A DNA stretch of 32,000 bases, taken from positions 1 through 32,000 of the forward strand of contig CAMDOT010000041.1 in NCBI GenBank assembly GCA_945903635.1, in the 5' to 3' direction. Under the pieces are notes generated by a model that worked only from the letters and a program-made list of their open reading frames with translations, made no database searches and was not told the origin of the DNA. This stretch comes from Rhizobium sp. Q54. Its GTDB lineage: Bacteria; Pseudomonadota; Alphaproteobacteria; Reyranellales; Reyranellaceae. Of the stretch, positions 1 to 32,000 are shown piece by piece. Within the stretch, counting starts at the first letter, position 1. Each line of letters opens with the position of its first letter. Both the position numbers and the translations under genes were made by a program.

Positions 1-1
1 G

Positions 2-199
2 CCCATCCGCCGCAACCTCGAAATCGGTGACGGATACTGCATGACCAACAATTCGAAGGACCGGCTGAATCGGGAATTCTCCTACCCGTCGCTCTGCCAG
101 ACGCCCGATCGGGCGTTGCATATCGCCTACACCTACTGGCGGCAGGCCATCAAATATGTCCGCGTCGCGCCGGACTGGGCGGCGGGAGAGAGCGTATGA
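2..199 (+). CDS. BNR/sialidase-like (exo-alpha-sialidase family) protein, C-terminal end only; 5' part lies upstream of the window
   Basis: Frame +2 is open from the window edge to TGA at 197-199. The translation ...NREFSYPSLCQTPDRALHIAYTYWRQAIKYVRVAPDW resembles the FSYPS-x-Q-x-D-x-x-H-x-x-YT-x-x-R-x-x-IK C-terminal signature of bacterial BNR sialidase-like proteins. It is absent from the ORF track because it has no in-window start. Confidence 0.5.
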   Translation, partial: PIRRNLEIGDGYCMTNNSKDRLNREFSYPSLCQTPDRALHIAYTYWRQAIKYVRVAPDWAAGESV

Positions 200-585
200 C
201 CGCGCTGCATCGGCGCGGCGTGTTCAGCGCCGCGCTGACCCCGGTGACCGAGGCACTCGCACCCGACCATGCGCTGTTCGTCGCGCACCGCAGGCGCCTG
301 TTGGAGGAGGGCTGCGACGGCATCGCGTCGCTCAGCACGACGGGAGAGGCGAATTCCCTCTCCTCCGACGAACGCGGCGCGCTGCTGGAATCGTTTGTTG
401 GAGCCGGCATCGCGCCGGACCGCCTGTGGCCGGGCGCGGGCGTCGCAGCGCGCAACCGCGCTTCGCGCAGATGGCCTCGCTGAAGATGCTCCTCGCCGAT
501 CGCATCGGCGAACCTGGCTGGCGGCGCCTGCGCCCCCCGCTGCTGCCGCTGTCCGCGGCGGAGGAGAAGTCGCTTCTCGAAGACC
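196..585 (+). pseudogene. Dihydrodipicolinate synthase / N-acetylneuraminate lyase (DHDPS/NanA) family remnant with a large internal deletion and frameshift
   Basis: ORF 196..483 begins like a DHDPS-family protein (GVFSAALTPV...LLEEGCDGIASLSTTGEANSLSSDERGALL...PDRLWPGAGVAA) but stops after 95 aa. From about 471, in a different frame, the text MASLKMLLADRIGEPGWRRLRPPLLPLSAAEEKSLLE matches the extreme C-terminus of the same family (alK.lla..g.p.w...RpPL.pl). The roughly 190 central residues, including the catalytic Lys region, are missing. The ATG at 196 overlaps the upstream stop (GTATGA). Confidence 0.55.
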
Positions 586-639
586 GACCGAATCAAACGG
601 CCGCCACTGTGCAGGACGGCCGATCGCATGGAGGATACG

Positions 640-1620
640 ATGAATCGACGTCAGATGCTGGTCGCGAGCGCAGCCGGGGGCGTCGGCCTGCTGGCTGCCC
701 CCGCCCTTCACGCGCAAGGCGCCTGGCCGCATGGCCGGCCGATCCGCGTGATCTGCCCCTGGCCGCCCGGCGCCGCCAATGACGCGTTGTCGCGGCTGCT
801 GGCGCAGCGGCTTCAGGAAAAGCTCGGCGCCACCGCGGTGGTGGAAAACCGCACGGGCGGCGCTGGGCTGGTGGGCACCACCGCCGTGCTGCAGGCCGCG
901 CCGGACGGATTCACACTGCTTGCCTCGGCGTTCAACACCGCGGTGATGCCGTTGGTGCTGAAGGGTGCGACGTTCGATCCGCAGCGGGACCTGGAGGTGT
1001 TGGCCCGCACGGCGCAGGCGCCGCTGGTTATGGTGATGAGCGGGCAGCGTCCGCAGCGGACCTTGGCCGAGGTGATCGCCGCGGCGAAGGAGAAGCCCCG
1101 AGAGTGGAACTTCGCGCTTTCCTCGCTCGGCTCAGCGGGGCATCTCGCGACTATCGAATTCGTCCGCCGCACCGGCGTCGAGATCAACATGGTGGCCTAT
1201 CGCGGCACGCAGCCGGCGCTGATGGACCTGATGGGCGGCCATGCGCAGCTTCTGATCGATCCGAGCTTCGCTCTGCTGCCGGCGACCGGGGACGGACGGA
1301 TCCGAGCCCTTGGCATAGCGACGGCGGAGCGTTCAAGCTTGGCGCCGAATGTGCCGACCATGGCGGAGGCCGGGCTGCCCGACTACCGCTTCCAATCCTG
1401 GTACGGGGTGTGGGCGCCGAAGGGCACGCCGGCCGAGATCAATGAGCGCGTCAATGCGCTGATGCAGGAGACGATGCGCGATCCCGCCATCATCGATCGG
1501 CTGAAGGGCCAGCTCCTCGAACCGGTGACGGAGAGCATCGCGGAGACGCGGCGCTTTATCGGCACGGAGATCACCCGCGCCACTGAGCTGCTGCGCAGCG
1601 TCAACTACCAGCCCGAGTGA
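640..1620 (+). CDS. Bug-family (TctC-like) tripartite tricarboxylate transporter periplasmic substrate-binding protein, copy 1
   Basis: ORF 628..1620. The preferred start is ATG 640 (MNRRQMLVASAAGG..., RR-containing signal peptide), preceded by GGAGGA. Typical Bug-family text: RPIRVICPWPPGAANDALSRLLAQ..., YRGTQPALMDLMGGHAQLLIDP, WYGVWAPKGTP. Confidence 0.9.
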   Translation: MNRRQMLVASAAGGVGLLAAPALHAQGAWPHGRPIRVICPWPPGAANDALSRLLAQRLQEKLGATAVVENRTGGAGLVGTTAVLQAAPDGFTLLASAFNTAVMPLVLKGATFDPQRDLEVLARTAQAPLVMVMSGQRPQRTLAEVIAAAKEKPREWNFALSSLGSAGHLATIEFVRRTGVEINMVAYRGTQPALMDLMGGHAQLLIDPSFALLPATGDGRIRALGIATAERSSLAPNVPTMAEAGLPDYRFQSWYGVWAPKGTPAEINERVNALMQETMRDPAIIDRLKGQLLEPVTESIAETRRFIGTEITRATELLRSVNYQPE

Positions 1621-1633
1621 GGGACACCGATCC

Positions 1634-2611
1634 ATGCTGACCAGGCGAATGCTGGGCACTTCCGCAGGCGCGATCGCGCTTGCGGCGCCCCTTGTCGCAC
1701 GCGCGCAATCCACCTGGCCGCTGGGCCGGCCCATCCGCGTCATCTGCCCGACGCCGCCGGGCGCGGCCAATGACATGCTGGCTCGGCTGCTCGCGCAGCG
1801 GCTGCAGGACCGGCTGGGGGCCGTTGCCATTGTCGAGAACCGGCCCGGCGGGTCGGCGCTGCTCGGCACCAATGTCGTGCTCCAGGCACCGCCGGACGGC
1901 TTCACGCTGCTGGCCTCGACCTTCAACACAGCGGTCATGCCGCTGGTCCTCAAGGGCGCAAGTTTCGACCCCCAGACGGACCTGACCGTGATGGGACGGA
2001 CGGCGCAGGCGCCGCTGGTCATGGTGATCAGCGGCTCGCGGCCCGAGCGGACGATCCAGGAGGTGGTCGCGGCGGCCAAGGCGAAGCCACAGGACTGGAA
2101 CATCGCAATCTCGGCGCTGGGATCGGCCGGCCATCTGGCGACGATCGACTTCATGCGCCGGACCGGCGTCGATCTGAACGTCGTGACCTATCGCGGCACC
2201 CAGCCGGCGCTGACCGACCTGATGGGCGGCAGCGCGCAGCTTCTGATCGATCCGAGCTTCGCGCTGCTTGCCAGCCGGGCCCACGGGCGTATCCGCGCCT
2301 TGGGCATCGCGGCGGCTCAGCGCTCCCCGCTGGCCGCCGATGTGCCCACCATGGCGGAAGCAGGCCTCCCAGGCTTCGAGTTCCAGGCCTGGTATGGCGT
2401 GTGGGGCCCGAAGGACACGCCGCCCGAGATAGCCCAGCGCGTCAACGCCCTCATACAGGAGACGATGAAGGATCCGGAGATCGCCCAGCGCCTCACCACG
2501 CAGGTGATCGAACCGGTCGTCGAGAGCATCGACGATAGCCGCCGCTTCATCGCCGCCGAAATCCAGCGTGCCGGGGAATTGCTGCGCAGCGTCAACTACC
2601 AGCCGGAGTAG
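1634..2611 (+). CDS. Bug-family (TctC-like) periplasmic substrate-binding protein, copy 2 (tandem paralogue)
   Basis: 325-aa ORF starting 13 nt after copy 1. It is colinear with copy 1 over the full length, about three quarters identical by eye, with the same C-terminus ELLRSVNYQPE. Signal peptide MLTRRMLGTSAGAIALAAPLVARAQ. Confidence 0.9.
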   Translation: MLTRRMLGTSAGAIALAAPLVARAQSTWPLGRPIRVICPTPPGAANDMLARLLAQRLQDRLGAVAIVENRPGGSALLGTNVVLQAPPDGFTLLASTFNTAVMPLVLKGASFDPQTDLTVMGRTAQAPLVMVISGSRPERTIQEVVAAAKAKPQDWNIAISALGSAGHLATIDFMRRTGVDLNVVTYRGTQPALTDLMGGSAQLLIDPSFALLASRAHGRIRALGIAAAQRSPLAADVPTMAEAGLPGFEFQAWYGVWGPKDTPPEIAQRVNALIQETMKDPEIAQRLTTQVIEPVVESIDDSRRFIAAEIQRAGELLRSVNYQPE

Positions 2612-2628
2612 GCGCAAGGGCAGGGCCG

Positions 2629-3459
2629 ATGATGATCGCGGATTCTCAGGTGCATGTGTGGGCGGCGGAACCAGCCGACCATCCATGGCCGCAACCGCCG
2701 CCCGCGGTGGTCCAGCGTGCGGAACCCCTCTCGCCGGATGCGTTGCTGGCGGAGATGGACCGCGCCGGCGTGCAACGCGCCGTGCTGGTGCCACCATCCT
2801 GGGAAGGGTACCGCAATGCGCTGTGCCTCGCGGCGGCCCAGCGGCATCCCGACCGTTTCGCCGTCATGGGCCGACTGCCCTTGGACGCACCGGACAGCCG
2901 GGACCGCTTCAGCGAGTGGCGGTTCATTCCCGGTATGCTGGGGGCGCGGCTCAACTTCCGCCGCGCAGCGGTCCGCCAGCTTCGCGACGGCAGCGTCGAT
3001 TGGATCTTCCGCCAGGCCGAGGCCGACGGCCTCCCCCTGATGCTGTTCGTCAACGAGGATTTCGAGGCGGTCGGCCTGGTTGCTGAGCGCCATCCCGGCC
3101 TGCGCCTCGTGCTGGACCACATGGGCGCGCATGTCGAGCACCGTGGCGCGGCGGCTTTCGAACATCTGGGCGATCTGCTGCGCCTCGCCAGGTTCGGCAA
3201 TGTCGCGATCAAGGCCTCCGCGCTGCCATGCGCAGCTGAAGACGGCTATCCCTATCGTAGCGTCGAGCCATTCCTGAAAGCCGCCTTCGACGCCTTCGGG
3301 CCGGAGCGACTGTTCTGGGGATCCGACCTGACGCGCCTGCCCTGCGATTACCGCGATGCGGTCACGATGTTCACCGAGCACCTTCCGTGGCTCGGCGGCG
3401 CGGATAGGGCGGCGGTGATGGGCGCATCGCTTTGCCGATGGCTGAACTGGAAAGCGTGA
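2629..3459 (+). CDS. Amidohydrolase-2 family metal-dependent TIM-barrel hydrolase/decarboxylase-like protein
   Basis: 276-aa ORF with an N-terminal IADSQVHVW motif (D/H-x-H-x-W type), internal LVLDHMG and C-terminal LFWGSD. These are the three hallmark metal-ligand segments of the Amidohydro_2 family (lactonases, ACMSD/LigW-type decarboxylases). Confidence 0.8.
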   Translation: MMIADSQVHVWAAEPADHPWPQPPPAVVQRAEPLSPDALLAEMDRAGVQRAVLVPPSWEGYRNALCLAAAQRHPDRFAVMGRLPLDAPDSRDRFSEWRFIPGMLGARLNFRRAAVRQLRDGSVDWIFRQAEADGLPLMLFVNEDFEAVGLVAERHPGLRLVLDHMGAHVEHRGAAAFEHLGDLLRLARFGNVAIKASALPCAAEDGYPYRSVEPFLKAAFDAFGPERLFWGSDLTRLPCDYRDAVTMFTEHLPWLGGADRAAVMGASLCRWLNWKA

Positions 3460-3599
3460 CAGCGTAATGACCGATCCGGATGCGCGTGACCGCAGTGTCT
3501 GCGTCACAGGCGCCGCCCTGCGGGATGGGTGCGGCGATCGCCCGCAGCTTCACCATTCAGAGACCGGGCGATCTGACCGGTTTTGGCAACAACAGGGGG

Positions 3600-3893
3600 C
3601 CGCTTGATCAATCGGCCCGGCGCCTCCTGCACTTCGCCGCCCAGGGTGAGACGCACGATGCACGCCTTTGGATGCCAATTGCCGAAGCGACCCGTGCGGT
3701 AGGCAATACCTCCTGCCTCGTCGGTACTGCCGAGCAAGTCGCCTCCGCCCTGCTGGAATACTACAAGCTCGGGATCCACTCGTTCCTTATCCGCGGCTTC
3801 GATCCGTACAAGGACACGGTTGAATTCGGGCGCGAACTGATCCCTCGCTTAAGGGCAGGCGCCGTCGAGTTGGACCAGGCAAAGGCTGCTTGA
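3600..3893 (+). pseudogene. 5'-truncated fragment of an LLM-class (SsuD-like) flavin-dependent monooxygenase; only the C-terminal ~95 aa remain
   Basis: The tail of ORF 3480..3893 reads ...RLWMPIAEATRAVGNTSCLVGTAEQVASALLEYYKLGIHSFLIRGFDPYKDTVEFGRELIPRLR. This aligns by eye with the C-terminus of SsuD-type luciferase-like monooxygenases (...LWAGVG...[48 protein letters not shown]). The upstream ~270 aa of the barrel are absent, and the N-terminal 40 aa of the ORF look non-homologous. Confidence 0.6.
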
Positions 3894-3917
3894 CCGGCGC
3901 ACGTAAACGGACCGCGT

Positions 3918-4087
3918 TTCCCTGTTCGAGCCCGACGACTTCCCTGCTCCACCATGGATAATTCCCTGTTCTATCGGGCCGGGTTTACAGGCCCGGATCG
4001 GTCATAATGGCCATTTTGCTGGGATTTCACCGCTGTGAGCCGAGGGATAAGACCAAATTCCCTGTTATTTTCCCTGTTAGCAGGGAA
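3918..4087. repeat. Array of six TTCCCTG heptamers: three direct copies phased at exactly 22 bp, then two direct copies 12 bp apart merging into a perfect 7-4-7 palindrome
   Basis: TTCCCTG occurs at 3918, 3940, 3962 (each as TTCCCTGYTC), 4058 and 4070 (each as TTCCCTGTTA), with inverted CAGGGAA at 4081-4087. This gives TTCCCTGTTAGCAGGGAA at 4070-4087, flanked by AATT/GAATTC. The array lies in an AT-richer 258-bp gap between two convergent gene ends. Confidence 0.7.
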
Positions 4088-4151
4088 TTCGACCTGAGAC
4101 CGGTTCGCGGTCGACTGCGTCCACTACCAACCGCCTCCGGCCGTATGACGG

Positions 4152-5507
4152 CTATTGCTTGGCGATCTCCGGCAGGTCGAACTCCCGCCAGCCGGGGACT
4201 TCGGACACCTCCGGGAATTCGGCGCCAAACGGCTTGGTCGCATCGATGCCGACCGAGGAGGAGTAGCCGCCATTGGTGTAGGGATCGAGCGGCGCTGTCG
4301 CCGTGCGATCGACGATGAACACGTCCTCGCTCGGTTTGACGCGAAAGGATTGCGCCCACTCGACTTCGGCTGAGTTGCGGATGTCGATGTCGGGATCGAC
4401 CGCGATGACCCACTTGGGATGGAGGTTGCCGGCCATGGCGGCGAGGATCGCATGGCGTGCCTCGCCTTCGTAGCGCGGCTTCATGGCGATCACGACATAG
4501 ACCTGGACGCCGCCCGAGCTGTTGATGGAGACGTCGCTGATCGTCGGAAACTGGGCCTGGAGCTGGCGCAGGATCGAGCTCTCGAACGGGATCTGCTTCA
4601 GGACATGATTCTCGGTGATCGGCTTGCCGGTCAGCAGGCCCTGGAAGATCGCGCCTGTGCGGTGGGTGATGGCGGTGATCTTGGCGACCGGCTTGGGCGA
4701 GGCGGGCGTGTAGTAGCCGGTGTATTCGCCGAGCGGCCCCTCGACCTTCTGGTCGTTGGTGTCGACCGTGAATTCAATCACGATCTCGGCGAGCGCCGGC
4801 ACCTTCATGTCGTTGCTGATCGCCTTGGCGAGCTCGACGGGCGACCCCCGCAGGCCGCCCGCCACGAACCAGTCGTTGGTGGAATCGCTCGACTGCACCT
4901 GGCAGGAGTACATCGTCAATGGATCGACGCCGATCACTAGGGCGCCGTGGAGCTGCTTCCCCATCTGGGTGGCGTGCGCCATGTTCTTGCCGAAGCGATG
5001 GTTGGGGGCGGAGAAGACACCCAGCTCCTTCGGCCCGTGGACCTGGAAGCGGTAATTGCCGATGTCGGGAATGCCGGTTTCAGGATTTTCCGACACCACG
5101 ATGCCCGCGGTGATGTAGGGCCCGCCGTCCTTCGGACTGTAGATCGGCACCGGCAGCTTGGTGACGTCGATCGCATCGCCCGTCAGCACGACCTCCTGGC
5201 AGGGCGGCTTGCCCTTTAAGTCCACGGGCGCGATCGGGTTGTTGATGGCCTTGAGGACCTTCTCGTGGATCGTCTTCTCGGACGCTTCGAAGGCCATCAG
5301 CGCGAGCCTGCGGTTGCCGTAGACGCCGGCCACCAGCGGAAAATCCGTGCCGGTCTGTTTGAACATCAGGGCGGGGCCCTGCATCGAACTTGCCTTGGCC
5401 AGCGCCTTTGCGACATCGTATTTGAGGGCGACCGGCCGGTCGATATCGACGAGTTCGCCCGCATTCTTCAAGGCCGTCAGGAAGGCACGCAGATCTTGAT
5501 AGGGCAT
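4152..5507 (-). CDS. UbiD-family (prFMN-dependent) aromatic acid decarboxylase, short form (~451 aa)
   Basis: ORF 4152..5513; the track start is TTG 5513 and I prefer ATG 5507 (MPYQDLRAFLTALKNAGELVDIDRPV..., as in UbiD N-termini). UbiD hallmarks are present: IGNYRFQV, ALVIGVDP, EGPLGEYTGYY (compare EGPFGDHTGYY in E. coli UbiD), GIDATKP. Confidence 0.9.
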   Translation of the reverse strand: MPYQDLRAFLTALKNAGELVDIDRPVALKYDVAKALAKASSMQGPALMFKQTGTDFPLVAGVYGNRRLALMAFEASEKTIHEKVLKAINNPIAPVDLKGKPPCQEVVLTGDAIDVTKLPVPIYSPKDGGPYITAGIVVSENPETGIPDIGNYRFQVHGPKELGVFSAPNHRFGKNMAHATQMGKQLHGALVIGVDPLTMYSCQVQSSDSTNDWFVAGGLRGSPVELAKAISNDMKVPALAEIVIEFTVDTNDQKVEGPLGEYTGYYTPASPKPVAKITAITHRTGAIFQGLLTGKPITENHVLKQIPFESSILRQLQAQFPTISDVSINSSGGVQVYVVIAMKPRYEGEARHAILAAMAGNLHPKWVIAVDPDIDIRNSAEVEWAQSFRVKPSEDVFIVDRTATAPLDPYTNGGYSSSVGIDATKPFGAEFPEVSEVPGWREFDLPEIAKQ

Positions 5508-5542
5508 GTTCAATCCGTCCTTGCTTCTTCCGAGTACAATGC

Positions 5543-6574
5543 ATGATGCGTAGCTTGTTTGCCGACATCCATCGTCATGACATCGAGTCGGCCATTCGCG
5601 TTGCCGTGGCCGTCGGCCTGCCGTTGCTGGCGCTCGATGCCATCGGCCGCCTCGATCTCGCCGTCTATGCCGCGTTCGGCGGGCTGGCGATGCTCTACGG
5701 CCACAGCGAATCCGCGAAGCGACGCGTCGAAAGCCAGATCGTGGCGGGCGCCGGCCTGGTCGTCACGATCGCGGTGGCCATGGCTTACTCGGCCGCGCAG
5801 GCGCCGGTGGCCGTGCTGGGCGTCCTGCTTGCCGCCACCGTGATCGCTGCCGTCACGCTGGGGGCGGCCATGCGCTGGGTACCGCGCGGAGAAATGTTCT
5901 TCGTGCTGGTGCTGCTGATCATCGCCGATATCCCCACGAGTTGGGACCGCCTGCCGCTCGGCATCGCCGTCGGCGCCGGAGGTGCCGCCTTCTCCGTACT
6001 GCTCGCCGCGCTCAACCGCATCGGTGCGCCCCCGGACGAAGCGAAACGCGACGGATGGCATCGCCGCATGGTCTCGGGATATGCCGATCTCGACCGCCGG
6101 CAGCATCTGGTGCTGATCGTGGCCGCCACGCTCGGCGTCCTCACGGCCTGGTCGCTGGCCCTTGCCCTGGGCGTCGGCAATCCCTTCTGGGGCGCGGTCA
6201 CCGTCGCCGCACTGATGCCGGCGCTGGCCGCCGCCGACGTCTGGCGCCGCACGATTCACCTCATGCTGGGTACCTTGGGCGGTGTAGCCATCGCCACTTT
6301 CCTGTTCTCCTTCGATCCCGGCCATCTCGCGCTGATCGCGATCATCGTTGTCTGCCAAGCTGTCGCGGAGATCGCGGTGTCGCGCAACTACGGTGTCGCG
6401 CTGCTTTTCTTCTCGCCGCTCGCCATCGCCATGAGCAACCTGAGCCGCGGTGCGCCCTGGCAGCCGCTGCTGATCGACCGGCTGGCCGAGGCCGCCATCG
6501 GGACGGCGGTCGCCTTCATCGTGATCCTGGCCGGGCGCCGGATCCTCGCCCGGATCCGTGCGAAGATCGCTTAG
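5543..6574 (+). CDS. FUSC / aromatic-acid-exporter (ArAE)-like integral membrane protein
   Basis: 343-aa highly hydrophobic ORF of about 8-10 TM segments. The N-terminus IESAIRVAVAVGLPLLALDAIGRLDLAVYAAFGGLAMLYG and the later GNPFWGAVTVAALMP...R..HLMLGTLGGVAIA are typical of fusaric-acid-resistance / AaeB-like family cores. Confidence 0.65.
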   Translation: MMRSLFADIHRHDIESAIRVAVAVGLPLLALDAIGRLDLAVYAAFGGLAMLYGHSESAKRRVESQIVAGAGLVVTIAVAMAYSAAQAPVAVLGVLLAATVIAAVTLGAAMRWVPRGEMFFVLVLLIIADIPTSWDRLPLGIAVGAGGAAFSVLLAALNRIGAPPDEAKRDGWHRRMVSGYADLDRRQHLVLIVAATLGVLTAWSLALALGVGNPFWGAVTVAALMPALAAADVWRRTIHLMLGTLGGVAIATFLFSFDPGHLALIAIIVVCQAVAEIAVSRNYGVALLFFSPLAIAMSNLSRGAPWQPLLIDRLAEAAIGTAVAFIVILAGRRILARIRAKIA

Positions 6575-6598
6575 GTCTCCGCCACGCCGCATCGCCGT

Positions 6599-8227
6599 CT
6601 AATCTGTCGTCTTCATGTGCCGCGGGTCGGAGTGGTTAAGCCCCTGCGGCTTGGCTTCCCAGGCGAAGGGCTTGTCCGAGATGGTGTAGCGATACCACGG
6701 CGGATCGTTTGTCCGGCCGAGCTTGTGCCGAAGGTTGCCGAAGGCCCGGTAGAGAACCGGATAAGGCTGGCCGTGATAGTTCTTGAGGATCTCGTACCAG
6801 GCGCGCGGCTGGGCAGCGATGAACGCCTCCATGTCCTTCGTCAGCGCCTCCTCCGTCATCGCCTTCACGTTCGCCGGCGGATCGCCGAGATCGGTTACGG
6901 TGCTGCGCACGAACTCGTTGGGGTTCCAGTCCGGCCCGATCGGGACAGTGCAGTCCATGCCGATCTTGGACGAAATGCCGGGCACCGCGCTCGTGGGATC
7001 GACAGTCATGGTGTTGAGCCCGTCGAGCCGCACCGTGTCGCGGTCGGGCATGTAGCGATAGGCCATGGCGGCGAGGACGGCCTGGTCGTCCCAGATGTCG
7101 ACATCGGTGTCGAAGACCATGGCGATCTTGGGCAGGCCCTGCTTGGAGCAGGTGAGCATGATGCCCAGCGCCTGCTTGGCGTCGCCACCGCCCAGCGGAT
7201 GGATCTTGGCGTAGGCGATGTTGGACAGGCCGCCCAGCGGGCAGCGCACCTCGCGCACGTCGATGCCGCCCTGCTTCAGCCCGTTGAACAGGTCGGCCTC
7301 GATCGCCGGCAGCTGCAGCATGTTGTCGGTATACCAGGGATGCAGGCCGCCGATGGTGCAATGCTGGAAGATCCCGCCCTTGCGGTAGGTCATCGCCTTA
7401 ACCTTGAGGCGATAATTGTGCTTGATGCCACCGCCGTACATGCCGGTGAACTCGCCGTACGGACCCTCGTCGAAGATGAGCCCTTCCTGCGCCATCAGCT
7501 CGCATTCGAGCACGATCTCGGCATTGGCCGGCACCATCACGTCGATGGTCTCGCATTTGATCATTTTCGCTGGCGCGCCGTAGAAGGCGCCCAGCACCTC
7601 GAAATCGTCAGTGTCGGAGGTGACGCCGGCCAACGCCGAGATCTTGTCGATGGTCGGCCCCCCGATGACGATCGCGACCTCGAGGTTCTGCCCCTTCGCC
7701 GCCGCCGCCATGGCGTGGATGCGCTGGCGGTGCGAGGTGCAGGTCATGTCGACCGACTTCTCGTTCTTCGAGCGGAACATCGAGCGGTAGATGCCCCAGT
7801 CGTAGACGCCGGTGTCGGGATGCTTGCTGATGAAGAGATTGTCGTTGGTGTAGGCGTGGCCGTCGCGGTCGTGATGCAGGAACAGCGGCAGGCGCGTGAG
7901 GTCGACGTCGTCGCCCTTCAGGATCACTTCCTTGCAGGGCGCCGTCGTCACCGTCTCCCACTTCACGCGACCCTTGGAGCGCGCGACCATCTCGAGGCCG
8001 GTCCGCGTCTTGTCGCAGCCCATGGCCCAGGCAAACATTTCCTGGTTCGAATAGGCGTTGGCCAGCACCGAGAACTCGGTGTCCTTGATCTTCTCGACCA
8101 GGACGGCCTTGGTCGGATTGTCTTCCATGAGCTTAGGGACCTGGTCGACGCGCACCTCTTCCTTGATGCGCACGAGGAAGCCCGCCTTGTCCATGGCGGC
8201 GACGAAATCCGAAAGCGACTGTTGCAT
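6599..8227 (-). CDS. UbiD-family (prFMN-dependent) decarboxylase, long divergent form (542 aa) with an unassigned C-terminal extension
   Basis: Colinear with UbiD proteins (WGIYRSMF, VAIVIGGP, DEGPYGEFTGMY, KIGMDCTVP) but only distantly similar to the 4152-5507 copy. About 111 aa follow the KIGMDCTVP segment, versus about 27 in the other copy. Confidence 0.85.
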   Translation of the reverse strand: MQQSLSDFVAAMDKAGFLVRIKEEVRVDQVPKLMEDNPTKAVLVEKIKDTEFSVLANAYSNQEMFAWAMGCDKTRTGLEMVARSKGRVKWETVTTAPCKEVILKGDDVDLTRLPLFLHHDRDGHAYTNDNLFISKHPDTGVYDWGIYRSMFRSKNEKSVDMTCTSHRQRIHAMAAAAKGQNLEVAIVIGGPTIDKISALAGVTSDTDDFEVLGAFYGAPAKMIKCETIDVMVPANAEIVLECELMAQEGLIFDEGPYGEFTGMYGGGIKHNYRLKVKAMTYRKGGIFQHCTIGGLHPWYTDNMLQLPAIEADLFNGLKQGGIDVREVRCPLGGLSNIAYAKIHPLGGGDAKQALGIMLTCSKQGLPKIAMVFDTDVDIWDDQAVLAAMAYRYMPDRDTVRLDGLNTMTVDPTSAVPGISSKIGMDCTVPIGPDWNPNEFVRSTVTDLGDPPANVKAMTEEALTKDMEAFIAAQPRAWYEILKNYHGQPYPVLYRAFGNLRHKLGRTNDPPWYRYTISDKPFAWEAKPQGLNHSDPRHMKTTD

Positions 8228-8255
8228 GGTCTGATCCCGCTGATGAAGAAACGCG

Positions 8256-8687
8256 TCAGGAGTAGGCGGGAGCGACCTTTCCTTTTTCCACGTAGCCTTT
8301 GAGGTGATGCATCATCATCCCCCATAGGCTGTTGCACTTGGCGAAGTTGCCTTCCTGATGCGGCCAGCCGGCATGGTCGAACGACAGATGCACGCGGCCG
8401 TGCGGCGTCTTGCCGAGATTGAAGGTGACGGTCGTACCCTTGGACTCGCCCGGACCTTCTACGCATTTCCACGCGATCTCGTGGTCGTCGTGTGCGGCGA
8501 TCTCCCAGATGAAGGTCGGGCCGTTCGGATATTTCAGCGACCACTTCGAACCGACACCACCGCCGCCCGATACCTCGGCCATGGTCCAGGCTTTCAATCC
8601 CTCGAGGGTGGTCAGGGCATTGTGAACCTTACCGTGATCGGCAGCGATGTTGACCGCATGACGCAAAGAATGATTTGGCACGGACAC
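8256..8687 (-). CDS. SRPBCC-superfamily (AHSA1/START-like) small ligand-binding protein
   Basis: 143-aa ORF 28 nt upstream of, and co-oriented with, the long UbiD gene. The pattern LRHAVNIAADHGKVHNALTTLEGLKAW...W.L......F.W.I......I.W.C... is typical of Activator-of-Hsp90-ATPase-homologue-1-like SRPBCC proteins. The track start is GTG 8687. A second GTG at 8681 sits 7 nt after AGGAGG and may be the true start. Confidence 0.7.
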   Translation of the reverse strand: MSVPNHSLRHAVNIAADHGKVHNALTTLEGLKAWTMAEVSGGGGVGSKWSLKYPNGPTFIWEIAAHDDHEIAWKCVEGPGESKGTTVTFNLGKTPHGRVHLSFDHAGWPHQEGNFAKCNSLWGMMMHHLKGYVEKGKVAPAYS

Positions 8688-8787
8688 GCCTCCTCCGAAT
8701 TATTCACGCTGGCCTGCTGATACGTACTGCAAGGCTACACTGGATCTGCAGACGACCATAGCCGTGCAGTGCAGAAACAAAAAGGGC

Positions 8788-9321
8788 CTAGCGCTTGCTC
8801 TTGGCGCGTTCGATGGCTTCGGAGATGAGGCGACGCGCCTCTTCGACATCGCCCCAGCCCTGCAGCTTCACCCACTTGCCGGGCTCGAGATCCTTGTAGT
8901 GGACGAAGAAGTGCTCGATCTGCTGGCGGGTGATCTCGGGCAGGTCGGTGATGGTCTTCACGTGGACGTAGCGCTGCGTCACCTTGGAGGACGGCACGGC
9001 GATGATCTTCTCGTCGCCGCCGCCGTCATCCTCCATGCGCAACACGCCGATCGGGCGCACGTTGATCACCGCGCCGGGAATGATCGGGCGCGTGTTGGCG
9101 ACCAGAACGTCGATCGGGTCGCCATCGTCGCTGAGCGTGTGCGGCACGAAGCCGTAATTGCCGGGATAGCGCATCGGCGTGTAGAGGAAGCGGTCGACGA
9201 CCAGCGTGCCCGCCGCCTTGTCCATCTCGTACTTGATCGGCTCGCCCCCGATCGCAACCTCGATGATGGTGTTCACGTCTTCAGGCGGCCGGTAGCCGAT
9301 GGCGATGGCATCGAGGTTCAT
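8788..9321 (-). CDS. ppa: Inorganic pyrophosphatase (family I)
   Basis: Unmistakable family I PPase text: [80 protein letters not shown] 9321 (MNLDAIAIG...) gives the canonical ~177 aa; the track start at 9354 adds 11 aa. Confidence 0.97.
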
Positions 9322-9412
9322 GGCGCGATCCTGACGGATAGGCTGCAAAATCACAAAAGAAACCGGCGGTCCTGAGTACGGACGCGAGCGAGCCCTTGCC
9401 GGGAAGCCCGGG

Positions 9413-9483
9413 TGTCACACTAAAAAGTGTCACACCAAGTTGAGACAAATGTTGTGACACAGGTTGAGCGCCCACCTGTGACA
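9413..9483. promoter_or_regulatory. Cluster of four TGTCACA/TGTGACA heptamers (two in each orientation) upstream of ppa; candidate operator sites
   Basis: GTGTCACAC occurs at 9412-9420 and 9427-9435 (direct, 15 bp apart). The reverse-complement form TGTGACA occurs at 9453-9459 and 9477-9483. The cluster sits 92-162 nt upstream of the ppa ATG, in the AT-richest part of the intergenic region. Confidence 0.3.
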
Positions 9484-9752
9484 TCGTCGGGAATCTGACC
9501 CTGTGGCTCCACCTCGGGCAGCCACAGATGACCGTCTAATCAACACTCGGACGCGTTTTTTGCGCCTCGGTCCACCCACCTGCCGGACAGTCAATGCGGC
9601 GGGGATGGCCTTGTGCTTGCTACTCACGGCTCAGCACCGGATACCCGGTACAGGTCGCGGGGCGGCCCCTCATCCTCCAGGGATCTTACCCGGCGGGCGC
9701 GCCGGGCGGGGCATGGCCAATGGTTCGTGGTGGCAGAACGCCACCGGCCACG

Positions 9753-9787
9753 AAAAAGGCCGCTCCGGGCAAGAGACCCGGGCGGCC
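9753..9787 (-). terminator. Rho-independent terminator-like hairpin (second of two in tandem on the minus strand)
   Basis: Minus strand reads GGCCGCCCGGG-TCTCTTG-CCCGGAGCGGCC followed by TTTTTCG. That is an 11-bp GC stem with one bulge, followed by a U-run. Confidence 0.6.
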
Positions 9788-9916
9788 CGCGCATTACACA
9801 CGTCGTGGCAACGTATCAAAAAGATAGCCTAAATCCTGCTGAACCTGCAAATCTCCTATCGCAAGCCTGCCTCGCGTATTCTGCTGGGCTGCTGGCAGTG
9901 CCAGCAAGATCAAACG

Positions 9917-9942
9917 AAAAAGGCCGCGCCAGCGGCGCGGCC
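9917..9942 (-). terminator. Rho-independent terminator of the MFS transporter gene
   Basis: Minus strand reads GGCCGCGCC-GCT-GGCGCGGCC followed by TTTTTCGTTTG, a perfect 9-bp GC stem. It lies 25 nt downstream of the transporter stop codon (9967-9969). Confidence 0.85.
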
Positions 9943-9966
9943 CTCTCCTTTTGCCGGGTCGTGGAC

Positions 9967-11619
9967 TTACTTGGTGATGTCCACGTCCTTGGTTTCCCTG
10001 AGGAAGATCGTTCCGATGATCAGCGTCATGACGGCGATGCCGATCGGGTACCAGAGGCCGTAGTAGATGTCGCCCGACCAGGCCACCAGCGCGGTGGCGA
10101 GGAGTGGCAGCATGCCTCCGAACCAGCCGTTGCCGATGTGATACGGCAGCGACATCGAGGTGTAGCGGATGTTGGTCGGGAACATCTCGACCAGGAAGGC
10201 CGCGATGGGTCCATACACCATGGTCACATAGACGAGCATGATCACCAGGATCACTTCGGCCATGAACCAGTTCACCTTGGCCTTGTCGGCCGTCGCCGAA
10301 TAGCCGGCCGCCTTGAGGGCGGCGGCAAGCTTGGGACCGCCTTCCTTGGCATCGAAGCCAGTGAGCTTCGTGCCGCCGATATCGACGACGACTGTCGCCG
10401 AGCCCGGCGGCGCCTTCACCGAGGTGAACGACAGGCCCGACTTGGTCAGCGCATCCTTGGCCCTGTCGCATTCCGTGAACTTCGACCACGGACCCACGAA
10501 GATGTGGAAGTTGCACTGCGTCGGGTCGGCCGTGACCGTGATCTTGGTCTTGGCCTGGAACGCCTCGAGGTCGGGGTTGACGTAGTGGGTCAGCGCCCCG
10601 AACAGCGGGAAGTAGGTAACGGCCGCGATCAGGCAGCCCGCCATGATGATCTTCAGACGGCCGATCCTGTCGCTCAGCCAGCCGAAGAAGATGAACATCG
10701 GCGTGCCGATGAGCAGCGAGATTCCGACCAGCGTGTAGGCCGACAGGAAGTCGAGCTTGAGCGTGATGGTGAGGAAGAACAGGGCGTAGAACTGCCCCGT
10801 GTACCAGACCACGCCCTGGCCAGCCGTCGCACCCAGCAGGGCCAGAAGCACCAGCCGGTTGTTGGGAAAGCGCAGGAAGCTGTCGGTCAACGGCGACTTC
10901 GAGGCCTTGCCCTCCGCCTTCATCTGGGTGAACAGCGGCGACTCGTTCAGCTTGAGCCGGATGTAGACCGAGAAGACCAGCAGGATCAGCGAGAGCAGGA
11001 ACGGAATGCGCCAGCCCCACTCGGCGAATGCCTTGGCATCCAGCTGCGTGCGGCAGATCGCGATGACCGCAAGCGACATGAAGAAGCCCAGGGTCGCCGT
11101 GGTCTGGATCCAGGCCGTCGCATAACCGCGTTTGCCGCTTGGCGCGTGCTCGGCCACGTAGGTGGCGGCACCGCCGTATTCACCGCCCAGGGCGAGACCC
11201 TGAATCAGGCGCAGCGAAACCATCAGCACTGGCGCCAGCCAGCCGACGGCCGAGAAGGTCGGCAGCAACCCGACCGCGAAGGTCGCGCCGCCCATGAACA
11301 GAATGGTGATGAGGAAGGTGTATTTGCGGCCGACCATGTCGCCCAGGCGGCCGAACACCAGCGCGCCGAAGGGACGGACGAGGAAGCCTGCCGCGTAGGC
11401 GGCGAAAGCCGACAGCAGCGCCGCCGTTTCATTGCCTGGCGGAAAAAACAGCGCCGCGAAGAACGGCGCCAGCGTGGCGTACAGATAGAAGTCGTACCAC
11501 TCGAACACCGTGCCGAGCGACGAGGCGAAGATGACCCTGCGTTCTTCTTCTCTCGTGACGACGCGACCGTCGCCCGGCGTTGGGCCGACTACACCCATTG
11601 GTGGATTGGCTACACTCAT
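9967..11619 (-). CDS. MFS transporter, metabolite:H+ symporter (MHS/ProP-like) family, with a ~105-aa hydrophilic insertion between TM9 and TM10
   Basis: 550-aa ORF. MHS hallmarks are present: SSLGTVFEWYDFYLY, RPFGALVFGRLGDMVGRKY, LRLIQGLALGGEYGGAATYVAEHAP and a second GWLSDRIGR motif. I count 12 hydrophobic segments by eye. Residues ~345-450 are hydrophilic. Confidence 0.9.
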   Translation of the reverse strand: MSVANPPMGVVGPTPGDGRVVTREEERRVIFASSLGTVFEWYDFYLYATLAPFFAALFFPPGNETAALLSAFAAYAAGFLVRPFGALVFGRLGDMVGRKYTFLITILFMGGATFAVGLLPTFSAVGWLAPVLMVSLRLIQGLALGGEYGGAATYVAEHAPSGKRGYATAWIQTTATLGFFMSLAVIAICRTQLDAKAFAEWGWRIPFLLSLILLVFSVYIRLKLNESPLFTQMKAEGKASKSPLTDSFLRFPNNRLVLLALLGATAGQGVVWYTGQFYALFFLTITLKLDFLSAYTLVGISLLIGTPMFIFFGWLSDRIGRLKIIMAGCLIAAVTYFPLFGALTHYVNPDLEAFQAKTKITVTADPTQCNFHIFVGPWSKFTECDRAKDALTKSGLSFTSVKAPPGSATVVVDIGGTKLTGFDAKEGGPKLAAALKAAGYSATADKAKVNWFMAEVILVIMLVYVTMVYGPIAAFLVEMFPTNIRYTSMSLPYHIGNGWFGGMLPLLATALVAWSGDIYYGLWYPIGIAVMTLIIGTIFLRETKDVDITK

Positions 11620-11791
11620 GCGCTTACTCCCATGGAAACGCGTTGACGCACATTTGGCGTTTTTAGTTGAGTAGCGTTTAGGCGGAGCGCTGCACCGTGT
11701 GCAATTGGACCAAAGTCACTCGACTAAGGTCATAGATTCACGATGCGGATTTTCAGCCGGGATGCAAAGCCAGGTACTCGCGCGAACAGGT

Positions 11792-12163
11792 CTAGCGCGG
11801 ACTGCCGAGGGCAAATCCGATGGCGCACATCGCCAGCGCCATGTAGGCAGCAACGCGGGCGTGGCTGAAATAGACGTCGGCCAAGGCGCCGCCGATCATG
11901 GTCTGCAAACGCTCGCGCGGCAGCGCCGGTGCATCCTCGATCATCAGCCAGACTTCGGTGTGGCGATAGTTGCGCGTGCGCGCTGTCCACCCCTTCCAGA
12001 ACAGTACCAGTGCGGCGATCAGTACGAACACTGACCCGGAGCGGACGGCGATCCACGGCTCGCCGGAAAAGCCCACCATGGCCGTCACGATCGCCATCAG
12101 GGCGAAGCCACAGCCGCGCCGCACCGACAGCTCGGCGTAGCGCCTGATGTCGTCGTAGGTCAT
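11792..12163 (-). CDS. Hypothetical small integral membrane protein (123 aa)
   Basis: ORF with GC-rich third positions and 3-4 hydrophobic segments (GFALMAIVTAMVGF, VFVLIAALVLFW, AAYMALAMCAIGFAL). I recognise no family. Confidence 0.55.
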   Translation of the reverse strand: MTYDDIRRYAELSVRRGCGFALMAIVTAMVGFSGEPWIAVRSGSVFVLIAALVLFWKGWTARTRNYRHTEVWLMIEDAPALPRERLQTMIGGALADVYFSHARVAAYMALAMCAIGFALGSPR

Positions 12164-12274
12164 GGCGCGACGATAGCGCGCGGGCCGTCTTCGACCAATG
12201 TCGCGTTGCCGCCGCCCAGCAATCGATTTAGCGTGCTTGCGTAAAAACTACATAAAGATTCGGGGGAAATACGC

Positions 12275-12568
12275 ATGCGTGGCTTCAGGATGTTGGTGAT
12301 CGCAGGGCTGGCTGGACTGGCACTTGGCGCCTGCGGCAAATCTTCGAATCAGGACCAGCTCGCCTACGAGGTCTGCCTGGCCTCGGCGAAGAAGGACGCC
12401 AGGGTCACCGGCGCAGCCTTCGCGACCCTCGAACAATCCAAGATCACCGGCTCCACTGGCGAGGAAGAGATGCGGGTCAACATTCCCTACGAGCTGGACG
12501 GCAAGAAGGCGCTGTTCCAGTGCATCGCCCAAAAACAACCCGACGGAACCTTCAAGGTCATCTTCTAG
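12275..12568 (+). CDS. Probable lipoprotein (97 aa), function unknown
   Basis: The N-terminus MRGFRMLVIAGLAGLALGAC has a lipobox-like LGAC followed by GKSSNQ. A GGGGGAAA ribosome-binding site lies upstream. The mature part is hydrophilic. Confidence 0.65.
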   Translation: MRGFRMLVIAGLAGLALGACGKSSNQDQLAYEVCLASAKKDARVTGAAFATLEQSKITGSTGEEEMRVNIPYELDGKKALFQCIAQKQPDGTFKVIF

Positions 12569-12604
12569 AAGGCCATCTTCCAGACGGCCGTATTCTAGAG
12601 GGGC
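12560..12604 (+). repeat. Three tandem 15-nt units spanning the lipoprotein stop codon
   Basis: The units are ATCTTCTAGAAGGCC (12560), ATCTTCCAGACGGCC (12575) and GTATTCTAGAGGGGC (12590). Units 1 and 2 match at 13/15 positions, units 1 and 3 at 11/15. The period is 5 codons. TAG is in frame in units 1 and 3, with CAG at the equivalent position in unit 2. Confidence 0.7.
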
Positions 12605-12607
12605 GCC

Positions 12608-12919
12608 TCAGCCCAGCAGGTGACGGAGCGCCGGCAAGGCGAGCAAGGCCGCCCCGGCGAGCCAGATGAGCGTGGCGGCAGTGCTGCCCTGCCCACGCTC
12701 CGTCAGGCGCTCGTAGAGCGCCGCAGGAACGCCCGAGATCAGCAGCGTCGCGGAGGCGACCAGTAGCGAGCTGAAGAACAGGACCCAGCCAACCGAACGG
12801 GGGAAGACCTCAGGCATCAGGACAGCCGCGACCGGCACGGCGATGGCGAGGAAGGGTGAGAACAGGCCGTTCAGGATGCTGATGCCGACCACGGCGAAAA
12901 CAAGGAGATTGCGGTCCAT
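12608..12919 (-). CDS. Hypothetical small integral membrane protein (103 aa)
   Basis: This is the C-terminal part of track ORF 12608..13222. The convincing protein starts at ATG 12919 (MDRNLLVFAVVGISILNGLFSPFLAIAVPVAAVLM...). It has three hydrophobic segments. The start lies 5 nt after the upstream gene's stop. Confidence 0.6.
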   Translation of the reverse strand: MDRNLLVFAVVGISILNGLFSPFLAIAVPVAAVLMPEVFPRSVGWVLFFSSLLVASATLLISGVPAALYERLTERGQGSTAATLIWLAGAALLALPALRHLLG

Positions 12920-12924
12920 TGCGC

Positions 12925-13242
12925 TCAGCCCGCCACCGGCGCCCGCGGCATCAGCCCGAGCTGGTACAGCACCATGAACAGCACCACCCGAAGTGCTGCG
13001 ACCCAGAAGGCCGCCACCGGGGCGGTCATGATCGGCGGTATGGCCGAGGGCGTGACGTAGGTCACCGGGCGGTAGATCCACTCGGTCAGCCAGCGGAACG
13101 AGCGGTAGATGTAGTTCGGGCTGTCCGGCGGCAGGAAGAAGCTCAGGAAGAAGCGGCCGAACAGGCAGTAGAAGACCAGCGACAAGAAATAGTTGGGGAT
13201 GTGGAAATACCAGTAGCTCCACCAGATGTCCTGAGATCCCAC
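12925..13242 (-). CDS. Small integral membrane protein, possibly YggT family (105 aa)
   Basis: The GTG start at 13242 lies 10 nt after AGGAGG. The sequence is rich in aromatic residues. The central segment ...NYIYRSFRWLTEWIYRPVTYVTPSAIPP... resembles the YGGT-family l..lTeP.l.P.r..iP motif. The family call is tentative. Confidence 0.5.
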   Translation of the reverse strand: MGSQDIWWSYWYFHIPNYFLSLVFYCLFGRFFLSFFLPPDSPNYIYRSFRWLTEWIYRPVTYVTPSAIPPIMTAPVAAFWVAALRVVLFMVLYQLGLMPRAPVAG

Positions 13243-13281
13243 GCCGCCATCTCCTCCTGGCTCACTCTAGCGTGGCGCGCG

Positions 13282-13312
13282 AAAAAAAGCAGGACCCCGC
13301 GAGGGGCCCTGC
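13282..13312 (-). terminator. Strong rho-independent terminator directly after the symporter gene
   Basis: Minus strand reads GCAGGGCCCC-TCGC-GGGGTCCTGC followed by TTTTTTT, a 10-bp stem including one G-T pair. It lies 25 nt after the symporter stop codon (13337-13339). Confidence 0.85.
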
Positions 13313-13336
13313 TCCAGATCGATACATTCCGCCAGA

Positions 13337-15142
13337 CTAGACGTGGGACACCACGGCGCCCCCGGGCGTGCGGATCGAGTCCACGAAGGCCTGCATCTCC
13401 TTCGAGGGTTCGGGAGTCATGAGACTCACCACGTAGGTCACGGCGAATGCGACCGGCAAACCGAACACGGCCGAGGAGATGTTGCGGATACCCCACCACA
13501 GGTCGGTTCCGAACATCGCCTTGAAATCGGCCGGCCAGTAGCGGGTCATCACCAGGTAGAAGAGGCAGACGCCGAAGCCGCTGATCATGCCGGAGATCGC
13601 GCCGATCTTGGTCGTGCGCTTCCACCAGATGCCGAGCACCAGCGGGGCGAACAGGCCGGCCGCGGCCAGCGAGAACGCCCACGCCACCATTTGGATGATG
13701 CCCGATGGCCGCGTGCCGGCCACCGCCGCCGCGACGATCGCGACTCCGACCAGCAGGCCACGCGCGACGAGCAACCGGCGGGCCGTCGAGGCCTTGGGGT
13801 CGATCATCTTGTAGTAGACGTCGTGGCTGAGCGCGTTGGCGATGGCAAGCAGCAGACCGTCGGCGGTGGAGAGCGCCGCGGCGAGACCGCCGGCGGCCAC
13901 CAGGCCCGACACCACGTACGGCAGGCCGGCAATTTCCGGCATCGACAGCACGATGATGTCCTGGTTGATGATGAACTCCGACAGCTGAAGGATGCCGTCG
14001 CTGTTGCCGTCCTTGATGGTCAGCAAGCCGCCGACCTGGGACCAGTTCTGGACCCACGCCGGGAGGCTGGCGATCGGCTGGCCGATCACGTTCTGGTAGA
14101 CCTCGAGCTTCGCGAAGGCGGCGTAGGCCGGCGCCGTGAAGTAGAGGAGGAAGATGAAGAAGATCGACCAGGCGACCGAGGTGCGCGCTTCGCGAACGCT
14201 GGGCGTCGTGAAGTAGCGCATCAGGATGTGCGGCAGCGAGGCCGTTCCGATCATCAGACAGAGCACCAGGGCCCAGAAGTTGTTGAACTCTGTCCAGCTG
14301 AACTGGCCCTTGACGTCGGTGAAGCCATCCGTGAAGTGCTTCACGACGCCGAGCTTGGTTTCGAGCTGGGCGATCTGCTCCAGTGCCGCGCCATAGGTCA
14401 GTTCGGGGATCGGGATTCCGTACATCTTGGTCGACAACCAGACCACCGGCACGAGGTAGGAGATGATCAGGATGACGTACTGGGCCACCTGGGTCCAAGT
14501 CACCGCCCGCATGCCACCCAGCATCGAGCACACCAGAATGCCGAGCAGACCGACGAAGATGGCGACCTCGAAGGGAATGCCGAGGAAGCGCGAGGTGATG
14601 ATGCCGATGCCGAAGCACTGCGCGACGATGTAGGTGAATGACGCACAGAACAGCACGACCACGCCGCACAGCCGTGCACCGTTGCCCTCGTAGCGCGTGC
14701 CGAGGAAGTCGGGCACGGTGAACTGGCCGAACTTGCGCAGGTACGGCGCCAGAAGGATGCCGACCAGCACGTAGCCACCGGTCCAGCCCAGTACGTAACC
14801 CAGCGCGTTGAAGCCGCCGAGATAGATGCCGCCCGCCATCGAGATGAAGGAGGCAGCGCTCATCCAGTCGGCACCGGTCGCCATGCCGTTGTACAGCGCC
14901 GGCACCTTGCGGCCGGCGACGTAGTATTCTGACAGGTCCATGGTTCGCGACAGGATGCCGATGTAGGCGTAAACGCCGATCGTCAGGATCACGAAGCAGT
15001 AACCGATGACCTTGTTCGGCATTCCCATCTGCTCGAAAACACCGAGGGCCAACGTGAAGACGATGAAGCCGCCGGTGTAGCCAAGATAGATCTTGCCGAG
15101 ATTGCCGAGGAAGCCGCCGCCGGCGGCCTTGGAGTCAGCCAT
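13337..15142 (-). CDS. Sodium:solute symporter (SSS family), VC_2705-type large subunit, likely monocarboxylate uptake
   Basis: 601-aa polytopic ORF immediately (17 nt) downstream of a DUF4212 gene. SSS-family text is present: YYVAGRKVPALYNGMATGADWMSAASFISMAGGIY, and the actP-like organisation. This pairing defines the VC_2705 subfamily. Confidence 0.9.
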   Translation of the reverse strand: MADSKAAGGGFLGNLGKIYLGYTGGFIVFTLALGVFEQMGMPNKVIGYCFVILTIGVYAYIGILSRTMDLSEYYVAGRKVPALYNGMATGADWMSAASFISMAGGIYLGGFNALGYVLGWTGGYVLVGILLAPYLRKFGQFTVPDFLGTRYEGNGARLCGVVVLFCASFTYIVAQCFGIGIITSRFLGIPFEVAIFVGLLGILVCSMLGGMRAVTWTQVAQYVILIISYLVPVVWLSTKMYGIPIPELTYGAALEQIAQLETKLGVVKHFTDGFTDVKGQFSWTEFNNFWALVLCLMIGTASLPHILMRYFTTPSVREARTSVAWSIFFIFLLYFTAPAYAAFAKLEVYQNVIGQPIASLPAWVQNWSQVGGLLTIKDGNSDGILQLSEFIINQDIIVLSMPEIAGLPYVVSGLVAAGGLAAALSTADGLLLAIANALSHDVYYKMIDPKASTARRLLVARGLLVGVAIVAAAVAGTRPSGIIQMVAWAFSLAAAGLFAPLVLGIWWKRTTKIGAISGMISGFGVCLFYLVMTRYWPADFKAMFGTDLWWGIRNISSAVFGLPVAFAVTYVVSLMTPEPSKEMQAFVDSIRTPGGAVVSHV

Positions 15143-15159
15143 GTTTCATCTCCCCCGCG

Positions 15160-15426
15160 TCAGTCTTCCTGGACGCCAAATTCTTCGTCGATCTTGTTCT
15201 GGGCGATCGCATTCCAGACGCACAGGACCACGAAGGCGATCAATGAGCCCTGGGCCGCCATGTAGAAGCCGAGCGGAAAACCCAAGAACTTGATGGTGTT
15301 GAGTTGGATCGCGAACAGCGGGATGACGAAGCTGAAGAGGATCCACAAGGCGAAGATGATCCACATCAGCCGCGAGGTCTTGCTCCAGTATTTCTGCCTC
15401 TGTGCAGCATCGAATTGCTCAGCCAT
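15160..15426 (-). CDS. DUF4212 protein (putative solute:sodium symporter small subunit)
   Basis: 88-aa two-TM ORF: MAEQFDAAQRQKYWSKTSRLMWIIFALWILFSFVIPLFA...LGFPLGFYMAAQGSLIAFVVLCVWNAIAQNKID. This is the characteristic sequence and position for DUF4212. GAGGAG lies 9 nt upstream of the ATG. Confidence 0.9.
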   Translation of the reverse strand: MAEQFDAAQRQKYWSKTSRLMWIIFALWILFSFVIPLFAIQLNTIKFLGFPLGFYMAAQGSLIAFVVLCVWNAIAQNKIDEEFGVQED

Positions 15427-15652
15427 GCCCGTTGCTCCTCTTCAATCGCTCGTTGTGCAGCGGTGTGGGGGCGTGCATCCACGCGCCGGAACGACCGGTG
15501 TGGTTATGCGATTTGTGGACTTGCAGCACATGCTCTGCTTTGTCCTCCCCGTGGGCGCCGTGACACGACGCTCCTAGCTTCTTTATTTGTAGAGAGTACG
15601 GTGTGCCCCGCCACCGCCACAATCAGACCAAAGTCGAAGGCCTGACCTCAAG

Positions 15653-16261
15653 ATGTTGTCTTTCATCAAAGCGTTTCTGCCCAAGCCGAAGATCCGCAGC
15701 CTTGCTGCGCTGCAACAATTCCTCGATGGTGAGGCGGCTTACCTTGCTCAACGCTCGGTAGTCGACTTCGTGCGCAACGAACTCGGCAGCCTGAGCGCCC
15801 AAGCCTTCGCCGACCCGCGTTTCCAGGTCAAGATGACGGTGTCCCGCTGGGACGGGTTCGCCGCCATATTGGCCGATATGATCGGTCTTACACATGCGCA
15901 CCTGCTCGCCGCCGGCGTGCCGCGCGCGGCGCTCGACACTCACTTCGGCAATCTCTACGCCACCATCCTTGCCGGCCACCCGCCTCCCGATCACCGTCCC
16001 CAAGGGTGGGACCCCGAGATCGCTGCACTGCAAACACGCTTGGCCACCCGGCCCGTCGGCCCTGTCAATCCACAGGCCGATGCCACGGCGACCGGCTCCA
16101 TGGTCTTCGACACCCTTCCCTTCGTGCCGCGCGATCCGGTCGAGAGCCGCACGGTGCTCGCGGCCGCCTTCGCTTTCGGATTGATCGCCTTCAACGATCG
16201 GCTGAGGAGGCTGCTGATGGTGGCACCCCTCCACGAAGAACTCGTCGCTTCGAGGCAATGA
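15653..16261 (+). CDS. Hypothetical protein (202 aa), no recognisable family; first gene of the exonuclease/nucleotidyltransferase operon
   Basis: Long ORF with coding-like third-position GC. Its stop overlaps the next gene's start (ATGA at 16258-16261), implying translational coupling. The overlapping minus-strand ORFs are arginine/proline-rich shadow frames. Confidence 0.6.
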   Translation: MLSFIKAFLPKPKIRSLAALQQFLDGEAAYLAQRSVVDFVRNELGSLSAQAFADPRFQVKMTVSRWDGFAAILADMIGLTHAHLLAAGVPRAALDTHFGNLYATILAGHPPPDHRPQGWDPEIAALQTRLATRPVGPVNPQADATATGSMVFDTLPFVPRDPVESRTVLAAAFAFGLIAFNDRLRRLLMVAPLHEELVASRQ

Positions 16262-16920
16262 CCATTGCCGATCTCTTCGGCCGATACCTGCGTCGCACGG
16301 CGCCACATGGCCGCTGGAGCGGCCCCGCCCATACACCGCTCGAACGCCTGCCGCTGGTGGCGATCGATTGCGAGACAACGGGTCTCGATCCCAGGCGGGA
16401 TCGCATCGTTTCCTTCGCGGCGATCCGCATCGACGAGGGCCTGCGCGTAGCCGCCCGGCCTGCGCTCGATCTCCTGATCGACCCCGGCGTTGCCATCCCG
16501 GCCCGCGCCACGGCAATCCACGGCATCGACCGCGCGCAATTGGCCGGGGCTCCGTCCTTTGCCGAGGCTTTCGGGCACATTGTGGCGTGCCTCGAGGGCT
16601 CGGTCGTGGTCGGTCACCACGTCGGCTTCGATGTCGCCATCATCGGCCGCGAAGCGGCACGCGCACGGCGGTCCTGGCACGAGCCGCCGCATTTCGATAC
16701 CGCGAACCTGGCAGCGGCCCTCGGTCATCCGGCGGCGCACGTCGACCTCGCCGAATTGCTCAGCCATCTGGGTCTCGAACCCGGCGGGCACCGCCACAGC
16801 GCCGCGGGCGACGCGCGTATGGCGGCCGATCTGTTCGTCGCCTTGGCTCACCGCCTGATCGGCCGGGGCCATGGCACCTATGGCGGGGTGGCCGCCTTCC
16901 ATCGCGCGCCGCGCCGGTGA
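16258..16920 (+). CDS. DEDDh-type 3'-5' exonuclease (DNA polymerase III epsilon-like / RNase T family)
   Basis: Exo I VAIDCETTGLD, Exo II VVVGHHVGFDVAII, Exo III HSAAGDARMAADLF. Start chosen at ATG 16258 (MTIADLF...); the track ORF start at 16006 would overlap the upstream gene by 250 nt. Confidence 0.85.
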   Translation: MTIADLFGRYLRRTAPHGRWSGPAHTPLERLPLVAIDCETTGLDPRRDRIVSFAAIRIDEGLRVAARPALDLLIDPGVAIPARATAIHGIDRAQLAGAPSFAEAFGHIVACLEGSVVVGHHVGFDVAIIGREAARARRSWHEPPHFDTANLAAALGHPAAHVDLAELLSHLGLEPGGHRHSAAGDARMAADLFVALAHRLIGRGHGTYGGVAAFHRAPRR

Positions 16921-18385
16921 CACCGTGGATACGACCGCCCTCGAGCGTCTCGACTCGTTCCCCTACCGGCATCGCGTCAGCGAGCTGATGACGGCGCCGA
17001 TCGTCACGATCGATCCAGATCGGCCGGTCGCCGAGGCGACGCGCCTGATGAGCGAGCGGCGCATCAGCTCGGTGATCGTCCTCGATGCCGACCGGCGATT
17101 GCACGGCATCCTGACCGAGCGCGACGTGCTGCGCCTAGTCGCGGCCGGACCCGACAGACTCGCGGATCCGATCTCGGCGGCGATGACTACGCCCGTTCAC
17201 GCCATCGAAGCCGATGCGCCGATCTACCGGGCGCTCGCCCGCATGGCGCGCCTCGACGTGCGGCATCTGCCGGTCGTCGACGACGACAACCGCCCGATCG
17301 GCATGCTGACATCGAGCGCGCTCCTCAAGCAGCGCGCCTCTCTTGCCCTCACGCTGGGCGACGAGATCGCGCTGGCGCCCGACGGGCGCGCCCTTCGCGT
17401 GCTCCACGACCGGCTCCCGGCCCTGGTCCGCGCCCTTCGCAGCGAGGACGTGAGCGCGACGCAGGCGTCGTCCGTCGTTGCCGGCATTACGCGCGACCTC
17501 ACGGCGCGCGCCGGCGAGTTGGCGCTGGCCGAAATGAAATCGGCGGGGCAAGGCGAGCCGCCCGCCCCCTGGTGCCTGCTGGTGCTGGGGTCGGCCGGCC
17601 GCGGAGAATCGCTGCTGGCGCCAGACCAAGACAATGCGCTGATCCACGAAGGCGCCACCGAGGACGATGCCTGGTTCGCCGCCTTCGCCGAACGCCTCAA
17701 CCGGCTGCTCGACGAAGCCGGCGTGCCCTACTGCTCTGGCGGCGTGATGGCCAAGAACCCATCGTATCGCCATTCGCTCGCAGGCTGGCAGGCCCAGGTC
17801 GACGCGTGGGTCGCCCGGCCACAGCCGGAGGCGGTGCTGGGCGCCGACATTTTCTACGACTTCGCCGCGGTGCTGGGCACCCGTCGCCTCGCCGGCGTGC
17901 TCCGCCAGCATGCCACGCGCGCCGCCGGACACTCCCCCACCTTCCTCCACCAACTCGCTGCGGCAACCGAAGATGTTCCGCGGGCCACCGATCTGCTGGG
18001 TCGTCTGCGCACGCGTGAAGGCCGCATCGATCTCAAGCGATACGGGCTGTTTCCGATCGTGACTGCCGCGCGCGTCGTGGCTCTCGCTTGGGGATCGACC
18101 GCGACCGCGACGGATGCGCGCCTCGCCGAAGCGGCGACAAAAGGTGCATTCCCGGAGGATGCCGCGCGGTCGCTGGCCGAAGCGCGCGGCGTCATCGTCG
18201 AGACAATCCTCGACCAGCAACTCGAGGACGTCGCAGCCGGTCGCATCCCCGACAATCGGGTCGATCCCAGGCGGTTGGGCCGACGCGCCACTTCGCGACT
18301 GCGAGAAGCGCTCGCCACTTCCGCTGAGACGTCGGAGCTCGTTCACACGGCGCTGAGCAGCCGGCCGATCACGTCGTCTCCTTGA
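16871..18385 (+). CDS. CBS-pair + DUF294-type putative nucleotidyltransferase (with DUF294_C-like substrate-binding domain)
   Basis: Two CBS-like modules are present (VSELMTAPIVTIDPDRPVAEATRLMSERRISSVIVLD...; AAMTTPVHAIEADAPIYRALARMARLDVRHLPVVDD). They are followed by the polymerase-beta-fold motif LLVLGSAGRGESLLAPDQDNALIH and a helical C-terminal domain. The start is uncertain: ATG 16871 or 16880 overlap the exonuclease gene, while an in-frame GTG 16925 lies 5 nt after its stop. Confidence 0.8.
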   Translation: MAPMAGWPPSIARRAGDTVDTTALERLDSFPYRHRVSELMTAPIVTIDPDRPVAEATRLMSERRISSVIVLDADRRLHGILTERDVLRLVAAGPDRLADPISAAMTTPVHAIEADAPIYRALARMARLDVRHLPVVDDDNRPIGMLTSSALLKQRASLALTLGDEIALAPDGRALRVLHDRLPALVRALRSEDVSATQASSVVAGITRDLTARAGELALAEMKSAGQGEPPAPWCLLVLGSAGRGESLLAPDQDNALIHEGATEDDAWFAAFAERLNRLLDEAGVPYCSGGVMAKNPSYRHSLAGWQAQVDAWVARPQPEAVLGADIFYDFAAVLGTRRLAGVLRQHATRAAGHSPTFLHQLAAATEDVPRATDLLGRLRTREGRIDLKRYGLFPIVTAARVVALAWGSTATATDARLAEAATKGAFPEDAARSLAEARGVIVETILDQQLEDVAAGRIPDNRVDPRRLGRRATSRLREALATSAETSELVHTALSSRPITSSP

Positions 18386-18417
18386 CCGCGCGCGGCGACG
18401 GGGTTCAAGCTTTCATC

Positions 18418-19059
18418 ATGGTGACCGCCCCCTCCTTCCTGATCGCCGACGACCACCCGATGGTTCGCGACGCGCTCGCGTCGGCGCTCGGCCAGGCGTT
18501 CCCTGGCGCCGGGATTGCCATGGCCGCAACGCTCGGCCAGGTCCAGGCGGCACTTGAACGTGAGCCCGAGACCGACGCCCTGCTGCTCGATCTCGACATG
18601 CCCGGCATGGAGGGACTCACGGGCATCGCGTTGTTGCGCTCCGAGTATCCGATCGTGCCGATCATCGTCGTGTCCGCCGCGCGCGAACCGATCGTGGTAC
18701 GACGCGCCTACGAATTCGGTGCGTCGGCCTACATCGACAAGTCGGCTTCCCTCGAGGAAATCGTTGGAACCGTGGGGGCGGTGCTCGAGGGCGAGATATT
18801 CGCCCCGCCCGAGGCGGAGCTCCCTGATTCATTCGCGCAACGTGCGGCCCAGCTCACGCCTCAGCAGTGGCGTGTGCTTGCTCTCATGATTCAGGGCGAC
18901 CAGAACAAGCAGATTGCCCACAAGCTCGGCGTCGGTGAGGCGACCGTGAAGGCGCATGTGACGGTGATCCTGCGCAAACTGGGCGTCCGCTCGCGCACCC
19001 AGGCCGTGATCGAGGCGCGCGGCCTCGCCATTCCCGCGGCCGAACCGGTCAGGCCGTAA
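18418..19059 (+). CDS. Response regulator, REC + LuxR/FixJ-type HTH (CrbR/ErdR-like)
   Basis: The receiver domain reads FLIADDHPMVRDAL...LLLDLDMPGMEGL...VVSA...KS. The C-terminal HTH reads LTPQQWRVLALMIQGDQNKQIAHKLGVGEATVKAHVTVILRKLGV. ATG 18418 is preferred over the track's TTG 18382. Confidence 0.9.
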   Translation: MVTAPSFLIADDHPMVRDALASALGQAFPGAGIAMAATLGQVQAALEREPETDALLLDLDMPGMEGLTGIALLRSEYPIVPIIVVSAAREPIVVRRAYEFGASAYIDKSASLEEIVGTVGAVLEGEIFAPPEAELPDSFAQRAAQLTPQQWRVLALMIQGDQNKQIAHKLGVGEATVKAHVTVILRKLGVRSRTQAVIEARGLAIPAAEPVRP

Positions 19060-22000
19060 GCCGGCCCCCTCCCATACCAGTGCCCGAGGCGCGCATCCGC
19101 AGGAGCGCGCGCAGCGACGCCGGCTTCACCGGCTTGTGCAGCAATTCGACGTTTCGTGTCCGCGCCCTGAGGCGCAGCGTCGGATCGCGATCGGCGGTGA
19201 TGAGGGCCGCCGGCACGTCACGGTCCCACGCCCGGCGGAGCGCGTCGACGACTTCCAGCCCGTCGGGCCCTTCGTCGAGATGCAGGTCGGCCAGCACCAG
19301 GTCGGGCAGCCGGCCGGCCCGCACGACCTGCTCCAGCGCCTCGGCGTGGGTCGCCGCGACCGCCACGCGACAGCCCCAACCACTGAGCAGGGTCGCCATC
19401 GCCTCGCGCACGCGGGCCTCGTTGTCGATGCAGAGCACGAAGCTCTCCGCGTCGATCGACAGCATGGGCTGCGGCACCGGCGGCGCGACGGACGCCGCCA
19501 CCACGGCGGGCACGCGCGGCACGATCACCGAGAAGGTCGAGCCGCGGCCCGGCGCCGAGGCGAGGCCGACCGGCAGGTCGAGCATGCGCGCGATGCGGTC
19601 GACGATGGCGAGGCCAAGGCCGAGGCCCCGCTCCTCGCGTGGCGCCTCATCCTCGGGCTGCAGCCGCACGAATTCGTCGAAGATGATGACCTGCTTGTCG
19701 GCCGCGATGCCGGGCCCGTTGTCCTTGACCTCGATTCGGAGCGCCTCGCCGCCGCCTTCTCCCACAACCCGACGACAGCCGAGAAGCACGCGGCCCGGCC
19801 TGCCTTCCGCACGGCCATAGCGCAGCGCATTCGACAGCAGGTTCTGCAGGATGCGGCGCAGGAAGGCCGGATCGGTCGAAACGAAGGCCCGCGTCGGCAC
19901 GACGACCAGTTCAATGCCGCGACGCGCGGCAAGCGGCGCGAAGGCGGTGCCCAGCGACTCGAACATCGGCTGCAGAGCGAACGGCCGCTTCTCGGGCTTG
20001 AAGGCACCGGCATCGAGCTTGGAGATGTCGAGCAACGCATCGAGCAGCGATTCGACGGCACCGAGGCTGGTGTCGATCTTGCCGCCGAGGTCGTTGCCGG
20101 GATCGCGATCGATCATCGCAGCCGTGAACAGGCGGGCGGCATGCAGCGGCTGCAGCAGGTCGTGGCTGGCGGCGGCGATGAACCGCGTCTTGCCGAGGTT
20201 GGCGGCCTCGGCCTCGGCGCGACTGGCTTCCAGTTCTGCCGTGCGCTCGATCACACGCTGTTCCAGCGTCTCCGTCGATTGCCGCAACTGGTGGTCGCTC
20301 TCGCGCAGCGCCTGGGCGGTGTGCACGCGCGCCGTCACGTCGTTGCAGGTCGCCACGAACCCGTCGCCGGGCAGCGGATCCAGACGAAGCTCGATGACGC
20401 GGCCCTCGCGGGTGGCGATCTCGTGTGTCTGTGGCGCTACAGGCCGGCGCAGCAGGGCCACGACGTCGGGCGTGGCCCCGAACTGCTGCGGCGCCGCGCC
20501 GACCGCAACCGCGTCGTCGTCGAGCGACAGCAGGGTCGTGAAACGGTCGTTGAAGATTTCCAGGCGGCCGTCGCGATCGAAGGCGGCGATGCCCATGCCG
20601 ACGTGATCGAGCGTGTTGCGCAGGATCTCGTAGTTGTAGCGGATCGCTTCCGAGGCCTCGTCGATCAGGGCGCGCGCGCTGCGCGGCAGCAGCCGGCCGC
20701 GGCGCCCGACGGCGGCGATGATGATGCGCGCCGATGCCGAACCCAGCGTTCCCGACAGCACACGCTCGGCCCGCACCAGCGCGACCTCGATCGACAGCCG
20801 ATCGCCGGAGAGAGCGCGCAGGGCCCGTTCGGAACCGACGAAGCGGGCCAGGAGTTCGCGCAGCTCGTCGATGCGCGCGGCAGCGGCCGGCGCCTGCCGT
20901 TCCGGCTGCTCCGGCTCGGCGCCGAGGACAAAGGAGCCGGCCTGCTCGACGTCCCGGGCGATCGGCCGGGCCAGCAGCGATACGCCGACCAGCAGCAGGG
21001 TGTTGACGACGATGCACACCACGAACCCCTGCCCCACCGCATCGAGGTCGGACAGGGGCGACGGAAGGTAGGGGCTGAGCGGCGGCGCATGGCCGGCGCC
21101 CACGGTCTGGCGCAGGGTCGGCAGCAGCAGCGCGTAGAGCCAGACGATGAAACCACCGGCCAGGCCCGCCACCACCCCGTAGCGATGGGCGCCACGCCAG
21201 TAGAGGCCGAGCACGACACCGGGCGCCAGGTTGGCCACGGCGCAGAACGAGATCAGGCCGATCGAGGCGAGCGGCAGGTAGCCCGAGATGATGCGCTCGT
21301 AGGCGTAGCCCGCCATGAGAATGAGCACGACGGCGGCGCGGCGCACGAACACCACCAGCGGCCCCATTTCCCGCGCGGCACCTGCCTGCCGCCGCAGCAG
21401 ATAGGGCATGACCAGTTCGTTGCCGATCATGCCCGACAGCGCCATGCAGGCCACAATCACCATCGAGGTTGCGGCGGACAGGCCGCCGATGAACACGAAC
21501 GCCGACAGCCAGCTCTCGCCGTTGGCCAGCGGCAACTGCAGCACATAGAGATCGGGACTGATCTGCGGCCCGAGCAGCAGCAGGCCTGCCGCTGCAATCG
21601 GCATGACGAAAATATTGATCAGCACAAGATAGATCGGGAACAGCCAGCGCGCGGTCTTGAGGCTGGCGGGATGGCCGTGCTCGACCACAGCAACATGGAA
21701 CTGTCGCGGCAGGCAGAGGAACGCCATCGCCGACAGGAGCGACATCACGATCCAGTTGAGCGGCGTGCCCTCGCGCGTGACGCGCTCGGCGATGGCGGGC
21801 GCCGCGCCCAGCCGCGCCATCATGTCGGCGGGCCCATCGAACAGCACGAACAGCACGAACGGCCCCACTGTCAGCAGGGCCAATAGCTTGACCACCGATT
21901 CGAAGGCGATGGCCAGCATCATGCCGCGGTGCTGCTCCGAGGCGGAGACGTTGCGCACGCCGAACAGGATGGTGAACACGGCCATCAGGGCGGCCACGAT

Positions 22001-22492
22001 TAGCGAGGTGTCGGTGTGCACGACGCCGCCCGACACTCCGGGGATCGGCTCGGCGACGGTCTGGAACGAAGACGACACCGCCTGGAGCTGCAGGGCGATA
22101 TAGGGCAGCACGCCCACGGTGGCGAACAGCGTGGCTGTGACGCCGACGGCGCGGCTCTTGCCGTAGCGGGAGGCCAGGAAATCGGCGATCGACGTGACGT
22201 TGTGCTGCTTGGCCACGCGCACCATCTTGCGCAGCATCGGGTAGCCTAGGACCACCACGATGACCGGGCCGGTATAGATGAAGAGGAAGTCGATGCCGCT
22301 GGTGGCTGCACGGCCGACCGCCCCATAGAAGGTCCACGAGGTACAGTAGATGGCCAGCGACAGGCCATAGACGGCCGGCGCCACCGAACTGGCCGACCAG
22401 TCCCGGGCATATCGGTCGCCAAAATAGGCCACGGCGAAGAGCAGGCCGAGGTAGCCCAGCGACAGGGCAAGGACGGTTGGTTCCGCCAGCAT
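19049..22492 (-). CDS. Hybrid sensor histidine kinase with an N-terminal solute:sodium-symporter-like membrane domain, PAS, HisKA/HATPase and C-terminal receiver (CrbS/MxtR-like)
   Basis: 1147 aa. The first ~480 aa are polytopic and SSS-like (YFGDRYA...TSWTFYGAVGRAATSGIDFLFIYTGP, about 13 TM segments). Then follow a PAS segment (LRNTLDHVGMGIAAFDRDGRLEIFNDRF), the H-box FIAAASHDLLQPLHAARLF, the ATPase G-boxes (VKDNGPGI, GLGLGLAIV...GRGSTF) and a receiver (LCIDNEARVRE...DLVLADLHLDEGPDGLEV...HKP). Confidence 0.92.
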   Translation of the reverse strand: MLAEPTVLALSLGYLGLLFAVAYFGDRYARDWSASSVAPAVYGLSLAIYCTSWTFYGAVGRAATSGIDFLFIYTGPVIVVVLGYPMLRKMVRVAKQHNVTSIADFLASRYGKSRAVGVTATLFATVGVLPYIALQLQAVSSSFQTVAEPIPGVSGGVVHTDTSLIVAALMAVFTILFGVRNVSASEQHRGMMLAIAFESVVKLLALLTVGPFVLFVLFDGPADMMARLGAAPAIAERVTREGTPLNWIVMSLLSAMAFLCLPRQFHVAVVEHGHPASLKTARWLFPIYLVLINIFVMPIAAAGLLLLGPQISPDLYVLQLPLANGESWLSAFVFIGGLSAATSMVIVACMALSGMIGNELVMPYLLRRQAGAAREMGPLVVFVRRAAVVLILMAGYAYERIISGYLPLASIGLISFCAVANLAPGVVLGLYWRGAHRYGVVAGLAGGFIVWLYALLLPTLRQTVGAGHAPPLSPYLPSPLSDLDAVGQGFVVCIVVNTLLLVGVSLLARPIARDVEQAGSFVLGAEPEQPERQAPAAAARIDELRELLARFVGSERALRALSGDRLSIEVALVRAERVLSGTLGSASARIIIAAVGRRGRLLPRSARALIDEASEAIRYNYEILRNTLDHVGMGIAAFDRDGRLEIFNDRFTTLLSLDDDAVAVGAAPQQFGATPDVVALLRRPVAPQTHEIATREGRVIELRLDPLPGDGFVATCNDVTARVHTAQALRESDHQLRQSTETLEQRVIERTAELEASRAEAEAANLGKTRFIAAASHDLLQPLHAARLFTAAMIDRDPGNDLGGKIDTSLGAVESLLDALLDISKLDAGAFKPEKRPFALQPMFESLGTAFAPLAARRGIELVVVPTRAFVSTDPAFLRRILQNLLSNALRYGRAEGRPGRVLLGCRRVVGEGGGEALRIEVKDNGPGIAADKQVIIFDEFVRLQPEDEAPREERGLGLGLAIVDRIARMLDLPVGLASAPGRGSTFSVIVPRVPAVVAASVAPPVPQPMLSIDAESFVLCIDNEARVREAMATLLSGWGCRVAVAATHAEALEQVVRAGRLPDLVLADLHLDEGPDGLEVVDALRRAWDRDVPAALITADRDPTLRLRARTRNVELLHKPVKPASLRALLRMRASGTGMGGGRLTA

Positions 22493-22531
22493 GCGTGCGC
22501 GTTTCTCCCCATGTGCGCTTCTTGGGCGTTA

Positions 22532-22559
22532 TTGAACCCGTTCGACGGGGTCGCTACAA
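22532..22559 (+). promoter_or_regulatory. Candidate sigma-70-type promoter for ettA that would give a leaderless or near-leaderless mRNA
   Basis: TTGAAC (22532-22537), a 16-nt spacer, then CTACAA (22554-22559), with the ettA ATG 7 nt downstream at 22567. No Shine-Dalgarno sequence is present in GCTCGCC. This rests on motif resemblance only. Confidence 0.3.
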
Positions 22560-22566
22560 GCTCGCC

Positions 22567-24243
<1,677 letters not shown>

Positions 24244-24262
24244 GCGGCGGCCGGGGCGCAGC

Positions 24263-24715
24263 ATGGACCCGATGCACTACATGACGTGGGGCCCCGACTG
24301 GGCCTGGGGCATCCCGCTGATCGCGCTCAGCGTCGTCATCCACGTCTTCTTCCTCGCCACCTTCACCGCCCGGACCGAGCGGCTGCTCGCCCGCTTCGCC
24401 GACCACCGTCACTTTGTCCTCACCTTCGCCCTGGTGATGGGCGTCGCCGTGATCTTCGTCACCTTCCTGCACATCGTCGAGGGCGCCATCTGGGCGGCGG
24501 CCTATCGCTACATCGGCGCCATCGCCGACAACAAGTCGGCGATGCTCTATTCGATCGGTGCGCTCACCACCTACGGCCACGCCCCCATTATGCTCGAGCC
24601 CAAGTGGCAGATGATGGGGGCGCTCGAAGCGCTGAACGGCATGCTGCTGTTCGGCCTCACGACAGCGTTCCTGTTCGCCATGATCCAGCGCGTCTGGCCC
24701 GCCGCCAACCGGTAG
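24263..24715 (+). CDS. Small K+-channel-like (Ion_trans_2-like) membrane protein with a non-canonical filter sequence
   Basis: 150 aa with three hydrophobic helices. The segment SAMLYSIGALTTYGHAPIML...WQMMGALEALNGMLLFGLTTAFLF aligns by eye with the pore-helix/filter/inner-helix consensus a.YFS.vTlTTvGYGD..P....gr....e.l.G.ll.gl. However, it has TTYGH where TTVGYGD is expected. Confidence 0.5.
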   Translation: MDPMHYMTWGPDWAWGIPLIALSVVIHVFFLATFTARTERLLARFADHRHFVLTFALVMGVAVIFVTFLHIVEGAIWAAAYRYIGAIADNKSAMLYSIGALTTYGHAPIMLEPKWQMMGALEALNGMLLFGLTTAFLFAMIQRVWPAANR

Positions 24716-24768
24716 CCGGCCGCCCTGACCACGTAGCCCCGCACAGCGTGGCGCGCTATGCTCGACCC

Positions 24769-25047
24769 ATGGTCGCCAAGCCGCCGAACGCCGCACAGTT
24801 CATTTCCGATCTCTTGAACGCCGTCCGCGACCTCACGGGCCACCGGCCGCCGCCTACCTGGACGCACATCGATAAGGTTCAGCGCAAGCTGGGCATCGGC
24901 AGCGCCGATGCGGTCGAGGCCGCGATCCGCCTGTCCGTCGCCAAGGGCTGGCTGCGGACCGACGGCGATCCGGCCTCATCGGTCACGCTCACCGTCGACG
25001 GCGTCAAGCTGATCGAGCCCAAGTCGGGTGGACGGGCCGGCGGCTAG
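24769..25047 (+). CDS. Hypothetical protein (92 aa)
   Basis: This is the in-frame tail of track ORF 24286..25047, starting at ATG 24769 (MVAKPPNAAQFISDLLNAVRDL...). It has strongly GC-rich third positions. The helix-rich text ...LGIGSADAVEAAIRLSVAKGWLRTDG... is vaguely winged-helix-like. No family assigned. Confidence 0.5.
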   Translation: MVAKPPNAAQFISDLLNAVRDLTGHRPPPTWTHIDKVQRKLGIGSADAVEAAIRLSVAKGWLRTDGDPASSVTLTVDGVKLIEPKSGGRAGG

Positions 25048-25080
25048 GACAGCTTTGCCCAGTAGGCGCGACGAAGACGG

Positions 25081-25181
25081 CCGAGTGACTTGGTAACCAT
25101 CCTGCTGTGTCGCCGCGCTTGAAATTCGCGGCGTAGGTAACCAGTTCCGAGCACAGCAACAGCTTCCATCCAGTCACTCGG
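25081..25181 (+). other. ~100-nt element with three nested helices immediately upstream of the RidA-family gene (candidate cis-regulatory RNA or REP/MITE-like hairpin)
   Basis: P1: CCGAGTGACTtGG (25081-25093) pairs with CCAGTCACTCGG (25170-25181), 12 bp with one bulge. P2: TGCTGTG (25103-25109) pairs with CACAGCA (25152-25158). P3: CGCCGCG (25111-25117) pairs with CGCGGCG (25127-25133). GGTAACCA occurs twice (25092, 25136). The element ends 17 nt before the ATG, next to TTCCTTGAAGGAA, which contains the AAGGA ribosome-binding site. Confidence 0.4.
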
Positions 25182-25198
25182 TTCCTTGAAGGAATACA

Positions 25199-25600
25199 AT
25201 GTCCAAACGCGATGCGATCTTTCCCGCGAACAACCGTCACGCGCTCTACGACAAGCATCGCTACTCGCCGGCCATCCGTTCCGGCGATCTGCTGTTCGTC
25301 TCCGGCCAGGTCGGTAGCCGCGACGACGGTTCGCCCGAGCCGATTTTCGAGGGCCAGGTCCGCCGCGCTTTCGCCAACCTTAAGGCCATCCTGAAGGCGG
25401 CCGGTTGCACCTTCGACGACGTCGTGGACGTCACGACCTTTCACACCGATCCCGAAGCACAGTTGGAGACGGTGATGGCCGCGCGCACGGCGGAGATTGG
25501 CGATCCCCCTTACCCGAATTGGACCGCCGTGGGCGTAACCTGGCTTGCCGGTTTCGATTTCGAGATCAAGGTCATCGCGCGCATCCCGGCTGCCGGATAA
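25199..25600 (+). CDS. RidA/YjgF/TdcF-family (endoribonuclease L-PSP fold) protein
   Basis: 133 aa. YSPAIRSGDLLFVSGQVG..., FEGQVRRAFANLKAILKAAGCTFDDVVDVTTFH and the C-terminal ...FEIKVIARI are the typical RidA-family pattern. Confidence 0.85.
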   Translation: MSKRDAIFPANNRHALYDKHRYSPAIRSGDLLFVSGQVGSRDDGSPEPIFEGQVRRAFANLKAILKAAGCTFDDVVDVTTFHTDPEAQLETVMAARTAEIGDPPYPNWTAVGVTWLAGFDFEIKVIARIPAAG

Positions 25601-25629
25601 AGGGCAAACCTTCTGCGCCGGGCCTCTTG

Positions 25630-25755
25630 CTAGCGCCCCGGCTGTTGCCGCGTGCGCTCCGGCGCCACAAACATATAACCGCTTGGAGTCCCGCACGCGG
25701 CATAGCGCGAGCAGATATGGCAGTCGCCGCAATCCTGCAGAATCGCGGTATTCAT
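25630..25755 (-). CDS. Candidate small Cys-rich ORF (41 aa, C-x2-C-x2-C-x5-C); below the ORF-track length cut-off
   Basis: Hand translation of the minus strand gives ATG 25755 ... TAG 25630-25632: MNTAILQDCGDCHICSRYAACGTPSGYMFVAPERTRQQPGR. It lies 76 nt downstream of, and co-oriented with, the PAS-REC gene. Third-position GC is moderate (about 70%) and there is no clear Shine-Dalgarno sequence, so support is weak. Confidence 0.2.
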   Translation of the reverse strand: MNTAILQDCGDCHICSRYAACGTPSGYMFVAPERTRQQPGR

Positions 25756-25831
25756 GCAGCGCTCACAGCCGCCTGCTCGAAGGGAGGCGATAAGGGGCGC
25801 TACCGCGATATCGCGATATCCCGGCGAGCGC

Positions 25832-26653
25832 TCACTGCCTTGTCAGGAGGAGATTGGGGGGCTGGTGGACCTCCTCCGCCAGCACCTTGGTCAACATCTG
25901 CGCGAGGTCCTTCCGGCGATAGGGCTTCACCAGCAAATGGGCGTTCGCGGCGATATTACCCTGGCGCACCAGGGCACCCTCGAAGTAGCCCGACTGGAAC
26001 AGGACCTTGATGTGCGGCCGGATCTGTTTCGCCTTTTCGGCGAGTTCGCCGCCGTCCATGCCGCCGGGCATGACGACATCGGTGAAGAGCACGTCGATGG
26101 CACCGTCGCGTGCCAGGATATCGAGGGCTTCGACGCCGCTCACGGCCGCAAGGACCTCGTAGCCGAGTGCCGTCAGCAAATCGACGGACGTCGCCCGGAC
26201 GTCGGCGTCGTCGTCGACCAGCAGCACCTTCTTGCGCCTGTCGGACCGGACCACACGCAACGGCGCCACGGCGGCACGGGCCGGGGAGTCCAGGGAGCGC
26301 ATCATGGTGCCGAAGGCCAGAAACTGCAGCTCCGGGTCGTAGAGCGGGATCACGACCTCCCACACCTCGAGTTCGGTGCCGTTCCTGTGGAGGCGCCGGC
26401 AAATCTCCTCATGCCGCCCCTCCTTCCGCGCGATGGTGAGCGAAGCGGGCGGCCCGGCCGTGTCGAGTGCGCCTGGGGTAAAAAGACCAGAGAAGGAGCG
26501 CCCGATCGTCTCCGCCTCGCCATACCCCAACAGCGCCTCGGCGCCGGCATTCCAGGTCAGCACCTTGCCATCGAGATCCAGGAGAACGAGCGCACAGTCG
26601 GACAGGCTGTCGACGAGGAGTTGTTTCAGGTGGCCATGATCAGTGCAGTCCAT
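25832..26653 (-). CDS. PAS domain + receiver (REC) protein with no output domain
   Basis: ATG 26653 (MDCTDHGHLKQLLVDSLSDCALVLLDLDGKVLTWNAGAEALLGYGEAETIGRSF...) begins a PAS fold. The C-terminal receiver reads KKVLLVDDDADVR...DVLFTDVVMPGGMDG...VLFQSGY...LVKPY. The track start TTG 26668 adds 5 aa. Confidence 0.85.
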   Translation of the reverse strand: MDCTDHGHLKQLLVDSLSDCALVLLDLDGKVLTWNAGAEALLGYGEAETIGRSFSGLFTPGALDTAGPPASLTIARKEGRHEEICRRLHRNGTELEVWEVVIPLYDPELQFLAFGTMMRSLDSPARAAVAPLRVVRSDRRKKVLLVDDDADVRATSVDLLTALGYEVLAAVSGVEALDILARDGAIDVLFTDVVMPGGMDGGELAEKAKQIRPHIKVLFQSGYFEGALVRQGNIAANAHLLVKPYRRKDLAQMLTKVLAEEVHQPPNLLLTRQ

Positions 26654-26778
26654 GTGTCGATCCCCCAATGGTGCGTTTAGTGAAAACGCGCTCCACCCGC
26701 TAAGGTTGCCGTTCCAGGGAACCTATTGGCTTGTCCGACGTTCAATCTTCCTTAAGGCACTTTCACTGTCAGGAGCGG

Positions 26779-29700
26779 ATGCAGGGCGGCGGGTTCGCAC
26801 GCGGTTGCACGCAGCGGCTGGCCTTCTCGGGAACCCGCATGCCCGCAAGCCTGACCGCCTCTCCCCGCCCCGCCTCTATCAGGGGCCGTTTCGTGGCGAT
26901 GATCGCGGCCTATGCGCTGCTGACCGCCGCCGTGCTGGCCGTCCTGCTGCTGTATCTGCGGGCCGAGGCCATCACGTCCGGACGCAATGTGCTGACCGGC
27001 TTCGCCGAACTCGCCAACGACCAGACCGCCGCCACCCTGGAGAACATCGAGCGGACCCTGAGGGAAGCCCAGGTGATGCTCGCCACCTCGGCCAACGCCG
27101 GACCGGTCGACCTCGACCTCGTCCGGCTGCAGTTCCAGGGCCTCCTCACGGACCGCCCTTTCCTGACGTCGATACAGGTGATGGACCGCCAGGGCCGCAT
27201 CGTTCTCGGGCGGAACGCCCTCGACACCGGACGGGATATCTCGGACCGGGACTATTTCAGCCGGCAACGCGACCAGCCCGGATCGGGATTGCTGTGGGGC
27301 AACCCGATCAAGGCGCGATCGAACGGCGAGTGGCTGATCACGGCCACGTTGCCGCTGCGCCGGGACAACGGCGACTTCGACGGCCTGATCATGGGTACCG
27401 TGCCCTTGGCCTTCTTCGACGACGTCTGGAAGGTCAACGACGAGATCCGCGGCCTGACGATAGCGCTGTGGCGCAACGACGGCGTGCTGCTGATGCGCAG
27501 CCCGTTCGACGAGCGCGCCATCGGCTCGTCGACGGTGGGCACGACGTTGTTCGCGCGACTTCGCACCGGCGACAACAAGGGATGGTTCGAGACCAGAAGC
27601 CTGATCGATGGCCAGCAGCGGCTCATCGTCTATCGCCGCCTCGATGCCCATCCCGCCTTCATCCTGACCTTCACCCAGCCGGTCGACCAGGTGCTCGTGG
27701 CGTGGTGGCGCGCGGTGTGGATCGTCGTCGCCGGCTGGGCCGCGGCCGCGGCGATGGTGGGCGGCCTCGCCTTTTGGCTGGCGCGCGAATGGAATGCGCG
27801 TCGTACCCTGGAAGACCGCTATCGCATCCTGTTCGACGCCAATCCCTCGTCCATGGTCGTGTTCAATCGCGACACGGAGCGCTTTCTCGCGGTCAACAAC
27901 GCGGCGGTGGAGCAATACGGTTGGTCACGGGACGAACTGCTCACGATGAAGATCGACGACCTCTATTTGCCCGAAGATTTGCCGACCATCACGGCCTTGC
28001 GGCGGCAAATCATGCCCGGCGCCGGCCAGCTCTTTGCGGAACTACGCCACCAAAGGAAGGACGGCACGGTCATCGCGGTCGAGACGCACGTGCGCATGAT
28101 CGACTTCGAAGGCAAACCCGCCTTTCTTTCGATGGCGCGAGATGTCACAGCGCGCAAGGCCGCCGAACAGAATTTGGCGCGGATGGAGGGCCAGTACCGC
28201 GGCCTGCTGGAAGCGGCGCCCGACGCCATGGTGGTGGTGAACCAAGCCGGCGAGATCGTGCTTCTGAACGTCCAGGCCGAAAAGCAGTTCGGCTATCGCC
28301 GCGACGAACTGCTCGGGCAACGCGTCACGAATATCATTCCCGAAGGCTTCGCCGAGCGCCTGGTGACCGACGCCACGCGCAGCGCTACCGACGCGCTGGC
28401 CCAGGAGATCGGCACCGGCATCGAACTGTCGGGACGACGCAAGGACGGCACCGATTTCCCCATAGAAATCATGCTGAGCCCGCTCACGAGCGCCGAGGGT
28501 GTTCTCCTGGTGACGGCAGCGATCCGCAACATCAGCGGGCGCAAGGACGCCGAGCAGCATCTGGCGCAGATGGAAGGCCAGTATCGCGGCCTGCTGGAGG
28601 CGGCGCCCGATGCCATGGTGGTGGTCAACCAGGCGGGCAAGATTGTCCTCGTCAACGTCCAGGCCGAGAAGCAGTTCGGCTACCGCCGCGACGAACTCCT
28701 GGGCCAGCGCGTCACCAGTATCATCCCGGAGGGCTTCGCCGAGCGTCTGGTGACCGATGCCACGCGTAGCGAGACCGACGCGCTGGCCCAGGAGATCGGC
28801 ACCGGCATCGAACTGTCGGGCCGCCGCAAGGACGGCACCGGGTTCCCGATCGAAATCATGCTGAGCCCCCTGGCCGGCGCCGACGGCATCCTGGTGACGG
28901 CAGCGATCCGCAACATCAGCGTACGCAAGGCCGCGGAGGAGCAATTCCGCCAATCGCAGAAGATGGAGGCCGTCGGCCAGCTGACCGGCGGCATCGCGCA
29001 TGATTTCAACAATATCCTGTTCGTGATCCTGGCCAACACCGACGCGCTGCTGGAGGATGAAACCTTCTCGCCCAGCGTGACCGACCGTCTCGGCCAGATC
29101 GACAAGGCCGTGCAGCGCGCGGCCGATCTGACTCGCCAATTGCTGGCTTTTTCGCGCAAGCAGCCGCTGCGCCCGCAACAGAGCGACCTCAACGACATCG
29201 TGACCGACACCGGCAACCTGCTGCGTCGCTCGTTGGGCGCACAGATCGAGATCGACGCCGTTCTCGCCGACGATCTGTGCGGAGTGAGCGTCGACCGCTC
29301 CCAGTTTGAAACGGCACTGGTCAACCTCTGCATCAACGCGCGCGACGCGATGGCCCACGGCGGCCGGCTGCTGATCGAGACGCAAAACGTCGTGCTCGAT
29401 GATGAGTACTGCATCTTCAACGCAGGCGCCGTGCCGGGCGCCTATGCGATGCTGTCCGTCACCGATGAAGGCGCGGGGATTCCCTCGGCCGACCTCAACA
29501 GGGTCTTCGAGCCGTTCTTCACGACCAAGGAAGTGGGCAAGGGAACCGGGCTCGGCCTGAGCATGGTCTATGGATTCATCAAGCAGTCCAATGGCCACGT
29601 CAGCATCTATAGCGAGCTTGGCCACGGCACGACGGTCAAGCTCTTCCTGCCACGAAGCGACGGCGTGATGGCAGAGACAGTCATCCAGGACAAACGCCCC

Positions 29701-30117
29701 ATCCCGGGCGGATCCGAACGAATCCTGGTCGTCGAGGACGAACCCCAGGTCCGGGCCAATGTCGTCCGGCAGTTACGAAGCCTCGGCTATTGGGTCGCCG
29801 AGGCGCCCGACGGTTCGGCCGGCGTCGCGGCCTTCGAAGCAGCATTGCTGCCCTACGACCTGTTGCTCAGCGATGTCGTCATGCCCGGCCCTCTGAGCGG
29901 CAAACTGCTGGCAGCCGAGGTAGCCCGACGCTGGCCAGTGACGAAAATTGTCTTCATGTCGGGCTTCACCGAAATTTCCAGCGTGCGCCACGAACGGCTT
30001 GACGAGGGCGCCCTCCTGCTCAGCAAGCCGTTCCGCAAGATCGATCTTGCCCGGATGATCCGGCTCACTCTCGATACCGCCGGCTCTCCCGCCGGCTTAA
30101 CGTCCAGCAACGCCTGA
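26779..30117 (+). CDS. Hybrid sensor histidine kinase: TM, periplasmic Cache-like domain, TM, three PAS domains, HisKA, HATPase, receiver
   Basis: Track ORF 26731..30117 has a TTG start. I prefer ATG 26779, which follows AGGAG; ATG 26839 is also possible. The periplasmic part contains the [12 protein letters not shown] Cache-type motif between the hydrophobic segments [20 protein letters not shown] and [23 protein letters not shown]. There are three PAS modules. H-box: [15 protein letters not shown]. ATPase: DEGAGIP...[13 protein letters not shown]. Receiver: [11 protein letters not shown]...[10 protein letters not shown]...SKPF. Confidence 0.9.
28183..28953 (+). repeat. Intragenic tandem duplication of a complete PAS module (period 387 bp / 129 codons) inside the hybrid kinase
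   Basis: Unit 1 (28183-28569) and unit 2 (28570-28953) both begin [23 protein letters not shown]. They stay colinear to ...[12 protein letters not shown], with about 16 amino-acid differences and one codion indel by my count. Many further nucleotide differences are silent third-position changes. Confidence 0.9.
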
Positions 30118-31749
30118 CGCGCCACGGATCGTGTCGATCAATTCCAAGGGATTGTCAGGCAGTGCGTCTGAACGCCAGGCGACGTGCTGGTCGGGGCGGG
30201 AAAGCACGAGTTTCTCGCGGTAGGGCGGCTGCGGGGCGAGGTCGAGCACCGAGAGAGGCACGCCACGCCGGGCGGCGGCTTCGACGAGGCCCGTCACCTC
30301 GGCCGCCCGGTCGAAGCGCAGCAGCGTGAAGCCCGCGCCCATCGCGTCGTAGAGCGAGCGGCCGTCTTCCAACCAGAGATGCGGCGTGCGGCAGCCCGGC
30401 ACGGTCGAGGGCGTGAACCGGTCCATCGTGTAATCAGGCGCCGGCTCGCCGTCGTAGGCCACGATCGGCGAGCGGTCGTAGAACGAGCCGAAGTTGAGGC
30501 CGCCGCAGCAGAATTGCGGCGTGTGCATCTCCAGGAGCTGGCGGCCGAGCGCGGCGCGCACGGCATCGCCCGCAGCGCCTGGCGCCTCGATGTCGGCTGG
30601 CACTTCCGCGCGGGCGCGGGCGAGCGCCAGCGCGGTGCCCATGGCGTATTTCGACACCTGCTCGGTGATCGGCCAGCGCTCGGCCTCGTGCGCCGCCAGG
30701 ATCGCGGGAGCGGCCCAGCCGGCGATTACGCCCGCCAGCATCCAGGCGAGATTGGTCGCGTCGGCGATGCCGGCGTTCATGCCGTAGCCGGCGAAGGGCG
30801 CCCAGATATGGGCGGCGTCGCCGCAGACGAAGGCGCGGCGGTCGCGGAAGCGGTCGGCCAGCAGGCGGCGGCCGATCCAGTTCTCGCGGCTGATGAGTTC
30901 GTAATCGAACGAGCCGTCGACGCCTAGGATGTGGCGCAGGCAGGCGTCGCCGTCGATGGCGTCGAAGTCGGCTTCGTCGGGCCGCAGATAATTGTGCACC
31001 AGCCAGGTCTCGCGCCCGTCGACGGCGAACATGTTGGCGCTGCGGCGCGGGTTCATGACCTGCGTCGACCAGGCGGGCTCGGCCTGCATCCGCGCGGCCA
31101 GGCCCGGGGCGCGGATGTAGCTCGACTGGGTGCGGCCGATCACGGCGTCGCCGGTCATGCGCGCGCCGATCTGATGGCGCACCATCGAGGAGGCGCCATC
31201 GCAACCCACCAGGTAGGCGCACTCGATCAGGCGCTTGGTGCCGTCTGCGAGATTTTCCGACTCGGCGGTGATGCCTGAGTCATCCTGGGTGAAACCCAGC
31301 ACGCGCGTCAGATTGAGGAAGCGCACGCGGGGACGCGCCGCCGCCTCGGCCGCCAACAAGGGATCGAGGTAGATCTGGTTGATGCGATGCGGCGGCTCGG
31401 GCGTCGGCCACCCGCCATCAGGGCCAGTCTGGTCGGTGTAGCGATCGCGCCGGCAGGGAATGTGGATGCGGGCGAACTCGGTGCCCACCGCGGTGGTGCG
31501 GAAAGCGACGTCGTTGGCGTGATCGGCCGGCAGGCCGGTGTTGCGCACGCGCTCGACGATGCCGAGGCGGCGGAAGATCTCCATGGTGCGCGCGGCGACA
31601 TGGTTGCATTTGACGCCCGGCAGATGGCCCGCCGGGTTCTGCTCGGCCACGATCACGTCGATGCCGCGCGACGCCAGGTCGAGCGCCAGGGTCGAGCCGA
31701 CCGGCCCGCCGCCGACGATCAGCACCGACGTCCTGAGGGGTGGCGTCAT
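30097..31749 (-). CDS. FAD-dependent aromatic-ring monooxygenase (PheA/TfdB-type, with C-terminal thioredoxin-like dimerisation domain)
   Basis: 550 aa. The N-terminal dinucleotide fold is VLIVGGGPVGSTLALDLASRG, followed by CDGASSMVRHQIG (DG motif) and FVCGDAAHIWAPFAGYGMNAGIADATNLAWML (GD motif). A long C-terminal domain ends ...VLSRPDQHVAWR. Confidence 0.88.
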   Translation of the reverse strand: MTPPLRTSVLIVGGGPVGSTLALDLASRGIDVIVAEQNPAGHLPGVKCNHVAARTMEIFRRLGIVERVRNTGLPADHANDVAFRTTAVGTEFARIHIPCRRDRYTDQTGPDGGWPTPEPPHRINQIYLDPLLAAEAAARPRVRFLNLTRVLGFTQDDSGITAESENLADGTKRLIECAYLVGCDGASSMVRHQIGARMTGDAVIGRTQSSYIRAPGLAARMQAEPAWSTQVMNPRRSANMFAVDGRETWLVHNYLRPDEADFDAIDGDACLRHILGVDGSFDYELISRENWIGRRLLADRFRDRRAFVCGDAAHIWAPFAGYGMNAGIADATNLAWMLAGVIAGWAAPAILAAHEAERWPITEQVSKYAMGTALALARARAEVPADIEAPGAAGDAVRAALGRQLLEMHTPQFCCGGLNFGSFYDRSPIVAYDGEPAPDYTMDRFTPSTVPGCRTPHLWLEDGRSLYDAMGAGFTLLRFDRAAEVTGLVEAAARRGVPLSVLDLAPQPPYREKLVLSRPDQHVAWRSDALPDNPLELIDTIRGASGVAGR

Positions 31750-31755
31750 CCGCGG

Positions 31756-32000
31756 CTAGCGATCGAAGGCCTGTGACAGGGCACGACGCGCGGCACGCGC
31801 ACCCTCGCCCGCTACGTCGGCTGCTGCACGCTGCCAGTGCGAGGGATTGGGCGCCTCGTAGCTGAGGTAGCCCGTATAATTCTTGGCGGCGAGCAGCTGG
31901 AACAACTCGGTCCAGCGCACGACGCCCTGCCCGGGTGGCAGGCGATCGACGGGCGGCGGCCCGTTGGGCGGCGCGTTCGGCACGTCGCTGAACTGGACAT
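31756..32000 (-). CDS. Sugar phosphate isomerase/epimerase (xylose-isomerase-like TIM barrel) protein, C-terminal part; 5' end beyond the window
   Basis: The frame stays open to the window edge (..VQFSDVPNAPPNG...RLPPGQGVVRWTELFQLLAAKNYTGYLSYEAPNP..W). The pattern P.G.G.v.w.e....L....Y.G.ls.E is typical of the family's C-terminus. The stop lies 6 nt before the monooxygenase start, which suggests an operon. Confidence 0.6.
   Translation of the reverse strand, partial: VQFSDVPNAPPNGPPPVDRLPPGQGVVRWTELFQLLAAKNYTGYLSYEAPNPSHWQRAAADVAGEGARAARRALSQAFDR

Follow-up and report, generated by a model that had tools for sequence, protein, structure and literature searches.

A local copy, without ubiX, of a patchily conserved UbiD-family module with an SRPBCC partner, probably a prFMN decarboxylase system

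Introduction

Enzymes of the UbiD family are marked by a conserved E(D)-R-E ionic triad beside the cofactor (PMC8988006). In VdcBCD, LpdBCD and PhdABC, genes for UbiX and for a small non-decarboxylase accessory accompany that of the UbiD-family decarboxylase, and the small accessories LpdD (PMC10865409) and PhdC (PMC13040415) help to load or mature the cofactor, or lend the enzyme stability; in systems of the VdcD, LpdD and PhdC type the accessory is sometimes dispensable. Phenylphosphate carboxylase, PpcABCD, brings together two dissimilar UbiD-family proteins and small extra proteins, with the genes close together. HmfF/HmfG (6h6v) and the indole-3-carboxylate decarboxylase AnInD (7p9q) act on heteroaromatic acids. 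In the Fdc1 and UbiD structures, the prFMN phosphate is held by an Mn2+ ion whose ligands are Asn, His and Glu. Among FUSC (ArAE) efflux proteins, AaeB is about 650 aa long.

Here we describe four genes in a 32,000-nucleotide stretch of contig CAMDOT010000041.1 from Rhizobium sp. Q54 (the window), encoding a short UbiD homologue (UbiDs), a FUSC_2 membrane protein, a long UbiD homologue (UbiDL) and an SRPBCC protein. These genes are one real, conserved functional unit, and we consider it likely that they represent a local copy, devoid of ubiX, of an uncharacterised prFMN decarboxylase module made of two sub-modules.

Results

Four genes in two separable parts

The reading frames, lengths and spacings of the four genes, as first described in an earlier note on this DNA, were confirmed from the sequence (Table 1). 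For UbiDs, the ATG, which lies exactly 35 bp from the FUSC_2 start, is a likelier start than the TTG.

Table 1. Features of the four-gene locus, in window positions
Feature	Position	Strand	Description
UbiDs	4152..5507	-	451 aa from ATG at 5507 (MPYQDLRAF...)
UbiDs, alternative start	4152-5513	-	453 aa from TTG at 5513
Divergent spacer between UbiDs and FUSC_2 start codons	5508..5542	.	35 bp; AAGGACGG is the UbiDs ribosome-binding site
FUSC_2 (fusaric-acid-resistance-like) half-size membrane protein	5543-6574	+	343 aa
Deletion scar	6575..6598	.	24 bp; relatives carry ubiX and a CopC-like gene here, about 1 kb
UbiDL	6599-8227	-	542 aa; convergent with the FUSC_2 gene, 24-bp gap
UbiDL tail, folded core	6680..6853	-	residues about 459-516; three helices and a beta-hairpin
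SRPBCC/AHSA1 helix-grip protein	8256-8687	-	143 aa; 28 bp upstream of UbiDL

Co-occurrence was counted around UbiDL in 71 related loci, each flanked by 3 kb or more of sequence on both sides. SRPBCC was found near UbiDL in 68 of them, UbiX in 61, UbiDs in 59 and FUSC_2 in 34. More specifically, an invariant core (Part A) consists of SRPBCC, then UbiDL (about 543 aa) and then normally ubiX, and a second part (Part B) consists of UbiDs, whose divergent partner FUSC_2 is always present in Alphaproteobacteria. In alphaproteobacterial loci FUSC_2 and UbiDs are either both present or both absent, and the spacer between the two measures 29-38 bp in 34/34 loci, its sequence being conserved within Reyranella. 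The idea of a module of two decarboxylases plus an exporter-like protein stands as far as a conserved unit is concerned, whereas the supposed tie of FUSC to the UbiD pair does not: FUSC_2 is the partner of the short UbiD alone, and this pairing is confined to Alphaproteobacteria.

The order is UbiDs-SRP-UbiDL in Actinomycetota, Planctomycetota and Binatia, with operon gaps that range over 8-60 bp and are for the most part about 10-30 bp; Alphaproteobacteria have SRP-UbiDL-UbiX and a separately oriented FUSC/UbiDs pair. The module is patchy yet conserved, a UbiDL relative being encoded by 128 species-representative genomes (of about 185,000), and identity between phyla is about 70%. In Planctomicrobium, transposases adjoin it. 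Given the patchy spread, the identity across phyla and these transposases, the module looks like an accessory, transferable one.

No catabolic neighbours are conserved among the related loci compared. The Bug/TctC and amidohydrolase-2 genes of the window, which had been read as a hint of carboxylate catabolism, have no orthologues in related loci; not being conserved, they say nothing about the substrate. Window scans found no transcription factor adjoining the four genes, and Pfam scans of the main ORFs of the window found no small subunit of the BsdD/VdcD type. A luciferase-like monooxygenase stump adjoins UbiDs.

The membrane protein scores 73.2 bits for FUSC_2 (cut-off 25.6) over residues 202-327 and has no NCBIfam match. 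Scans of the window revealed neither cytoplasmic domains in it nor an AaeA-type membrane-fusion partner.

Two dissimilar UbiD-family proteins with variant residues at the metal-ligand positions

Both UbiDs and UbiDL have the UbiD_N / UbiD / UbiD_C architecture and exceed all three Pfam UbiD cut-offs (199/90.8/51 and 173/72.9/34.5 bits, respectively). In NCBIfam, UbiDs passes only the generic TIGR00148 (302.6 bits; cut-off 244.85), UbiDL falls just under it (237.5 vs 244.85 bits), and neither protein reaches an equivalog cut-off for UbiD, VdcC, PpcA/B, MqnL or BagN; for subunit C of the VdcC/BsdC/LpdC type (NF041204) the scores are 280.4 bits for UbiDs and 212.3 bits for UbiDL against a cut-off of 650.

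As had been noticed, the two proteins are only distantly related (29% identity), and they belong to different UbiD subclades. UbiDs groups with short UbiDs (support 0.97); UbiDL is placed within the long-tailed UbiDs (support 0.96-0.97) and resembles HmfF and VdcC more than it does UbiD or MqnL. UbiDs orthologues are 76-94% identical in Alphaproteobacteria and 50-55% identical in the loci of Actinomycetota, Planctomycetota and Binatia. The nearest relatives of its subclade are stand-alone enzymes of heteroaromatic-acid-type catabolic clusters; relatives of UbiDs at 60% identity stand alone, with Mo-hydroxylase, Rieske, amidohydrolase-2 and TctC genes next to them.

The ionic triad is present in both window proteins (Arg155/Glu258/Glu263 in UbiDs, Arg148/Glu254/Glu259 in UbiDL), and Arg/Glu/Glu is invariant among 62 UbiDs, 78 UbiDL and 32 stand-alone relatives. 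The catalytic Glu to which the earlier note drew attention is kept by both copies, being the second Glu of the motifs EGPLGEYTGYY and EGPYGEFTGMY, which in the alignment falls opposite Asp290 of the E. coli enzyme; by the Fdc1 motif, it would correspond to Glu282 of Fdc1. At the positions of E. coli Asn175/His196/Glu241, all 62 UbiDs, 78 UbiDL and 32 stand-alone relatives have Asp/His/Asp (Asp150/His172/Asp214 in the window UbiDs, Asp143/His166/Asp208 in UbiDL). Judging from the alignments, this would be a variant site in which the residues are still plausible metal ligands.

HmfF 6h6v is the best solved relative of UbiDs (245 bits), with AnInD 7p9q at 175 bits. The AF2 model of UbiDL (pLDDT 86, pTM 0.87) matches HmfF and VdcC with a Foldseek E of 1e-33, and fold alignment gives 24-26% identity to HmfF and AnInD. 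As HmfF is the best solved match of both proteins, and '2,5-furandicarboxylate decarboxylase 1' is among the source names given to homologues, UbiDs and UbiDL could be taken for furan-2,5-dicarboxylate decarboxylases, the label that many homologues receive in JGI/KEGG-type annotation. We find this barely credible, given that UbiDL is 25-26% identical to HmfF, that the metal site of HmfF is Asn/His/Glu and not Asp/His/Asp, and that the conserved neighbourhoods hold no hmf genes. Moreover, Arg304 and Arg331 of HmfF, which are said, from the work of Payne et al. in 2019, to bind the second carboxylate, are replaced by Phe and Gln/Ser/Tyr in UbiDs and by Ile/Leu/Val and Ser in UbiDL.

A different reading joins UbiDs and UbiDL in a single heteromeric (de)carboxylase, as its alpha and beta subunits, with SRPBCC as a small third subunit. 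Phenylphosphate carboxylase and the proposed benzene and naphthalene carboxylases provide models for such a heteromer, and the co-location of the dissimilar UbiDs in 59/71 loci, their tight operon with SRP in Actinomycetota, Planctomycetota and Binatia, and the unusual Asp/His/Asp site common to both would suit it. However, each UbiD occurs without the other: five genomes have SRPBCC-UbiDL and no UbiDs orthologue (best match 33-39% identical), and stand-alone enzymes are found within the UbiDs clade. This makes the analogy with phenylphosphate carboxylase, raised in the earlier note, unlikely. The full catalytic triad is present in both proteins, so neither looks like a scaffold; the scores are far under those of the PpcA/PpcB equivalogs (TIGR02723/TIGR02724; 131.8 vs 564.6 and 187 vs 468.95); the two genes of the window belong to different transcription units that oppose each other; and window scans detected no HAD-type phosphatase-like subunit. 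We consequently hold an obligate heteromer of this kind to be unlikely, although a facultative complex of UbiDL with UbiDs or with SRPBCC may form.

A folded C-terminal tail in the long UbiD

The extra C-terminal residues of the long copy (6602-6865), which could not be placed in any domain from the sequence alone, are real: UbiDL homologues at 64-93% identity, from several phyla, cover 99-100% of the query and align along the whole length of the tail. Searches of Pfam and PDB sequences gave no match for it, in agreement with the first impression, while the tail is conserved and folded and not, as might have been the case, low-complexity or absent in orthologues. Its core is modelled with pLDDT 95-98 (AF2), and P474, W477, G486, Y489, F496, R500, L503, P510 and Y514 are invariant. 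Compared with the tails of long UbiDs that are 31-39% identical, it gave an hhalign probability of 96.9% (E 1.3e-10). As modelled, the tail is a confidently folded, conserved domain common to more distant long UbiDs, and its topology suggests a winged-helix-like arrangement.

SRPBCC is a dedicated partner of UbiDL

The SRPBCC protein scores 36.2 bits for AHSA1 (cut-off 22.1), its AF2 model has a pLDDT of 92.6, and its nearest solved relative is 2m89 (TM 0.83, 89 bits). It is encoded immediately upstream of UbiDL in 74/77 loci whose upstream sequence extends for 500 bp or more, and is a dedicated partner of UbiDL. In the related loci examined it does not accompany UbiDs-type or other long-tailed UbiDs, which disfavours a general role as a prFMN helper. 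Three Mycolicibacterium genomes have UbiDs-UbiDL and no SRP orthologue. We propose that SRPBCC may be a helpful, non-essential accessory of UbiDL, which would either hand over or mature prFMN, as LpdD and PhdC do elsewhere, or bind a hydrophobic substrate or product. Tentatively, we place the cofactor role slightly ahead of substrate or product binding; since SRPBCC still adjoins UbiDL despite the loss of ubiX, a substrate- or enzyme-specific role fits as well as a cofactor role does. The ligand-binding accessory proposed before is thus upheld in its partnership with UbiDL (74/77 loci) and its helix-grip fold, and the ligand role itself is one that we infer.

The SRPBCC fold is a lipid- and polyketide-binding one, UbiD/UbiX is by origin the quinone decarboxylase system, and the module is self-contained, without conserved catabolic neighbours. 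The module might hence be an alternative isoprenoid-quinone decarboxylase, in which SRPBCC carries the polyprenylated intermediate as COQ10/START does with quinone. We regard this as very unlikely. A canonical UbiD (Asn/His/Glu, Asp290) is already present in the genome on contig C227, as is a ubiX beside a gene that looks COQ9-like, the patchy spread (128 of about 185,000 species representatives) and the transposases in Planctomicrobium speak against it, and UbiD and MqnL are more remote from UbiDL than HmfF and VdcC are. The menaquinone route of Mycolicibacterium is not known to need a UbiD, which also counts against it. The third copy, on C227, is the housekeeping ubiquinone UbiD; neither window protein falls in that clade, a possibility that the earlier note had raised for both. 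Against housekeeping UbiD (NF008175) they reach 205.7 and 119.9 bits, where the cut-off is 788, and have Glu in place of Asp290.

Loss of ubiX and supply of the cofactor

Immediately after UbiDL, other Reyranella loci carry ubiX (about 200-207 aa). The deletion junction has an identical sequence in the window and in L010, the locus of the closest relative, and ubiX and the CopC-like gene were deleted in an ancestor common to the window genome and L010. That no UbiX is nearby is accordingly true of the window; as a property of the system it is not, since 61/71 loci carry ubiX and the loss is recent and lineage-specific. A whole-genome search found a single ubiX, on contig C56 (249.6 bits; cut-off 108.9), near rpsU and a gene that is COQ9-like by eye. 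This ubiX is probably housekeeping, and it would now supply prFMN to UbiDs and UbiDL. At 91% completeness and in 384 contigs, the assembly may have missed a further ubiX.

Against L010, dN/dS is 0.07-0.15 for all four genes, at a dS of about 0.3-0.7; by this measure all four are under purifying selection, and, as L010 has the same deletion, selection went on after ubiX was lost. This bears on whether the cluster is a decaying, non-functional remnant beside two truncated genes. The ubiX and copC-like genes are deleted, the monooxygenase stump lies beside UbiDs, and neither L010 nor any other related locus has orthologues of the genes that follow beyond UbiDs, so that synteny ends at the module on that side. 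Nevertheless, decay is highly improbable in view of the low dN/dS, the four intact reading frames and the ubiX on C56.

Discussion

We propose that UbiDs and UbiDL would be active decarboxylases, assembled separately and not as subunits of one enzyme, whose substrates may be small (hetero)aromatic carboxylates that are identical, related or successive, and that FUSC_2 may move substrate or product across the membrane. The guess of a heteroaromatic acid comes from the neighbours of distant relatives and from the nearest characterised enzymes (HmfF, InD), not from the module's own neighbours.

Among the described systems, VdcBCD, LpdBCD and PhdABC resemble the module in joining a UbiD-family decarboxylase to UbiX and a small accessory. 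Here, the accessory has the SRPBCC/AHSA1 helix-grip fold, in contrast to the Zn-ribbon of VdcD, the Pba3/4-like chaperone LpdD and the HpaC-like flavin reductase PhdC; the module usually includes a second UbiD, the metal site is Asp/His/Asp, and the window has no ubiX. HmfF and AnInD, which rank with the best matches of UbiDL among solved structures, resemble UbiDs and UbiDL in their UbiD fold and Arg-Glu-Glu triad, but they have neither an SRPBCC partner nor the C-terminal tail, and their metal-site residues differ. The module shares with PpcABCD the pairing of two dissimilar UbiD-family proteins with a small extra protein from neighbouring genes, and differs from it in its equivalog scores, in the independence of UbiDs and UbiDL from each other, in that window scans found no phosphatase-like subunit, and in two copies that both look catalytically complete; its hosts, unlike those of PpcABCD, are aerobic soil and freshwater bacteria.

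With the AaeB/FusC efflux proteins, the likeness lies in the FUSC_2 domain and in the coupling to a gene for an aromatic-acid-type enzyme. Compared with AaeB, the protein is half-size (343 aa), and it does not have the two-bundle, full-length FUSC/ArAE architecture with an AaeA-type partner. Finally, the SRPBCC protein has the same helix-grip fold as bacterial Aha1/AHSA1-type proteins (2m89 from Colwellia psychrerythraea, 3q63 and DynU16; TM 0.79-0.83), of which the closest structural matches, 2m89 and 3q63, have no assigned function. It has His10, Trp34, His105, Trp108, Cys118, Asn119 and Trp122 in common with 2m89, whereas its invariant Trp49, Trp61, Cys75 and Gly-Pro-Gly-Asp 78-81 motif are absent from 2m89, and a fixed location upstream of the gene for a UbiD sets the SRPBCC clade described here apart.

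The four-gene region and its conservation

The four open reading frames described in the earlier note, together with their spacings, were found at matching positions, and Pfam confirmed their families (see table). The short UbiD-family decarboxylase (UbiDs) and the membrane protein FUSC_2 are transcribed divergently, with 35 bp between their start codons; FUSC_2 converges with the long UbiD-family decarboxylase (UbiDL, carrying a C-terminal tail) across a 24-bp gap, and the gene of a small AHSA1-like helix-grip protein (SRPBCC) lies upstream of UbiDL at a spacing of 28 bp. The generic UbiD subfamily model is the one NCBIfam model that UbiDs passes; UbiDL scores slightly below its cut-off (237.5 vs 244.85), and neither of the two reaches an equivalog cut-off. 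The two proteins are 29% identical to each other, and a whole-genome search yielded one further UbiD gene, a canonical copy on contig C227, for a total of three. Scanning of positions 3800-9700 for promoters and terminators gave no signal exceeding chance.

Genes of the UbiDs-UbiDL region in the window
Gene	Position	Strand	Product
UbiDs (short UbiD)	4152-5507	minus	451 aa from ATG; 453 aa from a TTG two codons upstream
FUSC_2 membrane protein	5543-6574	plus	343 aa
UbiDL (long UbiD)	6599-8227	minus	542 aa
SRPBCC/AHSA1 protein	8256-8687	minus	143 aa

Homologues of UbiDL are abundant at 64-93% identity, the best 120 listed covering 99-100% of the query, tail included, and occur in Alphaproteobacteria, Mycolicibacterium, Planctomycetota, Binatia, Pseudofrancisella and one Parachlamydiaceae MAG. 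When one genome per species was scanned, 128 encoded a UbiDL relative. The best 80 loci mark the window as DNA of a Reyranella-like organism; the closest, L010, is 96% identical. Gene calls in these loci were made by a simple ORF and tblastn procedure, and co-occurrence was counted in the 71 loci where UbiDL is flanked on both sides by 3 kb or more. SRPBCC is near UbiDL in 68 of them, UbiX (the flavin prenyltransferase making prFMN, prenylated FMN, the UbiD cofactor) in 61, a UbiDs orthologue in 59 and FUSC_2 in 34.

The SRPBCC gene is directly upstream of UbiDL in every locus with extracted gene coordinates. Actinomycetota, Planctomycetota and Binatia show the order UbiDs-SRPBCC-UbiDL with gaps of 8-60 bp, and ubiX is usually upstream, on the opposite strand in most. 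Most Reyranella have SRPBCC-UbiDL-UbiX and a CopC-like gene, then a divergent FUSC_2/UbiDs pair, which in Ancylobacter and Xanthobacteraceae sits on the other side of the SRPBCC-UbiDL unit. Throughout Alphaproteobacteria the presence of FUSC_2 coincides exactly with that of UbiDs, and the spacer between their start codons is 29-38 bp without exception. From these gene orders and from the coupling of FUSC_2 with UbiDs, we read the region as two sub-modules, one comprising SRPBCC and UbiDL (with or without UbiX), the other FUSC_2 divergent from UbiDs.

Some loci show local peculiarities. In one Alphaproteobacteria MAG (L017:9551-10856) UbiDs is present in two frames of 283 and 153 aa, either a frameshift or pseudogene or a sequencing error. 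In Planctomicrobium sp. SH661 (L071 / L009) the UbiDs-SRPBCC-UbiDL operon adjoins two DDE transposase genes and also a HamA/DEAD-helicase (Hachiman-type) defence pair, a setting that fits horizontal spread of the module. Reyranella massiliensis, a Parachlamydiaceae MAG, Pseudofrancisella and many Mycolicibacterium, all carriers of UbiDL, belong to amoeba-associated or amoeba-resistant groups, and this association might be the cause of gene exchange between such distant phyla. A gene of about 176 aa, Ala/Arg-rich and DUF2390/TIGR02444-like, directly adjoins ubiX in Actinomycetota, Chelatococcus and Binatia loci (L059, L062, L064-L068, L072-L077, L080-L082, L085, L088, L089, L032, L033, L056; for example L066:4484-5020) and could be one more accessory of this system; the window lacks it, and the only match in the genome is probably a spurious GC-rich frame on contig C56.

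UbiDs and UbiDL are probably two enzymes

The earlier note had likened the pair to enzymes built from two UbiD-like subunits. This analogy is unlikely to hold, as each protein is found without the other and both have a complete catalytic triad, and UbiDs and UbiDL are probably not one enzyme. Five genomes have SRPBCC-UbiDL with no UbiDs nearby or elsewhere, their best matches being 33-39% identical. Conversely, the UbiDs clade has stand-alone relatives at about 60% identity, located in other clusters where they adjoin genes for a molybdenum hydroxylase, a Rieske protein, amidohydrolase-2 and TctC receptors. The Arg-Glu-Glu triad, which is the E(D)-R-E network known from the UbiD family (PMC8988006), is complete in every UbiDs and UbiDL sequence examined, and neither protein looks like a non-catalytic scaffold. 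The Glu of the G-P-x-G-E segment, reported before in both, lies opposite Asp290 of E. coli UbiD.

Phylogeny separates the two as well. Trees were built with FastTree from trimmed MAFFT alignments. With broad sampling, UbiDL nests among long-tailed UbiD proteins of 518-564 aa (support 0.96-0.97), and the short ones form a group that takes in UbiDs together with its stand-alone relatives (support 0.97). In a tree with few outgroups the two had come out as sister clades (support 1.0), an artefact overturned by the addition of 41 cluster representatives.

Both clades share an unusual set of residues at the positions of E. coli Asn175, His196 and Glu241, which we take to coordinate the Mn2+ holding the prFMN phosphate. 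Asp/His/Asp stands there in 62/62 UbiDs, 78/78 UbiDL and 32/32 stand-alone sequences; HmfF, E. coli UbiD and the genome's own canonical UbiD have Asn/His/Glu, and AnInD has the Asn and the Glu, its His column having no clean alignment. The idea of a single ancestral Asp/His/Asp clade, duplicated inside the module, was dropped: since the broader tree parts UbiDL from UbiDs, the replacement probably arose at least twice. It could reflect a preference for another metal, or adaptation to some common condition.

The cluster lost its own ubiX and is still maintained

In Reyranella massiliensis, genes for a flavin prenyltransferase and a small CopC-like protein occupy a stretch of about 1 kb directly behind UbiDL, and most Reyranella relatives carry ubiX and a CopC-like gene of about 144 aa, with a signal peptide, between UbiDL and FUSC_2 (L013:8530-9637). 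This stretch has shrunk to 24 bp in the window (6575-6598). L010 lacks both genes too, and its junction sequence is identical to that of the window, so that both genes were lost in one deletion event, in the common ancestor of the two lineages. Since these lineages split (dS 0.27-0.69), dN/dS has been 0.07-0.15 in each of the four genes, a substitution pattern indicating that the cluster is maintained, not decaying.

That no ubiX lies near the genes had been noted before; the sole copy of the assembly, which is 91% complete, was located by whole-genome search on contig C56 and shares 54% identity with the cluster-type UbiX. In this region (C56:5058-5687 and 10100-10666) about 4.4 kb separate it from rpsU and from a gene that is COQ9-like by eye, neighbours that make it probably the housekeeping copy. 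Next after it comes a gene for a 624-aa multi-pass membrane protein. The window thus offers a natural experiment, a module selectively kept despite losing its ubiX. As the module stayed under selection after this loss, a housekeeping gene can presumably take over cofactor supply, and the contig C56 copy would provide prFMN in trans to both decarboxylases.

The UbiDL tail is a folded domain older than the SRPBCC partnership

The extra C-terminal residues of UbiDL, which the earlier note could not place in any domain, proved strongly conserved in homologues and confidently folded in the model. AlphaFold2, run with 110 homologues, gave a pLDDT of 86 overall and 95-98 at residues ~450-520, and predicted helices at 459-472, 477-483 and 489-502, then a short hairpin. 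Solved UbiD structures reach only the first 450-495 alignment columns of this model. Searches with the tail found nothing under E 0.02 in Pfam and no significant match by sequence or profile in the PDB; the sole hints were winged-helix regions of RNase R and TFIIF, at an insignificant E of 0.35-0.9. From the predicted topology, the helix-helix-helix-hairpin order resembles a winged helix.

An all-against-library search showed that the UbiDL clade is isolated, its next full-length relatives being 31-39% identical, with matches that extend to about residue 500 of UbiDL, into the tail. Profile-profile comparison matched the tails of UbiDL and of distant long UbiD proteins with a probability of 96.9% (E 1.3e-10). 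Together, these alignments indicate that the tail is an ancient, folded domain belonging to a wider group of long UbiD proteins. We considered the tail as a docking site for SRPBCC and rejected this, as the tail predates the partnership and distant long-tailed UbiD proteins occur without SRPBCC: 80 metagenome loci of such proteins contained neither an SRPBCC-family ORF nor any other small neighbour that is conserved.

Putative substrates and the flanking genes

UbiD enzymes are in demand for catalysing reversible C-H carboxylation, and many resist activation outside their host. UbiDs and UbiDL would decarboxylate (or carboxylate) small (hetero)aromatic acids, with FUSC_2 transporting substrate or product. 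This substrate class is a guess from the nearest characterised enzymes, HmfF and an indole-3-carboxylate decarboxylase, and from the Mo-hydroxylase and TctC genes that adjoin relatives. The source label "furandicarboxylate decarboxylase" is unlikely, given low identity and the replacement, in both UbiDs and UbiDL, of two HmfF Arg residues, presumably the binders of the second carboxylate; as current names of these proteins, the labels "4-hydroxy-3-polyprenylbenzoate decarboxylase" and "2,5-furandicarboxylate decarboxylase" are probably wrong. Among distant long-tailed UbiD genes, those of L115 and L116 are followed by a gene resembling, by eye, a xanthine-dehydrogenase-type molybdopterin subunit, and others in metagenome loci have TctC receptors or ubiX directly upstream. 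These neighbours hint that the wider clade acts on N-heteroaromatic acids.

Nothing orthologous to the amidohydrolase-2 gene, the two Bug/TctC genes or the luciferase-type stump occurs in related loci, L010 included. The window and L010 have ppa and an MFS gene in common, and a homologue of the latter (44.5% identical) is near the module in a Xanthobacteraceae locus, L037. We excluded ppa, MFS, TctC, amidohydrolase-2 and the stump from the module, as they are not conserved in related loci; for the same reason, the Bug and amidohydrolase-2 neighbours carry no information on the substrate, contrary to the earlier suggestion that they fit carboxylate catabolism. The stump is the C-terminal part of a luciferase-like monooxygenase, covering Pfam positions 257-313 only, and together with a repeat-bearing spacer beside UbiDs (3480-4151 for the two) it forms the module edge.

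SRPBCC as a candidate UbiD helper

SRPBCC adjoins one UbiD clade, that of UbiDL, in about 96% of loci and in several phyla. In three Mycolicibacterium genomes UbiDL comes straight after UbiDs and an SRPBCC orthologue is absent genome-wide, which argues that SRPBCC is an accessory and not an essential catalytic subunit. Its model (pLDDT 92.6) has the standard helix-grip fold, with top structural matches to bacterial Aha1-type proteins without assigned function, then to DynU16, PYL receptors and PR-10 proteins. Across 50 orthologues 19 residues are invariant, including six Trp, two His (10, 105) and two Cys (75, 118); a Gly-Pro-Gly motif is invariant as well and the next Asp nearly so. About half of the invariant residues recur in 2m89, the nearest solved relative, which lacks Trp49, Trp61, Cys75 and the Gly-Pro-Gly-Asp motif.

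Near the Xanthobacteraceae module, a 392-aa fusion of AHSA1 with a PNPOx-like FMN-binding domain (L005:12678-13856, minus strand) adjoins ArsR-type and MFS genes. As a link between SRPBCC and flavins it was discarded: by inspection its AHSA1 part differs, being the ArsR-associated type in an ArsR/MFS unit.

Handling of the cofactor is a possible role for SRPBCC, at nearly even chances; binding of a hydrophobic substrate or product is a more tentative proposal, and something else takes the remainder. In the literature searched, we found no mention of UbiD together with SRPBCC or polyketide cyclase. Small prFMN-handling helpers are a growing set, with the chaperone LpdD (PMC10865409) and the maturase PhdC (PMC13040415), and recent work has such helpers decide whether UbiD enzymes work. 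SRPBCC is a candidate helper with a new fold, and the Asp/His/Asp site and the conserved C-terminal domain are features newly open to probing. Taken jointly, and as a speculation that we consider rather unlikely to hold in full, SRPBCC-UbiDL-UbiX, often with a second UbiD, would be a device, spread horizontally, for detoxifying or catabolising a natural (hetero)aromatic acid new to UbiD chemistry, in which SRPBCC would serve either in prFMN loading or maturation or in the channelling of a hydrophobic substrate, as a fourth kind of UbiD accessory after VdcD, LpdD and PhdC, specific to the UbiD clade with Asp/His/Asp and a winged-helix-like tail.

What the first reader, a model, noticed from the sequence alone, without database searches (positions are those of the whole stretch)
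15160..22492. Symporter-sensor two-component locus (CrbS/CrbR type) wired to an uncharacterised nucleotidyltransferase + exonuclease pair and an extra 202-aa protein
Seen: the DUF4212 small subunit and a 601-aa solute:sodium symporter (minus strand) diverge from a tightly packed plus-strand run. That run starts with a 202-aa protein (15653-16261) whose stop overlaps the next start (ATGA at 16258-16261). Next come a DEDDh 3'-5' exonuclease and a CBS-pair/DUF294-type nucleotidyltransferase that abuts or overlaps the exonuclease stop. The NTase keeps an intact polymerase-beta-fold motif (GSAGRGESLLAPDQD = G-S-x9-D-x-D). A REC-LuxR regulator then starts about 30 nt after the NTase stop. A 1147-aa hybrid kinase with a ~13-TM symporter-like sensor converges on the regulator. 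Established: a symporter-domain hybrid kinase plus a LuxR regulator is the CrbS/CrbR (Vibrio) or MxtR/ErdR (Pseudomonas) design that controls acetyl-CoA synthetase and acetate use. DUF294 and epsilon-like exonuclease genes are recurrent neighbours of VC_2705-type symporters, yet to my knowledge no biochemical role has been assigned to that pair. Inference: both enzymes keep their catalytic residues. A make-and-break nucleotide chemistry (protein nucleotidylylation, or a small nucleotide signal gated by adenylate sensing through the CBS pair) may therefore feed into the carboxylate-uptake switch. The 202-aa protein belongs to no family I recognise and could be the missing target or partner. No acs gene lies in the window.
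Basis: partly seen in the sequence, partly recalled or inferred. Interest (0 to 1): 0.72.

Follow-up and report, generated by a model that had tools for sequence, protein, structure and literature searches.

The report
Carboxylate symporter locus with uncharacterised partner protein
This is an acetate/pyruvate-type sensor-regulator pair sitting beside a sodium-carboxylate symporter and the already reported, biochemically unsolved nucleotidyltransferase-exonuclease pair; the new part is a conserved 202-residue helical protein that always travels with the symporter.

Summary
The window comes from a Reyranella-like alphaproteobacterium.

The kinase and regulator are of the CrbS/CrbR (MxtR/ErdR) design. 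The symporter is a VC_2705-type large subunit with a DUF4212 small subunit. The nucleotidyltransferase (CBS pair, DUF294, DUF294_C) and the DEDDh exonuclease keep their catalytic residues.

Much of this is already published. The DUF294/exonuclease operon is a direct ErdR target in Pseudomonas, it is cofit with DUF4212 symporters, and its chemistry was still called unclear in a 2026 preprint.

- The transferase model resembles GlnE.
- Exonuclease and transferase are fused into one protein in 88 of 120 related clusters.
- An ACTU-like palindrome (15623-15638) lies in the divergent intergenic region.
- The 202-aa protein founds an unannotated family of about 188 clusters, with a confident all-helical model and no match in the PDB.
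- That protein sat beside the symporter genes in all 23 distant loci, including loci without transferase or exonuclease.

So it is a symporter-set protein coupled to the exonuclease. Nothing shows it to be the transferase's target.

Verdict: a new variant of a known system, of moderate interest.

The parts
11792..12163 (-). 123-aa small hydrophobic protein (s123), the conserved third gene downstream of the symporter in alphaproteobacterial loci
   Evidence: tblastn finds it in the same position in L001, L002, L004, L006, L009, L012, L013, L023-L025, L064-L066 and L069. No Pfam family.
12608..12919 (-). 103-aa small membrane protein (s102), the second gene downstream of the symporter
   Evidence: Conserved next to s105 in alphaproteobacterial and Burkholderiales loci at 33-83% identity.
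12925..13242 (-). 105-aa small membrane protein, weakly YGGT-like (s105), the first gene downstream of the symporter
   Evidence: PF02325 YGGT, E 3e-5, below the cut-off. Conserved in nearly all loci that hold p202. In Burkholderiales it diverges from p202.
13337..15142 (-). Large subunit of a VC_2705-family sodium/solute (monocarboxylate-type) symporter, 601 aa
   Evidence: TIGR03648 752.9 bits against a cut-off of 320.75; Pfam SSF E 2.8e-52. ActP and MctC models score far below their cut-offs.
15160..15426 (-). DUF4212 small subunit of the symporter, 88 aa, two hydrophobic segments
   Evidence: PF13937 100.7 bits; TIGR03647 94.6 bits. Two hydrophobic segments.
15555..15571 (-). Conserved hairpin in the predicted 5' leader of the DUF4212-symporter mRNA
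   Evidence: A 7-bp stem across 12 distinct clade sequences, with GC/AU and CG/UA/UG pair changes and no broken pair in six of the seven pairs. The U-G pairs would be C-A mismatches on the plus strand, so the stem is read on the minus strand. The invariant block GGGGAGGACA (plus-strand 15541-15550) lies next to it. Overall fold z-score is only -0.59. No Rfam match.
15623..15638 (.). Imperfect palindrome TCAGAC-CAAA-GTCGAA, the candidate binding site of the CrbR-like regulator (ACTU-like)
   Evidence: The only match in the 32-kb window, against 0.29 expected by chance. Invariant in 13 clade loci. The core GACTTTGGTC also lies upstream of DUF4212 in the distant loci L005 and L006, where best scores of 13-14 of 14 arise in about 0.1% of shuffles. 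It has the half-sites and spacing of published ACTU sites such as TACGACTAAAGTCTAAA. Its centre lies about 44 bp upstream of a predicted minus-strand start behind a conserved TACTCT/TATCCT (inference).
15653..16261 (+). p202: a soluble all-helical protein of an unannotated family, first gene of the plus-strand operon
   Evidence: No Pfam, NCBIfam or PADLOC family. 188 clusters at 50% identity with E<=1e-3. AlphaFold2 model with pLDDT 96 and pTM 0.91, seven helices. Best Foldseek PDB hit E 0.19. No hydrophobic segment. Beside the symporter gene set in all 23 distant loci.
16258..16920 (+). DEDDh 3'-5' exonuclease, 220 aa, translationally coupled to p202 through an ATGA overlap
   Evidence: RNase_T E 1.2e-28. 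E39, D125, H180 and D185 are invariant and D37 is kept in at least 90% of 13 homologues. Best solved relatives are the PolC exonuclease domain (1e-44), DnaQ, DinG, Cas2-DEDDh and RNase T. All DnaQ equivalog cut-offs are missed.
16925..18385 (+). GlnE-like nucleotidyltransferase (CBS pair, DUF294, DUF294_C), 486 aa, with no cNMP-binding domain
   Evidence: Pfam. G222, S223, D234, D236 and D312 are invariant in 14 homologues down to 29% identity. AlphaFold2 model with pLDDT 85. The only non-CBS Foldseek hits among the 50 listed are the two E. coli GlnE domains, 3k7d_A and 1v4a (E about 9e-7, TM 0.47-0.48).
18418..19059 (+). REC plus LuxR/GerE response regulator, CrbR/ErdR-like
   Evidence: Response_reg and GerE. 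NF041830 ErdR is the best model at 188.9 bits, with NarL next at 93.5, but it stays below the 390-bit cut-off.
19049..22492 (-). Hybrid histidine kinase of CrbS/MxtR design: SLC5-like membrane domain, STAC-like block, PAS, HisKA, HATPase, REC. It converges on the regulator gene.
   Evidence: Pfam. The N-terminal 520 aa match VC_2705 symporters by hhalign at 95.6% probability over 429 columns. Solved chain 10ed_A, 'histidine kinase', matches residues 7-559 at E 8.6e-72. About 12-14 hydrophobic segments. Conserved STAC-like block. NahK/ErcS C-terminal model scores 393.5 bits against a cut-off of 400.

Best explanation
The locus is an alphaproteobacterial CrbS/CrbR-type carboxylate-sensing system placed next to the transporter it most likely controls.

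Step 1, largely shown by homology. The hybrid kinase senses a short-chain monocarboxylate (acetate, pyruvate or propionate type) through its symporter-like membrane domain. It then phosphorylates the LuxR-type regulator.

Step 2, inferred from a conserved site. The regulator binds the imperfect palindrome at 15623-15638. From there it activates the divergent operon DUF4212, VC_2705 symporter and three small membrane proteins. That operon's mRNA carries a conserved structured leader.

Step 3. The plus-strand operon p202, exonuclease, transferase, regulator encodes a tuning module.
- Shown: the transferase and the DEDDh exonuclease act as one machine, because they are very often a single polypeptide.
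- Shown: the transferase is GlnE-like in fold and is preceded by a CBS pair.
- Inferred: the transferase attaches a nucleotide to a protein target according to adenylate or energy state, and the exonuclease domain removes it. This parallels the transferase-plus-hydrolase layout of GlnD.
- Inferred: the result is a change in the expression or activity of the symporter.

Step 4, inferred. p202 is a soluble helical protein of the symporter gene set. It docks the exonuclease/transferase module to the transporter or to its product. It is a partner or adaptor, not an obligatory substrate.
For: Domain calls for all genes.

Kinase of SLC5/STAC type.

Literature on the system:
- The same convergent kinase/regulator layout is the acetate-essential CrbS/R of Sinorhizobium fredii (PMC9100948).
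- CrbR acts through an inverted repeat (ACTU), whereas RpuR uses a direct repeat.
- PP_0354/PP_0353 are direct ErdR targets with pyruvate and propionate growth phenotypes.
- PA3232-PA3235 are co-induced.
- COG2905 is cofit with DUF4212 symporters and was suggested to be needed for symporter expression.

Palindrome: unique in the window, invariant in the clade, and shared with the distant loci L005 and L006.

Enzymes:
- Catalytic residues invariant.
- GlnE is the only non-CBS structural neighbour among the 50 listed hits. This agrees with the published placement of DUF294_C beside the GlnD/GlnE C-terminal domains.
- Exonuclease-transferase fusions make up 88 of 120 clusters. One of them, L069, sits right after a p202 gene and beside the symporter.

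p202:
- Always beside the symporter set.
- ATGA coupling to the exonuclease is kept in L001, L002, L064 and L065.
- One in-frame p202-exonuclease fusion in the same context, P0223 on L067.
- In six lineages the exonuclease carries two N-terminal hydrophobic segments, consistent with action at the membrane.
Against: - No acs or other regulon gene could be examined, and no transcript data exist for this organism.
- The palindrome ends only 14 nt before the p202 start codon. It therefore cannot be a classical activator site for the p202 operon. The minus-strand promoter is predicted, not observed, and the consensus scan found no sigma-70 promoter.
- Most distant p202 loci lack the palindrome.
- The regulator misses the curated ErdR cut-off.
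- Similarity to GlnE is at fold level only (TM about 0.48, 13-15% identity).
- No DEDDh enzyme is known, to my knowledge, to remove a nucleotide from a protein. The exonuclease's closest relatives all act on nucleic acids.
- p202 has no invariant Tyr, Ser or Thr, and its His-Arg loop is unrelated to the presence of the transferase.
- The p202-exonuclease fusion is a single metagenomic contig.
- Deletion of the pair in P. putida gives only mild phenotypes.
Confidence: 0.45

Rival explanations
1. The module works on RNA. The transferase adds untemplated nucleotides to an RNA 3' end and the DEDDh exonuclease trims them. The RNA would be the symporter mRNA with its structured leader, or a small RNA. 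Transporter expression would then be set after transcription. p202 would be an RNA- or enzyme-binding accessory.
For: - The exonuclease's nearest solved relatives are all nucleic-acid 3'-5' exonucleases: PolC, DnaQ, DinG, Cas2-DEDDh and RNase T.
- A polymerase-beta-fold transferase fused to a 3'-5' exonuclease is also the layout of tailing-and-trimming or polymerase-and-proofreading enzymes.
- The symporter leader holds a strand-specific covarying hairpin and an invariant block.
- Fitness data led others to propose that the pair is needed for symporter expression.
- Henriquez et al. speculated that the nuclease degrades mRNA.
Against: - The transferase's structural neighbours are the protein-modifying GlnE domains, not poly(A) polymerases or CCA-adding enzymes.
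- DUF294_C belongs with the GlnD/GlnE substrate-binding domains.
- The leader is shown only for the Reyranella clade, and its overall fold is not unusually stable (z -0.59).
- No Rfam family matches.
Confidence: 0.22
2. p202 is only an accessory or assembly subunit of the multi-component symporter, together with DUF4212 and the small membrane proteins. It has no functional link to the transferase and exonuclease. Its place in their operon in this clade reflects co-regulation only.
For: - p202 sits beside the symporter set in all 23 distant loci.
- It is there in L005, L007 and L009, which have no transferase or exonuclease within about 10 kb.
- In Burkholderiales it lies between the symporter and s105/s102, on the opposite strand and apart from the exonuclease-transferase genes.
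- It has no conserved residue of the kinds known to accept a nucleotide.
Against: - The ATGA overlap with the exonuclease is kept while p202 itself diverges to about 40% identity.
- p202 directly precedes the transferase, or the fused exonuclease-transferase, in other lineages.
- One in-frame p202-exonuclease fusion exists.
- p202 is soluble, with no membrane segment.
Confidence: 0.22
3. The transferase makes a small nucleotide signal, such as a linear or cyclic oligonucleotide or a nucleotidylated metabolite. The exonuclease degrades it. p202 or the regulator would be the receptor.
For: - Intact polymerase-beta catalytic motif and intact DEDDh residues.
- The physical fusion of a maker and a breaker also fits signal turnover.
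- A CBS pair could gate the synthesis.
Against: - No resemblance to cGAS/CD-NTase or other signal synthases appears among the 50 listed structural neighbours.
- No PADLOC signalling-system hit for the transferase or p202.
- p202 shows no known nucleotide-binding fold.
Confidence: 0.06

Closest known systems
CrbS/CrbR (MxtR/ErdR) two-component systems of Vibrio, Pseudomonas and Sinorhizobium fredii
   Same: - The kinase has the same parts: SLC5-like domain, STAC-like block, PAS, kinase core and C-terminal REC.
- The partner regulator is LuxR-type.
- The kinase and regulator genes converge, as in S. fredii NGR_RS12300/12295.
- An inverted-repeat site has ACTU-like half-sites and spacing.
- The DUF294/exonuclease genes are associated with the system.
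   Different: - The regulator lies inside the operon of the accessory genes.
- The system sits directly beside a VC_2705/DUF4212 symporter rather than actP or acs.
- The regulator scores below the curated ErdR cut-off.
- Control of acs could not be tested.
PP_0354/PP_0353 of P. putida (PFLU5625; PA3233/PA3232): the DUF294 transferase and exonuclease operon of the ErdR regulon
   Same: - CBS pair, DUF294 and DUF294_C transferase next to a DEDDh exonuclease.
- Linked to a carboxylate symporter and to CrbS/R.
- Biochemistry unknown.
   Different: - Gene order here is exonuclease then transferase, the reverse of P. putida.
- The transferase has no cNMP-binding domain.
- The p202 gene precedes the pair and overlaps the exonuclease start.
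VC_2705-family symporter with DUF4212 small subunit (TIGR03648/TIGR03647; Sama_1522/1523, Psest_0346/0347)
   Same: Both curated models are passed by a wide margin. The small subunit lies immediately upstream of the large one.
   Different: Here the pair is part of a larger conserved set with s105, s102, s123 and p202. That set is not described in the papers I could read. The substrate is unknown; published relatives are important for growth on lactate or D-alanine.
GlnE and GlnD, the protein adenylyl- and uridylyl-transferases of nitrogen control
   Same: - Polymerase-beta-fold transferase with a helical substrate-binding domain.
- GlnE domains are the only non-CBS structural neighbours among the 50 listed hits.
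- GlnD pairs the transferase with a separate hydrolytic removing domain.
   Different: - Sequence identity is only 13-15%.
- The sensor is a CBS pair, not ACT domains or PII.
- The putative removing enzyme is a DEDDh exonuclease, not an HD domain or a second transferase domain.
- The target is unknown.
RpuS/RpuR with MctP of Sinorhizobium fredii
   Same: An alphaproteobacterial SLC5/STAC hybrid kinase and a LuxR regulator lie next to, and control, a monocarboxylate symporter operon that includes a small membrane subunit.
   Different: RpuR uses a direct repeat and forms an operon with RpuS. The transporter there is MctP with DUF3311. No transferase, exonuclease or p202 is reported.

Membership tests
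CrbS/MxtR-type SLC5/STAC hybrid histidine kinase | N-terminal membrane domain of about 13 helices, homologous to SLC5/SSS symporters | tested here: met
   hhalign against VC_2705 symporters gives 95.6% probability over 429 columns. Solved chain 10ed_A matches at E 8.6e-72 over residues 7-559. A crude hydropathy count gives 12-14 hydrophobic segments. Pfam SSF itself gives no hit.
CrbS/MxtR-type SLC5/STAC hybrid histidine kinase | STAC domain between the membrane domain and PAS | tested here: inconclusive
   A conserved helical block (L..L..RF.G..RA ... G.ASAR ... DEAS) lies at the expected place in nine homologues. No STAC model was available to score it.
CrbS/MxtR-type SLC5/STAC hybrid histidine kinase | PAS, HisKA, HATPase and a C-terminal receiver domain (the receiver distinguishes it from CbrA) | tested here: met
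   PAS_7, HisKA, HATPase_c and Response_reg at residues 1019-1131. The NahK/ErcS C-terminal model scores 393.5 bits against a cut-off of 400.
CrbR/ErdR response regulator | REC plus LuxR-type helix-turn-helix, and passing the curated ErdR model | tested here: not met
   The architecture is met. NF041830 is the best model at 188.9 bits but stays below its 390-bit cut-off. This is an ErdR-like relative, not a curated ErdR.
CrbS/CrbR regulon | Control of acetyl-CoA synthetase and acetate use | not testable with these tools
   No acs gene lies in the window, and no whole genome or expression data were available.
CrbS/CrbR regulon | ACTU-type imperfect inverted repeat upstream of target genes | tested here: inconclusive
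   TCAGACCAAAGTCGAA (15623-15638) shares GAC-N4-GTC and its flanks with four published ACTU sites. It is invariant in the clade. Binding was not tested, and the published logo was not available.
VC_2705 two-subunit sodium/solute symporter | Large subunit passes TIGR03648, and a TIGR03647/DUF4212 small subunit lies immediately upstream | tested here: met
   752.9 bits against 320.75, and 94.6 bits against 26.05. The two genes are 17 nt apart on the minus strand.
COG2905-type signal protein (cNMP-binding, CBS, DUF294 transferase) | DUF294 and DUF294_C with an intact G-S...D-x-D motif | tested here: met
   144.7 and 105.5 bits. The motif is invariant in 14 homologues.
COG2905-type signal protein (cNMP-binding, CBS, DUF294 transferase) | N-terminal cyclic-nucleotide-binding domain | tested here: not met
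   No cNMP_binding hit. The protein begins about 18 residues before the first CBS domain. All 120 closest clusters also list only CBS, DUF294 and DUF294_C.
DEDDh 3'-5' exonuclease | Exo I (D-x-E), Exo II (D) and Exo III (H-x4-D) residues | tested here: met
   D37/E39, D125 and H180/D185 are invariant or nearly so in 13 homologues. RNase_T E 1.2e-28.
DNA polymerase III epsilon (DnaQ proofreading subunit) | Passing a curated DnaQ equivalog model | tested here: not met
   All DnaQ and epsilon models score 50-93 bits against cut-offs of 186-245.
GlnE/GlnD protein nucleotidyltransferases | Family-level sequence membership and a known protein substrate | tested here: not met
   Similarity is at fold level only (TM 0.47-0.48, 13-15% identity). 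The profile search of PDB sequences returned only CBS-containing chains among the 60 matches shown. The substrate is unknown.
Known anti-phage defence systems | Match of the transferase or p202 to a PADLOC model | tested here: not met
   Only generic DEDDh models hit the exonuclease. There were no hits for the transferase or p202.

The most novel reading that the evidence does not exclude
p202 is the physical link between a secondary transporter and a fused-type writer/eraser enzyme. The CBS-gated, GlnE-like transferase and its DEDDh partner would be recruited by p202 to the VC_2705 symporter complex. There they would reversibly nucleotidylylate a component: p202 itself, a symporter loop, or a small subunit. 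Carboxylate uptake would then be switched by cellular energy state. This would be the first case of transporter control by nucleotidylylation, and the first DEDDh enzyme acting as a protein de-nucleotidylase.
Probability: 0.15. Interest if true: 0.8.

Novelty: new variant of a known kind. Interest (0 to 1): 0.5.

Why it matters
[quoted passage not shown] It is widespread next to carboxylate transporters. After about ten years of genetics it still has no known chemistry or target.

This locus and its relatives give three handles that the gammaproteobacterial models lack:
- A dedicated, well-folding partner protein (p202) that is co-inherited with the symporter.
- Natural exonuclease-transferase fusions, plus one p202-exonuclease fusion, which say the parts work together.
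- Membrane-anchored exonuclease variants, which point to the membrane as the site of action.

Together these turn 'what does the pair do?' into a short list of binding and modification assays. They also define a conserved five- to six-gene symporter set that is not described in the papers I could search.

Tried and rejected
- p202 as a free-standing STAC domain: rejected (hhalign probability 0.2%).
- p202 as a diverged DUF294_C or HEPN-like domain: rejected (probability 0.4%; no Foldseek hit).
- p202 in any curated family or solved structure: none found.
- His114 in the conserved P-x-P-x-H-R-P-x-G-W loop as a modification site tied to the transferase: not supported. His is present where the transferase is absent (L005, L009) and absent where it is present (L066, L067, L069).
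- More p202-exonuclease fusions: a search with the fusion P0223 found none. P0415-P0417, with 79% coverage, are exonucleases with two hydrophobic segments and a PAS-like region, not fusions. P0155 is a frameshifted read-through.
- The palindrome as a marker of other regulon genes: an 18-mer scan of metagenomes gave 38 hits. Eleven were assigned to the orthologous locus. Most of the rest lie inside coding sequence of unrelated GC content, which points to chance. L045, which is intergenic and upstream of a crotonase-like gene, was left unresolved.
- A small upstream ORF in the leader: rejected as a conserved peptide, because indels that are not multiples of three break the frame.
- Rfam: no match.
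- Sigma-70 and terminator scan of the intergenic region: nothing found.
- A first genome scan with the 40-sequence alignment failed for lack of a conserved stretch.

Full report
**1. What is there.**
On the minus strand lie an 88-aa DUF4212 protein (15160-15426) and a 601-aa symporter (13337-15142). These pass the curated models for the small and large subunits of VC_2705-family sodium/solute symporters by wide margins (94.6 against 26 bits; 752.9 against 320.75 bits). Across a 226-bp gap the plus strand carries four tightly packed genes:
- a 202-aa ORF (15653-16261, here called p202);
- a 220-aa RNase_T/DEDDh exonuclease whose ATG overlaps the p202 stop (ATGA at 16258-16261);
- a transferase with two CBS domains, DUF294 and DUF294_C;
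- a REC-GerE regulator.

A 1147-aa hybrid kinase (19049-22492) converges on the regulator. Homologues show that the transferase starts at GTG 16925, 4 nt after the exonuclease stop, giving 486 aa. The regulator starts at ATG 18418. The motif is G-S-x10-D-x-D, not x9. No acs gene lies in the window. Names attached to the closest homologues place the window in or near Reyranella, in the Rhodospirillales.

**2. The two-component system.**
Pfam's SSF model does not hit the kinase N-terminus. A profile of nine kinase N-termini does align with VC_2705 symporters over 429 columns at 95.6% probability. The kinase also matches a solved 606-residue 'histidine kinase' chain, 10ed_A, over residues 7-559 at E 8.6e-72. 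About 12-14 hydrophobic segments are present. A conserved helical block sits where STAC should be. PAS_7, HisKA, HATPase_c and a C-terminal receiver follow. The regulator's best curated model by far is ErdR, at 188.9 bits with NarL next at 93.5, but it misses the 390-bit cut-off. Sinorhizobium fredii has an acetate-essential CrbS/R pair with the same convergent layout. I therefore read this as a CrbS/CrbR-design system. It is an ErdR relative rather than a curated ErdR.

**3. A candidate regulator site and a structured leader.**
The intergenic region contains TCAGAC-CAAA-GTCGAA (15623-15638). It has the GAC-N4-GTC core and the flanks of the published ACTU sites of P. fluorescens CrbR, such as TACGACTAAAGTCTAAA. 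It is the only match in the window, against 0.29 expected. It is invariant in 13 clade loci in which p202 itself varies from 71 to 97% identity. The identical core GACTTTGGTC also lies upstream of DUF4212 in two very distant loci, L005 and L006. Scores that high occur in about 0.1% of shuffles. Most other distant loci lack it.

The site ends 14 nt before the p202 ATG, so it cannot be a classical activator site for that operon. On the minus strand its centre lies about 44 bp upstream of a start predicted behind a conserved TACTCT/TATCCT. That matches the -52 to -36 position reported for ACTU. This last step is inference, and the consensus scan found no sigma-70 promoter.

The predicted leader of about 160 nt carries a 7-bp hairpin (15555-15571) with compensatory changes (GC/AU; CG/UA/UG). 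The U-G pairs make it readable only on the minus strand. An invariant GGGGAGGACA block lies next to it. Overall folding energy is unremarkable (z -0.59), and no Rfam family matches.

**4. The enzyme pair.**
Across 14 transferases down to 29% identity, G222, S223, D234, D236 and D312 are invariant. Across 13 exonucleases, E39, D125, H180 and D185 are invariant and D37 nearly so. No solved DUF294 structure was found by sequence.

An AlphaFold2 model of the transferase (pLDDT 85, pTM 0.83) finds CBS pairs first. Among the 50 listed hits, the only matches outside CBS-pair proteins are the adenylylation and deadenylylation domains of E. coli GlnE: 3k7d_A at E 8.8e-7 and TM 0.48 over 443 columns, and 1v4a at E 9.3e-7 and TM 0.47. 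This fits the published grouping of DUF294_C with the GlnD/GlnE C-terminal domains.

The exonuclease's nearest solved relatives are nucleic-acid enzymes: the PolC exonuclease domain at 1e-44, then DnaQ, DinG, Cas2-DEDDh and RNase T. It fails every DnaQ equivalog cut-off.

A search seeded with an exonuclease-containing protein showed that 88 of the 120 best clusters are single polypeptides of about 700 aa. Each carries RNase_T, CBS, DUF294 and DUF294_C, and they come from many Alpha- and Betaproteobacteria. The two enzymes therefore work as one unit. In six alphaproteobacterial loci the exonuclease instead carries two N-terminal hydrophobic segments and a weak PAS-like region. That points to action at the membrane. 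PADLOC gives no defence-system assignment.

**5. What was already known.**
- PFLU5625, a DUF294 protein, was placed in the CrbS/R regulon with an ACTU site in 2017, and protein nucleotidylation was suggested then.
- PP_0354/PP_0353 form an operon bound by ErdR. The exonuclease mutant grows slowly on pyruvate, and both mutants grow slowly on propionate.
- PA3232-PA3235 are co-induced on propionate.
- Fitness data linked COG2905 to DUF4212 symporters, with the speculation that it is needed for symporter expression.
- A September 2026 preprint still calls the function of the pair unclear.

The association and the make-and-break hypothesis are not new.

**6. The 202-aa protein.**
It hits nothing in Pfam, NCBIfam or PADLOC, and neither do 40 diverse relatives. 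An exhaustive search finds 188 clusters at 50% identity with E<=1e-3. Almost all are 200-235 aa long and 22-59% identical. Every source name seen for them is 'hypothetical protein' or blank, apart from one 'uncharacterized membrane protein' label. The named sources are Reyranella, Ferrovibrio, Rhodospirillales and other Alphaproteobacteria, and one MAG labelled Deltaproteobacteria; Burkholderiales and other Betaproteobacteria appear in the genome scan.

The AlphaFold2 model is very confident (pLDDT 96, pTM 0.91) and all-helical, with seven helices. It has no hydrophobic segment. Foldseek finds no PDB neighbour: the best hit has E 0.19 and TM below 0.3. A profile search of PDB sequences finds nothing credible. 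It is not STAC and not DUF294_C-like.

**7. Genomic company of p202.**
A genome scan returned 23 distant loci at 28-37% identity. In 22 of them, DUF4212 and/or the VC_2705 symporter lie next to p202. In the last one, L017, the flanking s105/s102 genes show the same context.
- In Alphaproteobacteria p202 diverges from DUF4212.
- In Burkholderiales it sits on the opposite strand between the symporter and two small membrane-protein genes.
- Those genes (window 12925-13242 and 12608-12919, plus 11792-12163 in Alphaproteobacteria) are conserved with the set.
- The transferase and exonuclease are nearby in 16 of the 23 loci.
- L005, L007 and L009 have about 10 kb of flank on each side and lack both.

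Where p202 precedes the free-standing short exonuclease, the ATGA overlap is kept in four loci (L001, L002, L064, L065) even though p202 has diverged to about 40% identity. In L064 the kinase is 85% identical, the regulator 83% and the transferase 63%. Elsewhere p202 directly precedes the transferase, or a fused exonuclease-transferase as in L069, where the p202 assignment has 99.9% probability.

One 2.1-kb farmland contig, L067, encodes an in-frame p202-exonuclease fusion between DUF4212 and the transferase. It is a singleton, and a targeted search found no second case.

Against p202 being the transferase's substrate: it has no invariant Tyr, Ser or Thr. The His-Arg of its most conserved exposed loop is present where the transferase is absent and missing in three loci that have it.

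**8. Reading.**
Most likely this is a CrbS/CrbR-type carboxylate sensor that activates the neighbouring multi-component symporter operon through the palindrome. The plus-strand operon then supplies a tuning module. That module is a CBS-gated, GlnE-like transferase working in one complex with a DEDDh exonuclease. p202 is a symporter-set protein that couples to the exonuclease.

My confidence in the separate steps:
- wiring of the system to the symporter, about 0.7;
- transferase and exonuclease acting as one machine, about 0.85;
- protein nucleotidylylation as the chemistry, about 0.4;
- p202 as an adaptor, about 0.35.

The main rivals are an RNA tailing-and-trimming role and p202 being only a transporter subunit. 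The first is favoured by the exonuclease's relatives and by the structured leader.

**9. Verdict.**
The system is a new variant of a known kind. The core design and the open question are published. Interest is moderate, at 0.5.

Noticed in passing
window 11792-13242 (minus strand): Three small hydrophobic-protein genes lie downstream of the symporter: 105 aa (weakly YGGT-like), 103 aa and 123 aa. They are conserved with the DUF4212/symporter/p202 set in Alphaproteobacteria. The first two are also conserved in Burkholderiales, where they diverge from p202. They may be further symporter subunits.
   Followed up: partly
window 15427-15590 (minus strand); hairpin 15555-15571; invariant block 15541-15550: The predicted 5' leader of the symporter mRNA is strongly conserved in the Reyranella clade. 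It holds a hairpin with compensatory changes that pairs only on the minus strand, and an invariant GGGGAGGACA block. No Rfam family matches, and overall folding energy is unremarkable.
   Followed up: partly
L004 10643-11980; L012, L013, L020, L022, L025 (exonuclease genes): In six alphaproteobacterial loci the DEDDh exonuclease has an N-terminal extension of about 230 aa, with two hydrophobic segments and a weak PAS-like region. These look like membrane-anchored exonucleases.
   Followed up: partly
P0428-P0526; L068, L069, L070: Single polypeptides of about 700 aa fuse RNase_T to CBS, DUF294 and DUF294_C, and they are common. They also occur away from symporters, for example beside an OpuA-type ABC transporter in Kaustia mangrovi and beside dnaX in a Burkholderiales MAG.
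   Followed up: partly
L067 384-1643 (protein P0223): A single metagenomic contig encodes an in-frame p202-exonuclease fusion between DUF4212 and the transferase. No second example was found, so an assembly or frameshift artefact cannot be excluded.
   Followed up: yes
L045, near position 9056 after reorientation: An exact copy of the 18-mer ATCAGACCAAAGTCGAAG lies in an intergenic region of a 67% GC contig. It sits between a TRAP-type binding-protein gene with its terminator and a crotonase-like gene. It may be chance or another target of a related regulator.
   Followed up: no
window 22477-24243 (plus strand): An ABC-F (EttA-like) gene flanks the kinase. It keeps this position in L001, L002, L004 and L064, so the locus sits in a stable chromosomal neighbourhood.
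   Followed up: no
window 4152-8227 (minus strand): Two UbiD-family decarboxylase genes (453 and 542 aa) flank a 360-aa ORF that has no Pfam family.
   Followed up: no
window 26731-30117 (plus strand): A second, unrelated hybrid histidine kinase of 1128 aa, with dCache, three PAS domains, the kinase core and a receiver.
   Followed up: no
(L064 compared with the window): p202 evolves much faster than its neighbours. It is 39% identical where the kinase is 85%, the regulator 83%, the transferase 63% and the exonuclease 55% identical.
   Followed up: partly
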